Shown piece by piece: positions 1 through 64,000 of a DNA stretch of 64,000 bases. The position numbers were made by a program, and so were the translations under genes. The DNA is from Blepharisma stoltei ATCC 30299. Lineage: Eukaryota; Protista; Ciliophora. The notes under the pieces were generated by a model. It had not been told where the DNA came from and made no database searches. It was given only the letters and a program-made list of their open reading frames with translations. Every line of letters begins with the position of its first letter. Position 1 is the stretch's first letter. Location of the stretch: contig CBFDEM010000009.1 of assembly GCA_965603825.1 (NCBI GenBank), forward strand, positions 461,002 to 525,001. The letters are read 5' to 3'.

Positions 1-123
1 ATTATGCTACCAATCATGTCACTATCATATTCCTTATTGGTGCGATATTTACCAAAAGCAATTGATTGTGAGCATGTAGTTCAAAAAGAATCAGATGGAG
101 CTTTAAAAGTAATTGTTGCTTAA
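1..123 (+). CDS. 3' end of a tandem paralog of the 4-TM membrane protein at 1488-2198 (partial)
   Basis: Frame 1 reads IMLPIMSLSYSLLVRYLPKAIDCEHVVQKESDGALKVIVA*, aligning with the C-terminus IILPIMALSYSLLIRYLPKPIEAEHVVQKESEGALK of 1488-2198. Confidence 0.85.
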   Translation: MMLPIMSLSYSLLVRYLPKAIDCEHVVQKESDGALKVIVA

Positions 124-1487
124 AGTAAGAAAATTGTAAATAAAAGTAATCTTGTCAGTAAATAAAAAAAAATCGCCAGAAACCATATTCATTAGCAATT
201 AAAGCTGTCAGAAGCTGAATTTAATTCACAATTGATATTTTTGAGCTAATATATTGGAAAATTAGCAGACACAATTAAAATATTTTTGATTTTTAAAGAG
301 AGAAGAATATAACTGTATTGCTCATTAAAATTTTGATATTTTTCTTATGAAGGCATCTCAACTACTAAAAAAGTAAATGAATAAGTATAAAGGAATCCTT
401 ATATTAGGCAATTTTTTAGTAAATTTCGAAATCAATTAAAAAGTCACATATTTTCTTCTTAATCGGGATCATTATCTTGGTTTTATCCATTAAACAAAAA
501 GTAAACTTTGAAAAGGAGAAGCTTTTTAATATCATTCGAGGGAATTCTATTTAGATCTTTATTACTCTCTGCAACGCTGCTTTAAAAGCAAAAAAATTTT
601 CTTTAAGAGGCGATCTGCTGTGGGATTTAGAGTTGCTTTTATTATTTTTGAATTAACTAAATCTTTACGATATTTTTCAGAATTTAAACCATAAATTTAA
701 TCTTATTCACGTGAATGGCATTATCACATAAATGATCTTTTTAAATCTAAATTTCCATGATGACTATAGCCATAAAGTATTGAGAATCTCTATTTGAGCT
801 TTTCCATATCGCAGGCTCTGCTACTTTGCTTATACTTGCCAAGTTTTTTAAATTTCATATTCAATAGTAGTCAATTTCTTGAATTGAATTATTAATTTAA
901 ATAATGCATTTATGGAAATTCAATTAAAATCACACTTCAATGAAAATTCCTTATAAGAGTAATAAGTACTTAAAACATTTGAATAATCAATACTTATTTT
1001 ACTCTTTTAACAAATCTTATAAAAATACACTTTAAATATAAGAAGAAAATGCAAAGATTAGGATTTAACCCCAATATGGAAAGTAATCAATAGATCATTA
1101 TTTTTGTAGCTCAACCTTCACCATTTTTAATTCTAATATTTATATTTTACAATTACAATTTGGATAATCCACTATATAGCTCTAAATTAGCTGCGATATT
1201 CTCAGTTCATTCAAAAAATCTTACTTTTCCTAATTCATAATTTTTTTAAACTCCAATTTCAATATAAATCTTAATTAACTGCAGTATTTTTTAACAATCC
1301 TACTAATCTATAATTCCAAAAGATAAAAGCTCGTTCTCTTCAATTTTATTCAATCAAAGAGATCTTCTTAGTTTTAAAATTAGCTGGACAATTTACGGGA
1401 CATTTTACTTAATAAGCAAATTTTGTAACGAATATTCTTAAATTTTATTGACTCTCAATTTAATGAGGAGTAATAATAATTATCATA

Positions 1488-2198
1488 ATGAAAAGTTTAG
1501 CATTCAACAAATTTTCGAATTTATGGTGGGTTATGTTTCAAGGCTTTCAGCTGGCTACTATCGGAATCATAGCTTGGGCTCTCTGGTCGGACAACTGGGT
1601 AAAGCTTAATGTCTCTGGTGTATATGGGGACTTGAAATGGACAGGGTCTTTGACCAAAGTTCATAAAGGTTTGAGGGCTTTGCAAGGCAGCTCATACTAT
1701 GAAATGTTCACAGCTTTCTGTAGCACCACTGAAAAGTCTCAAGACGTGCCTGATGAAGAATCGACGTGGTGCGAAATGTTTGCACAACTCTGGATCAGCG
1801 AACTGATTTATATAGTTTTAGGAGTAATCACAGTCTGCGCAATTGTCATATGGATTATTTCACTGAGATCTGCATTAAAAACTAACAAAATCAAGCCAGT
1901 CCCAGCGTTTTGGTTTGCACAAGTTGCGTGGATTTCTCATGAAATCGCATTTATAAGCTGGATGGTTTTAGCCAAAGCAAATTTTAGTGGTGACTGTACA
2001 AGTGAAAGTGACGATGACTCGCCGCCTAAGCTTTGTGCTCTTACTGGGCCAATCCTTGGCTTAATTTTAGCAATTATTTTGCCAATCATGGCATTATCGT
2101 ATTCCTTATTAATACGATATTTGCCAAAACCTATTGAAGCTGAGCATGTAGTTCAAAAAGAATCAGAAGGGGCTTTAAAAGAAACTCCTATAAAATAA
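1488..2198 (+). CDS. Four-transmembrane protein, claudin/amastin-like topology
   Basis: 236-aa ORF with four hydrophobic segments, a W..W..G motif after TM1 and Cys pairs in both predicted extracellular loops. The family call is inferred from topology only. Confidence 0.6.
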   Translation: MKSLAFNKFSNLWWVMFQGFQLATIGIIAWALWSDNWVKLNVSGVYGDLKWTGSLTKVHKGLRALQGSSYYEMFTAFCSTTEKSQDVPDEESTWCEMFAQLWISELIYIVLGVITVCAIVIWIISLRSALKTNKIKPVPAFWFAQVAWISHEIAFISWMVLAKANFSGDCTSESDDDSPPKLCALTGPILGLILAIILPIMALSYSLLIRYLPKPIEAEHVVQKESEGALKETPIK

Positions 2199-2342
2199 AT
2201 AAAAGGGAATTCTCGATTAAAATAATTTTATTATGAAAAATGAGTCATAATTCGTTATTTGACACATTTTTTTCTTAAACTTACAATTATTTGGATATAG
2301 TCCGATAAAAAGATTTTTATTTATACCTGAAATGCAAATTTA

Positions 2343-3275
2343 TTATATTTTATTGTTTGATATAATTAATTCAATTGGGTGATGGTCGCTTCCCATGATG
2401 GTGTCATATATTATATGATCTTTTACCCTAGGCAAAAAATTTGCACTTACAATTGCATAGTCAAGCCTCCATCCTCTATTTTTTATTCTTGAATCAGTTC
2501 GTCTTTGGCTAAACCATGTATATTTCCTCACATTTGGGTAAAGCGATCTAAAAGTATCAACCAAGCCGTCATTTAAAGTTGCTGAAAAAGAACTTCTCTC
2601 TTCAATTGTGCAGCCTGGACATTTTTCATTGCCTTTAAAGCTATGTATATCAAGTTCTTGATGCACAACATTTAGATCACCTATTCAAATGACACTTTTT
2701 CCTGTTTTTTCTAAGTTTTTAAGGTACTCTTTTAGGTCTTTGTCCCATTCTTCAACTCGATATTGAAGCCGAACAAGCCCTTCACCTGCATTTGGTATGT
2801 AAGAGCATACTAAATAAAAAGTTTCATACTCAGCTGTAAGCACTCTTCCTTCATCATCATGTTTTCTTTTATCAATCCCTGGCTTCACACTAATAGGCTC
2901 AATTTTGCTTAAAATCGCTACTCCTGAATATCCTTTTTTGACACGGCTGCATGACCAATATTGATATTTATATTGAGGAAAATTATCCTTTAAATCGGTC
3001 GTCATAGATTCCTGAAGCTTTGTTTCATTAAAACAAAAAATATCAAAGCGGTCCTGGGCTAAAAAATCGAGAAAAGTCTGCTTTTTTAAGCATGCTCGGA
3101 GACCATTTACATTTCAGCATCCTATGTGGATTTCTGGGCTTTCAAAAATGCCATTACCATTTGATTTTGGAGGTTTTTCAGTAGTAAGTGTAAGCTGTCT
3201 GAAAGGAGATTTAAGAAGTGTACTTGTTTCTGGAAAAGGGAGTTTTCGCTTGGCGGGAAGCAATGTTTTTAGCAT
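2343..3275 (-). CDS. APE1: AP endonuclease / exodeoxyribonuclease III (EEP family)
   Basis: A single frame runs from ATG 3275 when TGA=Trp. Motifs: GC[W]NVNGLRA (TGA 3114-3116), ETK, KGYSGVAILSK, DEGRV, YIPN, VI[W]IGDLNV (TGA 2685-2687), YTWFS, GWRLDY, GSDHHPI. Confidence 0.95.
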
Positions 3276-3643
3276 TATGGAATAATAAATAATTCGGCTG
3301 CGTTTATTTCTTTATTAAAATATTGTTTTCCTTAAACATGAAAAGCAAAACTTAATTTTTTGATTAAAATGCTAATTAATGTATTTAGAATTGAAATATT
3401 GTGCTTATAATTTATTTATAAAAATAATGAAAGAAAATATACTCATTATTTATCCTGCATTATTTACAATGGAGAGAAGAAATCGGTTCAATTGAAGCTG
3501 TTAGACAAATATATGAGTCATTCCAAGAAGAATCAGCCAATGGTGCAACCATCATTATATAGTCTCTAAAAAAATTTATTAATTTAAATACCTACTACTT
3601 TCTAAATAATTAATATAATTATTATCAATCTATAATATCTTAT

Positions 3644-4519
3644 TTACTCATTTATTTTGACTTTAAAACTAAAATCCATCTTCGGACTTCTATTTTGTGA
3701 TAGCGATTTCACATTAAACTGCGACGCACTTACAACAGTTAAATACTCGTTTATCCTATTTCTCAGCACAATCCCTAATGCTCCTTCACTGTCTCCTCGA
3801 GTTTTTATAATTAAATCAGGACTAAACCTATATTGACAGCCAAATTTTACCTCTACAGTTTTTTCACTTGTATAGATGAAGGAAGAGCCTAATTTTAAGT
3901 CTTTTTTGAAATCATAATACATTGAGCATACTAAATTTCCTAGTGAATATTCTTTTTTGTCAGTGCTTATATGCTTTATTCCTATTCTATGACGGTCATT
4001 TGACCAAAATAATGCTGCATTATAGGTTATAAATCGTAAGGAGCGGAGTCCTAACGCAAGCTCTAGCCCGCAGCCAAAATTTTTATGTTTTGCTACAGTA
4101 CTTATGTTTAGAGAAGGATAATCAGTAATAGAAAATTTAGTCCTGTGCTTTTCAGTGATCTGCTCTATGGAGATTGATTTTTTTTGTGAATGGGAATCTG
4201 CATTATGGTCAAGCTCAAATTGAAGCGTGGAATTTGGGTATTTTGGATTAGTGTATTCGACAAAAGACTTGAAGAACTTAGACGTAAATATTTCTTGCTT
4301 AAATAAAAACTGGGGAATAGAGTAGCTAAAGTAAACTGAGCCGATTGTAATTGGAATATGGTTGTCACTAGGTATCTGTCTGATTGAAGATTTAGTTTTC
4401 AAGTCATCAGCTGCCTTTGCATATAGTGAAATCGCCGCAATTTGGTTAAAACAGTAGCCTTTTTCAAGTAAATCTTCTTGAAGCTTAGTTATACGATCAA
4501 AACTTTCAAGTTTTGCCAT
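3644..4519 (-). CDS. Eukaryotic porin (VDAC-like beta-barrel)
   Basis: 291 aa with a VDAC-like N-terminal helix (FDRITKLQEDLLEKGY), alternating amphipathic strands and KFGCQYRFSPD..IKTRGDSEGALG near the C-terminus. Confidence 0.7.
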   Translation of the reverse strand: MAKLESFDRITKLQEDLLEKGYCFNQIAAISLYAKAADDLKTKSSIRQIPSDNHIPITIGSVYFSYSIPQFLFKQEIFTSKFFKSFVEYTNPKYPNSTLQFELDHNADSHSQKKSISIEQITEKHRTKFSITDYPSLNISTVAKHKNFGCGLELALGLRSLRFITYNAALFWSNDRHRIGIKHISTDKKEYSLGNLVCSMYYDFKKDLKLGSSFIYTSEKTVEVKFGCQYRFSPDLIIKTRGDSEGALGIVLRNRINEYLTVVSASQFNVKSLSQNRSPKMDFSFKVKINE

Positions 4520-4635
4520 TTATAAACGAAAAAGGCTTTCAGAAATTAATGAAAATAACACCCAACGAAAATTTTATATTAGAAATATTTTAGTATAAGA
4601 ATTCTCCATTGTTATTTTCTGCATCATAATATATA

Positions 4636-6507
4636 ATGGGCTGTGGAGGATCAAAGAAACCGAAAGAGGAAACCAAAAAAGTTGAGGAAAAACATGAAGA
4701 AAATAAGCACGACATTACAAATGGAGGTGAAGGAGAAAAGCCTACTAATCAGCCAGAAACTAAAACAACTGAAGAAGGCCAAGCAGGTGGCCATGCAGGG
4801 ACCCTCATCTTTGAAGGCAACCGACTTCTTAAAAAAGCCAAAAAAGGCGAAATCGATTTCTTTCAATATCTCTATAGCCCAGACCAAACAGACCAAGATA
4901 TAATTGAGCTCAGAAAATTCGCCCCAAGTTTCTACGGAATTGAAGAGCGAAATAACGAGCGCTACATTTCAATGGAAAATTTGCTTACAGGATATGATTA
5001 TCCAAATATCATGGACTGCAAGCTTGGAAGGATTACATGGACACCTCACCATACTGAAGAAACCAAAGCCCATCAAGAAGCCAAAAATAAAACCACCACA
5101 ACTGGCTCTTTAGGCTTCAGAATTTCAGGAATCGTTACCAAAGATTCCCATGGCAAAAAACTCGAAGCTTGGGCCAAAAAAGAAGGCTTTTTTGGCATTA
5201 ATGAAGGAAATATACATGAGCAGTTCGCAAAAATCGTGACCCATGACGGAAAAATCAATTATGAAGCTATCGATATTTTTATTAGAGGGACAATAGAAAT
5301 ATTATACTGGTTTAAAAGGCAAAAAACAAAGCATTTTGTAGCAAGCTCAGTATTTTATGTCAGTGGGAAAAATAATAAACATCAGGTGAGGTATATTGAT
5401 TTTGCACATGCAATTGAGGCGAATGGAGAAATTGATAATAATGTTATTGAAGGGCTGGAAAATTGTGTGAAAATTTGGGAAAAACTAAAAAATCCAATGC
5501 CACAGCCTGTAGCTTCAGGTGATCAAGCAGGCGGGCATGAAGGCAGCTTGATTTTTAGAGGAAATAAGCTGCTTAAAAAAGCCCATCCTGCTGAAATTGG
5601 GTTTTATAGCGCGCTGTTTGACCCACAGCTAGAAAATACTGAATTAATCGAATTCCGTAAATTTGTGCCATATTATTATGGAGTGGAAATAATAAATAAC
5701 AAAAATTATATTGTCCTTGAAAATGTGCTATTTGGGTATGAGCACCCTAATGTATTAGACTGCAAAATAGGAAAAGTCACCTGGACTAAAGACCATAATG
5801 AAGTAAAAACTAGAAAACAGCAAGAAAAAGCAAGGACTACCACAACTGGATCTCTAGGCTTCAGGATTTCTGGCTTGATAACCAAAGATGAATATGGGAA
5901 TAAAATAGAATCCTGGAGCAAAGATGGTGGATATTTCAATATAACCCCAGAAAATATTCATGAGCAGCTGGCAAAAATTGTTCACAGAGGAGAAACTTTT
6001 CAGCTTGACAGAGTAGAGCTCCTAATAAAGCAAACCCAAGAAATATTAAACTGGTTTACAAGGCAGCGGTCTAAGCTATTTTTCACTGCTTCTGTTTTAT
6101 ATGTAAACGGCACTGACAAAGCCCAAGCTCGATTTATTGATTTCGCTCACGTTTTTGATGCAGAAGGGCATGAAGATATAAGTAATTTCTAAATAGACAC
6201 AAGAGAAGGACTAGAAAACCTTATAAAATGCTGGCAAGAAGTCATAAGGAAATACTGCGCTCCCCAAGAGAGAGTAAAACCCCAAAAATTCCCTTATGAA
6301 GTTACTTTGGAAGAAGGAAAAACCTACCATTACTGTGACTGTGGAAGGTCAAAAACGCAGCCATTTTGTGATGGTTCTCATATTGATACCTCTTTTGCCC
6401 CAATTGAAGTAGTGGTTAATGAGACTAAGCTTTATCATCTCTGCGGCTGCAAATCTACCAAAAACAAGCCTTATTGCGATGGCTCTCATACTAAATTAGA
6501 CTGGTAG
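4636..6507 (+). CDS. Tandem inositol polyphosphate kinase (2 IPK domains) fused to two CDGSH iron-sulfur motifs; N-terminal acylation signal
   Basis: MGCGGS start. Two repeats of QAGGH..PNxxDCKxGxxT..TTGSLGFRISG..IDFAH. The 15-nt intron 6182-6196 (gtaatttctaaatag) removes the TAA and joins in frame to CDCGRSKTQPFCDGSH and CGCKSTKNKPYCDGSH. Confidence 0.88.
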
Positions 6508-6525
6508 CTTATTTTTTAAATAATT

Positions 6526-7566
6526 TTAATCTCTATAATTTCTTGGTATTTTATTTCTCTCTGGGAATTTTTGTCTGTCAATGTCTTTGCTCTCTGTCCC
6601 CTTCATGCTTGATATCTGAAGCTGCAAACCTTTTAATGACTCTATATGGTCTGCTACAGACTGTGGGCTAATAAAGCACTTCATACTGACAGTCCTATCA
6701 TAGTTTTGCAGTTGAGAAGTCTCAGCTTCTACCTTTAAGAACAATTTTTCTTTGCTTTCTGCATAAAAGTCAATTAATTCTCTGCTATTGGCCTGCTGTA
6801 GTATTTTTGAGACATTGCTGTATAGTTCCCCAATAGATGTAACTTTTGAGGCTAAAGCGCGACTTATGGCATCTAATTCTTTTAAATTTTCTTCTAAAAA
6901 TCTGTCAGCTTGAGATGTTAATTCTTTTTCTTTTTTATCCAATCTTGCTCTTAAGTCTTCAAAAGCGTGCTTTATTTGTTGTTTGGCTGTATGAGATTGG
7001 TCTAATGTTTCTTTTTTCCGTTGCTCTATTTTTTCTTCAAGGTTTTGAAGCTCATCTTGCTTATTGGAAAGGAGAAGGAGCATGTCTTCAACTTTTCCTT
7101 TTATGATAGGAAATGCTGTTTTTACTCTCATAACTTCGTGGCCTTTATGCAGACCATGAATTGCACATTCTGAGCAGATGCATTCTGATTCACACTCAAA
7201 ACAATAATAATTAGGAACTTCGTCTGGGTGATCTTTGCAGTATTCTTGAGGAGGCTCCCAATTTTGTTTGTATTGATCAGAAGTGGTTAAGTCTCCTTCA
7301 TCAAGTTCTGAGTCTTTTGGCTCTTCTAAATTAAGCTTGAGAAGCTCATTCGCGCTTGAAGGGTCTAGGATAGTTGAGGAACGGCATATATCACAAGCAA
7401 CTTTCTACATGGAAAATACATAAAAAGGCTCATTTTCTTTAGAATAATCTTTGAGAATATTTCTAGCTGAGCACAACAAGCAAAGATTATGATCGCACGT
7501 AAGAATTAACATATCTGAAGGCTGTCTTCCGCATTTTGCACAAGTCATGGCCATAAGTGAGTCCAT
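6526..7566 (-). CDS. RING / B-box / coiled-coil (TRIM-like) protein
   Basis: ATG 7566. RING-like CAKC..CDHNLCLLC..CDIC spans the 15-nt intron 7405-7419 (GTATTTTCCATGTAG). B-box CKDHPDE..YCFECESECICSECAIHGLHKGH is followed by the coiled coil seen in the ORF track. Confidence 0.85.
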
Positions 7567-7852
7567 TTTCAAAAACTTATTTATAACTGTGGCTTAATTT
7601 TTGGCAATACTTTGCCTGTTTTTTCGATTAAGCTTAATTTGATTATTTTAATTATATTTAATACCAATAAACAATACTATCAGCATTCTATATGAAATTT
7701 ATTTCTAGCGGCTTCTTTGGTATAGCAATTCCAATAATATTAATAAAATCCTTATAATAAATAATCAATTTAACTTATATCTTTTATACAGGTTAAATCC
7801 TTTGATACTAGAGAAAATAATTAATTTATTTAAAACCTCTCAAATAGGCATT

Positions 7853-10159
7853 TTATATATTTTCTGGAATTTCTTCAAGTTGGGCAGCTCTTGTTGAGTT
7901 TTCATCATCAAAAGATATCAATCTTCCTGACTTGGGGATAATTCCTGGCTTAATATCACTTGACTCATTAAAAGCATACAGTTTTCTTGTCCTGGGCGTC
8001 AAATAATTCGATCTCGGCGAGCACCCCATCCCAGGTGACCCTAAAGGTGAATAATATTGCAAAGGCGAGGGCAAATTTGCTCTCAGCGGACTCGTCGGGT
8101 TCAGCGCTGCAATTCTTGGTTTAATTGGATTTAATCCTGTCAAAAACACTTTGAAGCTTGGTATGAAGCATTTATTATAAAATCTTATAATATCTCCAGC
8201 TTGGTATATATCTTTATATATTTTCTGATTATCGCCATATATTCCTGTGTATTGTTCAATTAGGCTTTTAAATTCAATTGGGCTATGGAGCTTACAAACT
8301 GAATATACACAGCACAGAATTAACGTGTCTAAATGCCTATTTAGCAGAATTTCTGTATGCTCGGATAAGGCGATTTTTAAAATATCCCAAATATGTTCTC
8401 TGATTTCGTCATTAATTCCTAAAATTTCTGTTAATTCTAGCACTCGGTGAGCGGAATGGGATAAAACACGTCTGAAAAAAACGGAAAAAATGCCGTTATT
8501 TGGGGATTTTGGGGTGATGTCAGAAGATTCGCTTTCGTCGAGGGCTTCAGGGATAGGAGAATGGATTTCTCCAATATATTCTTTTAAATACTGAAAAATT
8601 GGGCTGTTTTGTTCCCAGGCAAGCTCTGATAAAATTTTGACCTCAATTTCTTTGAAATGCCTTTTCAGAGGAATTGGGAATTTTACGTCAAATTGTGCGA
8701 AGCTATTGATGAGCTTCCAAAACTCAAATCCAGCGATTTGACAGAAGCTTAAAACTTGGGGGAAAGTTATATGGGTAAGCGAATGCAAAAAAATCACTGA
8801 AATAATGCTGCAAGCCAAAGCGGTTTGGTGGAAAGAGTCATTGTTGAGTAAAACCCCAAAGTTTCTTGAAGTCAGCCGTTTTTCTTCATTTGTTAGCATT
8901 CCATCAATGGACTTCAAATATAAGCTTATCGTGATTTCTACCTTTTGATTGGGTTTTGAAGAAGACATATACTCCATTATAATATCAGGGCAATTCTGTG
9001 TTTCGTCATAGAAAAGTGCCAATTTATTCCTATACTCATTGACTTTTTGAGAAATTTGAATTTCCGTATTTGCTAAATATTCAGCAAGCTTAGTCGGCAA
9101 ATTATCAACAGAGACTTTTTTAGTAATATCTCTGAGCCAGCTGCTCATTTCCATAGCCATGCTCATAGGAGTCGCCATCTGAAACGGAGACATCGGTGGC
9201 AGCCTTTTTATGCTTTCTAATTGGCTTTTTAATGAAATATCTTCATTATCGTTATCCCACGCTATAAGTCTTTTTGAGTTAACTGTTTGGTAATTTAAGG
9301 TTTTATTCCTCAAGATTTTAGGAAGCTGCTTTACAGGGGTGCTAGCTTTGTGCTTTTGGATGAATTCTCGATCGTCTATTCTGGAGCGGCTTTCATTTTC
9401 ATAGAATTTTGATAAATTTTGCAAATTGTGATTAAGGTGACAAGCGGAAAAAATGCCTTCTAAGTTCTCAGTCTCATCGACATTTCCTCGGAGAATTTCT
9501 TGTTTTTTTAGGTTTTGGATTAAATTTAAGACAGTCAAAGCGGAGTCTGTGCCTTGTTCTTCGTCTCCGCTTAAGAGAGAGGCAAGATAGTTAATAAGAG
9601 AAGAGTTTGGGCATGCATATGTGACTGTGGATGGGAGGTTTGTCAAAATGAAATAAAGGACACCTATCATAAGGCATGCAGTCTCGACAATGTCGTAGGG
9701 ATTAGTTATAAGCATGAGTCTTCCTAAGGAAACTAGCATCCAAGCGAATTCTTTTATCATTCCGACGACGCCGAAGTGCCCTTGCTGCTCATTAAGTTCA
9801 AGCTGTCCCCAAATTTCTTGGAATTTTCTGAATACGCTGGCTGTGAAGGAAAATTTGTCAACTTCAATAAGAATATCATTAGCTGCGTTCGTTGATTTTA
9901 AGAAATCTTTTAAAAATGCAATAAAATCAGCAGTTTCATCAACTCCTTTTGCGAGCCTATATAACGAAACTTTGATTTTTTCTGGGTTAATTCTCATTGC
10001 TAAAAAGATTGAAGCTCTTGACAAATATGAGTCGAAAAACTCAATTTTCTGGCTGTTTTGGTTGAATTCTTTGGAAATTTTTAATGCAATTTGTATTGTT
10101 TGGGTGTCTAAGTTCAGCTGGGTTGCCAAGCTCTCAATGTAATTTGAATCATGGTTCAT
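7853..10159 (-). CDS. RBR: Retinoblastoma-related pocket protein
   Basis: RB_A (ATPMSMAMEMSSWL, FWKLINSF, LKRHFKEIEVKILSELAW) and RB_B (NRHLDTLILCCVYSVCK, DIIRFYN) motifs, plus an SP/TP-rich tail (LTPRTRKLYAFNES). Confidence 0.93.
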   Translation of the reverse strand: MNHDSNYIESLATQLNLDTQTIQIALKISKEFNQNSQKIEFFDSYLSRASIFLAMRINPEKIKVSLYRLAKGVDETADFIAFLKDFLKSTNAANDILIEVDKFSFTASVFRKFQEIWGQLELNEQQGHFGVVGMIKEFAWMLVSLGRLMLITNPYDIVETACLMIGVLYFILTNLPSTVTYACPNSSLINYLASLLSGDEEQGTDSALTVLNLIQNLKKQEILRGNVDETENLEGIFSACHLNHNLQNLSKFYENESRSRIDDREFIQKHKASTPVKQLPKILRNKTLNYQTVNSKRLIAWDNDNEDISLKSQLESIKRLPPMSPFQMATPMSMAMEMSSWLRDITKKVSVDNLPTKLAEYLANTEIQISQKVNEYRNKLALFYDETQNCPDIIMEYMSSSKPNQKVEITISLYLKSIDGMLTNEEKRLTSRNFGVLLNNDSFHQTALACSIISVIFLHSLTHITFPQVLSFCQIAGFEFWKLINSFAQFDVKFPIPLKRHFKEIEVKILSELAWEQNSPIFQYLKEYIGEIHSPIPEALDESESSDITPKSPNNGIFSVFFRRVLSHSAHRVLELTEILGINDEIREHIWDILKIALSEHTEILLNRHLDTLILCCVYSVCKLHSPIEFKSLIEQYTGIYGDNQKIYKDIYQAGDIIRFYNKCFIPSFKVFLTGLNPIKPRIAALNPTSPLRANLPSPLQYYSPLGSPGMGCSPRSNYLTPRTRKLYAFNESSDIKPGIIPKSGRLISFDDENSTRAAQLEEIPENI

Positions 10160-10166
10160 TTTAATA

Positions 10167-10174
10167 GGCGGGAA
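10167..10174 (-). promoter_or_regulatory. Candidate E2F/DP site (TTCCCGCC) just upstream of the RB-related ATG
   Basis: A GC-rich octamer matching the E2F consensus in otherwise very AT-rich upstream DNA, within 10 nt of ATG 10159. Confidence 0.4.
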
Positions 10175-10428
10175 TTTTTAATATGAAAATTAATGCATAA
10201 TAATTTTGGATTTGATTACTATTTTTAGGTTATTTAGTATTTATTTTAAATTTTAAGAGAATTCTCTTATTTTGCTCAAATAAATTATTAAGCAATAGAT
10301 AATTTAATTTAATTTTTTATTATTAACTATGATATATTTTTTAGAATATTAAGAAAAGCCAAAATTATAATAAATAACTTAAAATATAAAAATCCTATTC
10401 ATTTCTATCTAATTACAATTTTCCATTT

Positions 10429-11028
10429 ATGCAAGGAATCCCCGAATTTCAACAGAACATCATATCTCTTGATGGTTATGCCACAACTGGATTTGTAGCT
10501 ACTACCAACATATTAATAGTTTGCAGAGTAAAGCCAGACCCATCAGATTACAAGCTAGAAATAGCAGCTACAGATGTAAAACAAAACTACTGGGAATGCA
10601 TATGAGGAATCCACGAATTTAATCATCATCAAGACACTATTGGGGTAACCCAGAAAAATTGGCGTGTTTATTTTGACTTACTAGCGACAGCTTTAGCAAA
10701 TAAGCCGATTTTAGCAACAATTAGAGACCGTGATCTATGTCTTCAAATAGAATATCCAATAGCTCAAGCACAGCTGAGAGGAGAAATCATACTGAAAAAC
10801 ACTCCAGACGAGAGGCGAACAAATATTACTGATTTGGTGTTTCGAGGAATCGCTGGATTAGAACCTAAAGTCAGCTTAAAAAGACCAAGACCTAGCTCTC
10901 CTGAGCTTTCTCAAATGATGAGCCAGCCTAAGCCAGTTGAAATCCCTAAAGCTCCTAAAGTAAAGGCTAAGGCTGGAGGTTTAAAGAAAAAACCAAAAAG
11001 TAAACAAATCGGTTCTAAAATTGCATAG
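10429..11028 (+). CDS. Hypothetical 199-aa protein, possible XRCC4/XLF/PAXX-superfamily head domain with basic C-terminal tail
   Basis: Continuous from ATG 10429 with one TGA=Trp. LEIAATDVKQNYWECI resembles the 'hhhTD....W' head motif, and the protein ends in a Lys-rich tail. The ORF is solid but the family is a guess. Confidence 0.55.
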
Positions 11029-11074
11029 CGGAGTTAATTTAAATGAATAAATTCATTTTGAAAGGATTTTTACA

Positions 11075-11272
11075 TTATTTATGGCAAAGTTTTCTCCTTT
11101 TTTGCTTTATCAAGTCATCAATGAACTTTAATAAATCTTCTCTCTGCTTAAGCTCGTCTTCTAAGTTTTTAATATCTGCTACTACTAGCTCTAATCTGTG
11201 CTTTAGCTCTTCTATAGTAAGTCCTGAAAGTTTAATTTTTAGATCATCATATGTTTTGGCCTTGACGTCCAT
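11075..11272 (-). CDS. Small coiled-coil hypothetical protein
   Basis: 65-aa ATG-initiated ORF with heptad pattern, convergent with the upstream gene across a typical short spacer. Confidence 0.5.
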   Translation of the reverse strand: MDVKAKTYDDLKIKLSGLTIEELKHRLELVVADIKNLEDELKQREDLLKFIDDLIKQKRRKLCHK

Positions 11273-11430
11273 ATATAACTGTAACTATTAAGTATTATAT
11301 GTCGAGATAAATTTATCGTTTGGATTAAATGCAGAAATTAAATAAGTATTTGGGATAGGAAGCAGAGAAATTTTATAAAACATATTTGTGAATAGCTAGC
11401 TCTAAATTTAGAGAAATTTAAATAAGCGTT

Positions 11431-11769
11431 TTAGTTAGTAAGTTGGCTTTTTGGCTCTTGAGGTATTTCAGGACTATATTTTTCAGTTAGTTCTGCTATA
11501 AGTTTATTTTTTTCTTTTTTTGCAGGAACTGAGCAATAATATCCAGCTCATACAGGGGTCAGACCTATAAGCAGCAAGTTTATTTTTCCTGGTGTCGATT
11601 GTAAACAAAAATTCATGAATTGCTTATTCTTGAAAATAAAAAAATTTGCTACTAAACTAACTCCACAGCCGATCATACTCATATTAGATTTCCATCTATC
11701 TCAACTTTCAATTTGTTCTCGCTCTTCAGGTGTCAGCTTATGTTTATTCTCTTCAAATCAATCAGACAT
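11431..11769 (-). CDS. Small 112-aa hypothetical protein with two hydrophobic segments (absent from ORF track)
   Basis: ATG 11769 to TAA 11431 is open with three TGA=Trp: MSDWFEENKHKLTPEEREQIESWDRWKSNMSMIGCGVSLVANFFIF...LLLIGLTPVWAGYYCS... Confidence 0.7.
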
Positions 11770-12235
11770 TTTAGCTAATATAAGAAAATTGCAAAGATAT
11801 AAGGTTTTAAATAATTCATGAGAGATAGCTTAATCTTGATGAATATTTGAAGAATAGCTTGCGAATATAATGCAATGTGGTTCTTAATTGATGAAATCAA
11901 ATTTTATATATTGCTTATAAAAGACAAATGCTTAAGTCAATAATGCTCAATAATATAAAATTTATTATGATACAATATATAGATAAACATGCATTGCCAA
12001 GCTTTTCAATTTAAAATTTTATATAAATTATTTTGGTATTCACAAAAAATTGATTTAAAGCTTAAAATTAAATATTCTTACAGCCTGCACATTTTTGAAC
12101 GATATTTTATTATACTTACTCTATAAGCACTTAATTTTTATTATTTTCTATCTATTTTTCCACATTCTCAGCATTCTCTTAATTTTCAAAATCTCCTCTA
12201 TCTTCCCTATCTAAATAAAAATAACGCCTAATAAA

Positions 12236-13321
12236 ATGCTCCTAATATTTTTCTTACATGTAGCATTCGGAACTTTAACTTTAAATGAAGAACTAGAAAT
12301 CGAGCTTTCCGCAAGCCAAGTATCAGGCAAAGATTTTGAAAGTTCAATGACTGTAAATGGCGTCGAATACCAAACAATATGTGATTGCACAGACCCTGAA
12401 CTAGCCACGGAACAAACAGTAAAATGCGCACCCACAAATATCGTGATTACACAAGAACGTGAAGGTGAAGGGGCGACTTTGGACGATCTTGAAGAAAAAT
12501 TCAGCTCAGAAACCTATGAATGGGTAAATGTCCTTGACAGCTCTTTTCGATGTCTTGACGGAAGAATCACTGAAGGCTCTTTAGGCGCTCCTGGTGGGGA
12601 TTTTGGAGAATTTGCTTTGGCTTTATTAGTATATGAAGATATGTCTGGGAAAAGGGTGGACGAAGACTCTATAAGGGTTTATTTTTTGGAATATTTGGAT
12701 TGGATGGACCAAGAGTACTTTTATTGGTGCACAGATGATGACGCTGTAGGAAGCGTAGAAAAACAGATAGGCGTTGAAGGAATTGATATCACAAATCCTA
12801 GGGAAGGGCTACAAAGCAGTTTATTGACCTATTTAAATCAGCCGAATGGGGTTGGTGATTTACATATAAAAAATTTGATTGAAAGCCCAGAACTGTATTC
12901 AGCTAGGATTGAGGCAATTGAGCACTTTATTACAGTTTTCTATAAGGTGTTGTGGGATAAAGATGATTATCATAATGAAAAAATTTATTTAGAAGTTTTC
13001 CCAGGAAGCCATAATGAAACTGCATTTGTAGAAATCCGAGCATATGAAGACTGTATAGTCCAACAAGTCGCACCTTTAGTTATCCCACGAAATGGAGATG
13101 CAGATAATTTAAGCATTTTCGTAAACCATGCATTTGGAACTAGCACTAAAAGACAACAGATAAGCAAATTTTTTGTGGATAAAGTCGCGAGAAACCAAGA
13201 TGGGATCACAGTTGATAAATTTTTGTCTAGGATGAATCACCATGGACTGTTATTTTTAGACGTGACTGGAGAATTAATCGCTGAAAAGCTCCCATTTTAT
13301 ACAGTGGCTTTTGAAAATTAA
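12236..13321 (+). CDS. Secreted acidic protein with carbonic-anhydrase-like CxDGR..PGG motif
   Basis: N-terminal signal peptide. FRCLDGRITEGSLGAPGGDFGEF resembles the CxDGR/PGG motif of beta/zeta (CDCA-type) carbonic anhydrases. Confidence 0.55.
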   Translation: MLLIFFLHVAFGTLTLNEELEIELSASQVSGKDFESSMTVNGVEYQTICDCTDPELATEQTVKCAPTNIVITQEREGEGATLDDLEEKFSSETYEWVNVLDSSFRCLDGRITEGSLGAPGGDFGEFALALLVYEDMSGKRVDEDSIRVYFLEYLDWMDQEYFYWCTDDDAVGSVEKQIGVEGIDITNPREGLQSSLLTYLNQPNGVGDLHIKNLIESPELYSARIEAIEHFITVFYKVLWDKDDYHNEKIYLEVFPGSHNETAFVEIRAYEDCIVQQVAPLVIPRNGDADNLSIFVNHAFGTSTKRQQISKFFVDKVARNQDGITVDKFLSRMNHHGLLFLDVTGELIAEKLPFYTVAFEN

Positions 13322-13406
13322 TTAGTATATAAGACATTATTTTATTAAAAGACCTATTAAATTATCGAGAATTAATGAAATTAATAATAATCAAGACCAT
13401 ATTATA

Positions 13407-14378
13407 ATGTCTGAACACAAAATCCAAAAAGGTCTCTTATTTTTAAAAAATCCTAAAGGTAATTTCAAATTAGTCGCGAAAATGCCATTAGACAAAAAAA
13501 TTGAATTTTTAAAAACCAAGCTGACACCTGAAGAACTTGATAAAGTTTTAAAAAAGTTTAATGAAGGAGAAGAATTCACCAAATATTTTGAGCCAACACA
13601 GGATTTAGGCACTCCTTTAGATCCACCTCAACAAATTGCTACAAAAAGCAACTGGGGTTGGGTCAGAACCTTAGGAGCTGGAATTATTGGTGCAATAGGA
13701 AGTGCGATGATACTTGTAAAGATCATTTAGAATAAACGTGAAAACAAAAACAAAAAAAGTAAAGTTGGGCAGCTCGAACGAGTTAATAGCTTTTCTACTT
13801 TTGAGCAGAGGAAATATGAGCTGGACATGGCTTTATTAGAAGGCCAAAGAAATGATAATAAAATAGAAAGGCTAATTAACAAGCATACAGAAGCATTTGA
13901 AAATTTAAGCAAGCAGATTGCTTCCTTAAAGAATTCTATTGAGAATCTTAAAGATACACAGGAAAAGCTAGCAAACTCATTAAATAATTCAACCGAAAAC
14001 TGCCAAGTTTTTAATCAATTTGTATCACAATTCAATTCCCTTGACAAAACCTTATCTGCGCTAAATACATTAAAAGTAAAAAAAAATTAGTTTTATTTCC
14101 AAAATATTTTAACAAGTCCAGCGAATCCACAAAGAAATAAGATTAACATGACAAATGAAGACTATAAGAATAATTTGTCCCCAAATCGAATGATAAGACG
14201 ACTTTTGGAAGTTTCTGGGTTTCATCTGAAAGGGATTTTTATGGAATTTGATCCTACTCAGCTTAGTTCTTTGCAGTCAACTTTCACTTTAATTCAAAAT
14301 GAAATTGATCAATTAGAAAATTCTGAATTGACACCAGAATCTTCATCTGATTTAATTCAAGAAAATAATAAATTTTAA
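13407..14378 (+). CDS. PEX14: Peroxin PEX14 (Pex14_N, TM, coiled coil) with C-terminal PUB domain
   Basis: Three 15-nt introns (13459-13473, 13716-13730, 14076-14090) join three ORF-track pieces. The spliced FLKNPKVAKMPLDKKIEFLKTKLTPEEL is Pex14_N-like, and FYFQNILTSPANPQRNKINMTN..LLEVSGF is PUB-like. Confidence 0.8.
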
Positions 14379-14400
14379 TAATTGTAAATATCAATTTTTC

Positions 14401-16605
14401 ATGTCAAATGTGCATCATCTGTTGGTACCGAAAAGAGAAAGAACCAGAAAATCTCTGATGGCTCATAGAAGATTAACTCAGATACACCCAACTGTTCCTG
14501 CTGAATTTCGAGAAAAAATATCAAAAAATAAAATCAACCCAGAAAACTCAAAAATTGAACAGTCAACTTTTTTAGAGCATTCTTTTGTTTTTCGTTCTAA
14601 ATATCAAGATGTATGAAAGCGAGCACGATCAAGGCTTCTCGCTGTCTTGCTTCTTAAAAAGAACATAAAAACACTCCACACTGAAGAATACTCTCCACCA
14701 GAAAACTTCGAATTTAAGCGTTCTGTAAGCTCACTACGATTTGTGGAAGCCTTAAACGAAAATCTCGAAAAAACCAGAGAGCCAGTTCCATGCGGAATTA
14801 TCCACCCTGACCATAAATTTAGAACTTATTGAGATCTCGCAATGCTTTTTGTCTTATTATATACAGCTACAATAATGCCGTTCAGTATGGCTTTTGTAGA
14901 CTCCACCTTATGAGATACCTGATTTCTAATGGATTTAATAGTGAATATGTTTTTTATTGTAGATTTAGTCGTCAATTTAATGTGTGCTTACATTACACCT
15001 GAAGGAAAATTAGTTACTAGCCGATGAAGGATTTTTTTAAAATATCTAAAATCATGGCTTATAATAGATTTAGTCTCATCAATCCCATATAGCTTGCTAC
15101 CAGGTTCAAATACAGACTCGTCTGGGTCCTATAATAGCAGCATGTCACTATTAAAATTACCAAGACTTTATAGGCTGTTCCGTATATCAAGAGTTATTAA
15201 ACTGTTAAAAAAATATAAAAACAGCGAATTTATGGAGAAATTGCAAGATTTTTTTGATTTAAAACAAAACAGGTTAAGATTGATAACAACAGCTCTTACA
15301 GTGGCGCTTTGTGTGCATATTGCCACGTGTATGTGGTACTTTTCTGCAAAACTTGAAGGGTTTTATTATGATACCTGGGTATTTAGAAATGGATTAATGA
15401 ATGAAGATACTGGAACTTTGTATTTGACATCTTTGTATTGAGCAATAACAACTTTGTCTACAGTAGGATATGGGGATATACATGCCCAAACGATAACAGA
15501 AAAGATGTGTGCAATTATTTGGATGATTTTTACCGTTTATGTTTTTTCTTTTGTTATTGGTAGCTTAGGGAATATGCTTTCAACTGTTGATTCTAAAGAA
15601 AATGTGCTTATAAACAAACTCGCTGTAATTGATGAATTCGCTAAAGAAGCAAGCTTAGAAAAAGACTTAAAGCATCGATTAAGAATAGCACTACGCTACT
15701 CAACTGAAAAAACTGGTTTTTCATGAGCAGACAAACAAAATATCTTCAACGAGCTCCCAAAGAATTTCCGGTATGAAGTTGCAATGGCCATGCATCGAGG
15801 CGCAGCCAAAGATTTGACCTTTTTCGCAGATAAAGACCAGGTCGTGGTAGCTTCAATTGTGCCATTTTTGCAGCCTGTTTTTGCAGCAGGTACTGAGCTT
15901 GTATATGATAAAGGTGAATTTGCAGATGAAATTTATTTTGTGGTAAAAGGAAACGTCAGCTATGTTTTTGGAAAAGATAATAAATTAATCCGATCCACAC
16001 AGCGAGGGGGCTATTTCGGAGACATTGAAGTAGTCTCACGAATCACTCGAAAATACGCAGCACTTGCTGTAAGAGACAGTGAGCTACTTATTATGGGAAA
16101 AGCATTAATAAACATAATAATGGACGAATATCCTCACATTTGGGATGAAATTGTTCTGGTAGCTGCAGAGAGAGATAATGTAAACCAGAAAACAATTGCA
16201 GAAATCGAGGTCCTTAATGCAATGAAAAATAAAGGGGATTTGGCCAGCATTGATATGGAAAAATACAAAAAAGAGGTAGACAGGTTTATTACGAGAATGA
16301 AATATAAAGATTTAAAAAAGAAAATTAATTTGGACCCAAAAAAGCCAAGTTTAGAAGATGTGACGATAAATGATATGAACGACAAAATTGAGTCGATTTT
16401 TAAGACAATAGAAGCTTTAGAAGTGCAAATTAAAGATCTTGGGAAAAATGCTGCAATTGCAAAAAGCCCTGGTAGGCCAAAACTGCCACCGATATTTAAG
16501 AGAGGGTCAAAATCGCCTAGTGTTAATAAAGCGGCTTTAAGCAGCACATTTAGCACATATTGTAGCCACTCTTCAGGAGAAGATCCTATGACATCTTTAA
16601 TATAG
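14401..16605 (+). CDS. Voltage-gated, cyclic-nucleotide-binding-domain K+ channel (EAG/KCNH-like)
   Basis: Five ORF-track fragments share one frame, joined by TGA=Trp. S4 LLKLPRLYRLFRISRV, pore SLY[W]AITTLSTVGYGD, CNBD EIYFVVKG..GYFGDIE. Confidence 0.95.
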
Positions 16606-16752
16606 TATTTAAACAAAAAATTAAATATTAAAATGATTATTTGCAGAATAATTTTTTATATTGATATATTTATCCTTGAATTTCATTTAAAATCACAGGG
16701 ATACGCTTTTATATTTATTTGTTTATTTTAAAGTGAATTCTATAATTTTATA

Positions 16753-18165
16753 ATGGAAAGATTGGAAAAATCTAAAGAACTAATTGGAAGGCTTGAAGAA
16801 GCCATTAACTTAAAAGACAATAACGCTGCTAGTTATTGTATACAAGAACTAATCAGATGGGGAATCAAAGTTTCAATATCTCCTTCATTTTACGAAAAAT
16901 GCTCATCTCATATCTATATTTACCCTGGTTCCGAAAATCTTTATTCCCCTGAATTTTTATATTCCCCTTTCATTTGCGATCGGTCTCATCATATTTGCTA
17001 TTATTGCTTACAAAAACATATTTCATCTATTTTCCTATCAAGAGGCTTAAATTTTCGTTATGAATGTCCTGCATGTGAAAATCAAGAATTTAGAAATAGT
17101 CGGTTTTTTGCTAAGGAGAAACAGTATGAAGGCCTGATGCAATTAGTAGGAATAGAAATGATACAAGAATGGGAAAGACGAAATTTTATTAAACCTGAAG
17201 ATGAAGAGCCAGAGATTCCTTTTCTTCAAACATGTGAGAATTGTTCATTTGGTTATTCAGATTTACACAAAATTTGCCTTGATAATCATAAAGTTTGCAA
17301 TTTCTGTCTTATAAACAATATAAATAGCACAGCTGATGATGGGAAATTCGTATGCAAAGTAAATGGGTGCAAAAAAGCTATATACCATGAAATTGTTAAA
17401 GCTTTTATAGAAATAGACCAAAACTTAATTCAGAAATTTTGGAAAAAATTAAAATTGAATGGAAAAAAATGCTCATTCTGCCCTAATTGCAAAATAAATA
17501 TTGAACTTGACAAAAAAAAGACTGAAGAGCTATGTGTTTGTGGAGCAAAAATATGTGTCAGATGCACACAAACTTTACATGATGGCTTATCATGTTATAA
17601 TGTCGCAGGACTGACACTAAATGATCCGCCATTTATAGATATTTACCCACCACCTAGAGATTTTTCAGATTACGAATATTTGCATGAAGAATACGAAAAT
17701 GCTAAATTTGCTTTTGAAACATTTGTAAGGGCAGCTAATTTAAAAATGACACAAGTAAAATTAGTCGTTAATCCAGCACTAGAACAAAAATTTGAAGCAA
17801 AAAAGAAACAGCTTGGGTGTAAAGAAGAATATGTTTTTCACGGATCAAATTATGTGAATTATGCAAAAATATGCAGTGGAGGATTTATTATAGGCGGAAC
17901 TAATGGGCTTGCAGTAGCTCATGGGACAGCTGCTGGGTATGGAGTTTACACTGGCCTCACACCTGATATATCAGCTGGATATGCGCAGGGAAAAACATGA
18001 ATGCTGTGCTGTAGGGCTGTAAGAGGAATCTGTGGGGCGCCTGCTAGGACTGTGCAAGAATTAACAGCTGGAAACCGTCATTCTACGCAAAATGGTGACG
18101 CATTAATATTTTTTTCTGCTGATCAAGTGCTGCCTAAATATTTAGTCGAGTTTACTCAAAGATAG
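16753..18165 (+). CDS. RING/RING-IBR zinc-finger protein fused to PARP-like (ADP-ribosyltransferase) catalytic domain
   Basis: Two RING-like Cys clusters and an IBR (FCPNC..CVCGAKICVRC..HDGLSC). ART motifs VFHGS, GYGVY and QVLPKYLVEF. Reads through TGA 17998-18000 to TAG 18163-18165. Confidence 0.85.
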
Positions 18166-18293
18166 AATGGATAATTTAATGACAAATAAAAATATGATTT
18201 ATACACTTTTTTAATAAACCAATTATTTTATTATAAAAATAACATTTATATTCCAAAAGTAAAATATTTTAGCATAACTACTATTCAAATTGA

Positions 18294-20255
18294 CTAATTT
18301 GCTTCTACGTCAGAATTTACATCTCCATCAGAAATTTCTTCTAAATTTTCTTCTTCTTTAATATTGCGCAACGAGTGCTTAGCAGTGCTATAAATTAGCT
18401 CATACCCAGTATCAATAATAAGTGACTGAGAATCTTCAGGGAAAACTGGGTCAACTACAAGCCTAAATGAATCTTCTAGCATTTTTGTTATTAAAGACCC
18501 TAATAATGGGCAACTTAATGCTAAGCAAGGGTTTGTATTTACTTCAATAAGCCAAGGGTTGAAATTATCATCTAGCATAAAATCATACCCTAAAATTTCA
18601 AAAGTATGCAGCCTATGCTTTGGGTCTAATTTTCCACACGTCGCAGCTACAGTATCCTGCACAATATTTCTTATTTTCGGATAAATTTCTCTTTTAAAAT
18701 TCACTTTTGCATGTATTTCATTGTCTATATATTCTTGAAATTCATCATAAGAAAGCTTGTTCCCTGCTTCAAATTTTCCATACTCAGGGGATTTTTTCTG
18801 GACTGCGTCATTAGTTAAATGGACAAATTTATTTTGTGTGATATCCAAGGTGAATTTTTGACAAGCAGTTCTTAAGTAGCCTTCACGGTAGAAGTATGCT
18901 TGGATGCTCCCGTTTATGCATGCAATTAATGTATAGCAACGGATATCAAATTTTCTGTCTCTATATAATAAAGGGTTTTCTATATATTTTTGAACAATAT
19001 AGCTGTGTTTAAGCCCTGAAGAAGCCTCTTCTATTCTGTTTATTATTTCTTCTAACGTTGAGCAGACAGTTATTCCATTTCCTCGGTTAGTAAGCTCGCC
19101 TGGTTTTACAATTCATAAGTTCACTAGATTTGCTTCAGATTTAATACTATTAAAATACTCTTGTAGTTTAGGAAAATTTGGGTCTCTTGTCCCGTCTACT
19201 ATATGGAAAGTCATAGGCAGTACATTAAATGGATTTTTATTTATAGATTCATAGTAGCTGCACATATTGGCAAAAAGCCTTTTTTTGCTGGCAAGCTCAT
19301 TGTTTCTTTCAATTCTGTTATAAAGCTTGGTACGGGTAGAAATTAATGTTGATAATGGTGATAGGTGGCAAAACTCCTGGCTGTTGGTGATAAAATTAAT
19401 GGTATTATCTGACACGTCAATAGCCCTTGTTTCTTTTTTCCCTGAAGTTTCGAGGACTTCTACTATTTCTTTTCTTTTTACTTGGGTCCATATAAGATTG
19501 GCAGAGTAAGGAGAATAGCTTTGTTCTCATTTTGGCTTGGCTTTTAAGATTTTTAGGACAAGCTGGTGGTTATTGCCGGAGCCGACAAAAAACTTGTAAG
19601 TGGGATTTTCATTAGGAGTTATTTCAATTCCAAAGCTTTTCTGCAATGATAAAATAGCTAAATTTATTTTGACCGCTTCTAGCTGATTATTTTCAATTTT
19701 TTTCCTTCTTTTTACTGTCATTTTCTTCGATTTTATCTTAAATTTTTCTTCTTTAATAGAGTCGTCTGACTTTAAAAAAGCGCTTTTCTTAGTCTGTAGA
19801 GGAGAAGAGCCATTTATGACGTCAGTATTTGACAAACACCTGTGGACTTTTACACTTAAGCTTCTACACTCAGGGATCGGCTCAGGAAAAGGTGAAATTT
19901 GTCCTTTTTTCGCATAAGCTTGCCTGAGGACAATTCCTTTGCTATTTTTTATAAAATGTGTAACTTTTTCTGGAATTTTATTAGGAGAAATTTCTCTGCT
20001 TTTTAGAGGAATACTCAATGAGTTACGTTTAGCATTAGGATCAAGCAAGCTTGGAGATTTATCAGGCTTGTTAAGCAGCTCGTTTAAAAACTCTCACTCC
20101 TTAGCAGGGATACTTGTGCTGGATTCCAGTTTATTTATATTTGTTGGAGACTTTACATTTCCCCGGGTTGTTTTGTCTTGTGAAGGTTTCATTACAAAAA
20201 AGTTTTGCCCTGTGATTTCTAAGTTTGAGTCTTGATTGTTATACCAGGTTTCCAT
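18294..20255 (-). CDS. Tubulin-tyrosine ligase-like protein (glycylase/glutamylase family)
   Basis: One frame from ATG 20255 with TGA=Trp: L[W]IVKPGELTNRGNGI, IVQKYIENPLLY..RKFDIR, EGYLRT, VHLTNDAVQK, FEILGYDFMLD, WLIEVNTNP. Confidence 0.93.
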
Positions 20256-20573
20256 TTATTTTGTGTATTGGGAAAGATATTTTTTGATTTGCTTCACAAA
20301 TTTGAAATAAATTTACAAATAATTTGTGTGGAAGTCTGATGGTATTATGAAGTAAATAAAATTAAGGAAATTATTGGCTTAAATTAATAAAAAATTAAAT
20401 AAGAATTTAAAATATATTAATAGTTTGCATTTTGTTAGATATAAGAAATAAAAATTAATTAAATAAGAAAAACCTTTCTGAATTTTTATAAGAAAAATCA
20501 ATAATTTATATATTAAGCTTTCTCACAAATTTAATTTCAGTATTTTTACAATTTTTCATATTTCTAAACAAAA

Positions 20574-23378
20574 ATGGGAGACATCTCCGAAGAAGTTAAA
20601 GACATCCGCAACAGCGTCGCTTATAGCATCATAACTGACCTCGAGCGTGAAGGAAAGCTTCATTCTCAAAGGTAATTCCTACATAGAGCTGAAGCCCTAA
20701 AAGAAAAATTCAAACGGTTGCACGAAGTCGTTGTCCAATCTTTCGAAAACGAAAAAATCCTGCTAAACAAAGCCAGAGACCTCCGTCAAGACCTAACCAA
20801 GCAGCTTCACAAGCTGGAATCCGTCTCCCAGCAGCAGTCTGAAACTTCTTTGTCCTTAGAAAGAATTAATAAAACCTTAGAAGACGTAACTTCTATATAG
20901 ACTCAAGCTGAGCTTGACCAAGCTGAACAAAGAGTTCAAGTCTTAGAATGGGAAATTTCCCAAATTGAGCAGGACCGAAACGAAGCCTTAAATTACCTTT
21001 CCCAGCGTGAAGAAGAACAAGAAGCCAAACTTCGCCCTGAAATAGGCCGCCTTCAAAAATTGATAGAAGATATGAGAAACGATACCAAAGAGAGCGAGGA
21101 CAGGATTATTAAAGAAGAAGCCATCAAAAAAGAGCTTCAAGAAGCCATCACGTCGCTCAGCAAAGAAACAGAAAAATTGCAGGACGAGCTTGAAATGGTA
21201 ACTTTATCATTAAATAAAGCAAAAACCGAGCCATTGAGGTTTGCGAAAAATGCTGATATTTTGGATAAAGCTATACATGTGATGGAAGGGGATTTAAATA
21301 AGGTCAAAGCAGACTCAGAAACAGCTGATAATGAACTGTCAAAGCTTCATAAAGAAAAAGACGAGCTGACTAATCTTTTATTAGAAACCCAAGAAGAGCT
21401 GGGGAGGTGTAAAAGCATATATGATGATTATCAGAAAGAAAAAGACGATATCCACTATAAGAAAAACCAAGCTGGAGAGGTCGAAAAAGAGCTGAGAAAT
21501 AATATCGTAGAATTAGAAGTAAATTTAAAAGCAAATGAAGATGCTGTCAGAAGAGAAAGCGACAACAGCCAAGAACTTGGAAAACAGCTATATCACTTAA
21601 AAAAAGAATACAAAAAAATAGAAAATCATAAGCGGCAAATGACAACTCAATTAAGCGATTTAAATAAACAAATGAGCGAAGCTGAAGAACGAGAAAACGC
21701 ACTGGAGATGGATAATAGGAGACAAAAAGAAATTTTGGAAAAGCTGGAAGAGGAGCATGATATTATGAAGAAAAATACAATGGACAAAGAAGAGGACGAA
21801 AAAGATAAAATTGTGAAATTAGAAGAAATTAAAAAAGAGACAGAAAGCACAGAGAAAAAAGCACAAAATAAGAGGACGAAAGAAGGAAAGCTAGTAAAAG
21901 AGATGGAATGGCTGAGTTTGAAGAGAGAATATATGGCAAGGAAGGCAAGCCAAAATATTGCTCAGGCAAAAGAGACTTCTGAAGAGCTGAAAATTAAGGA
22001 GCTGCTGATGATTGATTTAAAGAAGAAAAAACAGGAAACTGATTTTAAGCTGAAAAGCTATATAGCGATGTATGACGAAGTAAAAAATGCAAGGAATAAA
22101 TATGTCAAACTTATACAAAATTCTTCTCAAGAGCTAGCAGAAACTAAAGAAAGAATAAAAATCTTGCAAAATGAAGTAGAAATCCTCAGAAACGAAAGCT
22201 CAGAAAAAGACAGAAAACTGAAAGAAGAGCGGCATAATGTGCAGCAAAGTCTGCATCAGAGGGACGGGCTAAGAGCAGAAATAAATAAGCTTGACTTTGC
22301 GGTAAAGCAAAAAGAAAGTTTAGTGACCCAAGAAGTAAATGAAATCAATAAGCTTAACGTTATTATTACATCCTTAGAAAAAGAAATGATTGAGCTGAAG
22401 CATAAATACGAAAATGTTTGTGAAAGCAGAAATTATACTGGAATTCAGCTTATTGATAGAAATGATGAGCTATGCATTTTATATGAAAAAGCAAATATAC
22501 AAGAAAGTATTCAAAAAAGAGGAGAAAGCGAAATTAGATCCAAAGAAGACGAAATCAGAATGATGAATTTAGAGCTCGCAGAAGTTAAACGCCACATCGA
22601 AGTCCTCAGAAAACAAATCCCAGAGGTCCCAAAACTCGCTGCTGAAGTAATTTCATTAAAATCCGAACTTGAAGCTGAAAAAGAAAAAGAAAAATGCTTA
22701 GCTGCTGACCTTGAAGATCCTTCAAATGCCAAAAGATTTAATGAACTCCCAGGTGAAGACCCTGATGAAGAAGCTTTAGAAGCCAAAATCCAAGTCCTCG
22801 AAGAGCGTCTTAACAACAAGAAAGAACAGCTGCTTGAAAAAGAGCTGGTCCTTGAAGAAATTACAAATCTTGCTGACAAACTTCGTGCCCAAGCCCTCAC
22901 AGGTCGTCAAGGGACCTTAGAACTTGCTGAAAAAGTCAACGATTTCCAATCCAGAATCAAAAAATTAACCAGAAAAATGATGGCAACTGTCAGCGAGCTT
23001 TCTATGTTCCAAGCTACCGCTATGAAACTCCAACAGGAAAAAGAACGCTTGGAAAATGTATTTGAAGACTCCCAAAAACGAGTCGAAAATAGTCTGCCGC
23101 CTACTGAAGACTGTGAAAAAGAATGGGAAAGAATGGAAAGAAATAACCTTTTGAGAGAAGAAGAAAGAAAAGCGAGAAAAGAAAGAGAAGAAGAAGAAAG
23201 ATCGGCAACTGGCGCCATAACACAAAGCACAGCTGAGCCAAGGCTGAATTCTTATGTACCTGATGATGGCATTGGGCTGCCGAAACCTTATGGAGTCCAT
23301 ACACCATTTGTTCCTACACAGCTGGGTGCAAATATGAGGCATTTCAGAAAACCTGTTGTGAAACCTATTGAAATTTAA
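20574..23378 (+). CDS. CCDC146: Axonemal coiled-coil protein CCDC146/MBO2
   Basis: Introns 20672-20686 and 20886-20900. Long coiled coil with GIQLIDRNDELCILYEK and the C-terminal TAEPRLNSYVP..LPKPYG..GANMRHFRKP signature. Confidence 0.85.
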
Positions 23379-23405
23379 AATAGATAAAAAAATTAAAATA
23401 TTAAT

Positions 23406-24536
23406 ATGCAGGATATTATTGATATTGTGAAAAGACCGAGGTATTCGAGGAGTGGAAGAGCCAATGCGAAATTACCGAAGTGGCTGACATATAAACCTAA
23501 AAAAAGGACAAGGGAAGAACCGGAAAGAGAACATATAACTCCTAAAGATGCAGCACAAATTTATGAAGATATTAAAATTGAAATAAAAGAAGAAACCAGT
23601 AAACATTCAAAACATGACATCGGTAGCTATTTCTTTCAAACAGTTTCTCGAGAAAAACGTGAACAAACCAATAAATATATAAAATCTGACGCACCTCCAG
23701 TTGCAACTTACACCCCAAAACATGATTTAGTAAGCCCTCGTGTATACTCACAAGTCGCTTTTACGCCTAAAGTGACTGTTGAAAAACGCACTCCAATTGT
23801 GTATCTCCCAGAATGCCTCGATACCAATGAATTAGCTTGCAAATACCCAGAAAAACCTTTATCAGCCAAAGGTACGAGAAGCTTAAATAGTTTATCTATA
23901 AAAGATTTCTTTAATACTTTATCTACAAGAGAAAGCCAAGTCAAAGACTCATTTTACCCAGAATCTGCAAGACCACATACAGCAGAGTTTAGATTTAATG
24001 CACAATTGCCGAGAAAATGGTCAGTCCAGCAGCTTCATGACATGAGATTTGAAAATTTCAATCATTTTCCGAGGTCTTATTCAAAAAGCAGGATTATAAA
24101 GACTCCAATTTTTGAAAAGACCGTGGGGAGAGAAAACTTATGAAGTGACGTTCCAGTAAATGATGGAAATTATGATTTAAATTTTGAGCTTTTGAAGAAA
24201 AAACTGTCCATTGGATTTGTTGATTTTGAAAAAATGAGCTCAAGATTTGGAAAAGATCCTGATCCTGGCCCTATGCCACCAACAACTGAAAGACTAGCAA
24301 ATGCAATTGAGAAAATAAAGCCCAGAATTAGAACACCCTATATTGCACAAAGGCCACAGATAGTCGAAAAAGCGAGAAGTAACTCAGGTAGAGTATCAAC
24401 CGCAAGACTCCAAGAAAGAGCATATTCTCCAGAGCTTACTGATAGGAGAACCAAAGCAATAATAATCGAAAAAACGCCTGAAGAAATACCAATTGGAAAA
24501 GAAGTCCAAATGTTGATGAGTAGCCAGGCATTTTAA
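23406..24536 (+). CDS. Hypothetical basic, proline-rich protein (376 aa)
   Basis: ORFs 23406-24143 and 24192-24536 are in frame across TGA 24141-24143. Confidence 0.75.
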
Positions 24537-24569
24537 TAAATTTTAGATAATTAATTTACAGTTATAATA

Positions 24570-25799
24570 ATGCATCTTAAGAATATCAGTCTCCCAGCCT
24601 CATCAGTCTGGGCCCACGACTATGCTTTTAACTTGCATAAGCAAAGACTCAAACTGATAAAGCTTACCCCATCAAATAGGGTTGATAACTCAGAGCCTGC
24701 AACGAAAAGGTTTATGACTTGCAAGCATCGTGGACAAGCGTTCTTTGAAAGCGAAATAAATAAGACCATTCAAATTGATAACCAAAAATTACTTGGAAAA
24801 CTCACATGAATATCAAATAGAAAAAGAGTACAAATCATATAGGCTTTATCAATGACATTTAGAGAGTCCACATCTCCACCTAGAAGTCTCAATTTTGTAT
24901 CAAGAAAACGTGAAGCTGAACGAATTTTGCTAGAAAATCACTCATTTATGAGGAGGTTAAGCGAAAAACCTTCTAGTGTTTCTTTGAATAAGTTTAGGTA
25001 TGAGTATGAGAGAAATATGAAATATAAAGCAAATGCGTCAAAAATGAAGTTTAATGTGCTGGGAAATAAAATAGGCAAAAAAGCAAATTTATTGCCACCT
25101 TTGACTGAGCAGCCAAGAAAACTAAGAAGCATCTCGTTAAAACGCGAGTCTAAGACTGATAGAAGCAATTTATCAATGACTGATAGACGAACTAAAGATG
25201 TGTCAAAAGGAAGCATTTCTCCAAAAGAAACTGCAATAAAACCTGAAAACTACATGCAGAAAGTTATAAAAGAAAAGAAAAGTGAGATAAAAATTGATGA
25301 AAATAAGCAAGAAAATAAGCAAGAAAATGCAGGGATGTTTTTAACAGAAATTACACCCATGCATAAAGAAGAGATAAAACCAATTGAAATTTTTGATGAA
25401 AAATATAATAAACCAATAATAAATGTTGAGGAAAAACAAAAAAATCCTCAAGAAAATCATACAGATGTTATAGAAGACAAAGAAAATTTTGAAACTATTC
25501 AAGAGCCAAAAGAAGAAACCAAAGAAAATTTGGAGATTAATCAAGAGCTAAAACAAGAAACTAAAGAAAATTTAGAAATTAACCTTGAAGAAACTAGTCC
25601 AGAAGAGATACAAGAAAACAATGAAGAAGTCTTTGCTGAAGAAAATAATCCTGAAATAGTAAATGAAGAGCCGCCAATGACTAAAAAAGAAAAAACCCCA
25701 ATCGCCAATGAGTACGCAGAAGTTTCTTCAGAATCTTCTGGCCTAAATAAGCAAGAAGAAAACCTTCCAGCTTCAATTGAAGAAGAAATTGCTTCCTAA
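24570..25799 (+). CDS. CFAP97/KIAA1430-domain ciliary protein with acidic tail
   Basis: HKQRL..RVDNSEP..IQIDNQKLLGKL and SLNFVSRKREAERILLEN motifs, joined through a TGA and the 15-nt intron 24828-24842. Confidence 0.8.
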
Positions 25800-25834
25800 A
25801 ATAATTTTTTATAAAAATTCATATTAAATTCAAA

Positions 25835-26707
25835 ATGCTCGAATCTCTATCTAAAAATCAAGAAATTCACTCTTTTCTCAAACTCTACCCAAAAGCACAA
25901 TGAAACCAATGTCTAGAAGCAATAATCGTCTATGGAGTCCAAACCCTTCAAAAAAAATACCCTTACGGCCTCTCTTATCAGTTACTTCTCTCCATCACAG
26001 GCCTCGATTTGCAGCTTGAGCGGAATCATTCCCACTCAAACCTCCGCACAAATTCAGAAAAATCCAAAAAAGAGCCAAAAACTCAGGATTCTACCAAAAA
26101 AAAGCGCCCTGAGTCTTCCAAAGTCCTTAAATCAAGCTCATCCAGGCCATCTTTATACCCAAATTCCAAGAGAAACTACCAAGAAGTCCCATCCAAAATA
26201 AAAGAAGACGTAAATAAAGATATTGCTATATATAAGTATAAGATGGAAGTATCAAGGACTTCTCTAAAAGGCAGAAATGAGAGTGAAGACCGGAGAAGTT
26301 CAGGAATCCAAACAGACAGAAGCTATGGAAAAGAAGAACAGACCCCCAGCTGGGAAAATAAAAGCCTTTACAATGAGCAAAACAGCCATAAGAGTAAAAT
26401 ACAAATTTCTGAAAAAATCAAAGAGCCCAAAACAGTTGCATTAGAAACAGCAAAAAATCTGTTTAGATATGTCCACCCTACAAAAGAAGCCAAATATAAA
26501 GAAATTCCAGCAGAAAAAACAGAAAATAAAGTGCTTAAAATTGCTGACCAATTTTTGAAAAACCCAGTTACAAGCTACTTGGCTAAAAACCAAGGGATGT
26601 TTTCAGTCCCTCACTCCCCGAAGTTTTTAGAAAGGCTGATGTCTCCTGAAAGTAACTTATTATCAAGCGTAGAAATGCTGAGTCCTACATATTATATGGA
26701 CACTTAA
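25835..26707 (+). CDS. Hypothetical protein (290 aa)
   Basis: ATG 25835 (MLESLSKNQEIHSFLKLYPKAQ[W]NQCLEAIIVYG) is in frame with ORF 26009-26707. Confidence 0.75.
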
Positions 26708-26750
26708 AATTAATTAAGCCTTACAATTCCATAAATTTTAATCATAATAA

Positions 26751-27740
26751 ATGAATAAAATAGCTAGCAGGAGATGGCTTCATGTACTTGGCCCAGCTCA
26801 GCACAATTTAGGCTTCATAATTGTCCCACAGCAAGAAGCTATCGTCATAGAGAGACTAGGCAAGTTCCGCACAATCCTCAGCCCAGGCTTAAACGTCTTA
26901 ATCCCTTTTCTCGATAAAATCATGTATCGTCACTCTCTCAAAGAAGAAGTCTACCAAATTTCGTCACAGATGGCAATCACAAAGGACAATGTTACTATAA
27001 ACCTTGACGGGGTTTTGTATTTAAAAATTATAGACCCTTATAAAGCGTCGTATGGTGTCGGAGACCCAGTTGAGGCCATGAAACAACTGGCGCAGACCAC
27101 TATGAGGTCAGAATTAGGGAAACTTACATTAGATAGGACTTTTGAAGAAAGGGAAACATTGAATAACGCAATTGTGGACGCTATCAATGAAGCTGCAACT
27201 GAATGGGGGATTAAGTGTATGAGATATGAAATCAGGGATATTACAACCCCAGCGAATATTAAAAAAGCTATGGAACTTCAAGCAGAAGCAGAAAGGCAAA
27301 AAAGAGCTGACATTTTGACCTCAGAAGGTAAAAAGCAAGCTGATATAAACTTAGCTGAAGGGTATAGACAGTCATCTATATTAAAAGCTGAAGGAGAAGC
27401 CAAAGCAATTATAACGAAAGCTAATGCTACTGGAGAAGGGATCAGGCTACTGAGGTTAAGTATATTGGAAGAAGGAGGTGATGATGCTGTAAAATTAAGA
27501 TTAGCGGAAAAATATATTGAGGCTTTTAATGGGATGGCCAAAAAGAACAATACTATGATCGTGCCAAGTGAGTCTGGAAATGTAGCAGGGACAGTCGCAC
27601 AAGCATTGGGGGTGTATTCACAGATGGGAGGAAGAGCTAATAAAGAAGCAGCAACAAAAGCTGCGAAAAATGTGAAAACAACGCAGTTCAATGATCCGAT
27701 TTTAGACAGCAGTGCAACTGAAGAAGAAAAGCCTAACTAA
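26751..27740 (+). CDS. STOML2: Stomatin-like protein 2 (SPFH/Band 7)
   Basis: IVPQQEAIVIERLGKF, AITKDNVTINLDGVLY, QLAQTTMRSELGKL, WGIKCMRYEIRDI, QAEAERQKRA. Confidence 0.95.
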   Translation: MNKIASRRWLHVLGPAQHNLGFIIVPQQEAIVIERLGKFRTILSPGLNVLIPFLDKIMYRHSLKEEVYQISSQMAITKDNVTINLDGVLYLKIIDPYKASYGVGDPVEAMKQLAQTTMRSELGKLTLDRTFEERETLNNAIVDAINEAATEWGIKCMRYEIRDITTPANIKKAMELQAEAERQKRADILTSEGKKQADINLAEGYRQSSILKAEGEAKAIITKANATGEGIRLLRLSILEEGGDDAVKLRLAEKYIEAFNGMAKKNNTMIVPSESGNVAGTVAQALGVYSQMGGRANKEAATKAAKNVKTTQFNDPILDSSATEEEKPN

Positions 27741-28110
27741 ATTATTCTACTTAGTTAGTTCTAATCTAAAGATTTCAGAGTCGAATTTTAGTGGAGCACT
27801 AGCTCGGTATGTAAGAATTAGCATTTCTTTGCGAGCATGGCTTATGAAAAGATAAACTTTCTAATGTAGAAGAAGTCCTAATGGGTTAGAGGTAGTTTTA
27901 ATTATATCTGAGCCTTATTAATGACTCAAAAATCTCTACAGAAGTATTGATAAATGCAGAACTAGATCTCAATAATAGATAAAATCTGCTTTTCTGCCTT
28001 TAGGAAAAATCTAGCAAATATCAGGCCAGCCTGAGACAGGTCGAAGTTAGTATAAACTTTTCTAATTTAATATAACTTGACATATTTATACTTGGGATTC
28101 TACAATAAAT

Positions 28111-29598
28111 ATGAGTGGCATTTTAGAACTTAGTTTCTGTATCTTGGCTTGAATAACGAATGCCTGAGATGCTGTATTCTCAAAGATCTTAAAATTTCCA
28201 AAGAGGTCATGAGCTATAAGTTTGTTTGCCGCATCTCCTATTGCTGCTTATTTTATGTATTCTAAACTAAAAAAAGTCTCTCAAAATCATCAAAGAAAAG
28301 AAGAATATATACCATACTGAGTTTTATATAATTTATTAAACAGAAAAAGTCTCTTTAATGACTTCAACTTATATCAAATAACTACCAGTGAAGAAGAGTC
28401 TGAGAATCTTAAAAGAGAGCTAAAAAATGATTTCGAAGTCATTTCTTCGCCCCCTATTCATATAAAAAAGCCAGGAAGTGAAGATATAGTCCAAGTAGAA
28501 AATAGAGAAGGATTTAAAATAAAAGAAGATAAATACCCAATCTTTATTTGCTGGGAAATTGCGAGGTCTGCGTTAAGTTATTTGAAAACTGATATTTTAC
28601 TCCCAAATAAGCCAGGAGTTATTATTCCATTTTATAAACATAATCAAGGATTCAGGAAAGAATCCAAAGAAGAGCAAGGTGTGTTGTGCATTGAGTCAAA
28701 TTTAGATTCCAAGCATGAAATTATTACAGAAATAAAAAATTGGGCAAAAAATAAGAACCGTCCAGCAGAATTCATAAAACCTCTAGGACTGCCTAATATT
28801 GGAGATACTTGCTATATGAATGCTTTAATTCAAGCATTATCTATCATGCCGCAATTTGATTCAGTCCTTTCTTCGCTTAACTCATCCTTATTTGCATCTC
28901 TTGCAGAAATTCTCACAGCATTGAAAGCGAGAAATAAAAATTTTGATTACAGAAAATATTTGACAGAATTTCAAAGCAAAATTATTGAGAAATTTCATAT
29001 GGTATCATTTATTTAGTTTTTCGCCCATGCTCAGCATGATACTAAAGAGTTATTTAATGTTCTCATTGATGAAATAGTGTCAAATTTTGAAGAGCACCAA
29101 GATAAATTTACAATTTTCACCACAAAAAAGTTCTATTGCATAAAAGGCCATGATCCAGCAGAGAATAAGGAAAGTCAGTTATTTTTAGTAATTCCTGAAA
29201 ATTCTCTTGAGGATATTGATGCTCATGTAAGAAGGGATCATTATTTTAAGGACAAAAATCAAACTTGGTGTGATACTTGTGGGAATATGAGAGATACGGA
29301 ATTAAAAGTTGAGAGCGTGAAATATCCTTTGAATCTAACTATTTATGTTCCTGGGAATGGAGTGATTCGGGAGCCAAATCATAAAATTACACTGGATAAT
29401 GAAAAATATTATTTATATGCAGTTATTTGTCATTCAGGAAGTAATTTATTTGGTCATTATTGGGCACATTTACTTATAGATGGCAAATGGATTGAATGCA
29501 ATGACAGTATTGTTCGGGAAAAATCACCAGATTTATCAAGCTGTTATATGCTTTTTTATTCTAAAGAGTTAATTAAGCCTCACAATAAACTTTCATAA
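28111..29598 (+). CDS. Ubiquitin-specific protease (USP/C19) with hydrophobic N-terminus
   Basis: ATG 28111 is open with TGA=Trp. Cys box GLPNIGDTCYMNALIQ, intron 29002-29016, QHDTKE, His box HSGSNLFGHYWA, WIECNDS. Confidence 0.88.
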
Positions 29599-30104
29599 AA
29601 TTTAGAGTTTTATTAATATATAGAATTATATAGGAATCAAGATTGATAGAGCTGAAATCTGCCAGCCAAAATTTGAAACTTTTCTTATTAAATTTTGAAT
29701 TAATATTGCGGCTTGTCTTTTGAGCAGAAATTTGGCTTTAGCGATTTAACTAAAATATTGGTCCGAGTTAAGGATAAATTCCCTAGATTAAGCTAGCAAA
29801 ATTAAGCAATTATCCATGATAATTTTGCTACGAATATATAAAATTATTTTAAAATATAAGTAGTTTTCTATAGAGACTTCAAGATTAATTCAATATAAAC
29901 TTAAACTGAAATTGTAATTGTAATTGTAATTGTAATCTATATTGAAAATTAATAATTTTAGAAAAATTTACAACGGAAATTACAATACTAAAGCACCAAA
30001 AGTTGTTTCTATGTACAAAGACAATAGTAAATTTAAGGATTATTTGTTTAAATAGTCAAGAGCAGATTTTAGATAATCCAATAAATTTGTAGATTTCAAT
30101 AAAT

Positions 30105-31089
30105 ATGGGCATCATCTCTCCTGTCTTTCGCGACAATGATTATGATTATCCAACCTCACAACGAAAAGGGATTCCAAACATTGGAAATACTTGCTATATG
30201 AATTCTGTCGTCCAAGTATTAGCAAGCACTCCTAATTTCTTATAATAAATTGGAAAAATTATTTCCTTCTTTGATGTACCAATTTCTAATCCACATAAAT
30301 TCAATAAAACACCAACACAGAAAAACTTGGCCATGGAAGAGATTTTACAATTTTTTTCCGAAAAATATAGCAAACTTAGAAAATACAACAAAACCTGAAT
30401 TAGTTTCTTTAAAAAATCTTATACAAGGCTTGAATATAAGCGACAGCTCATCAAACTTATCAGATTTGGTGGTTGATTTTAAAAATGAGATTTCCAAATC
30501 ATACCCAATGGTAATTTTAAAATAGTTTAGAGGTGCTCAAGAAAATGACGCAATAGAATTGCTAGTAATCATACTATCCATGCTAGATGAAAATGAAATG
30601 GTAAAAAACCCATTCAATATCATTTACAACAGAGTATTTAAATGTGAAAATAAACATAAATTTCTTAAAAAAGAAGAAACAAATTTAATCCTGATTCCAA
30701 AGGGAGCCGGCATTCAAGCACACCTGAAAAATGTTAAAAAAGAAGAAGAGTTCATAGGAGACAATAAGCTCTATTGTGAAGAATGCAAAGAAAATAAAGA
30801 TATTATTCTTAAGACAGAAAGAATTGTGTGCCCAAAGATCTTGATTCTTTATATTGCTAATGATGAGAATCACCAAAATAATACTAAATGTGTGAAAAAA
30901 GTTACATTTGGGGAGAATTTGTACTTGATGTATGCTGTTATATGCTATGACTCAACAATTCCGCATTTTTATGCATATGAAAGGATTGGAAAGAAATCTT
31001 GGTGCGAATATAATGATAATTATACAAGTATATCAGATAGTTTTCCTGAGGAAAAAGCTTATCTTTTGTTCTATCGATTAAAAGATTAA
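30105..31089 (+). pseudogene. USP gene interrupted by a 127-bp TA-bounded insertion; otherwise intact
   Basis: Cys box GIPNIGNTCYMNS, then TAA at 30243. Deleting 30243-30369 restores the frame. Family intron 30511-30525 and His box PHFYAY..YNDN are present. Confidence 0.8.
30241..30369. mobile_element. IES-like TA-bounded insertion (127 bp between TA repeats)
   Basis: Begins TATAATAAATTGGAAAAATT and ends AATTTTTTTCCGAAAAATATA. Excision leaving one TA gives TTC TTA GCA AAC (TPNFLANL), collinear with paralogs. Confidence 0.65.
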
Positions 31090-31214
31090 AATTTTATAAT
31101 ATAACGATTTCTGAGTTAGCAAGTTTATTATTATAATTGCAATATTATTATATATAAGTTAAAATTTTATTTATAGTCAAATAATTTTCAGTCTTAGTCT
31201 ATAAGTTGATATAA

Positions 31215-32200
31215 ATTTAGGCACAGCATCACTTTTACTTATAAAAAAGCATATAGGCAGATCATAATCAGGATCTTCTTCATCAACAAAAGAGTCATTA
31301 TATTTGGTCCATCTTTTATCATCTGCATTTAAAGTAAAAGCAATATAATAATCATGCTTCCACTACCATAATAGCATATAACTACAAATAAGTCATACTC
31401 TTATATAAGTCTTTGGAACTCTCCCTTGATTTGAAGTATCCGCAGCATAAAACACCAAATATTCAGGAGGTCCAGGCTATAGCTATTATTTAGTGCTATC
31501 TGCATAATCGCACTAACAAAATATTCATTCCAATTTTGGTTTCTTTTCTTTTATATTTTTTATGCATTTTTCTGAGTTCAGTTTGCTATTCTGAGGTATT
31601 ATTAAAACTAACTGTTGATCTTCCTTTATCATCTTTCACAGATAAATAGATTAATTTATTGTATCAAGAAGAAACTTTGTTCTGCACATGTCTGAAAAAA
31701 ATTCGTCAATTAAAATATTGTAAAATTCTTTGCATTAAAGATAATTATTGTAATAAATTTAAATAGCTCAAGAAATTCGCTTTCTTACTATTTTTCATTT
31801 ATATCTAAGGGATTTCAGTGTAGAAATTTAATTAGATAAATTCTTTGCAATCAATTAGAGCTATAGTTCTAAGCTATATACAATTTACCATTGGATATTT
31901 TTGCTTAAGCGTATTAATTAAGCCTTCAAGATAGTGCTTAAATCTCCTAGGATCCCATTGATAAAATGAGATTAAAAATTTTTGATAAGCATTTAAAAAA
32001 ATTGCTGCTTGATTTTGATACGATGCCTACCAATTTTGGAATACATCCGAGAACTTGAATAGCTGAATTTAAATATCAATTTGAATAATTAATGATTCCA
32101 GCATAGTTTAATCTGCATATTTTCTCTTCTCTAATAATTTTGGGATTCTCTGGGAGAGAGTGAAATATCATTATTATAGCTCGTAAATGATTATAATTCC
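31215..32200 (-). pseudogene. Degraded USP copy of 32776-33891
   Basis: Long nucleotide matches to the adjacent USP (e.g. gatcataatcaggatcttcttcatcaacaaaag, tctttggaactctcccttgatttgaagtatc) with deletions, frameshifts, a mutated Cys box and an intron relic at 31874-31888. Boundaries are approximate. Confidence 0.85.
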
Positions 32201-32775
32201 CTATAGGAATATGCCCCTTATCACGAGAAGCATTTCTGCTTAGATATTAAGCATTATTGATAGATTTAGCAAAAAAAATGATTTTGTAGATCATTTTGAC
32301 ATTTCAAGCATCTGAAATGCTTTAACTTCTTAACGCAGGTAGAGCTATAAAGATAAGACGCTATATTATTTATTCTGCTAAAATAGTATTATAATAATTT
32401 TTTTTAATAGCTCAAGATTAGCATTTTAATCTTAACCAGAGCTCTTAATTTTATGGTATTTTATTTATATTTTCATTTAAAAAACAAATTTAAAAAAACT
32501 CTCCGTGAGCTCTGCTTTAACATATCCTTGTTTTCCTAAGATTTCAATGCTATCCCCAAGATTTCAACCCCCTATTAAATTATAAACCTTTTTAATATTA
32601 TGAGCTTTGAGTAATAAGAAAGTCTTTATAATATATTAGTATTATATATAAGCTTATATTTTATTTAATTTCAGTGCTTAGAGCTATTTTGATTAATTCT
32701 TTTAAATTTAGCCTATTCCAAACTCAAGATAATTAAATTGATATATAGCATTCAATAGTTTTTTAAGTATAAATT

Positions 32776-33891
32776 TTAGCTTAATATTCTCTGCTTATAA
32801 AAAAGCATATAGGCGTGATCATAATCAGGATCTTCTTCATCAACAAAAGCGTCATTATATTTAATCCATTTTGCAACAGCATTCAGGGTAAAAGCAATAT
32901 AATGGCCAAAGCTTCCACTGCCATAATAGCATATGACTCCAAACAAGTCATAGTCGTTTCCTTCAGCTCTTATATAGGTCTTTGGAACTCTCCCTTGATT
33001 TGAAGTATCTATAACATAAAATACCAAATATTCAGGCAGATTCAAGCTTTCTGTTATCATGCGAGTCTTAATTATTTCCCCACATTCATTACAAAATAAT
33101 TCATCTTCAAATTTCTTTTCTTTTATATCTTGTATGCATTTTTCTGAGTCCAACTTGTTATTCGGAGGTATTATTAAAAACAACTGTTCCTCTTCCTTTT
33201 GCATCTTGTGACCTTTGCCACAGATAAATAGATTAACTTTTTTTATCAAGAAGAAATTGTGTTCCTCACATGTACCAAAAAATTCGTCAATTAAAATATT
33301 GTAAAGTTCTTTGCAATCATTTTGAGCCTTTATCTTAAACTAAATAAAAACTACGTCAGGATTTTTATTTCTAAGTCCATTAAGTAAGGCCTCTATCTGA
33401 GACTTACTAATACTAGAACGCTGATTTGATAAAACGAGGTTAATAATTTGAGATAAACATTTAAATATGTCGTCTTTTGATTTTGATATAAGATCCACAA
33501 ATTTTGGAATGCACGCAAGTGTTTGAATAGTTGAGTTTAAGTAGCAGGTATTTCCATAATTAGGGATCCCAGCATTGTGAATAAATGCAATTTTTTCATT
33601 TCATCTTTTGGGATTGGAATGCTTACTAACTTCATAGCTAGGACTCCCAGAATTATTAATTGGGTTGCCTTGTGGGGATCTTTCTTCATTCAAATTAGGA
33701 GCGATAAGTTGGCCTTCTTGATTCCGTCCTTCCTGAACAAAAGGTTGACTTTCTTCAGTTGTTGAATGATATCCGCTGCTATTGCTGCTTCGTTTTACAT
33801 ATCGTATCACTATAAGGATAAGTACTACGAGCACAAAGCAGAATACAAGCCCACCCCCAACAATCAGTATTATTTTGACTAAATCATCCAT
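32776..33891 (-). CDS. Membrane-anchored USP protease
   Basis: N-terminal TM (IILIVGGGLVFCFVLVVLILIVI), TGA=Trp at 33601-33603, GIPNYGNTCYLNS, intron 33340-33354, QNDCKE, FGHYIA, YNDA. Confidence 0.9.
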
Positions 33892-34734
33892 TTAAAATAT
33901 AATTTAAAATATGCGTTTATTTAGAATTTATCTTGAATTATAAATTACCACATGAGGATTAAATTAGAGCTATAAATAAATGAATAGCTTGAAATGAATC
34001 TTGATTATTGCATTTTTCGGTATATATAATGCACATAATTTAATAAAGTCAAACCAAAATTAGCAATTTACTTAAAGTATAAAAAGTTGACATTTATTAA
34101 GTTCAATTTTCTAATAAGCTTCATTTAGTTGTAAATTAAATAATTATGGAATTTTTCGAAACAAATAACTATTGAATTTCTTATGTTTAAAAAAAATCAA
34201 TTCTGTAGAATCTTAATTTTCACTTTTAATTTTATCTTTAATCAATTTTTTAAATATGTCTAAGGTATAAAATTATTTGAACTTGCTCAAATGATTGATA
34301 AAAACTATAAATTATATTAGTTAGATTTATAAACGAAATTTTTACATTAAAATATGAAATCAGGCTCTATATAAATGGTTTTCAGAAAATATATTGCCTT
34401 ATTTATGCTATTTTGAAAGAAAATACTTAGAAGAGTAAATGATCTTGAAGAATTGCATTATCAATAAAACTAAATTTATAGAAATGGAAATCAATATTCA
34501 AAATAAATATGCCACATTTTCAAGTTTCCATCTAAGGTGCTTATTCTGGTTGATTGCGATTTTCCTATGATATCTTTATTGCTCAGAAGATATTTTATAG
34601 ATTCTTGCATTTTATTTTAAACAACTTTCAAATTATTCAAAAATCTTTATAGAATGCTTAATTTCTTGCATTAAATTCAAAAGGAAACAACAATAGTATT
34701 AAAAATGTTTATAGTTTGCTCAGCCAATATAAAA

Positions 34735-35285
34735 AAATAGGAATTCCCAATTATGGAAATACCTACTATTAGGCAATGATGAATAGGATGAGAAGTAAAA
34801 ATGGAATTTGAAAATTGCAAATAGATTTAAAAAGAATTGCTAGATTATATTCGATTTAAAGTAATAGCATTCATGGCTTGAAGCAATTTATTTTTCATAA
34901 TTTTGAATTAATATAAACAAATCTCCTCAACTGATTGTAATATAGCCATGCCTATGATAAAATAGGATATCTCAGATGAATTAAATTGATCAGCGAAGGA
35001 TAAAATATTTGATGAGCTGTATTGTCAAGAATGTGACAGTCTAAGAAAATAATCTCTTCATGTAAATTCTGTTGAGTTTCCTTTTGGCTTGATATTCTAT
35101 AAGCTGAATAGCAAATAAAATATGAGAAGAGCATCTTAAAAATTAGAAACTCTTTGAGGAGAATATTGCTATGCGAGCATTATCTGGCAATACGCGTGCT
35201 CAAGAAATTTGGTATAAATGCGATAATCCTTATTTGAAAACGAGAATTTTATTATAAAGCAGACTATCTTTTTATTTTATTAAAA
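34735..35285 (+). pseudogene. Highly degraded USP relic
   Basis: ggaattcccaattatggaaatacctactat (GIPNYGNTYY) near 34740, and tggtataaatgcgat..gactatcttttattttat near 35210-35280 resembling the 3' end of 41442-43010. Confidence 0.6.
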
Positions 35286-35491
35286 GCAATAGCAGCTGTA
35301 TTTTAATTATTTAATAAAATAATTTTTTAGATTGATTAAGACAAATAACTGCTATAATTAATTTTCAAACAAATAAGTGTTTATTTCTAATGATCATCTA
35401 ATTATGATAAGTGCATTGCAAATGCTGTATATTATGTTTAAAGAGGATCAAATAATCAGTCACCATTTTATAGATTCTATAAATTTCACTC

Positions 35492-36601
35492 ATGGACTAT
35501 ATAAAAATGCAACAAGAAAGAGAGCAGAGGAGAAGTCAAAACTGCTGCAATAAATTTTTATTATGTCTCGCATACCTTATATCACGGTTGCGCATTTGCT
35601 GCAGATGGACATGCTATTGAGTAAAAAGATACTGCAGAGGGATATGTGATTTCATATTATGTCTAATATTTTGCAGGGTTAAGAAGCAGAAAGATTCCGA
35701 TAGCGATGGCCAAATAGAAAACCCAAACTATTTCAGGGGAGAAAAAAGCTTAAATTACTTCCATAAAGATGAAAGCGTAAATAATTTTAGCAAAAAAGCA
35801 AATTACCCCAGAAAATTAGGAATCCCAAATTATGGAAACATTTGCTATTTGAACTCAGTTCTACAGGTTTTAGCAAGTACCCCAGAATTTTCCAATTGTT
35901 TAAGCCAAGATTCCGAGATTTCAGGAACTTTATTGAAGATTGTCACCATGATAAATAATCGCTCAGAAACTAATTTTAAGCCAGATATTGATAGATTTTT
36001 AAAAATTATTTATCAAGAAGATCCAAAGGTATTTTCTATACAGTTTGTTTTAGGCAAGCAAAACGACAGTAAAGAAATATTCGCGATTATAATAGATGAA
36101 TGCGCAGAAATTAATAAAAATCTGAAAGATTTATTTTTTATTAGGCAAGATAAAACATTTATTTGCGAACGAAATCATCAAGAAAAAATAGTAGAGGAGA
36201 ATCCATTTTTAGTAGTCCTGAGAAATTTCGACAAAGGTATTAGTAGCTTTATAGATTCTTTGGAACGGACAATCTATTTTAGAGATAGCAATAAAATATA
36301 CTGCAATACCTGCGCAGAATTAAAGGATACTAGTATCACTACAGAGTATAATTTTCCGAAGATTTTAGTTTTTTATTTTGCTGGTGACACCCCAAAGAAA
36401 AGGAGAATTGAGGACTTTGAGTCAATTAAAGGTAAAAATTATGAGCTTTATGGAATGATTTGTTTTTATCCGTCCTATCGCCATTATGTAGCTTTTACAT
36501 TAGATAGTGGAATATGGAGGAAGTATAACGATGAATCTGTGTCTGAGAAGGGGCCTGATTATAATTATGCTTATATGGCATTTTATAGGCTTTTAAAATA
36601 A
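35492..36601 (+). CDS. USP protease with Cys-rich N-terminal extension
   Basis: ATG 35492 is in frame with ORF 35849. CC motifs in the leader, GIPNYGNICYLNS, stop-free intron 36029-36043 (gtattttctatacag), QNDSKE, RHYVA, YNDE. Confidence 0.88.
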
Positions 36602-37283
36602 ATTAGAAAAGATTTAATAAACGTTTTATCAGTGCAATAAATATTTAATAATTATTTTGAGCTGTCAATAATTATTAGGCAATTAAACTATAAGCATTAG
36701 CCTTTTGTTTTTTTCTTTATCTGAGCAAATTATAATATTGGTTTTTGAGCGTAATAAGTTTATTTTTGCATTATTTTCATCAAAAAAGCTTTTAGCGCTT
36801 GAATATCTTATTCAGATACTGAAATATTCCTGATTGAAAAGTCTAATCTCGACAGAAATTTATTTCAGAGAATTTTTAAGGGCAATTATCTGCAATCGAA
36901 TTGCTAATATACAAATAAATAGTCACAAAAAATCAGTGGTGCTATGATCATACAAAGCTAGCGCGCAATAATGCATAAACTATCTTAAAATAGTGTATTT
37001 GTTTAACTGTTTTTGTCAATTTTAAAGCATTATTTTCACAATTTTTTGGTTTTCAGAGTTAAATGTTTAATCCTGGGCCACATTTAGTATAAAAAGTCTA
37101 GATTTTTAAATAGCTGATTAAATTTTTTCCTTGCAGGCTATGCATTCAAAGGGTATCTGCATTTTTTAATGCAAAGCTGTCTAGAATCCTCAGATAAATA
37201 TGATAACATCTTTATCGTTTTGATAACTTTTGGCTGCATACACTAAATAATAAGCTTCCATTTTTAGGATTCTATAAATTTAT

Positions 37284-38383
37284 ATGGAATATATAAAGAT
37301 GAAAGATGAAAGGGAAAGAAAAGAACAAGAAGCAAAATTTTTTTTCTAAGCTGAGCTTATGCATAAAATACCTTTTATCGCAAATATGCAAATGCTGCAG
37401 ATATATATGAGATTCCCCTATAGAATGCTGCAGATATATATGAGATTCCCTTATAAAACGCGGCATATATATATATATAATTCCCTTATAAAATGCTATT
37501 TATGGATACTAGATTTCTTATCTCAACTATTTAGCACAAATTTTCCCATAAATAAAGGAAATCAAAGCTATTTTAGCATTCCCAGCAAAGACGGAATTCA
37601 AAACTATGGAAATACGTGCTACTTGAACTCAGTGCTACAAATTTTAGCAAGCACCCCAGAATTTTCTGATTGCTTAATTCCAGATTCGGATTTTTCCAAA
37701 ACTCTATTATCCATCATGAGAATGGTAAATAGAAACTCTCATGCCAATTTCAAGCCAAAAATTGATTTTCTATTAAAGTTAATTTATCGAGCTTATTCAA
37801 ATGTATTTTCTATATAGTTTTATCTCGGAAGGCAAAATGACAGTAAAGAACTGTTTGCAATTATCCTTGATAAGTGTGCAGAAAATAATGAAAATCTGAG
37901 GGAGTTATTTTTCATTAGAAATGAGAAAGTATTTAAATGTAAAAAAAATCATATAGAAGAAAGAGAAGAAGTAAATGCATTTCTAATAGTCCCTAAAAAT
38001 TTTGATAAAGATCTTAGGAAATTAGCAGCTTCATAAATAGCTTAGAGTAGGTAAGATCTTATGGGCTCAATCAGCTATATTGTGCTTCCTGCGAGGAATT
38101 AAAAGATTTTACCATTGATACAGTTTACAAGCTACCTAAGATTTTAGCCATTTATTTTGCCAATAGAAAACAAAAGGACAGATACATTAATGACTCTGTG
38201 AATTTTAAAAGTAAAGAATATAGGCTTTATGGACTAATCTGTTTTTATCCATCTTATCGTCATTACGTAGCTTTTACATTAGATGAGAGAGGATGGTTCG
38301 AATATAATGATAAGTTTGCTCAATTGAAAATGCCTGATTACAATTATGCTTATATGGCTTTTTATAGGTTAAGAAGTAATTAA
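37284..38383 (+). pseudogene. Frameshifted USP paralog of 35492-36601
   Basis: Same MEYIKM-type start, Cys box GIQNYGNTCYLNS and intron 37803-37817. Frameshifts in a T-run and an (AT)n run, and a frameshift plus TAG near 38015-38050. Confidence 0.8.
37391..37496 (+). repeat. 33-bp tandem repeat, about 3 copies
   Basis: aatgctgcagatatatatgagattcccctatag / aatgctgcagatatatatgagattcccttataa / aacgcggcatatatatatatataattcccttataa. Confidence 0.9.
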
Positions 38384-38499
38384 TTTAAAAAAATTGAAGA
38401 TTAATTAATTTTTTAATTTAATAGAACAAGAAATAATTTGACCTAAAACAACTTGTTAATTATATTTATTTCAAAAAAATATTTAAAATAATTAATTAA

Positions 38500-39355
38500 T
38501 CTTATCATAAAAACAAATGTGCATGTGAGAAATTAGGCTTATCCACTAGAATCACTATATTCAACCTACTTACTTTGGTCTTTATAGTACAAGCCTAATA
38601 AAGGCATCTATGATGTCTTTGCTACGGCAAATCATCTCATATATTTTATATTCATAGCATTTCATTGTAATTGCATTTGGTAAATCTTTTTCAGTATTTC
38701 CTCTTTGAGGCTTCGCATTATAGAGGGCCAATACTTCTGGATTTCCAATAATTTCTATATTCATTGCCATATAACTTTCAGTTTCGCATTACTTTCAAAA
38801 TTCTTTTTATTTTCTTTAAAGTTATGGATTTGATGATGAAATTTCTTTATAAACTTTTTGAAAAAAATTTTCATATGATTCCTTTCGTCTTCAAAAGTTT
38901 CTCGAAGTCTTAGCAATAAAACAGGCAATTCTAATTGAGAATAGACCATTGCAAAGAGTATGTTATATCATGCTGAGAGCTTCCATAAAACTGAATAAAT
39001 ATTACCATTGAAAAGAAATTAATGAGCTAATTTTAAAGCCTTTTAATGATTTAATCATATCATTTTTTTGCGAAACTGCAATTAAAAGGGTTAAATATCT
39101 AATAATCTTACTGCTAATTCACTCTAATTTTGGTTCAATTTTTTCGATAAATGATGGAATATTTGCCAATACATGCAGCATTGAGTTAAATAGCAATTAA
39201 AAATATTGGCTAGGAGTCTTATGACCTAAGAAGTAAAAAGTCTGATACAGATCCGATCTAATGCGATTTATACTGACTCTTAAAATATCAGTAGAAAATT
39301 GATAATCAATTTAAGAGTTTATATAGCAAGTATTTCCAAGATTATTTAACCTAGA
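38500..39355 (-). pseudogene. Degraded USP relic(s)
   Basis: The minus strand near 39320-39352 reads GLNNLGNTCY. A second broken Cys-box fragment (NSMLHVLA) lies near 39165-39198, and C-terminal-like residues near 38510-38640. Confidence 0.6.
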
Positions 39356-40461
39356 GGTACTGACTTAATAATTCTTTTTATTTAAGGCAAGATTTCATAG
39401 AGATCTTCCTCATTCTCAGTGTTTTTGAATAAATTAAAAAAGATAAAAATTCCTTTAATAGCATCAAAAAAATATATTAGAGCTCTTTTTAGACATTTCG
39501 ATGCTTGAATATATAAAAACTTATATTTTACAACTATTAATTAGTTCATATATATTGCCTGGAATTTGCTATAAAATTCTTGGTTGCACATAGTAATTCA
39601 AATTATAAAGTCTTAGGAATTATTTTTCTCAAATATTTTACGAGCCAAAACAGCCATCAAAAAAATATAAACATTAACCTTTTTATATTAAATGGAGCAA
39701 GAATTTTCTAGACATTTGTTGTTGTATTTGCTCACAATCTATCTCTGTCGCTTCTTTATTCTCTCTGAAATTGTGAATTTAACTCTCTTCTATCATAATT
39801 ATTATCTTCTCGACATCAATATAAATGCAAGGGATATATTTTGATATTCTCATTGAATTATCATAAAAACTCTCAAATTTTTGCCATTATAACTAAATGC
39901 CTACAATTATCTAAAATTATTTATTGCGGAACTATTTATAATGAACTGCAAGTTGGCATGCAAATTTTCGTTTGCTTCCAATTACTAATTTTGATAGCAA
40001 TTACAGCAAGCAAGTATATTTTCTCAAGCCAATTCGAAAAGAGAATTCATGTACCTGAAAAATTCATTTTAATTAATTTTAAACAAAAGTATAAATAATT
40101 TTGTAGAATTCATTATTAGCCAATTCCAATGGCCTTTTAAAATAAATATCATTGAAATATTTATTGTAAAAGACAAATATATGCTGGATAACAAAAAGTC
40201 TTGACTTGAAAAATTATAGAATCATGAAATTTTGCTTCTCTCTTCTTAATAGCCTTATCATAAAATTTATATAAGGAAATTTGGTTTCTTCATAAATTTC
40301 TTTGTAAGAAATTCCTTAAGAAATTCATAATTTTAAATGCTTGTTTAATATTACAGAAAATATATTATTAGGCATTTACAACTATAAAATAAATTAAAGA
40401 ACTAGCTTTATAATAAAATGATAAATATTTAGAATCTATTAGAAATTATAATTTATAGAAA

Positions 40462-41055
40462 ATGGGTGGTTCAAGTAGCAGCCCTTCTCCTTCTTCTTCT
40501 CCTCCTACTCGTCCTACTCCTCTTCCTCCTTCTCCTCCTGTTAAAACAATGATAACAGTCTGTATTATCGATATTGACGGCCGTAAAGCCGAAAAAGACA
40601 TTAACCTTGAATGGGTATTCTCCCTGTGGGCAAAATCCTTGGTAAACGACTATGAAGTGACAGGAAAAAATTTAAGTCTGAAATTTAATGGACTCGAAAT
40701 AACCTATAATGGTAATGAAAGCAAAAAACTCAAAACCTTCGGGTTTTCTTCCAGATCAGATATCTATATTTCCCATGAGCAAAAGGGCTGCAGCACAATC
40801 TCTCTAATAATAAATGACACTTTCACTGGACTTTTAAAAACTGTACAAGCAAAGATTTATTGAACATTTAAAGAATTCTGTGAAGAGCTCGAAAGAAACC
40901 ATGGGATTTATGGGATAATATCTCTACAAAAAGATACCGTTGTCCGAGGCCGTTATATTAGTTTTGGCCCCAGTAAAAATAAAACATTGAGAGAGCTTGA
41001 AGTAAAGAATCTAAATGAAGTATATATTGTTGAGCATATACAAGGAGGACGCTAA
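40462..41055 (+). CDS. Tandem two-domain ubiquitin-like protein, N-terminal Gly, C-terminal HIQGG-R
   Basis: Reads through TGA 40861-40863 to TAA 41053-41055. Two beta-grasp-like repeats (MITVCIIDIDG..LKFNG..LKTFGFSSRSDIYI; ISLIIND..TLRELEVKNLNEVYIVEHIQGG). Confidence 0.75.
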
Positions 41056-41441
41056 TTAAATATGATTTTAATTAAATGACGAAATAAGCCAATTTCTATT
41101 TATAATTTCAACAATATATGTCTTTAATCATTCTAATTTATTTTTATGTATTAAGATATTTTACGGAAAACAAATATAGACTATTTTATTAGAAAATATT
41201 AACATTTATTTTATATTGAAATTATAATAAAGAAAAAATACCAAATTATTTAATGTTTTCTTGAATTAAAAATCATAATATCCAAAATATTTAAATAAAA
41301 AATAAGCCCATTTGAGTTGTTTTAGTTATAATTTTTATAGGCTATTTATATAGAATCTACAAAAATATTAAAGATGGCCACTATTGAAATTAAAATTTTA
41401 TCCATATTAGTCCCTTAATCCAAATTGATATAATATAAAAT

Positions 41442-43010
41442 ATGGCTACTCAAAACTCTAAAGTGAATAACAGTGAAGCGATGAAACTAAATTGCCTTTA
41501 TGAAGACTGAGAAGTTTGCCCAGCAAACTTAGATTCTCATAAGAAACCATCTGATGAACAAAATACTTTCGAAATTAGCAATCTAAAATGTGAACTAGAA
41601 ATAGCAATTAAGGAAAGAGATGAGTATAAAGCTCTGCTAAAAGAAATAGAGCATATCAGAACTGAGCGAAATAGTTATGAGGATACTATTAATACATTAA
41701 GAGATGAGAATGCTGGATTAAAAAAAGCAATTCGTAATATTAAATCGGTTGATACTGATATAGAGAAAATGAAAAAAGATTTTAAAAATTTAAAAGATGA
41801 CCAAAAAAATAATTACAATAGATTTTTTAAGGATTACGAAGACTTTAAAGCCAAAATAGATTTTGCTGTTAAAAGCACTCAAGAAATCATAAAGCAATCA
41901 TCTGAGGAGGAAGATAAAACTCGCGATCAAAAAATTATTAGTTTGGAAGCCAATGTGTATTCTTTGGAATATTTAAAGGCTGAAGAAATTGAAAAAAATA
42001 AAAAATTAAGCGAGAAGATCGAAAAATTGCAGAGAATTAATGGCAAAAAGGATCAAGCAATTTCTGAGTTAAGTCGTAAAAATAATGAAGTCCTGGCAAA
42101 ATTTAAGAGGCTCAAAATTGATTATGATAATTTATTTGAAGAGCATTCAAACCTTAAGAAAAAGAATAATATGTGATGCAATTATTTATTCCAAGGCATC
42201 ACAAATTCTTTAGATAAAAAAAAATTAGACTCTCTTTATTCAACTCCTGTGGGGCTTCCAAACATAGGCCAGACTTGCTACTTAAATTCGCTTCTTCAGG
42301 TCTTAGTTTACTCCCCTGATTTTATAAAGCTGACATATTTTTCAGCAAATAGTCTCCTTCTTTCTATATCAAAGATTGCTGACAATATAAATGCAGGCAG
42401 CTTAGACAGCTGATACCGTTCATTTTACGAAGAATTCATCAGCATGTTTCCACAAGTAATTTTAATATAGGTTCAAGCTTATCGTGAGCAAGACGCAAAA
42501 GAAGTTTTATTCATGATCTTATCCCAAATGAATGAAATTGATCAGAAAAGGCTCTTTAATGTTGTAGTCAATAAAAATTATTCCTGCAGTGAAGGTCATA
42601 TTTTTCCTAATACTGATCTTTCTTTTTTAATAATTGTACAACCCAATTCTAGCATTGAAAATGCACTGCAAGATCTGTATGATGAACAAAACTTCGATGA
42701 ATTGTGATGCCAAGAATGCGGAAGTTTGAGAAAGCAAGCTCGTTATGTGAGTTCTGTAGAATTTCCACAATATTTGATATTTTACACACCTAAAAATAAG
42801 AGAACCAATTTTAGCTTTCCTGAAAGTTTGGAAATCTATGGAGAAGCATATTCGCTATATGCTATAATTTGCCATAAGCAGAATATACTGTATGGACATT
42901 ATCTGGCTTATGTATGCCTCCAAGGAGTTTGGTATAAATGCGATGATTCAAGGGTTAAAAAACAAGCCCCAGATTATAAATCGGCTTATCTTTTATTTTA
43001 CCAAAAATAA
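41442..43010 (+). CDS. USP protease with long N-terminal coiled coil
   Basis: One frame from ATG 41442 with TGA=Trp. GLPNIGQTCYLNS, intron 42456-42470, EQDAKE, YGHYLA, WYKCDDS. Confidence 0.88.
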
Positions 43011-43259
43011 CTAAGCAATAATAGCTCTTATCCTTTAACCTTTTTAGTATAAATCTATTTGAATTGTTAAGAATTAATGATATCTAGCGTGCATTTTATT
43101 TATTATTTTATTATTTCCTCAAAAATCATAGGGCCACGCACTGAGCAGCTAATTTATTTAGATATCATAATTCTTAAATTCCACCTAATTAAATTATTTG
43201 TCTTTAACTATCTATCAATATTGATTTTCGAACTGTTTAGAAAATTCAGACTTTGACCT

Positions 43260-43941
43260 TGCAAGAGCTTTATTTTCTATCATCAGTATTATAAATAGAG
43301 GCTTGTGTGCTGATTTTAAGCCAAAAATAGATTATCTACTAGAGACCTTAATTCAAATAGACTCAAGAGTATTTTTTAAATAGTTTGTTTATGGCAAGGA
43401 AAACGACAGTAAAGAATTATTTGCAATCATGATTGATGAATGCTCAGAAAATAACCCAAAGCTGGAGAATTTATTTTTTATTAGAACAAATAAAATATTT
43501 GAATGCAAAAAAGGCCATAAAGTAAAAAAAGAAGAACCAAGCACATTTCTGATTGTCCCTGAGAAATTTGATCAGAATATTAGTAGCTATATATTTGAAT
43601 CAGAGAAGCCTGATCATTTTAACGGCAAAAATAAGATTTACTGCAGTGTCTGCAAAAGTTTAATGGAAATTACAGTTACTAAAGAGCATATACTTCCTGA
43701 AATTTTAGCGATGTATTTTGTGAGCGAGAATCCAAAGAAAAGGAATATTAGAAACATTGAAATCTTCAAAGGCAAAGAGTATATGCTTTATGGGGTTATT
43801 TGTTTTTATCCACCATATAGCCATTATGTAGCTTCTACGTTAGATAAGGGAACATGAAGAGAATATAATGACAAGTTTGTGTCTGAAAAGGAGCCTGATT
43901 TTAATTATGCATATATGGTATTTTATAGAAAAGTTAAGTAA
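43260..43941 (+). pseudogene. 5'-truncated USP lacking the catalytic Cys box
   Basis: Collinear with 35492-36601 from just after the Cys box. Intron 43369-43383, ENDSKE, SHYVA and YNDK are present. No Cys box or start is visible upstream. Confidence 0.75.
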
Positions 43942-44114
43942 TTCAAAATAATTTATAAATTTATAACTATATTCAAATTTTAAATTGCTACTCTCTCGTT
44001 TAAGCTCTTTATTGATTTTTTTTCTTTTCAAATAATTTAGAAATGTATGGCTGTATCATAATTACAGCTTTTATTCATAAAAATCTAAAATAATAAGGAT
44101 TCTACAAAAATAAA

Positions 44115-44654
44115 ATGTTATTAACGACTTTGACAATTTTAGGTCCAGGCGAAACTGAGACTCACATCTCTATCAAAAGTAATGCCACTTCAAGTAAGTT
44201 AAAAAGAAAGATCCTAAGGCTTTTAAATATAGACGACGTTGTTATGATGCACAATGGCAATGGAATAATGCCAAATAACGTCGACACTCTTCAGCAACTT
44301 GGAATTAATGATAATGATACACTCAATATTCACCCTGTCGCAGCGCCTCGATCAAGACCTGAAGAATCGAAAACTCCTTTGATTTCTTTGATAATCATAG
44401 ACTTGAATCAAAATGAAATCAGTATTAATGCAAATCCAGAATGGAGATTTCAAGAACTTTGGAATGAAATAAAAAGAAAAGGAGTAAATCTCAATGATAA
44501 TGATAGATTATTATATGATAGTTATTTCATTAGTCTTGAAAAGTACAGTGAAATACTTGTCAAGAAAATGCAATTTAAAAGCAAAGGTACTTTGAGGGTT
44601 TTAGACCATTTGAAAGGAGGAGATTTTGTCTGCTTTTATATACCATATAAGTAA
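44115..44654 (+). CDS. Tandem two-domain ubiquitin-like protein, C-terminal HLKGG plus 10-aa extension
   Basis: Ubl1 (TSSKLKRKI..MMHNG..TLQQLGINDNDTLNI) and Ubl2 (ISLIIIDLNQ..LLYD..KGTLRVLDHLKGG), followed by DFVCFYIPYK. Confidence 0.8.
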   Translation: MLLTTLTILGPGETETHISIKSNATSSKLKRKILRLLNIDDVVMMHNGNGIMPNNVDTLQQLGINDNDTLNIHPVAAPRSRPEESKTPLISLIIIDLNQNEISINANPEWRFQELWNEIKRKGVNLNDNDRLLYDSYFISLEKYSEILVKKMQFKSKGTLRVLDHLKGGDFVCFYIPYK

Positions 44655-45330
44655 GCAAAAAATCAGATTATTAACTAATATAGTTTAGAATGTTAAAATT
44701 AGAACTCTTTTTAATTTAATTTTAAATGAAATTTTGACAAGAATGATATTTTCTAAGATTCTTGAATTTATGCTAATAGTAATTTTAAATTTTTCTATTG
44801 ATTAAAAGGAGGAATTTGGTATTGGGCAGCTCATAAATACGCAAAATAAGAAGTTTATAATCTAGAGTAGCTTTGCATCAAGAATAATGATATCAGTTTA
44901 ATTTGGTGCACGAAATTCTAAAGAAATTGAGATATACATAAGCTTATCAGACTTTTATAAGTCTTTATAGAAACAAAATGTCGCAAAGCCTTGAGGACTA
45001 TAATGCCTATTTTCTATAGTGACTCTAATAAATCAATTTTTAAACACTGTGAATGATTTTGAGGGCTGAATTTTAATTCGCTCTATATAAGAAGATTAAA
45101 ATTTAAAATATCTAAATAAAACCCAACCATAAAAGTACTTAATGTGCCGATCTAAATATTGATAAAATTATATTTGTGGCGTCGAATTATCCCTTATAAA
45201 TTAAGCTCATTAGCTTAAACTTATAAAACCTCGATCTCTGATGGCGATGCAAAACCTATTTTCAATTAAATTACATATATCAAAAAAATCATAACTCAAA
45301 ATATGGAACCTTAATAATTAAATTTGTAGA

Positions 45331-45900
45331 ATGGGCGGAAAAAGCAGCACACCTCCTCTCCCAGAAATGGTTACCATTGCAGTAATTGATATAAATTGCT
45401 TTAGAATAAGCAAGCAGGTAAATCTAAATTGACAATTTTCTGCACTAGTTAAAACCTTATCTTTGGAATACAATTTAGATGGCGGGGACTTAACTATTAT
45501 GTATCGAGGTCAAATTATATCAAATTTTGCAAATAAAAGCTATGATCTTAAAACTTTAGAATTTTCAGAAAATTCAGAAATCTATATACAGCATCCCAGA
45601 AAGCAAAGCCAACTCGAGATTATTTCCATAATGATCATTGACACAGAAGAACGATCACAAGCTGTTTCTGTATATTCAAAATGCCTTTATAAAGATTTAT
45701 GTATGCATATTGAATGAAAATATGGGAAAGTGCTCAGGCTGTTGGCTGTGTATTATCGGACAAAGCTTCTTAATTACGATAAGTGCAAAGATAAGAAAAT
45801 CAGTGAAATAAGTACAAATGGAATGCAAAACGGTGATTCATTGAGAATTATGAAACAGTATAATGGCGGGCCAGATAAAGAAAATGTGTTTTGCAATTAA
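45331..45900 (+). CDS. Tandem two-domain ubiquitin-like protein, N-terminal Gly, C-terminal QYNGG plus 9-aa extension
   Basis: ATG 45331 to TAA 45898-45900 is open with two TGA=Trp. MGGKSS start; ends GMQNGDSLRIMKQYNGGPDKENVFCN. Confidence 0.8.
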
Positions 45901-46040
45901 TAAGTATCAGTCAGCTTATTTTAAATTTATTTATTAAAAAATTATAACCGTGATGAAATAATTAACAATAGCTATTAAGATGCTTATTCTTGAAGCTGTA
46001 TAATTGACTAAATAAATATTTTAATAATATTAATATTCTC

Positions 46041-46475
46041 TTATTTCGCGTACTTTCTTGTACAGTTACTGGCTTCTCTATCATACTCATCTTTACTTTT
46101 TAGAAAAATTTCTAGAGCTTCATTTAAATATCCATTTTTTGCATTAGGTTGGCTGAGCACGGCAAAAACCCCATAAAATATTGATCTAACAGAATTGCGT
46201 GAAGACCACCCTGATCCAATTAAATCGCAACAAACATTGCCTTCTGCACTTATGTTTGGATGAAAAATTTTGGTTTTTATAAAAAATTCTGGGGGGTTTT
46301 CTGGATAATTTGAAGGGAAAATAATTTCATAACGAAATCTTCCATTCTCAAAAGGACTGTCTTCGGGACCGATAAAAACGCCTTGCCAATGTTGAAAATC
46401 GAGACCTATCTCTAATGAAACACCTTGAATTGGTTGTTGGTGTAAGGAATTATATTCAAGTATTAGCCTTTCCAT
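46041..46475 (-). CDS. Ubiquitin-conjugating enzyme E2 (UBC fold, divergent)
   Basis: GPEDSPFENGRF, FPSNYPENPP, KIFHPNISAEGNVCCDLI (active-site Cys retained), W-S, TRKYA. Confidence 0.95.
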   Translation of the reverse strand: MERLILEYNSLHQQPIQGVSLEIGLDFQHWQGVFIGPEDSPFENGRFRYEIIFPSNYPENPPEFFIKTKIFHPNISAEGNVCCDLIGSGWSSRNSVRSIFYGVFAVLSQPNAKNGYLNEALEIFLKSKDEYDREASNCTRKYAK

Positions 46476-47328
46476 TTTTATAGAATCTTAAATTGCCAAA
46501 AAAATGATTAAAATCAGGCTGATGTTATGCTTTCGCAGCATACTGTAATGATTGGAGATAGACTTTCGTTTATGATTCAATAAAAAATATCAAATATATT
46601 TATATATAGAAATAAAAGACATATTTCTTACTATCTAGGCTTGTTAGAGTTTTTTAAAGAGTAGTGGGGATGGGTTTCATGCTTGGACAGGAGATGTCAC
46701 CTAATTCTCCTTCAGATCACCTTTACCTTACCATCCTTAATTGTGAGATTGGCTTACTAGTTCTGATATATTTGCCTGAGGGTCAAGGAATAAAGATCTC
46801 TGGTATATCTATGATTTTTGAAAAAATATGGACACAAACCTCCTTACGTGTTGACTCCTTTTCATGTTCGGTTTGATTCTACGCCTCTGCAAGAGTTTGG
46901 GAGAGAAGGGACCTGTATGATTGCAGTTTTATTTGCGTGTATCTTTTAAGAAGCAAAAGCATAGACATTAATGTGCTGGCTCTTATACCTCTTAATAGGC
47001 TTTGAAGACTATAATGCCTAAATTTCTAGTATGACTCTAAATAATCAATTTTAAACATTCTGAATGATTTTTAGGGATAAATTTCTATATAAGATGAGCT
47101 AAATAAAACGAACACAAACGTGCCGTATATGCCGATCTAATTTTTGATAAAATTATATTCGTGGCGTGGAAATTATCCCTTATAAATTAAGCGCACTAAC
47201 TTTAAGTTTGTAAACTTCTTCTAAAATCTTGATGTCTGATTACCATGTAAAGCCTATTTTAAATTAATATCATTATATCAAAAAAATCATAATTCAAAGT
47301 ATAAAACTTTAATAATAAATTTGTAGAA

Positions 47329-48023
47329 ATGGGCGGAAAAAGCAGTACCAGCGCACCTTCTCCTCCTCCTAGTCCTCCTGAAATGGTTACAATTGCAGTA
47401 ATTGATATAAATTGCTTTAGAATAAGCAAGCAGGTAAATCATAATTGAAAATTTTCTGCACTAGTTAAAGAATTATCTCAGGAATTCGATATAGGCAGTC
47501 ATGACTTAACCATTATGTTCCAAGGTCAGGCTATATAATTAATTTGGCATATTTTGATTCCCTTTGATCTGTCAAGAATATATTAGCTAGCATAAGCCCC
47601 ATATACACCCTTCTAATAGGCTAAAATAAATTATGATTATCCAGCCTACTAAGTATTCAGCAGCTTGTCATATCAAATTCTAGAAATCAAAATTATGTCC
47701 TTAAGACTTTAGAATTATCAGAAAATTCAGAAATCTATATACATGCCAGGAAGCAAAAAGAGCCCAATAAAATTACCATAATGATCATTGACCAAGAAGA
47801 ACGAACAAAAATTATTTCTGTATACTCAGAATGCCTTTATAAAGATTTATGTATACATATTGAATGAAAATATGGGATAGTGCTCAGGCGGTTGACTGTG
47901 CTATTAGGGACATGGCTTCTTAATTATGATAAGTGAAAAAATAAGAAAATCAGTAAAATAGGTAAAAAAGGAATCCAAAACGGTGATTCATTGAGAATTA
48001 TGAACCAAAATATTGGCAGGTAA
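47329..48023 (+). pseudogene. diUbl paralog of 45331-45900 interrupted by a 137-bp TA-bounded insertion; ends GR* instead of GG-extension
   Basis: MGGKSS start, TAA at 47536. Deleting 47536-47672 gives a continuous frame to TAA 48021-48023. Confidence 0.8.
47534..47672. mobile_element. IES-like TA-bounded insertion (137 bp between TA repeats)
   Basis: Absent from the paralog (CAA ATT ATA TCA AAT versus CAG GCT ATA [insert] TCA AAT). Begins TATAAT, ends TCATA, flanked by an ATAT direct repeat. Confidence 0.7.
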
Positions 48024-48188
48024 GATAAAGATCATATTTTTTGCAATTAATTGAAGTAGCAGCAAAATTATTTTAAATTTATTTATTAAAAATTAAGAAG
48101 CTGTGATGAAATAATTGATAATAATAGCTATTAGCATGCTTATTCTTGAAACTGCTTATAATTAGCTAAATGAATATTTAACTTTATC

Positions 48189-48591
48189 TTATTCGCGTAT
48201 TTTCTTGTCCAATTTCTGGCTTCTCTAGCATCTCATCTTTACTTTTTAGAAAAATTTCTAGAGCTTCATTTACATATCCATTTTGTGCATTGGGCTTGCT
48301 GAGCACTGCGAAAACCCCATAAAATATTGATCTAGCAGAATTTCGTGAAGATCATCCTGATCCAATTAAATTGCAGCAAACATTACCGTTCTCATCTATG
48401 TTTGGATGGAAAATTCTTGTTTTAATATAAAATTCTGGTGGTCTTTCGGATAATTTCATAACGAAATCTTCCATTTTCAAAAGGACTGCCTTCGGGCTAA
48501 TAAAAACGCTGAAAATCGATGCTTGGCTCTAATGAAACACCTTGAATTGGTTGTTGGTGTAGGAATTATATTCAACTTTTAGCTTTTCCAT
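48189..48591 (-). pseudogene. Frameshifted E2 copy
   Basis: Collinear with 46041-46475 (IFHPNIDENGNVCCNLIGSG) but with several small deletions and frameshifts. Confidence 0.88.
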
Positions 48592-50701
48592 TTTTATAAA
48601 ATCTTAAATTGCCACAAAAATGATTAAAATCAGGCTGATGTTCTGCTTTCGCAGGATACTTTAATGGCTAGAGAAAAACTTTGGTTTATGATTCAATAAA
48701 AATAGTCAAAAATAATTATATAGAAATAAAAGACACATGCAGTGTGATCATGGAGGGATTTTCTCAAGAAATACAAATTAAGGTATAGCCTATCCTAAAA
48801 AAATTGATAAAATGGCTAATTTAATATATTATTAAGTCTAGCTCGCGTATTTCTTTGTCCATTTCTATATGCGTTAAATAGTGGCTATGATAGCCTTCTG
48901 GTGCAATAGAAAGTCTTTAAAGTGAGATAAATTGGAAAAGACTAAAATCAAAATAAAAAGACAGTTATCTATATCAGTGTAGTTTTGGCAGCTTCCTTTT
49001 ATTAGAAATATAGACTTATACTATACTCTTTGGAATCATAGGCTATTCTCTGTTTTATCATGGGGATCTGCCGGATCACAAGACAATGTCTTTTTATGCC
49101 TGAGAAGGCACTTCATCATCTATGGCTCTTATAGACTAATTCCTAGGATCAAGCTACCCTCATGGTCTGATGTGTGACTATTGTTGAAATTTTATAATTT
49201 AAAAGTTAAGTGTGTAATAATATTCAGCAAAATTTTGCTTACTTCCCCTGCTTAATTAGAGAGCCAAGCTATTTGTTTTTAATAATTATCTGTATTTAAC
49301 TGATAAGTCTTTACAGCATATCAAGTACAAATATTTTAACACTTTAAAAAATTATTATTAAATTTTATATTAAGTTTGCTTATTCTACTTGATATTTCAA
49401 TATTGTCTTATTTCTTTTATAAAAATGTAGCCCTTATCACTTAATATATCTTAAAGATCAATTTCTGATCTTTTCAATTAAATTCTAGGCTTTAAGGTCT
49501 TATCCATTAACCATAGCATTTGTATATACCCCCAAAATTAAACTTTTACTAGAAGCAAAACAGCCACAGATCCTTTTTCTTTGCAAATCTTTAAGGGAAT
49601 ATTTCCATCAGTTATTTTATTTCAGACTTTAATAAAAACTAATCATTGAAATCAAAATATGAAATGTTTAATTGTGGTATAAAAATAAGTTTATATTCCA
49701 ATATTTTAATGCTATCATCTTATTTTAAGTCCCATATATAGCTCGAGCTTCATAAACTTTACCTCCTCCCACAATCGGAAAATTAATTGGCACTGCTTTT
49801 GGCTCCTGACTATTATTAGCATTAAGTTTGATATCTTAGCAAATAAATTACAGTAAGAATGGAAAATAACTTATAGAAACTGAAGGAATAGAAGATCTGT
49901 TTCTAATTTCAGTTATGGACATAGTTCTCCAAAAAGAGGTTTCTTTAAAATATCAATAGATAAAGAATTTAAACATGATTTTCCTAGCCTTTTTAAAAAG
50001 CTGAATAAAAAAGACAAGAAAGAATTCTAAAAAGATATAATTCCAAAAATTTGTCCACAAAAAAATTTTTTTGAGCATTTTTTTCTTGAACTTTGGCTTT
50101 TATTAATTGCTTCAGTTGATGCAAGGCCAAGCTGGAAAGAGAATTAAATTACTTCATTGCTTGAGTATCAGTGATAAAAAAGTAAATAATATCTGTATGA
50201 GTTTATTTATAGCTTTGAATAAAAGTATCCCAATTATTATTGTAGAATGCCATTGCTTTGTATTTTGCCAAGATAAATATCAAAATATTATATATCTGAG
50301 TGTAGAATCGCAGATAGCAACACTTTGAAATATCATTTATTGGTTTAACTATATTCATTGCTAGCTAGCATGCTAGATTGGTTTATTTCCAATTTTAATT
50401 TATAAAACTAGGCACTTTTTATAATTATAATTAATATAATTTTATTGTGAAATAAATAATGAAATTTAGACTAGTACTGCGCAAGCTCTGTGCTGAATGA
50501 ATTTTTACCGAAAATATTTATTTATGATTTAGCATTAGATGGTTATTGTTACAAAAAGTTAATTAATAGCATATCAGAATTTTCCTATTTAAAACCTGTA
50601 TAAAAAATAATCATTGTCTTATTCTGAACAAAATTTTCATCAAAGCTAAAAAAATATAAAATTCTCTTGAAAATTTATGATTAACTACTATTAATAAAAA
50701 T

Positions 50702-51271
50702 ATGGCTGATAGCGAAAGGTAATTCTCATTCAGCTACCAAACCCTCAAAATTACCCTCTTAGGCAGTTCCCAATCTGGAAAATCCAACCTTTTGTGCCGC
50801 TATTCTGACAACAGCTTTATTGAGGACTATCGCCCAACAATAGGAGTTGAATTTGTAATTTTTATTCAGAGATCTAAGCCTTATGATTGGAAAGGCAAAA
50901 CTATAAGAGTTTTAATTTGGGACACAGCAGGCCAAGAAAGATATAAGGCCATATCCGCATCTTATATGAGAGGAAGTCATGGCTCTGCAATCATTTTTGA
51001 CCTGTCAAGAAGAGAAAGCTTTGACAAAGTTGGAAGCTTTATAAGAGAAATTCAAGAGTCAAATAATCAAGATAAGCCAGTTATTTTGATTGGAAATAAA
51101 GCAGATTTAGAAGGATATAGGCAAATTTCATTTGAAGAAGCTAAACAATTCGCAGATAGCATAGGAGCAAGCTATGCTGAAACGTCTGCATTGACAGGTT
51201 TTAACGTTGATGATGCTTTTAGACTGCTTATAAGTGAGGCTGCTTCAAAAGCTTTGCTAGAAAATCCATAG
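50702..51271 (+). CDS. Rab-family small GTPase lacking C-terminal prenylation cysteines
   Basis: Introns 50719-50733 and 50855-50869. GSSQSGKS, PTIGVEF, WDTAGQERY, GNKAD, ETSA; ends SKALLENP. Confidence 0.92.
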
Positions 51272-51999
51272 TATTTTAATTAGCATTCTTTTATTTTACG
51301 TTATTTGAGCCTTTGGTTATGACTTGAACAGATTCTGTCCAAGCTACATATCTTGATCATTGGATTGCTAGTTTTGTGTATTCAACTGCTTTCTCCAAAT
51401 TTTGGACCTATTTAGCTTTGTAATCTCTATAACTTGTTTAATGATCTGTTAAGAAATTAAATTCTTTAATTTTTAGGTAAAATTGGTCATGCACCTTAAT
51501 TAATGATTCTCTAGCTCAGCTGAAATATAAATTCATTTATCACAGATTATTGCAAATGTCGGCTAATAGAGGAACTCTTCTACATTATCGAAGAATGCCA
51601 GATATATTGCATTAGGAACCCATCATGCTAATAAATATCTATTTAATTCAGTTAGCTTTAAGTTCTATTAATTTAAATTGAGAATTTTTTAGGAAGATTT
51701 TTATAGTTTTATTGAAAATTCTCTTCAATATTAATATAGTTGTTATATTAATTTATTCTATTGCCTTCAAATTAGCTAAATATGATTATTTATAAATAAA
51801 AATAAAGGCCTTAAGAATACTTATACGTTCCTAAATAAAATAATTCACAAAATTTTATTAATAAATTCAGATCACTTGGAAAATTGACTAATTTCATAAT
51901 CGAAATTAATTAAAAATTAATAGCTTTATAAATTTTCCTTCTTCAATAACTAAAATTAAAAGGAAATTAACTGTTTTCTGTTGCACTCCATTATATAAA

Positions 52000-52542
52000 A
52001 AGTGGCCTGTTATCTATAGTAATTTCCACTCAATGCAAATGAAGTAAAAATTGCTCTCTTGAGCTATTCCCAAGCTTATAAAACTACCTTGTTTCTAATC
52101 TTTATGATAATCATTTGTCTAATCTTACTACCTAGCATATTTGGCTGATTTTTCAATTTTTATTTTAGGAGTCCAAGCTTACTATTAAGGCACGCTATAT
52201 AAATGTTCATATTTGGGATATAGTAAGTGAAGAAGGCTCCAATCCGGAATTATGGACTTTTAATGAAGTCGATGACTGCTATTCTTTTTGATGTTTCTAG
52301 AGCGAAAGCTACAATGAGCTTGGAAGCATTTTCAATTGAATATGGAACTCGAAAATCAAGATAAGTCAATTATTTTGATAGAAAAAAACGCTGACTTAGA
52401 AGAAAGACAAGCTATAGCTCAAGATGGGAATTATTTAGCGAGAGCAAAACGGGCTACTTATTTTGAAACATCTGCATTGGCAAAAAAAAGTATTGATACA
52501 GCATTTAGAACATTGATAAATGAGATTGCAGAGAGAGGATAG
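52000..52542 (+). pseudogene. Degenerate Rab paralog
   Basis: Residual VHIWDI, FDVSR, ILIEKNADL and YFETSA motifs with frameshifts and a destroyed P-loop. The 5' boundary is approximate. Confidence 0.75.
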
Positions 52543-53059
52543 AACGAGCTGGAAAATGAAAAAGCAAGTAGATAATTATTATTACTTATAATTGCTAAGA
52601 GGAGATTAGATAATCTTAGTTTAAGTAAAATAAATAGATACGAAACCATTTTGATAGGACTACACTTTGAAATATATAAATAATTCTATTAACTTAAACA
52701 GGCATAATTTGCTTTTTATATTAATATCTTCAAAGATTAATAAACTTCAGTATTTAAATAGAAAATGCTAATATAAATTTTTTAAAGAGTTTTAAGCCGA
52801 TGCTTGATTTTCAATAGATTGAGAGAATCTATGAATGCCATTATCTTTAGTATATTAGTTGCATTTTCGGCTGTTAAATCTTCTTTTGTGATATTTTTAT
52901 CTATTTGGGATACAAAAAAGGTTATATCGATTACTAAGTTAAAAACCGAAGTTATGTCTTTTTAAATGTTTTTAAAAAAATATATTTAATAAATATTTTA
53001 TTGAATACACATATATTAATATTTTGCGATATTAATTTTGAAATATCAAAATTCAATAA

Positions 53060-53593
53060 ATGAAAAAAGAGGTGCACAAATCAATTATTGTCATAGGAGA
53101 ATATAGATCTGGAAAAGCATCAATTATAACTCGATATTGCTCTAACGAGATTTATGGCAGAAAATCTGACTGATTTGAGTCTGGCTTCGTATTAATTATA
53201 TAGAAAAGCAAAAATATTACTCAACGTCATCAAACAATCAAACTGATGGTTTGAAAAACACCTGTTAAGCCCGCATTTAGAGATTTCTCCTCCGACTATT
53301 ATTCAGGGCCATATGGGTGACTCGTTGTATTCGATTTGACGAACCGAGAGTCGTTTGATTATATATCTTTTTGAGTTGGTGAAATTCGAAAGCATGGAAA
53401 TCAAGCCAATCCGATTTTTATAGTCGGAAATAAATCAGATTTAAAAAAGAAGAGGCAAGTTTCATATGAAGAAGCTAAAATGTTAGCAGATAGCTTTAAT
53501 GTGCCTTATGCAGATGTTTCAGTACTATATAATCACAATCTTGATACTGTATTTAGCATTCTTTTGAAAGAGATGACATTTAACAAAAAATAA
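53060..53593 (+). CDS. Divergent Rab-like protein, probable pseudo-GTPase (absent from ORF track)
   Basis: Open from ATG 53060 to TAA 53591-53593 with intron 53189-53203 and four TGA=Trp. G1 GEYRSGKA, G3 [W]KTPVK, VFDLTNRESF, GNKSDL, RQVSYEEA. Confidence 0.8.
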
Positions 53594-53825
53594 TTAATTA
53601 GATGAAAATAAAGTAAGTAAAAATAAAAGCTAATTATTATAAAAATAATTAGCTACAGTAATGAAGCTAATGACCCAAAATATCAAAATTTACAGATATT
53701 TTACTAGAATTTAGCAGAGAAAACATGTTGTGAAAAATAATAAAAAATTTTTCATTAATATAATTAAAGTAAAATAGTAATCATTACTTATCTAAACTAC
53801 TTTACATTAATCTTTGATTGTACCT

Positions 53826-56027
53826 CTAACCCAGCTGAGCCATGCTGAAAATTTCAACATTATCATTTTCTTTTATTACAATATGATTATTAGCAACTTC
53901 AACTGCATTGATATCCCTCGAAAATAAAGACCTAAATTTCTGCTTGACAGTTTTTGTTTTTATATCCCATATATTAAAAATTCCTTTTTCGCACCCTTCA
54001 ATAAGCAATGCCCCATCAGAATCAGCAATGCAGCAACTAAAAGATTTTCCTTCACTTTTTAAACTAACAATGTCTCCATCATCAACATTTAGAATATCTA
54101 TATAATTTACATTCTCTCTTGACGTAAAAAACGCAATATGTAATAAAAAAGGTGATAGTGCATATATTAAGCATCTTTTCTCTATCTGAATTTTTTTCAT
54201 GCAGTCACCTTTTTGTAAATCTCATACATAAAGAAAATTTTGAGAATCATATCAAAAATCATAATTTCCGCACTCAGAAAATCTAAGATGGCGATCGGTT
54301 TGTTGGGTTTTAATCGTTCTAACTAAAATGAAATCAGGGATGCTATAATACTTATATGACAAATTACCGGAGCAGATCAAATAATTTTCACAATAAGAAA
54401 ATGAATATTCAAGATTCCACCATTGTTCAAAGCTTAATGTTTTTATTGAAAAATCCCGCTTGATGTCATATATTTGTATTTTAGCACCAAATCTTCTCAG
54501 TAAATAAGTTTCAAAAGGAGAAAATACATAGTCATCATAAAACCCATATTGCATGAATTTTTTGATTTGTTTTGGGTTACAAGTTCTCAGTTCTCATAAG
54601 ATAGATTTTTCTAAACTTGAAGTAATGAGATATGTACCTTTTGGAGATACTTTAGCTTTATAAATCATAAGATGCCTATTATTATCATTTTGGACAAATT
54701 TAGAAGAAAATTCATAAATTTTTATACTACCTTTAGAATCGCTCCAAGAAATATATTTTCCTGAAATAGAAAACATTACTGAAATAATATTGCCTTCAAA
54801 TCCAGAAAAAAATTGGGATATATTCTTCGTTTTTAAGTCTATAATAAATCCCTCATTTCCTTTTGGACTGATTGCTAAAAATTTTCCACAAGGAGAAAAT
54901 GATAAACATAATATCTTTTTTGTCCAATAAAAAATCTTTATTTTAGCTGAGGTTATAGTATCTATGATATATACTGATTCAGAATCACAGAAAGCCATTT
55001 TATGTCCACAATAAGAAATAGAAAAAACGTTTTTAATAGGAAACTTTCCTCAAATTTTGCTATAAAGAGTCCAATTTTCAGTTTCGACTACAGAAATTGA
55101 TTTTGCTCTTATCATTGCTAAATATCTATTGGATGGAGAAAAAATCAATTTTGAGGTTCTATATGTAAGTGCTTTAGTAGTTCCAAGAATCTGTTTGCCT
55201 TTCTCTATATCCCAGCTAAGAACAGTTGAGTTGGCATCAAGGGCTGTAATATATTTTCAATTTGGCGAAATTACCAATCTATGTAATTTAATTTCATGTA
55301 TAAGTCTATTTCCATAATTATCTCAAAGCTTTATATATTGTCCATGAACAGTAGCTAATCTTGCTAAGGAAGGTTCGAGTCTAGGGCTATGAGCATACTT
55401 AATATTTGTAGTAATAAAATCGTTTAAGTTGACTTTATTTCTAATTTTTTGCTCTTTTAAGTCAATTTCTATGACGCTATCGTCACTCCGATAGTAAAAA
55501 TATTTATCATCTGGAGAGAAATTGAGCCCTTTTGCATCCTTTGAATTAAATTTTATAAAATACCCAAAATTTGCACAACTGAGGTCACAATTTTTAAAAT
55601 TCACACAATGAAATTGGGACTGTAAAAACTTGACTTCCTTTAAATAGCTATTTTCAAAAGTTACATTTACGAATAGGCGTTGGGATAGGTCAGCTTTTGG
55701 GATGCGAATTCTGCTGAAATCGATATCTTTAAATACGAAATCGCTTTTGGCAAGTATAGTTGCAGCATTACTGCATGCTAAATCAATTTCTTTTGACGTT
55801 CTCGAGAGCAAAATCACTTTCACGAGATCTTCTTTGTTGCTTTCTCTAATAAAACTATTAAAGCAAGACAAAATATCTGGAAAATCAATTAAATCAAGCT
55901 TGTTTAAATAAGAGTTCTTGATTGAATCAAGAGTTTTCCAAATGTTGATGTCTTTCAGTATTTTTTGAGCTAAATATTCGTTATAATCTCTTTCTGAGCG
56001 ATTTAATAGTTTATTGATTTTATACAT
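53826..56027 (-). CDS. Pentapeptide-repeat + WD40-repeat protein, copy 1 (733 aa)
   Basis: Four ORF-track pieces in one frame joined by TGA=Trp at WD positions. CSNAATIL..IRIPKADLS..FKNCDLSCANF pentapeptide region, then many FSP..YL..WD blades. Confidence 0.88.
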
Positions 56028-56669
56028 TATAACAATATTGAAAATAGCTTTACTTCAGAAATTAATTTATTAAAGCTTTCATGGAAAATCAACTACTAGT
56101 GACTTTATATTCTGGAATCACTTAAAAGTATTTGAAGTGCTTTATATAGCATGCCTTCTTTAATCTAGGCATATTAATACAGAAGCAAGACAATTTATTT
56201 ATAAATAATATAAAATAAATTTCAATTAATTATAAAGCAATTTTTTAAAAATGATGAACCACACAAGAAAATCAGCCCGAGCCTGAAATAAGATGAGATT
56301 CATGAGTGTCTTTTCATTTAAATTCTTATTTAGTCATAAAGATGAGTAGCAAGCAATGTCATATGATGGAGATTTTAATAAAAATATGGATATTTAAGCT
56401 AAAAACTGTGCAGTATGCATCAACGGATGATTGGGGAGTTTAGAAATTGCTGAAGATATCATTTTCCCTATAGTACATAAGATTCAATTACCAAACTATA
56501 ATATTGATAGAGCACTATTCAATCTCAAATTACTAGAAAGAAGACCTCCTACATCCTTTAGAGAAAACATATTGCGAAAAATAATAAAAAAATTTCCATT
56601 AATATAATTAAAGTAAAATAGTAATTATTAATTATCTAAACTACTTTACCTTAATCTTTGATTATACCT

Positions 56670-58865
56670 CTAACCCAGCTGAGCCATGCTGAAAATTTCA
56701 ACATTATCTTTTTCTTTTATTATAATATGGTTATTAGCAACTTCAACTGCATTGATATCCCTCGAAAATAAAGACCTAAATTTCTGCTTGACAGTTTTTG
56801 TTTTTATATCCCATAAATTAAAAATTCCTTTTTTGCACCCTTCAATAAGCAATGCCCCATCAGAATCAGCAATGCAGCAACTAAAAGATTTTCCTTCACT
56901 TTTTAAACTAACAATGTCTCCATCATCAACATTTAGAATATCTATATAATTTACATTCTCTCTTGACGTAAAAAACGCAATATGTAATAAAAAAGGTGAT
57001 AGTGCCCTAATAGAGCATATGAAGCTCTCCATATGCATTTTTTTCATGCAGTCACCTTTTTGTAAATCTCATACATAAAGAAAATTTTGAGAATCATATC
57101 AAAAATCATAATTTCCACATTCGGAAAATCTAAGATGGCTACCATTTTGTTGGGTTTTAATTATTCTAACTAAAGTAAAATCAGGGATGCTGTAATACTT
57201 ATACGACAATTTATCCAAGCAGATCAAATAATTTTCACAACGAGAAAATGAATATTCAAGATTCCACCATTGTTCAAAACTTAATGTTTTTATTGAAAAA
57301 TCCCGCTTGATGTCATATATTTGTATTTTATCACCAAATTTTCTCAATAAATAAGTTTCAAAAGGAGAAAATACATAGTCATTATACCACCCATTTTGCA
57401 TGAATTTTTTGATTTGTTTTGGGTTACAAGTTCTCAGTTCTCATAAGATAGATTTTTCTAAACTTGTAGTAATGAGATATGTACCTTTTGGAGATACTTT
57501 AGCTTTATAAATGGTAAGATGCCTATTATTATCATTTTGGACAAATTTAGAAGAAAATTCATAAATTTTTATACTCCCTTTAGAATCGCTCCAAGAAATA
57601 TATTTTCCTGAAATAGAAAACATTACTGATATAATATTGCCTTCAAATCCAGAAAAAAATTGTGAAATATTCTTCGTTTTTAAGTCTATAATAAATCCCT
57701 CATTTCCTTTTGGATTGATTGCTAAAAATTTTCCACAAGGAGAAAATGACAAACATAATATCTTTCCTGTCCTATAAAAAATTTTTGTTTTAGCTGAGGT
57801 TATAGTATCTATGATATATATTGATTCAGAATCACAGAAAGCCATTTTTTGTCCACAATAAGAAATAGAAAAAACGTTTTTAATAGGAAACTTTCCTCAA
57901 AATTTCCTATAGAGACTCCAATTTTCAGTTTCGATTACAGAAATTGATCCTGCTCTTATCATTGCTAAATATCTATTGGATGGAGAAAAAACCAATTTTG
58001 AGGTTCTATAAGTGAGGGCTTTAGTAATTCCAAGAATCTGTTTGCCTTTCTCTATATCCCAGCTAAGAACAGTTGAGTTGGCATCAAGAGCTGCAATATA
58101 TTTTCAATTTGATGAAATTACCAATCTATGCAAATTAAGCTCACATATAAGTCTATTTCCATAATTGTCCTTAATCTTTATATATTGTCCATGAACACTT
58201 GCTAAGGAAGATTCGAATCTAAAGCTATGAGTGTACGTAATATTTGTAGTAATAAAATCGTTTAAGTTGACTTTATTTCTAATTTTTTGCTCTTTTAAGT
58301 CAATTTCTATGACACTATCATCATTTTGATAGTAAAAATATTTATCATCTGTAGAGAAATTGAGCCCTTTTGCATCCTTTGAATTAAATTTTATAAAATA
58401 CCCAAAATTTGCACAGCTGAGGTCACAATTTTTAAAATTCACACAATGAAATTGGGACTGTAAAAACTTGACTTCCTTTAAATAGCTATTTTCAAAAGTT
58501 GCATTTACGAATAGGCGCTGGGATAGGTCAGCTTTTGGGATGCGAATTCTGCTGAAATCGATATCTTTAAATACGAAATCGCTTTTGGCAAGTATAGTTG
58601 CAGCATTACTGCATGCTAAATCAATTTCTTTTGACGTTCTAGAGAGCAAAATCAATTTCACGAGATCTTCTTTATTGCTTTCTCTAATAAAACTATTAAA
58701 GCAAGACAAAATATCTGGAAAATCAACTAAATCAAGCTTGTTTAAATAAGAGTTCTTGATTGAATCAAGAGTTTTCCAAATGTTGATGTCTTTCAGTATT
58801 TTCTGAGCTAAATATTCGTTATAATCTCTTTCTGAGCGATTTAATAGCTTATTGATTTTATTCAT
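56670..58865 (-). CDS. Pentapeptide-repeat + WD40-repeat protein, copy 2 (731 aa)
   Basis: Near-identical tandem duplicate of copy 1; a single frame with TGA=Trp. Confidence 0.88.
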
Positions 58866-59593
58866 TATAACAATATGAGACTCTGGAAAATAGCTTTACT
58901 TCAGAAATTAATTTATTAAAATTTCATATAAAACCAACTACTTTGACTTTATATTATGAAATCGCTTAAAAGTATTTGAAGTGCTTTATATAATATGCCT
59001 TCTTTAATCTAAGCATATTTACAGAAACAAGACGCTTTATTTTAAATAATATAAAGTAAACTTCAATTAATTATAATGCAATTTTTATAAACATGATGAA
59101 CTACAGCAAGAAAATCAGCCTGAGCCTGAAATAAAATGAGATTCATCTGTGTCTTTCATTTAAATTCTTATCTAATTTAAAGACGAAGAGCAAGCAATGG
59201 CACATGATAAGGCTTTTAATAAAAAAATTGGATATTTAAGCTAAAAATTGTGCAGCATGCATCAACGGATGTTTGGGGGTGCCATAAGAAATTGTTGAAG
59301 ATATCATTATTTCTATAGAACAGAGGATTCTATTCCAAACTATCATATTGATAGAGCACTTTTCAATCTCAAATTACTAGAAAGAAGACCTCCTGCATCC
59401 TTAATATCAGTTTTTTTATGATGAAATTTATTGAAATATAGTAATAAAATTTTAAAAATAATGGGCAACTTTTTTATTGTTCTTTTTACAAAGATTCTCT
59501 TTGACCAAAAAGGTTCTTTATAATATAAATATTTTTTCTGACGAATTAATATATATTATTAAACAGTTAACCTAATTTTTCTAATTAAATGCT

Positions 59594-61831
59594 TTAGTCT
59601 AATTGGGCTGCCTTGTAAATTTCTATATTTTGTTTCTCTCTTATTATTATAAGTCCATTTACATCTTCAACTGATTTAATAGATCTCAAAAATAAAGATC
59701 TGATTTTTTCTTTTACAGTCCAAGTTTCAACATCCCATATATTAATAATACCATTTTCATTTCCTCCTATAATTTCTCTCCCATTAGGACTAAAGCAAAA
59801 GCAGGTAATTTCTTCACGACTCTCTATGCAAACACTATCATTTGTATCTATGTTTAAAACTTTAATATAAGGTTTGGGCTTTGATGGGAACAAAAAAGCA
59901 AATTTTGATAAAGTTGATGTGAAAGTAAAAATAGTTGCCCCTTTCTCTCTCTGAATGCTTTTAATGAAGCAATCTTTTTCTAAGTCTCATATGCAAATAC
60001 AAAACTGAGAGCCTATTCAAATACTATACTTACCACACTTAGTAAATGCATAATGGTAATAGTCTAGGGTTTTAGTTTCTGCAATTTTGACTTTATCCAA
60101 ATAAGGAATCGTGAAATATTCATAAATATCGTTTCTTAAGCAGATAAAATAACTCTCACAATTAGAAAATGTGAAGTGGCAAAAATAGCCTAGTGTTAAT
60201 GTTTTTAGCCACATATCACGCTTTATATGATAAATGTCAAAATGATGGTAGATTCTTTGGACGAGGTAAGTATCAAAAGGAGAAAAAGCAAAATTAAGAT
60301 AAAAAGCACTAAAAGAAAGCTGCTTTATTTGCTTCGGGTTGAAATCTGTTAAATCCCATAAGATAGATTTCTTTTGATTAAAAAAAAGGAGATAGGTTCC
60401 TTTTGGTGATACTTTTGCCTTTTGAAAATTCTTTCCATTTTTCACGAATTTTGGAAAAAATTCATAAACTCAGATTTCCCCATATCAGTTGGTTAAAGAA
60501 ATATATTTGCTTGACATTGAAAGCAGCACTGATGTTAATTTGTCCTTAAATCCAGCAAAAACTTGTAAAATTCTTTGGTTTTCTAAGTTCATCATATATC
60601 CAACCCCTTTATTAGATCCAAATGCTAAAAATTTCCCGCACAGAGAAAAAGTTAGTGCTCGTATTTTTTTATTTTTGAAAAAAATCTTAGATTGGTCTGA
60701 AGACGAAACATCTATCAAATGTATGCCAGAAGAGCTACAAGCAATTTTTGTTTCACAAGATGAGATAGCAATAACGCCTTTTAAAGAGAATCTGCCTCGA
60801 AGAAATCTGATTAGAGTTCAATTTTTAGTTTCAATTATATAAATCGTGTCTGGACTTTTTATTGCTAAATATTTGCTGGAAGGAGCAAAAGCAAATTGTG
60901 TTCATTTATGATCAAATTTATTAAAAGGATCAATAATTTGATGATTGTTTTCTATGTCTCAGCACCTGATAAAAATATTATTGTCATAAGCTACTATATA
61001 TTTATAATTTGGTGAAAATTTCAAATTAAAAGGATCTATATAAAATAAAAGCCTATTTTCATGTTCATCCCAAAATTCAATGAATTGATTACGGGTCTTT
61101 AATGTGACAGGCTTGAGCTCTGCGTTGAGACATTTAGTGATATGTGAAGAAACAAAATTTGTAAAATTAGCCTTAATTTTTGATTCTTGATTTTTCAAGT
61201 CCAGTTCTATCAAATTATTGTCATTTCTGTAGCAAAAATAGTTATCATCATCAGAGAAACTTAATCCTTTTCCCTTTCGTGTCAATCCTGCCCAAGTCTT
61301 CTCTCGCACTGACCGCGCACAAACGGGGGCCAAGGGAGTTCCTCTCATGAGGCACTCGTAGTCTCAAGAGTCGCAATGTTTTCTACCAAAGGTTCCGACA
61401 TGCCGGCCTCCACTAGTAATATGCGATTGCAAAAAATTGACCTCTTTTAGGTTGCTGTTTTCAAAATTCACATTTATAAATAAGCATTGAGATAAATCCG
61501 CTTTTGGGATGCGGATATTGCTTAAATCTATATTCTTAAAAGAAAAATCACTTTTAGCTAGAATAGTTATTGCATTGCTGCAAGCCAAATCAATCTCTTT
61601 TGATAATCTTGAAAGCAATACTAAGTTTAGGAGGTCTTCTTTGAGAGTCTTATCCAAATATTTGCTAAATAGAGTATAAATATTTGGAAAATTAATTAAT
61701 TCAAGCTTATTTAAATAAGAAGCTTGAATAGAATCAATTTTTTTCAAATTTCTTATGTCATTCAAAATTTTCTGAGCTAGATATTCGTCACAACATCTCT
61801 CTGAAATAGGCTTGAGTTTTTTAAACATCAT
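59594..61831 (-). CDS. Pentapeptide-repeat + WD40-repeat protein, copy 3 (745 aa, divergent, with foreign in-frame patch)
   Basis: Five ORF-track pieces in one frame with TGA=Trp. Collinear with copies 1 and 2 except at 61272-61411. Confidence 0.8.
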
Positions 61832-62140
61832 CTATATAAAGCAATATAATAATTTAGTAAAAATAGTAAATCTAGAATAAATGGAAGCCAATAAGAAGCG
61901 CTCATGGGTATTATGAAGAGAAAAGCTGGGAAGACTGATGCGGAAGCTTCAGGAAAAGGTGTATTAATCTGATAGAATCAGCCTTATTGGTTTTCAAATT
62001 TGGAATTGCCGTTTGAATTCTAATTCAACATAAACTCAAGGTTGTATGCTATCAATTAGTCCTATATTTTCCAGAAATTTAATATTGATCAGAACTTTTT
62101 GATATTAGATCAGACTCCAAGCCTTTATTAAAATTTCATT

Positions 62141-64000
62141 TTAGGGTGTTAGGGTGTTAGGGTGTTAGGGTGTTAGGGTGTTAGGGTGTTAGGGGTGTTA
62201 GGGTGTTAGGGTGTTAGGGGTGTTAGGTGTGGTTAGGGTGTTAGGGTGTTAGGGTGTTAGGGTGTTAGGGTGTTAGGGTGTTAGGGTGTTAGGGTGTTAG
62301 GGTGTTAGGGTGTTAGGGTGTTAGGGTGTTAGGGTGTTAGGGTGTTAGGGGTGTTAGGGTGTTAGGGTGTTAGGGTGTTAGGGTGTTAGGGTGTTAGGGT
62401 GTTAGGGTGTTAGGGTGTTAGGGGTGTTAGGGTGTTAGGGTGTTAGGGTGTTAGGGTGTTAGGGTGTTAGGGTGTTAGGGTTGGGGTTAGGGTGTTAGGG
62501 TGTTAGGGTGTTAGGGTGTTAGGGTGTTAGGGTGTTAGGGGTGTTAGGGTGTTAGGGTGTTAGGGTTGTTAGGGTGTTAGGGTGTTAGGGTGGTTAGGGT
62601 GTTAGGGTGTTAGGGTGTTAGGGTGTTTAGGGTGTTAGGGTGTTTAGGGTGTTAGGGTGTTAGGGTGTTAGGGTGTTAGGGTGTTAGGGTGTTAGGGTGT
62701 TAGGGTGTTAGGGTGTTAGGGTGTTAGGGTGTTAGGGTGTTAGGGTGTTAGGGTGTTAGGGTGTTAGGGTGTTAGGGTGTTAGGGTGTTAGGGTGTTAGG
62801 GTGTTAGGGTGTTAGGGTGTTAGGGTGTTAGGGTGTTAGGGTGTTAGGGTGTTAGGGTGTTAGGGTGTTAGGGTGTTAGGGTGTTAGGGTGTTAGGGTGT
62901 TAGGGTGTTAGGGTGTTAGGGTGTTAGGGTGTTAGGGTGTTAGGGTGTTAGGGTGTTAGGGTGTTAGGGTGTTAGGGTGTTAGGGTGTTAGGGTGTTAGG
63001 GTGTTAGGGTGTTAGGGTGTTAGGGTGTTAGGGTGTTAGGGTGTTAGGGTGTTAGGGTGTTAGGGTGTTAGGGTGTTAGGGTGTTAGGGTGTTAGGGTGT
63101 TAGGGTGTTAGGGTGTTAGGGTGTTAGGGTGTTAGGGTGTTAGGGTGTTAGGGTGTTAGGGTGTTAGGGTGTTAGGGTGTTAGGGTGTTAGGGTGTTAGG
63201 GTGTTAGGGTGTTAGGGTGTTAGGGTGTTAGGGTGTTAGGGTGTTAGGGTGTTAGGGTGTTAGGGTGTTAGGGTGTTAGGGTGTTAGGGTGTTAGGGTGT
63301 TAGGGTGTTAGGGTGTTAGGGTGTTAGGGTGTTAGGGTGTTAGGGTGTTAGGGTGTTAGGGTGTTAGGGTGTTAGGGTGTTAGGGTGTTAGGGTGTTAGG
63401 GTGTTAGGGTGTTAGGGTGTTAGGGTGTTAGGGTGTTAGGGTGTTAGGGTGTTAGGGTGTTAGGGTGTTAGGGTGTTAGGGTGTTAGGGTGTTAGGGTGT
63501 TAGGGTGTTAGGGTGTTAGGGTGTTAGGGTGTTAGGGTGTTAGGGTGTTAGGGTGTTAGGGTGTTAGGGTGTTAGGGTGTTAGGGTGTTAGGGTGTTAGG
63601 GTGTTAGGGTGTTAGGGTGTTAGGGTGTTAGGGTGTTAGGGTGTTAGGGTGTTAGGGTGTTAGGGTGTTAGGGTGTTAGGGTGTTAGGGTGTTAGGGTGT
63701 TAGGGTGTTAGGGTGTTAGGGTGTTAGGGTGTTAGGGTGTTAGGGTGTTAGGGTGTTAGGGTGTTAGGGTGTTAGGGTGTTAGGGTGTTAGGGTGTTAGG
63801 GTGTTAGGGTGTTAGGGTGTTAGGGTGTTAGGGTGTTAGGGTGTTAGGGTGTTAGGGTGTTAGGGTGTTAGGGTGTTAGGGTGTTAGGGTGTTAGGGTGT
63901 TAGGGTGTTAGGGTGTTAGGGTGTTAGGGTGTTAGGGTTAGGTTAGGGTGTTAGGGTGTTAGGGTGTTAGGGTGTTAGGGTGTTAGGGTGTTAGGGTGTT
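62141..64000 (+). repeat. Telomeric repeat (TGTTAGGG)n / (CCCTAACA)n
   Basis: About 230 copies of an 8-nt unit with the G-rich strand running 5'->3' toward the end. The unit matches the known Blepharisma telomere repeat. Confidence 0.99.

What the first reader, a model, noticed from the sequence alone, without database searches (positions are those of the whole stretch)
40462..48591. Candidate ISG15-like system: clustered two-domain ubiquitin-like modifiers with a linked E2, embedded in a USP array
Seen: four genes (40462, 44115, 45331, 47329) each encode two tandem ubiquitin-like domains. Once TGA is read as Trp, the three intact ones end in Gly-Gly plus a short extension (HIQGG-R, HLKGG-DFVCFYIPYK, QYNGG-PDKENVFCN) despite very low mutual identity. 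Three start with MG (possible myristoylation). A divergent E2 lies tail-to-tail with one diUbl and the pair was duplicated as a unit; in the duplicate both partners decayed (GG to GR, E2 frameshifted). USP genes are interleaved and adjacent. Established: ISG15 is a di-Ubl precursor trimmed after GG, with a dedicated E2 (UBE2L6) and USP (USP18); eukaryotes rarely cluster such components. Inference: this is a lineage-specific modifier, conjugase and protease module, possibly membrane-tethered and defence-related. No E1 or E3 lies in the cluster.
Basis: partly seen in the sequence, partly recalled or inferred. Interest (0 to 1): 0.9.

Follow-up and report, generated by a model that had tools for sequence, protein, structure and literature searches.

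The report
Ciliate's private ubiquitin-like tagging system
The ciliate Blepharisma stoltei keeps, in repeated gene clusters, its own set of ubiquitin-like tags with a matching activating enzyme, carrier enzymes and removing proteases, apparently a second protein-tagging pathway built independently of the vertebrate antiviral tag ISG15.

Summary
The window is the end of contig 9 of the Blepharisma stoltei macronuclear genome (UGA=Trp). Genes A, B and C encode tandem beta-grasp proteins ending in GG plus a tail; D and the second E2 are decayed duplicates. Related free-standing mono-, di- and tri-Ubls occur at 8 loci, 7 of them inside arrays of one compact USP family. A 16-member E2 clade (13 in clusters) and a divergent UBA1 clade sit in the same clusters; the E1s lie on C11 and C15/C35, none in this window. 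GG ends 16 of 19 terminal domains and 0 of 11 internal ones. The cluster E1s lost the Asp that reads ubiquitin Arg72 (kept in 116 of 117 other E1s) and part of the acidic UFD patch; most Ubls lack Arg72 and the E2s lack the matching basic motif. Best reading: an orthogonal, lineage-specific Ubl cascade, analogous but not homologous to ISG15. Conjugation, targets, E3 and a defence role are untested; no relatives were found outside this species. The scan's first readers also noted sister clusters on other contigs.

The parts
40462..41055 (+). di-Ubl A, 197 aa, Ser/Pro-rich N-terminus with MGGSSS start, two beta-grasp domains, GG + 1 residue
   Evidence: low-depth contigs of probable RNA runs
44115..44654 (+). 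di-Ubl B, 179 aa, GG + 10 residues
   Evidence: Pfam Rad60-SLD 5e-8 on domain 1; Atlas structure hits over both halves
45331..45900 (+). di-Ubl C, 189 aa, MGGKSS start, GG + 9 residues; germline copy has a 139-bp TA-bounded IES near 45518-45520
46041..46475 (-). E2a, 144 aa, divergent UBE2D/Ubc4-type conjugating enzyme with HPN motif and catalytic Cys; member of the cluster E2 clade
47329..48023 (+). di-Ubl D, decayed duplicate of C; ends GR-stop; interrupted by a retained IES-like insert
47534..47670 (.). 137-bp TA-bounded insert in D, homologous to the IES excised from C, present in the macronuclear assembly
48181..48591 (-). E2b, pseudogene copy of E2a with several frameshifting deletions
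44988..48738 (.). tandem duplication of the upstream region + di-Ubl + E2 unit (44988-46624 and 46999-48738)
   Evidence: self-BLAST
41442..43010 (+). intact compact USP, 517 aa, coiled-coil N-terminus, Cys and His boxes, 15-nt intron 42456-42470
43180..43941 (+). USP pseudogene in this strain: Cys box decayed, His-box half intact
35492..36601 (+). intact compact USP, 364 aa, intron 36029-36043; 63% identical to a USP in the C15 cluster
37350..38383 (+). broken USP copy (stop and frameshift near 38030-38050)
32776..33891 (-). intact USP with N-terminal hydrophobic anchor, intron 33340-33354
31210..31900 (-). decayed copy of the 32776-33891 USP (approximate limits)
   Evidence: self-BLAST
30105..31089 (+). 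USP interrupted by an insert after the Cys box
28111..29598 (+). intact USP, 490 aa, intron 29002-29016; left end of the array

Best explanation
The locus is one of several dispersed, mostly chromosome-end clusters that encode a second ubiquitin-like conjugation pathway private to Blepharisma. Each Ubl is made as a precursor; a cluster USP trims the tail after GG (inferred); the cluster-clade E1, supplied in trans from C15/C35, adenylates the exposed Gly and takes it on its catalytic Cys (inferred from intact motifs); it hands the Ubl to cluster-clade E2s such as E2a, which attach it to targets, perhaps without a canonical E3; cluster USPs remove it again. Insulation from the housekeeping ubiquitin pathway comes from matched changes at the Ubl position 72 / E1 crossover loop and at E2 helix A / E1 UFD. 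Shown: folds, GG placement, catalytic motifs, clades, co-location, purifying selection, interface substitutions. Inferred: processing, thioester transfer, conjugation, orthogonality. Likeliest role (about 0.4): a fast-evolving response to intracellular bacteria or viruses.
For: Beta-grasp folds with GG in ubiquitin register. GG at 16/19 terminal and 0/11 internal domains, Fisher p 7e-6, not independent; integral di-Ubl proteins on C41 lack GG. 7 of 8 free-standing Ubl loci lie within 10 kb of the USP family, which covers about 1.1% of the genome. E2 clade 100/99 support, 13 of 16 in clusters. E1 clade 100% support, 48% identical to housekeeping UBA1, all copies inside clusters, two head-to-head with a clade E2. 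Asp591 kept in 116/117 other E1s, Q/W/Q in cluster E1s; Leu569 117/117 versus E/K/E. UFD Glu1004 and Asp1014 equivalents replaced; E2 helix-A basic motif lost in 12/13 clade E2s and kept in 5/5 canonical ones. dN/dS 0.15-0.30 for intact E1 and E2 pairs, 0.20-0.68 for Ubl pairs.
Against: No biochemical test. No E3 in any cluster seen. Only one distinct intact cluster E1 (C15, duplicated on C35); C11b lacks the catalytic Cys and C11a is frameshifted before the UFD. Many members are pseudogenes. Expression evidence is thin: contigs of depth 2-5 on A and two USPs, none on B, C or E2a, and the runs are only guessed to be RNA. Three mono-Ubls plus one remnant keep Arg at position 72. No second species shows the system.
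Confidence: 0.7

Rival explanations
1. The Ubls are never conjugated. They act free, as substrates, decoys or regulators of the cluster USPs and E2s, with GG serving only as a protease site.
For: USPs far outnumber the other parts; two of three distinct cluster E1s are broken or lack the Cys; C8, C12 and C55 show Ubl + USP without E1 or clade E2.
Against: An intact E1 with ATP-binding and catalytic motifs and a dozen E2s with catalytic Cys are kept under purifying selection beside the Ubls; the E1 pocket changed in step with Ubl position 72.
Confidence: 0.1
2. Neutral birth-and-death debris: ubiquitin-pathway genes were once neighbours and were copied together by subtelomeric duplication; co-location reflects history, not a shared function.
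For: Chromosome-end positions, a 20-kb 99.9% duplicate (C15/C35), many pseudogenes, a retroelement next to the C15 cluster, a polyubiquitin gene beside the C18 cluster. The loci are not independent, so co-location p-values overstate.
Against: GG survives at about 20% domain identity and only in terminal domains; dN/dS below 1 for intact pairs; substitutions at otherwise invariant specificity residues with catalytic residues intact.
Confidence: 0.1
3. Conjugation is real but not orthogonal: the cluster E1 and E2s are extra ubiquitin enzymes, or the Ubls run on housekeeping UBA1.
For: The E1 keeps full UBA1 architecture and Gln576/Tyr586; E2s are UBE2D-like; some mono-Ubls keep Arg72.
Against: UBA1 is strictly selective for Arg72 through Asp591 (PMC3731359); A, B and C have His, His and Gln there; cluster E1s lost Asp591; clade E2s lost the basic helix-A motif that binds the UBA1 acidic patch (PMC6656757).
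Confidence: 0.1
4. Same mechanism as the best explanation but a non-defence role (sexual development, encystment, membrane or granule traffic). Not exclusive of the best explanation's mechanism.
For: Membrane-targeting hints on some members (MG starts; USPs with hydrophobic N-termini); no pathogen link was tested.
Against: Rapid turnover, strain differences that are mostly amino-acid changing (6/6 in A, 10/15 in a USP; small, low-depth sample) and low basal signal fit conflict genes better than core developmental genes.
Confidence: 0.3

Closest known systems
ISG15 / UBA7 / UBE2L6 / USP18 (vertebrates)
   Same: Di-Ubl precursor trimmed after GG; E1 is a UBA1 paralog of similar distance (UBA7 45%, PMC9722776; here 48%); dedicated E2 and USP-class protease.
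   Different: No LRLRGG; 9-13% identity; about 20 modifiers of one to three domains, a dozen E2s and dozens of USPs instead of one each; genes are physically clustered; E1 derives from a ciliate UBA1; no interferon; no E3 found.
FAT10 / UBA6 / USE1
   Same: Tandem Ubl with C-terminal GG and a second UBA1-type E1.
   Different: FAT10 is made with a free GG and shares UBA6 with ubiquitin (own knowledge; PMC13065764 abstract for dual activation); here most members have tails, and the E1 scores higher to UBA1 than to UBA6.
Bacterial BilABCD and Bub operons
   Same: [quoted passage not shown]
   Different: All parts here are eukaryotic types (full UBA1 architecture, UBE2D-like E2, USP with a spliceosomal intron), on both strands, so clustering is convergent, not a transfer.
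Polyubiquitin and integral Ubl-domain proteins
   Same: Tandem beta-grasp domains.
   Different: Polyubiquitin has GG after every unit; integral Ubls have no conserved terminal GG. Here GG is confined to the last domain.

Membership tests
Type I ubiquitin-like modifier | beta-grasp fold | tested here: met
   (A modelled; B by Atlas and Pfam; C by homology to A)
Type I ubiquitin-like modifier | C-terminal Gly-Gly in ubiquitin 75-76 register, free or followed by a short tail | tested here: met
   16/19 terminal versus 0/11 internal domains; register
Type I ubiquitin-like modifier | cognate E1 with adenylation motifs and catalytic Cys | tested here: met
   C15/C35 E1 intact, Cys aligned to yeast C600; pairing with these Ubls is inferred
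Type I ubiquitin-like modifier | cognate E2 with HPN motif and catalytic Cys | tested here: met
Type I ubiquitin-like modifier | covalent attachment to targets | not testable with these tools
   needs biochemistry or proteomics
ISG15 | two tandem beta-grasp domains made as a precursor | tested here: met
ISG15 | C-terminal LRLRGG | tested here: not met
   EHIQGG, DHLKGG, KQYNGG; motif per PMC9722776
ISG15 | specific similarity to ISG15 over other Ubls; UBA7-type E1 | tested here: not met
   matches to di-Ub, ISG15, FAT10 and OASL tie at 9-13%; E1 scores UBA1 > UBA6 > UBA7 and groups with ciliate UBA1s
ISG15 | interferon or infection induced | not testable with these tools
   no raw RNA reads available
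FAT10 | free GG without a tail; activation by UBA6 | tested here: not met
   tails on A, B, C; cluster E1 is closer to UBA1 than UBA6
Bil/Bub bacterial operons | E1, E2, Ubl and DUB encoded at one locus | tested here: met
   C11 and C15 clusters; not in this window, which lacks E1
Bil/Bub bacterial operons | bacterial-type components | tested here: not met
   eukaryotic UBA1, UBE2D-like and USP families
USP (UCH, PF00443) proteases | Cys box and His box | tested here: met
   intact in four window USPs

The most novel reading that the evidence does not exclude
A single-celled eukaryote has independently built an ISG15-like innate immune pathway: a fully orthogonal E1-E2-Ubl-USP cascade with about 20 different tags, organised in operon-like islands, working without canonical E3s and diversifying under pathogen pressure.
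Probability: 0.3. Interest if true: 0.92.

Novelty: new variant of a known kind. Interest (0 to 1): 0.82.

Why it matters
The list of eukaryotic Ubl conjugation pathways is short, and the ones with their own UBA1-type E1 and a tandem modifier (ISG15, FAT10) are known from animals. An independent origin in a ciliate would show that 'duplicate UBA1, change the Arg72 pocket and the UFD, pair it with new tags' is a repeatable route, and gives a natural test of the rules of E1-Ubl and E1-E2 specificity. Physical clustering of all parts parallels bacterial antiviral Ubl operons, suggests that neighbourhood can be used to find such pathways in other protists, and offers a candidate for the little-known innate defence of ciliates. 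A natural orthogonal cascade could also be a tool.

Tried and rejected
Single-sequence AlphaFold of B failed (pLDDT 36). Pfam finds nothing for A or C pieces. Word-based searches with B and E2a found only this genome. The family profile against 1.84 billion proteins returned B. stoltei members, polyubiquitins and unrelated multi-Ubl proteins; two of these lay on 1-kb contigs without context. A metagenome scan with the cluster E1s gave one canonical, fungal-like E1; the Ubl alignment was too variable to scan. Viral contigs gave only generic E2s at 30-39%; a viral origin is not supported. No mention of ubiquitin in the genome paper or its held supplement; literature searches found no report of the system. 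Rejected: ISG15 or FAT10 homology; polyubiquitin-type precursor; family-wide myristoylation; reading D's break as simple decay only (it holds a retained IES). The second-exon USP dN/dS row was out of frame and is ignored. The 48-letter piece laid on E2a continues as E2b sequence and is not counted for E2a.
Full report
SOURCE. The assembly has 41,464,486 bases in 64 contigs and the window is G000:C9:461002-525001, ending in AGGGTGTT telomere repeats. Size, contig number, CCCTAACA repeat, UGA=Trp and 15-16-nt introns match Blepharisma stoltei ATCC 30299 (PMC9942806); neighbouring proteins are named B. stoltei in the databases.

OBSERVATION. The four genes, their ends and the duplication are as described. 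A (197 aa), B (179 aa) and C (189 aa) end in GG plus 1, 10 and 9 residues. Pfam sees only B's first domain, but a model of A built from eight family rows, with no ubiquitin in the alignment, has pLDDT 83 and two beta-grasp patterns. It matches linear di-ubiquitin at E 7e-12 and ISG15, FAT10 and OASL about equally, at 9-13% identity; each half aligns to Ubl domains at Z 10-11.6, and in the 8q7r_U match the first Gly falls on ubiquitin G75. The Atlas gives the same answer for A and B. D is a copy of C (70% identical) with GR-stop and a 137-bp TA-bounded insert; the same element (139 bp) is present in C in a second B. stoltei assembly, GCA_914767885.1, which carries extra inserted segments and which I take to be the IES-containing one, and is absent from C here. 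E2b has several frameshifts. The window's USP array runs from 28.1 to 43.9 kb; four copies are intact and at least four are broken; seven share one 15-nt intron position.

THE SYSTEM IS GENOME-WIDE. Searching with A and B led to sister loci. A family profile finds free-standing Ubls on C1, C8, C9, C11, C12, C15 (duplicated at 99.9% on C35), C18 and C55: one-, two- and three-domain forms. Seven of these eight loci lie within 10 kb of the same compact USP family, which with flanks covers about 1.1% of the genome; the binomial p is tiny but the loci share ancestry, so it shows non-random co-location, not independent origins. The closest relatives of E2a form a 16-member clade (100/99) apart from Ubc4, Ubc13, Ubc2 and other canonical E2s; 13 are in the C9, C11, C15 and C18 clusters, three stand alone. 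UBA1-type E1 genes lie in the C11 and C15/C35 clusters, two of them head-to-head with a clade E2. They form a long-branched clade (100%), 48% identical to the housekeeping UBA1 on C28, placed beside heterotrich UBA1s (quick trees, long branch, so the age of the split is unsure). The C15 cluster alone holds one E1, six or more E2s, four GG-ended Ubls and about ten USPs. The C15/C35 E1 is intact; C11b has lost the catalytic Cys and C11a is frameshifted before the UFD.

SIGNS OF A WORKING, INSULATED CASCADE. (1) GG ends 16 of 19 terminal domains and none of 11 internal ones, although terminal domains are mostly 16-34% identical; the three exceptions are D, a decayed C55 copy and a C18 tri-Ubl ending GC. 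Some seeds were picked by eye for GG, but members found by GG-free queries or by the profile also carry it. Two zinc-finger proteins with integral di-Ubl on C41 lack GG. (2) In yeast Uba1, ubiquitin Arg72 is read by Gln576 and Asp591 (PMC3731359). Aligned through 5l6h, Asp591 is kept in 116 of 117 other E1s and is Q, W, Q in the cluster E1s; Leu569 is invariant elsewhere and E, K, E here. A, B and C have His, His and Gln at position 72; most family members lack Arg there, a few mono-Ubls keep it. (3) The UFD acidic patch (Glu1004, Asp1008, Asp1014, Glu1016) binds a basic motif on E2 helix A (PMC6656757). The Glu1004 and Asp1014 equivalents are I/M and Q/L in the cluster E1s (mapping by alignment), and 12 of 13 clade E2s lack the third basic residue that all five canonical E2s keep. 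(4) dN/dS between intact paralogs is 0.15-0.30 for E1 and E2 and 0.20-0.68 for Ubls; C versus decayed D gives 0.80. From my own knowledge, the UBE2D E3-binding residues (Phe62, Pro95-Ala96) and the Asp117 position are also changed in most clade E2s, a weak hint of unusual E3 use or acceptor chemistry.

EXPRESSION. Only contigs of four runs guessed to be RNA were available. On 40480-46470 they fall, at depth 2-5, only inside coding parts of A and two USPs; none lie on B, C or E2a. They differ from the assembly at 6 sites in A, all amino-acid changing, and 15 in the USP copy, 10 changing; the sample is small and low-depth. This shows presence at best.

MECHANISM. Most likely: USP trims the tail, the C15/C35 E1 activates the Ubl, a clade E2 takes it and attaches it to targets, USPs reverse it. 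This window supplies tags, one E2 and proteases and depends on an E1 in trans. Confidence 0.7 for a dedicated cascade. The role is open; defence is my best guess (about 0.4) from turnover, chromosome-end location, strain divergence and the parallels with ISG15 and bacterial Bil. No E3 was seen in the fetched parts of any cluster.

COMPARISON. It works like ISG15/UBA7/UBE2L6/USP18 but is not ISG15: the LRLRGG motif is absent, ISG15 is vertebrate-only (PMC9722776), and the E1 is a ciliate UBA1 offshoot. Its layout recalls bacterial Bil/Bub operons (PMC10557695, PMC11601603) but the parts are eukaryotic. I found no paper describing it and no homologue outside this species; word-based and length-limited searches can miss distant kin.

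LIMITS AND STEPS LEFT OUT. Proteins with TGA codons and spliced USPs were searched piece by piece by reference; the joined C and D proteins and joined USPs were not sent to search or fold tools. A was used whole through its database id. Reads were laid on under 6,000 letters, leaving D and E2b out. The scan's first readers noted the sister clusters on other contigs; I had found them before that look-up, and those notes are not counted as evidence.

VERDICT. Real, larger than reported, undescribed as far as I can find: a new variant of Ubl conjugation cascade. Interest 0.82.

Noticed in passing
window 16753-18165 +: Gene with RING-like Cys motifs, an IBR domain (6e-5) and a PARP catalytic domain (1.6e-7): possible RBR-type E3 fused to an ADP-ribosyltransferase, 10 kb from the USP array and separated by housekeeping genes.
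   Followed up: partly
window 53826-61831 -: Three tandem pentapeptide + WD40 genes next to the telomere; a relative (E 2.5e-25) on C41 is flanked by two zinc-finger + coiled-coil + di-Ubl genes without GG (L150:784-1938, L150:4589-5851).
   Followed up: partly
window 50703-53593 +: Three Rab-like GTPase copies, one intact (Pfam Ras 5e-49), the others degraded or divergent.
   Followed up: no
window 46658-47014 +: 118-codon frame of slightly higher GC between the two duplicated units, absent from the first unit; origin unknown.
   Followed up: no
G000:C11:1175847-1178870 and G000:C55:255875-258763: Two full-length UBA1-type E1 genes without the catalytic Cys: candidate pseudo-E1 proteins.
   Followed up: partly
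L022:6640-7344 (C18): Tri-Ubl made of three nearly identical repeats of a cluster mono-Ubl, no internal GG, ending GC: a recent mono-to-multi-domain step; a true polyubiquitin gene with a divergent last unit lies 5 kb away.
   Followed up: partly
L015:462-3189 (C15): Non-LTR retroelement-like ORFs (RVT_1 1e-11) at the inner edge of the C15 cluster.
   Followed up: no
P0202, P0216, P0232, P0235, P0240, P0261 (L063, L064): Unrelated family of three- to four-domain Ubl proteins from metagenome contigs with a conserved C-terminal xIGA/xVGAA end; contigs too short for context.
   Followed up: partly
G000:C35:754372-775000 versus C15:667859-688507: 20.6-kb chromosome-end duplicate at 99.9% identity containing the intact E1; may be a true recent duplication or an assembly repeat.
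   Followed up: partly
window 30241-30369: Insert that breaks the USP at 30105 after its Cys box; possibly a second retained IES.
   Followed up: no
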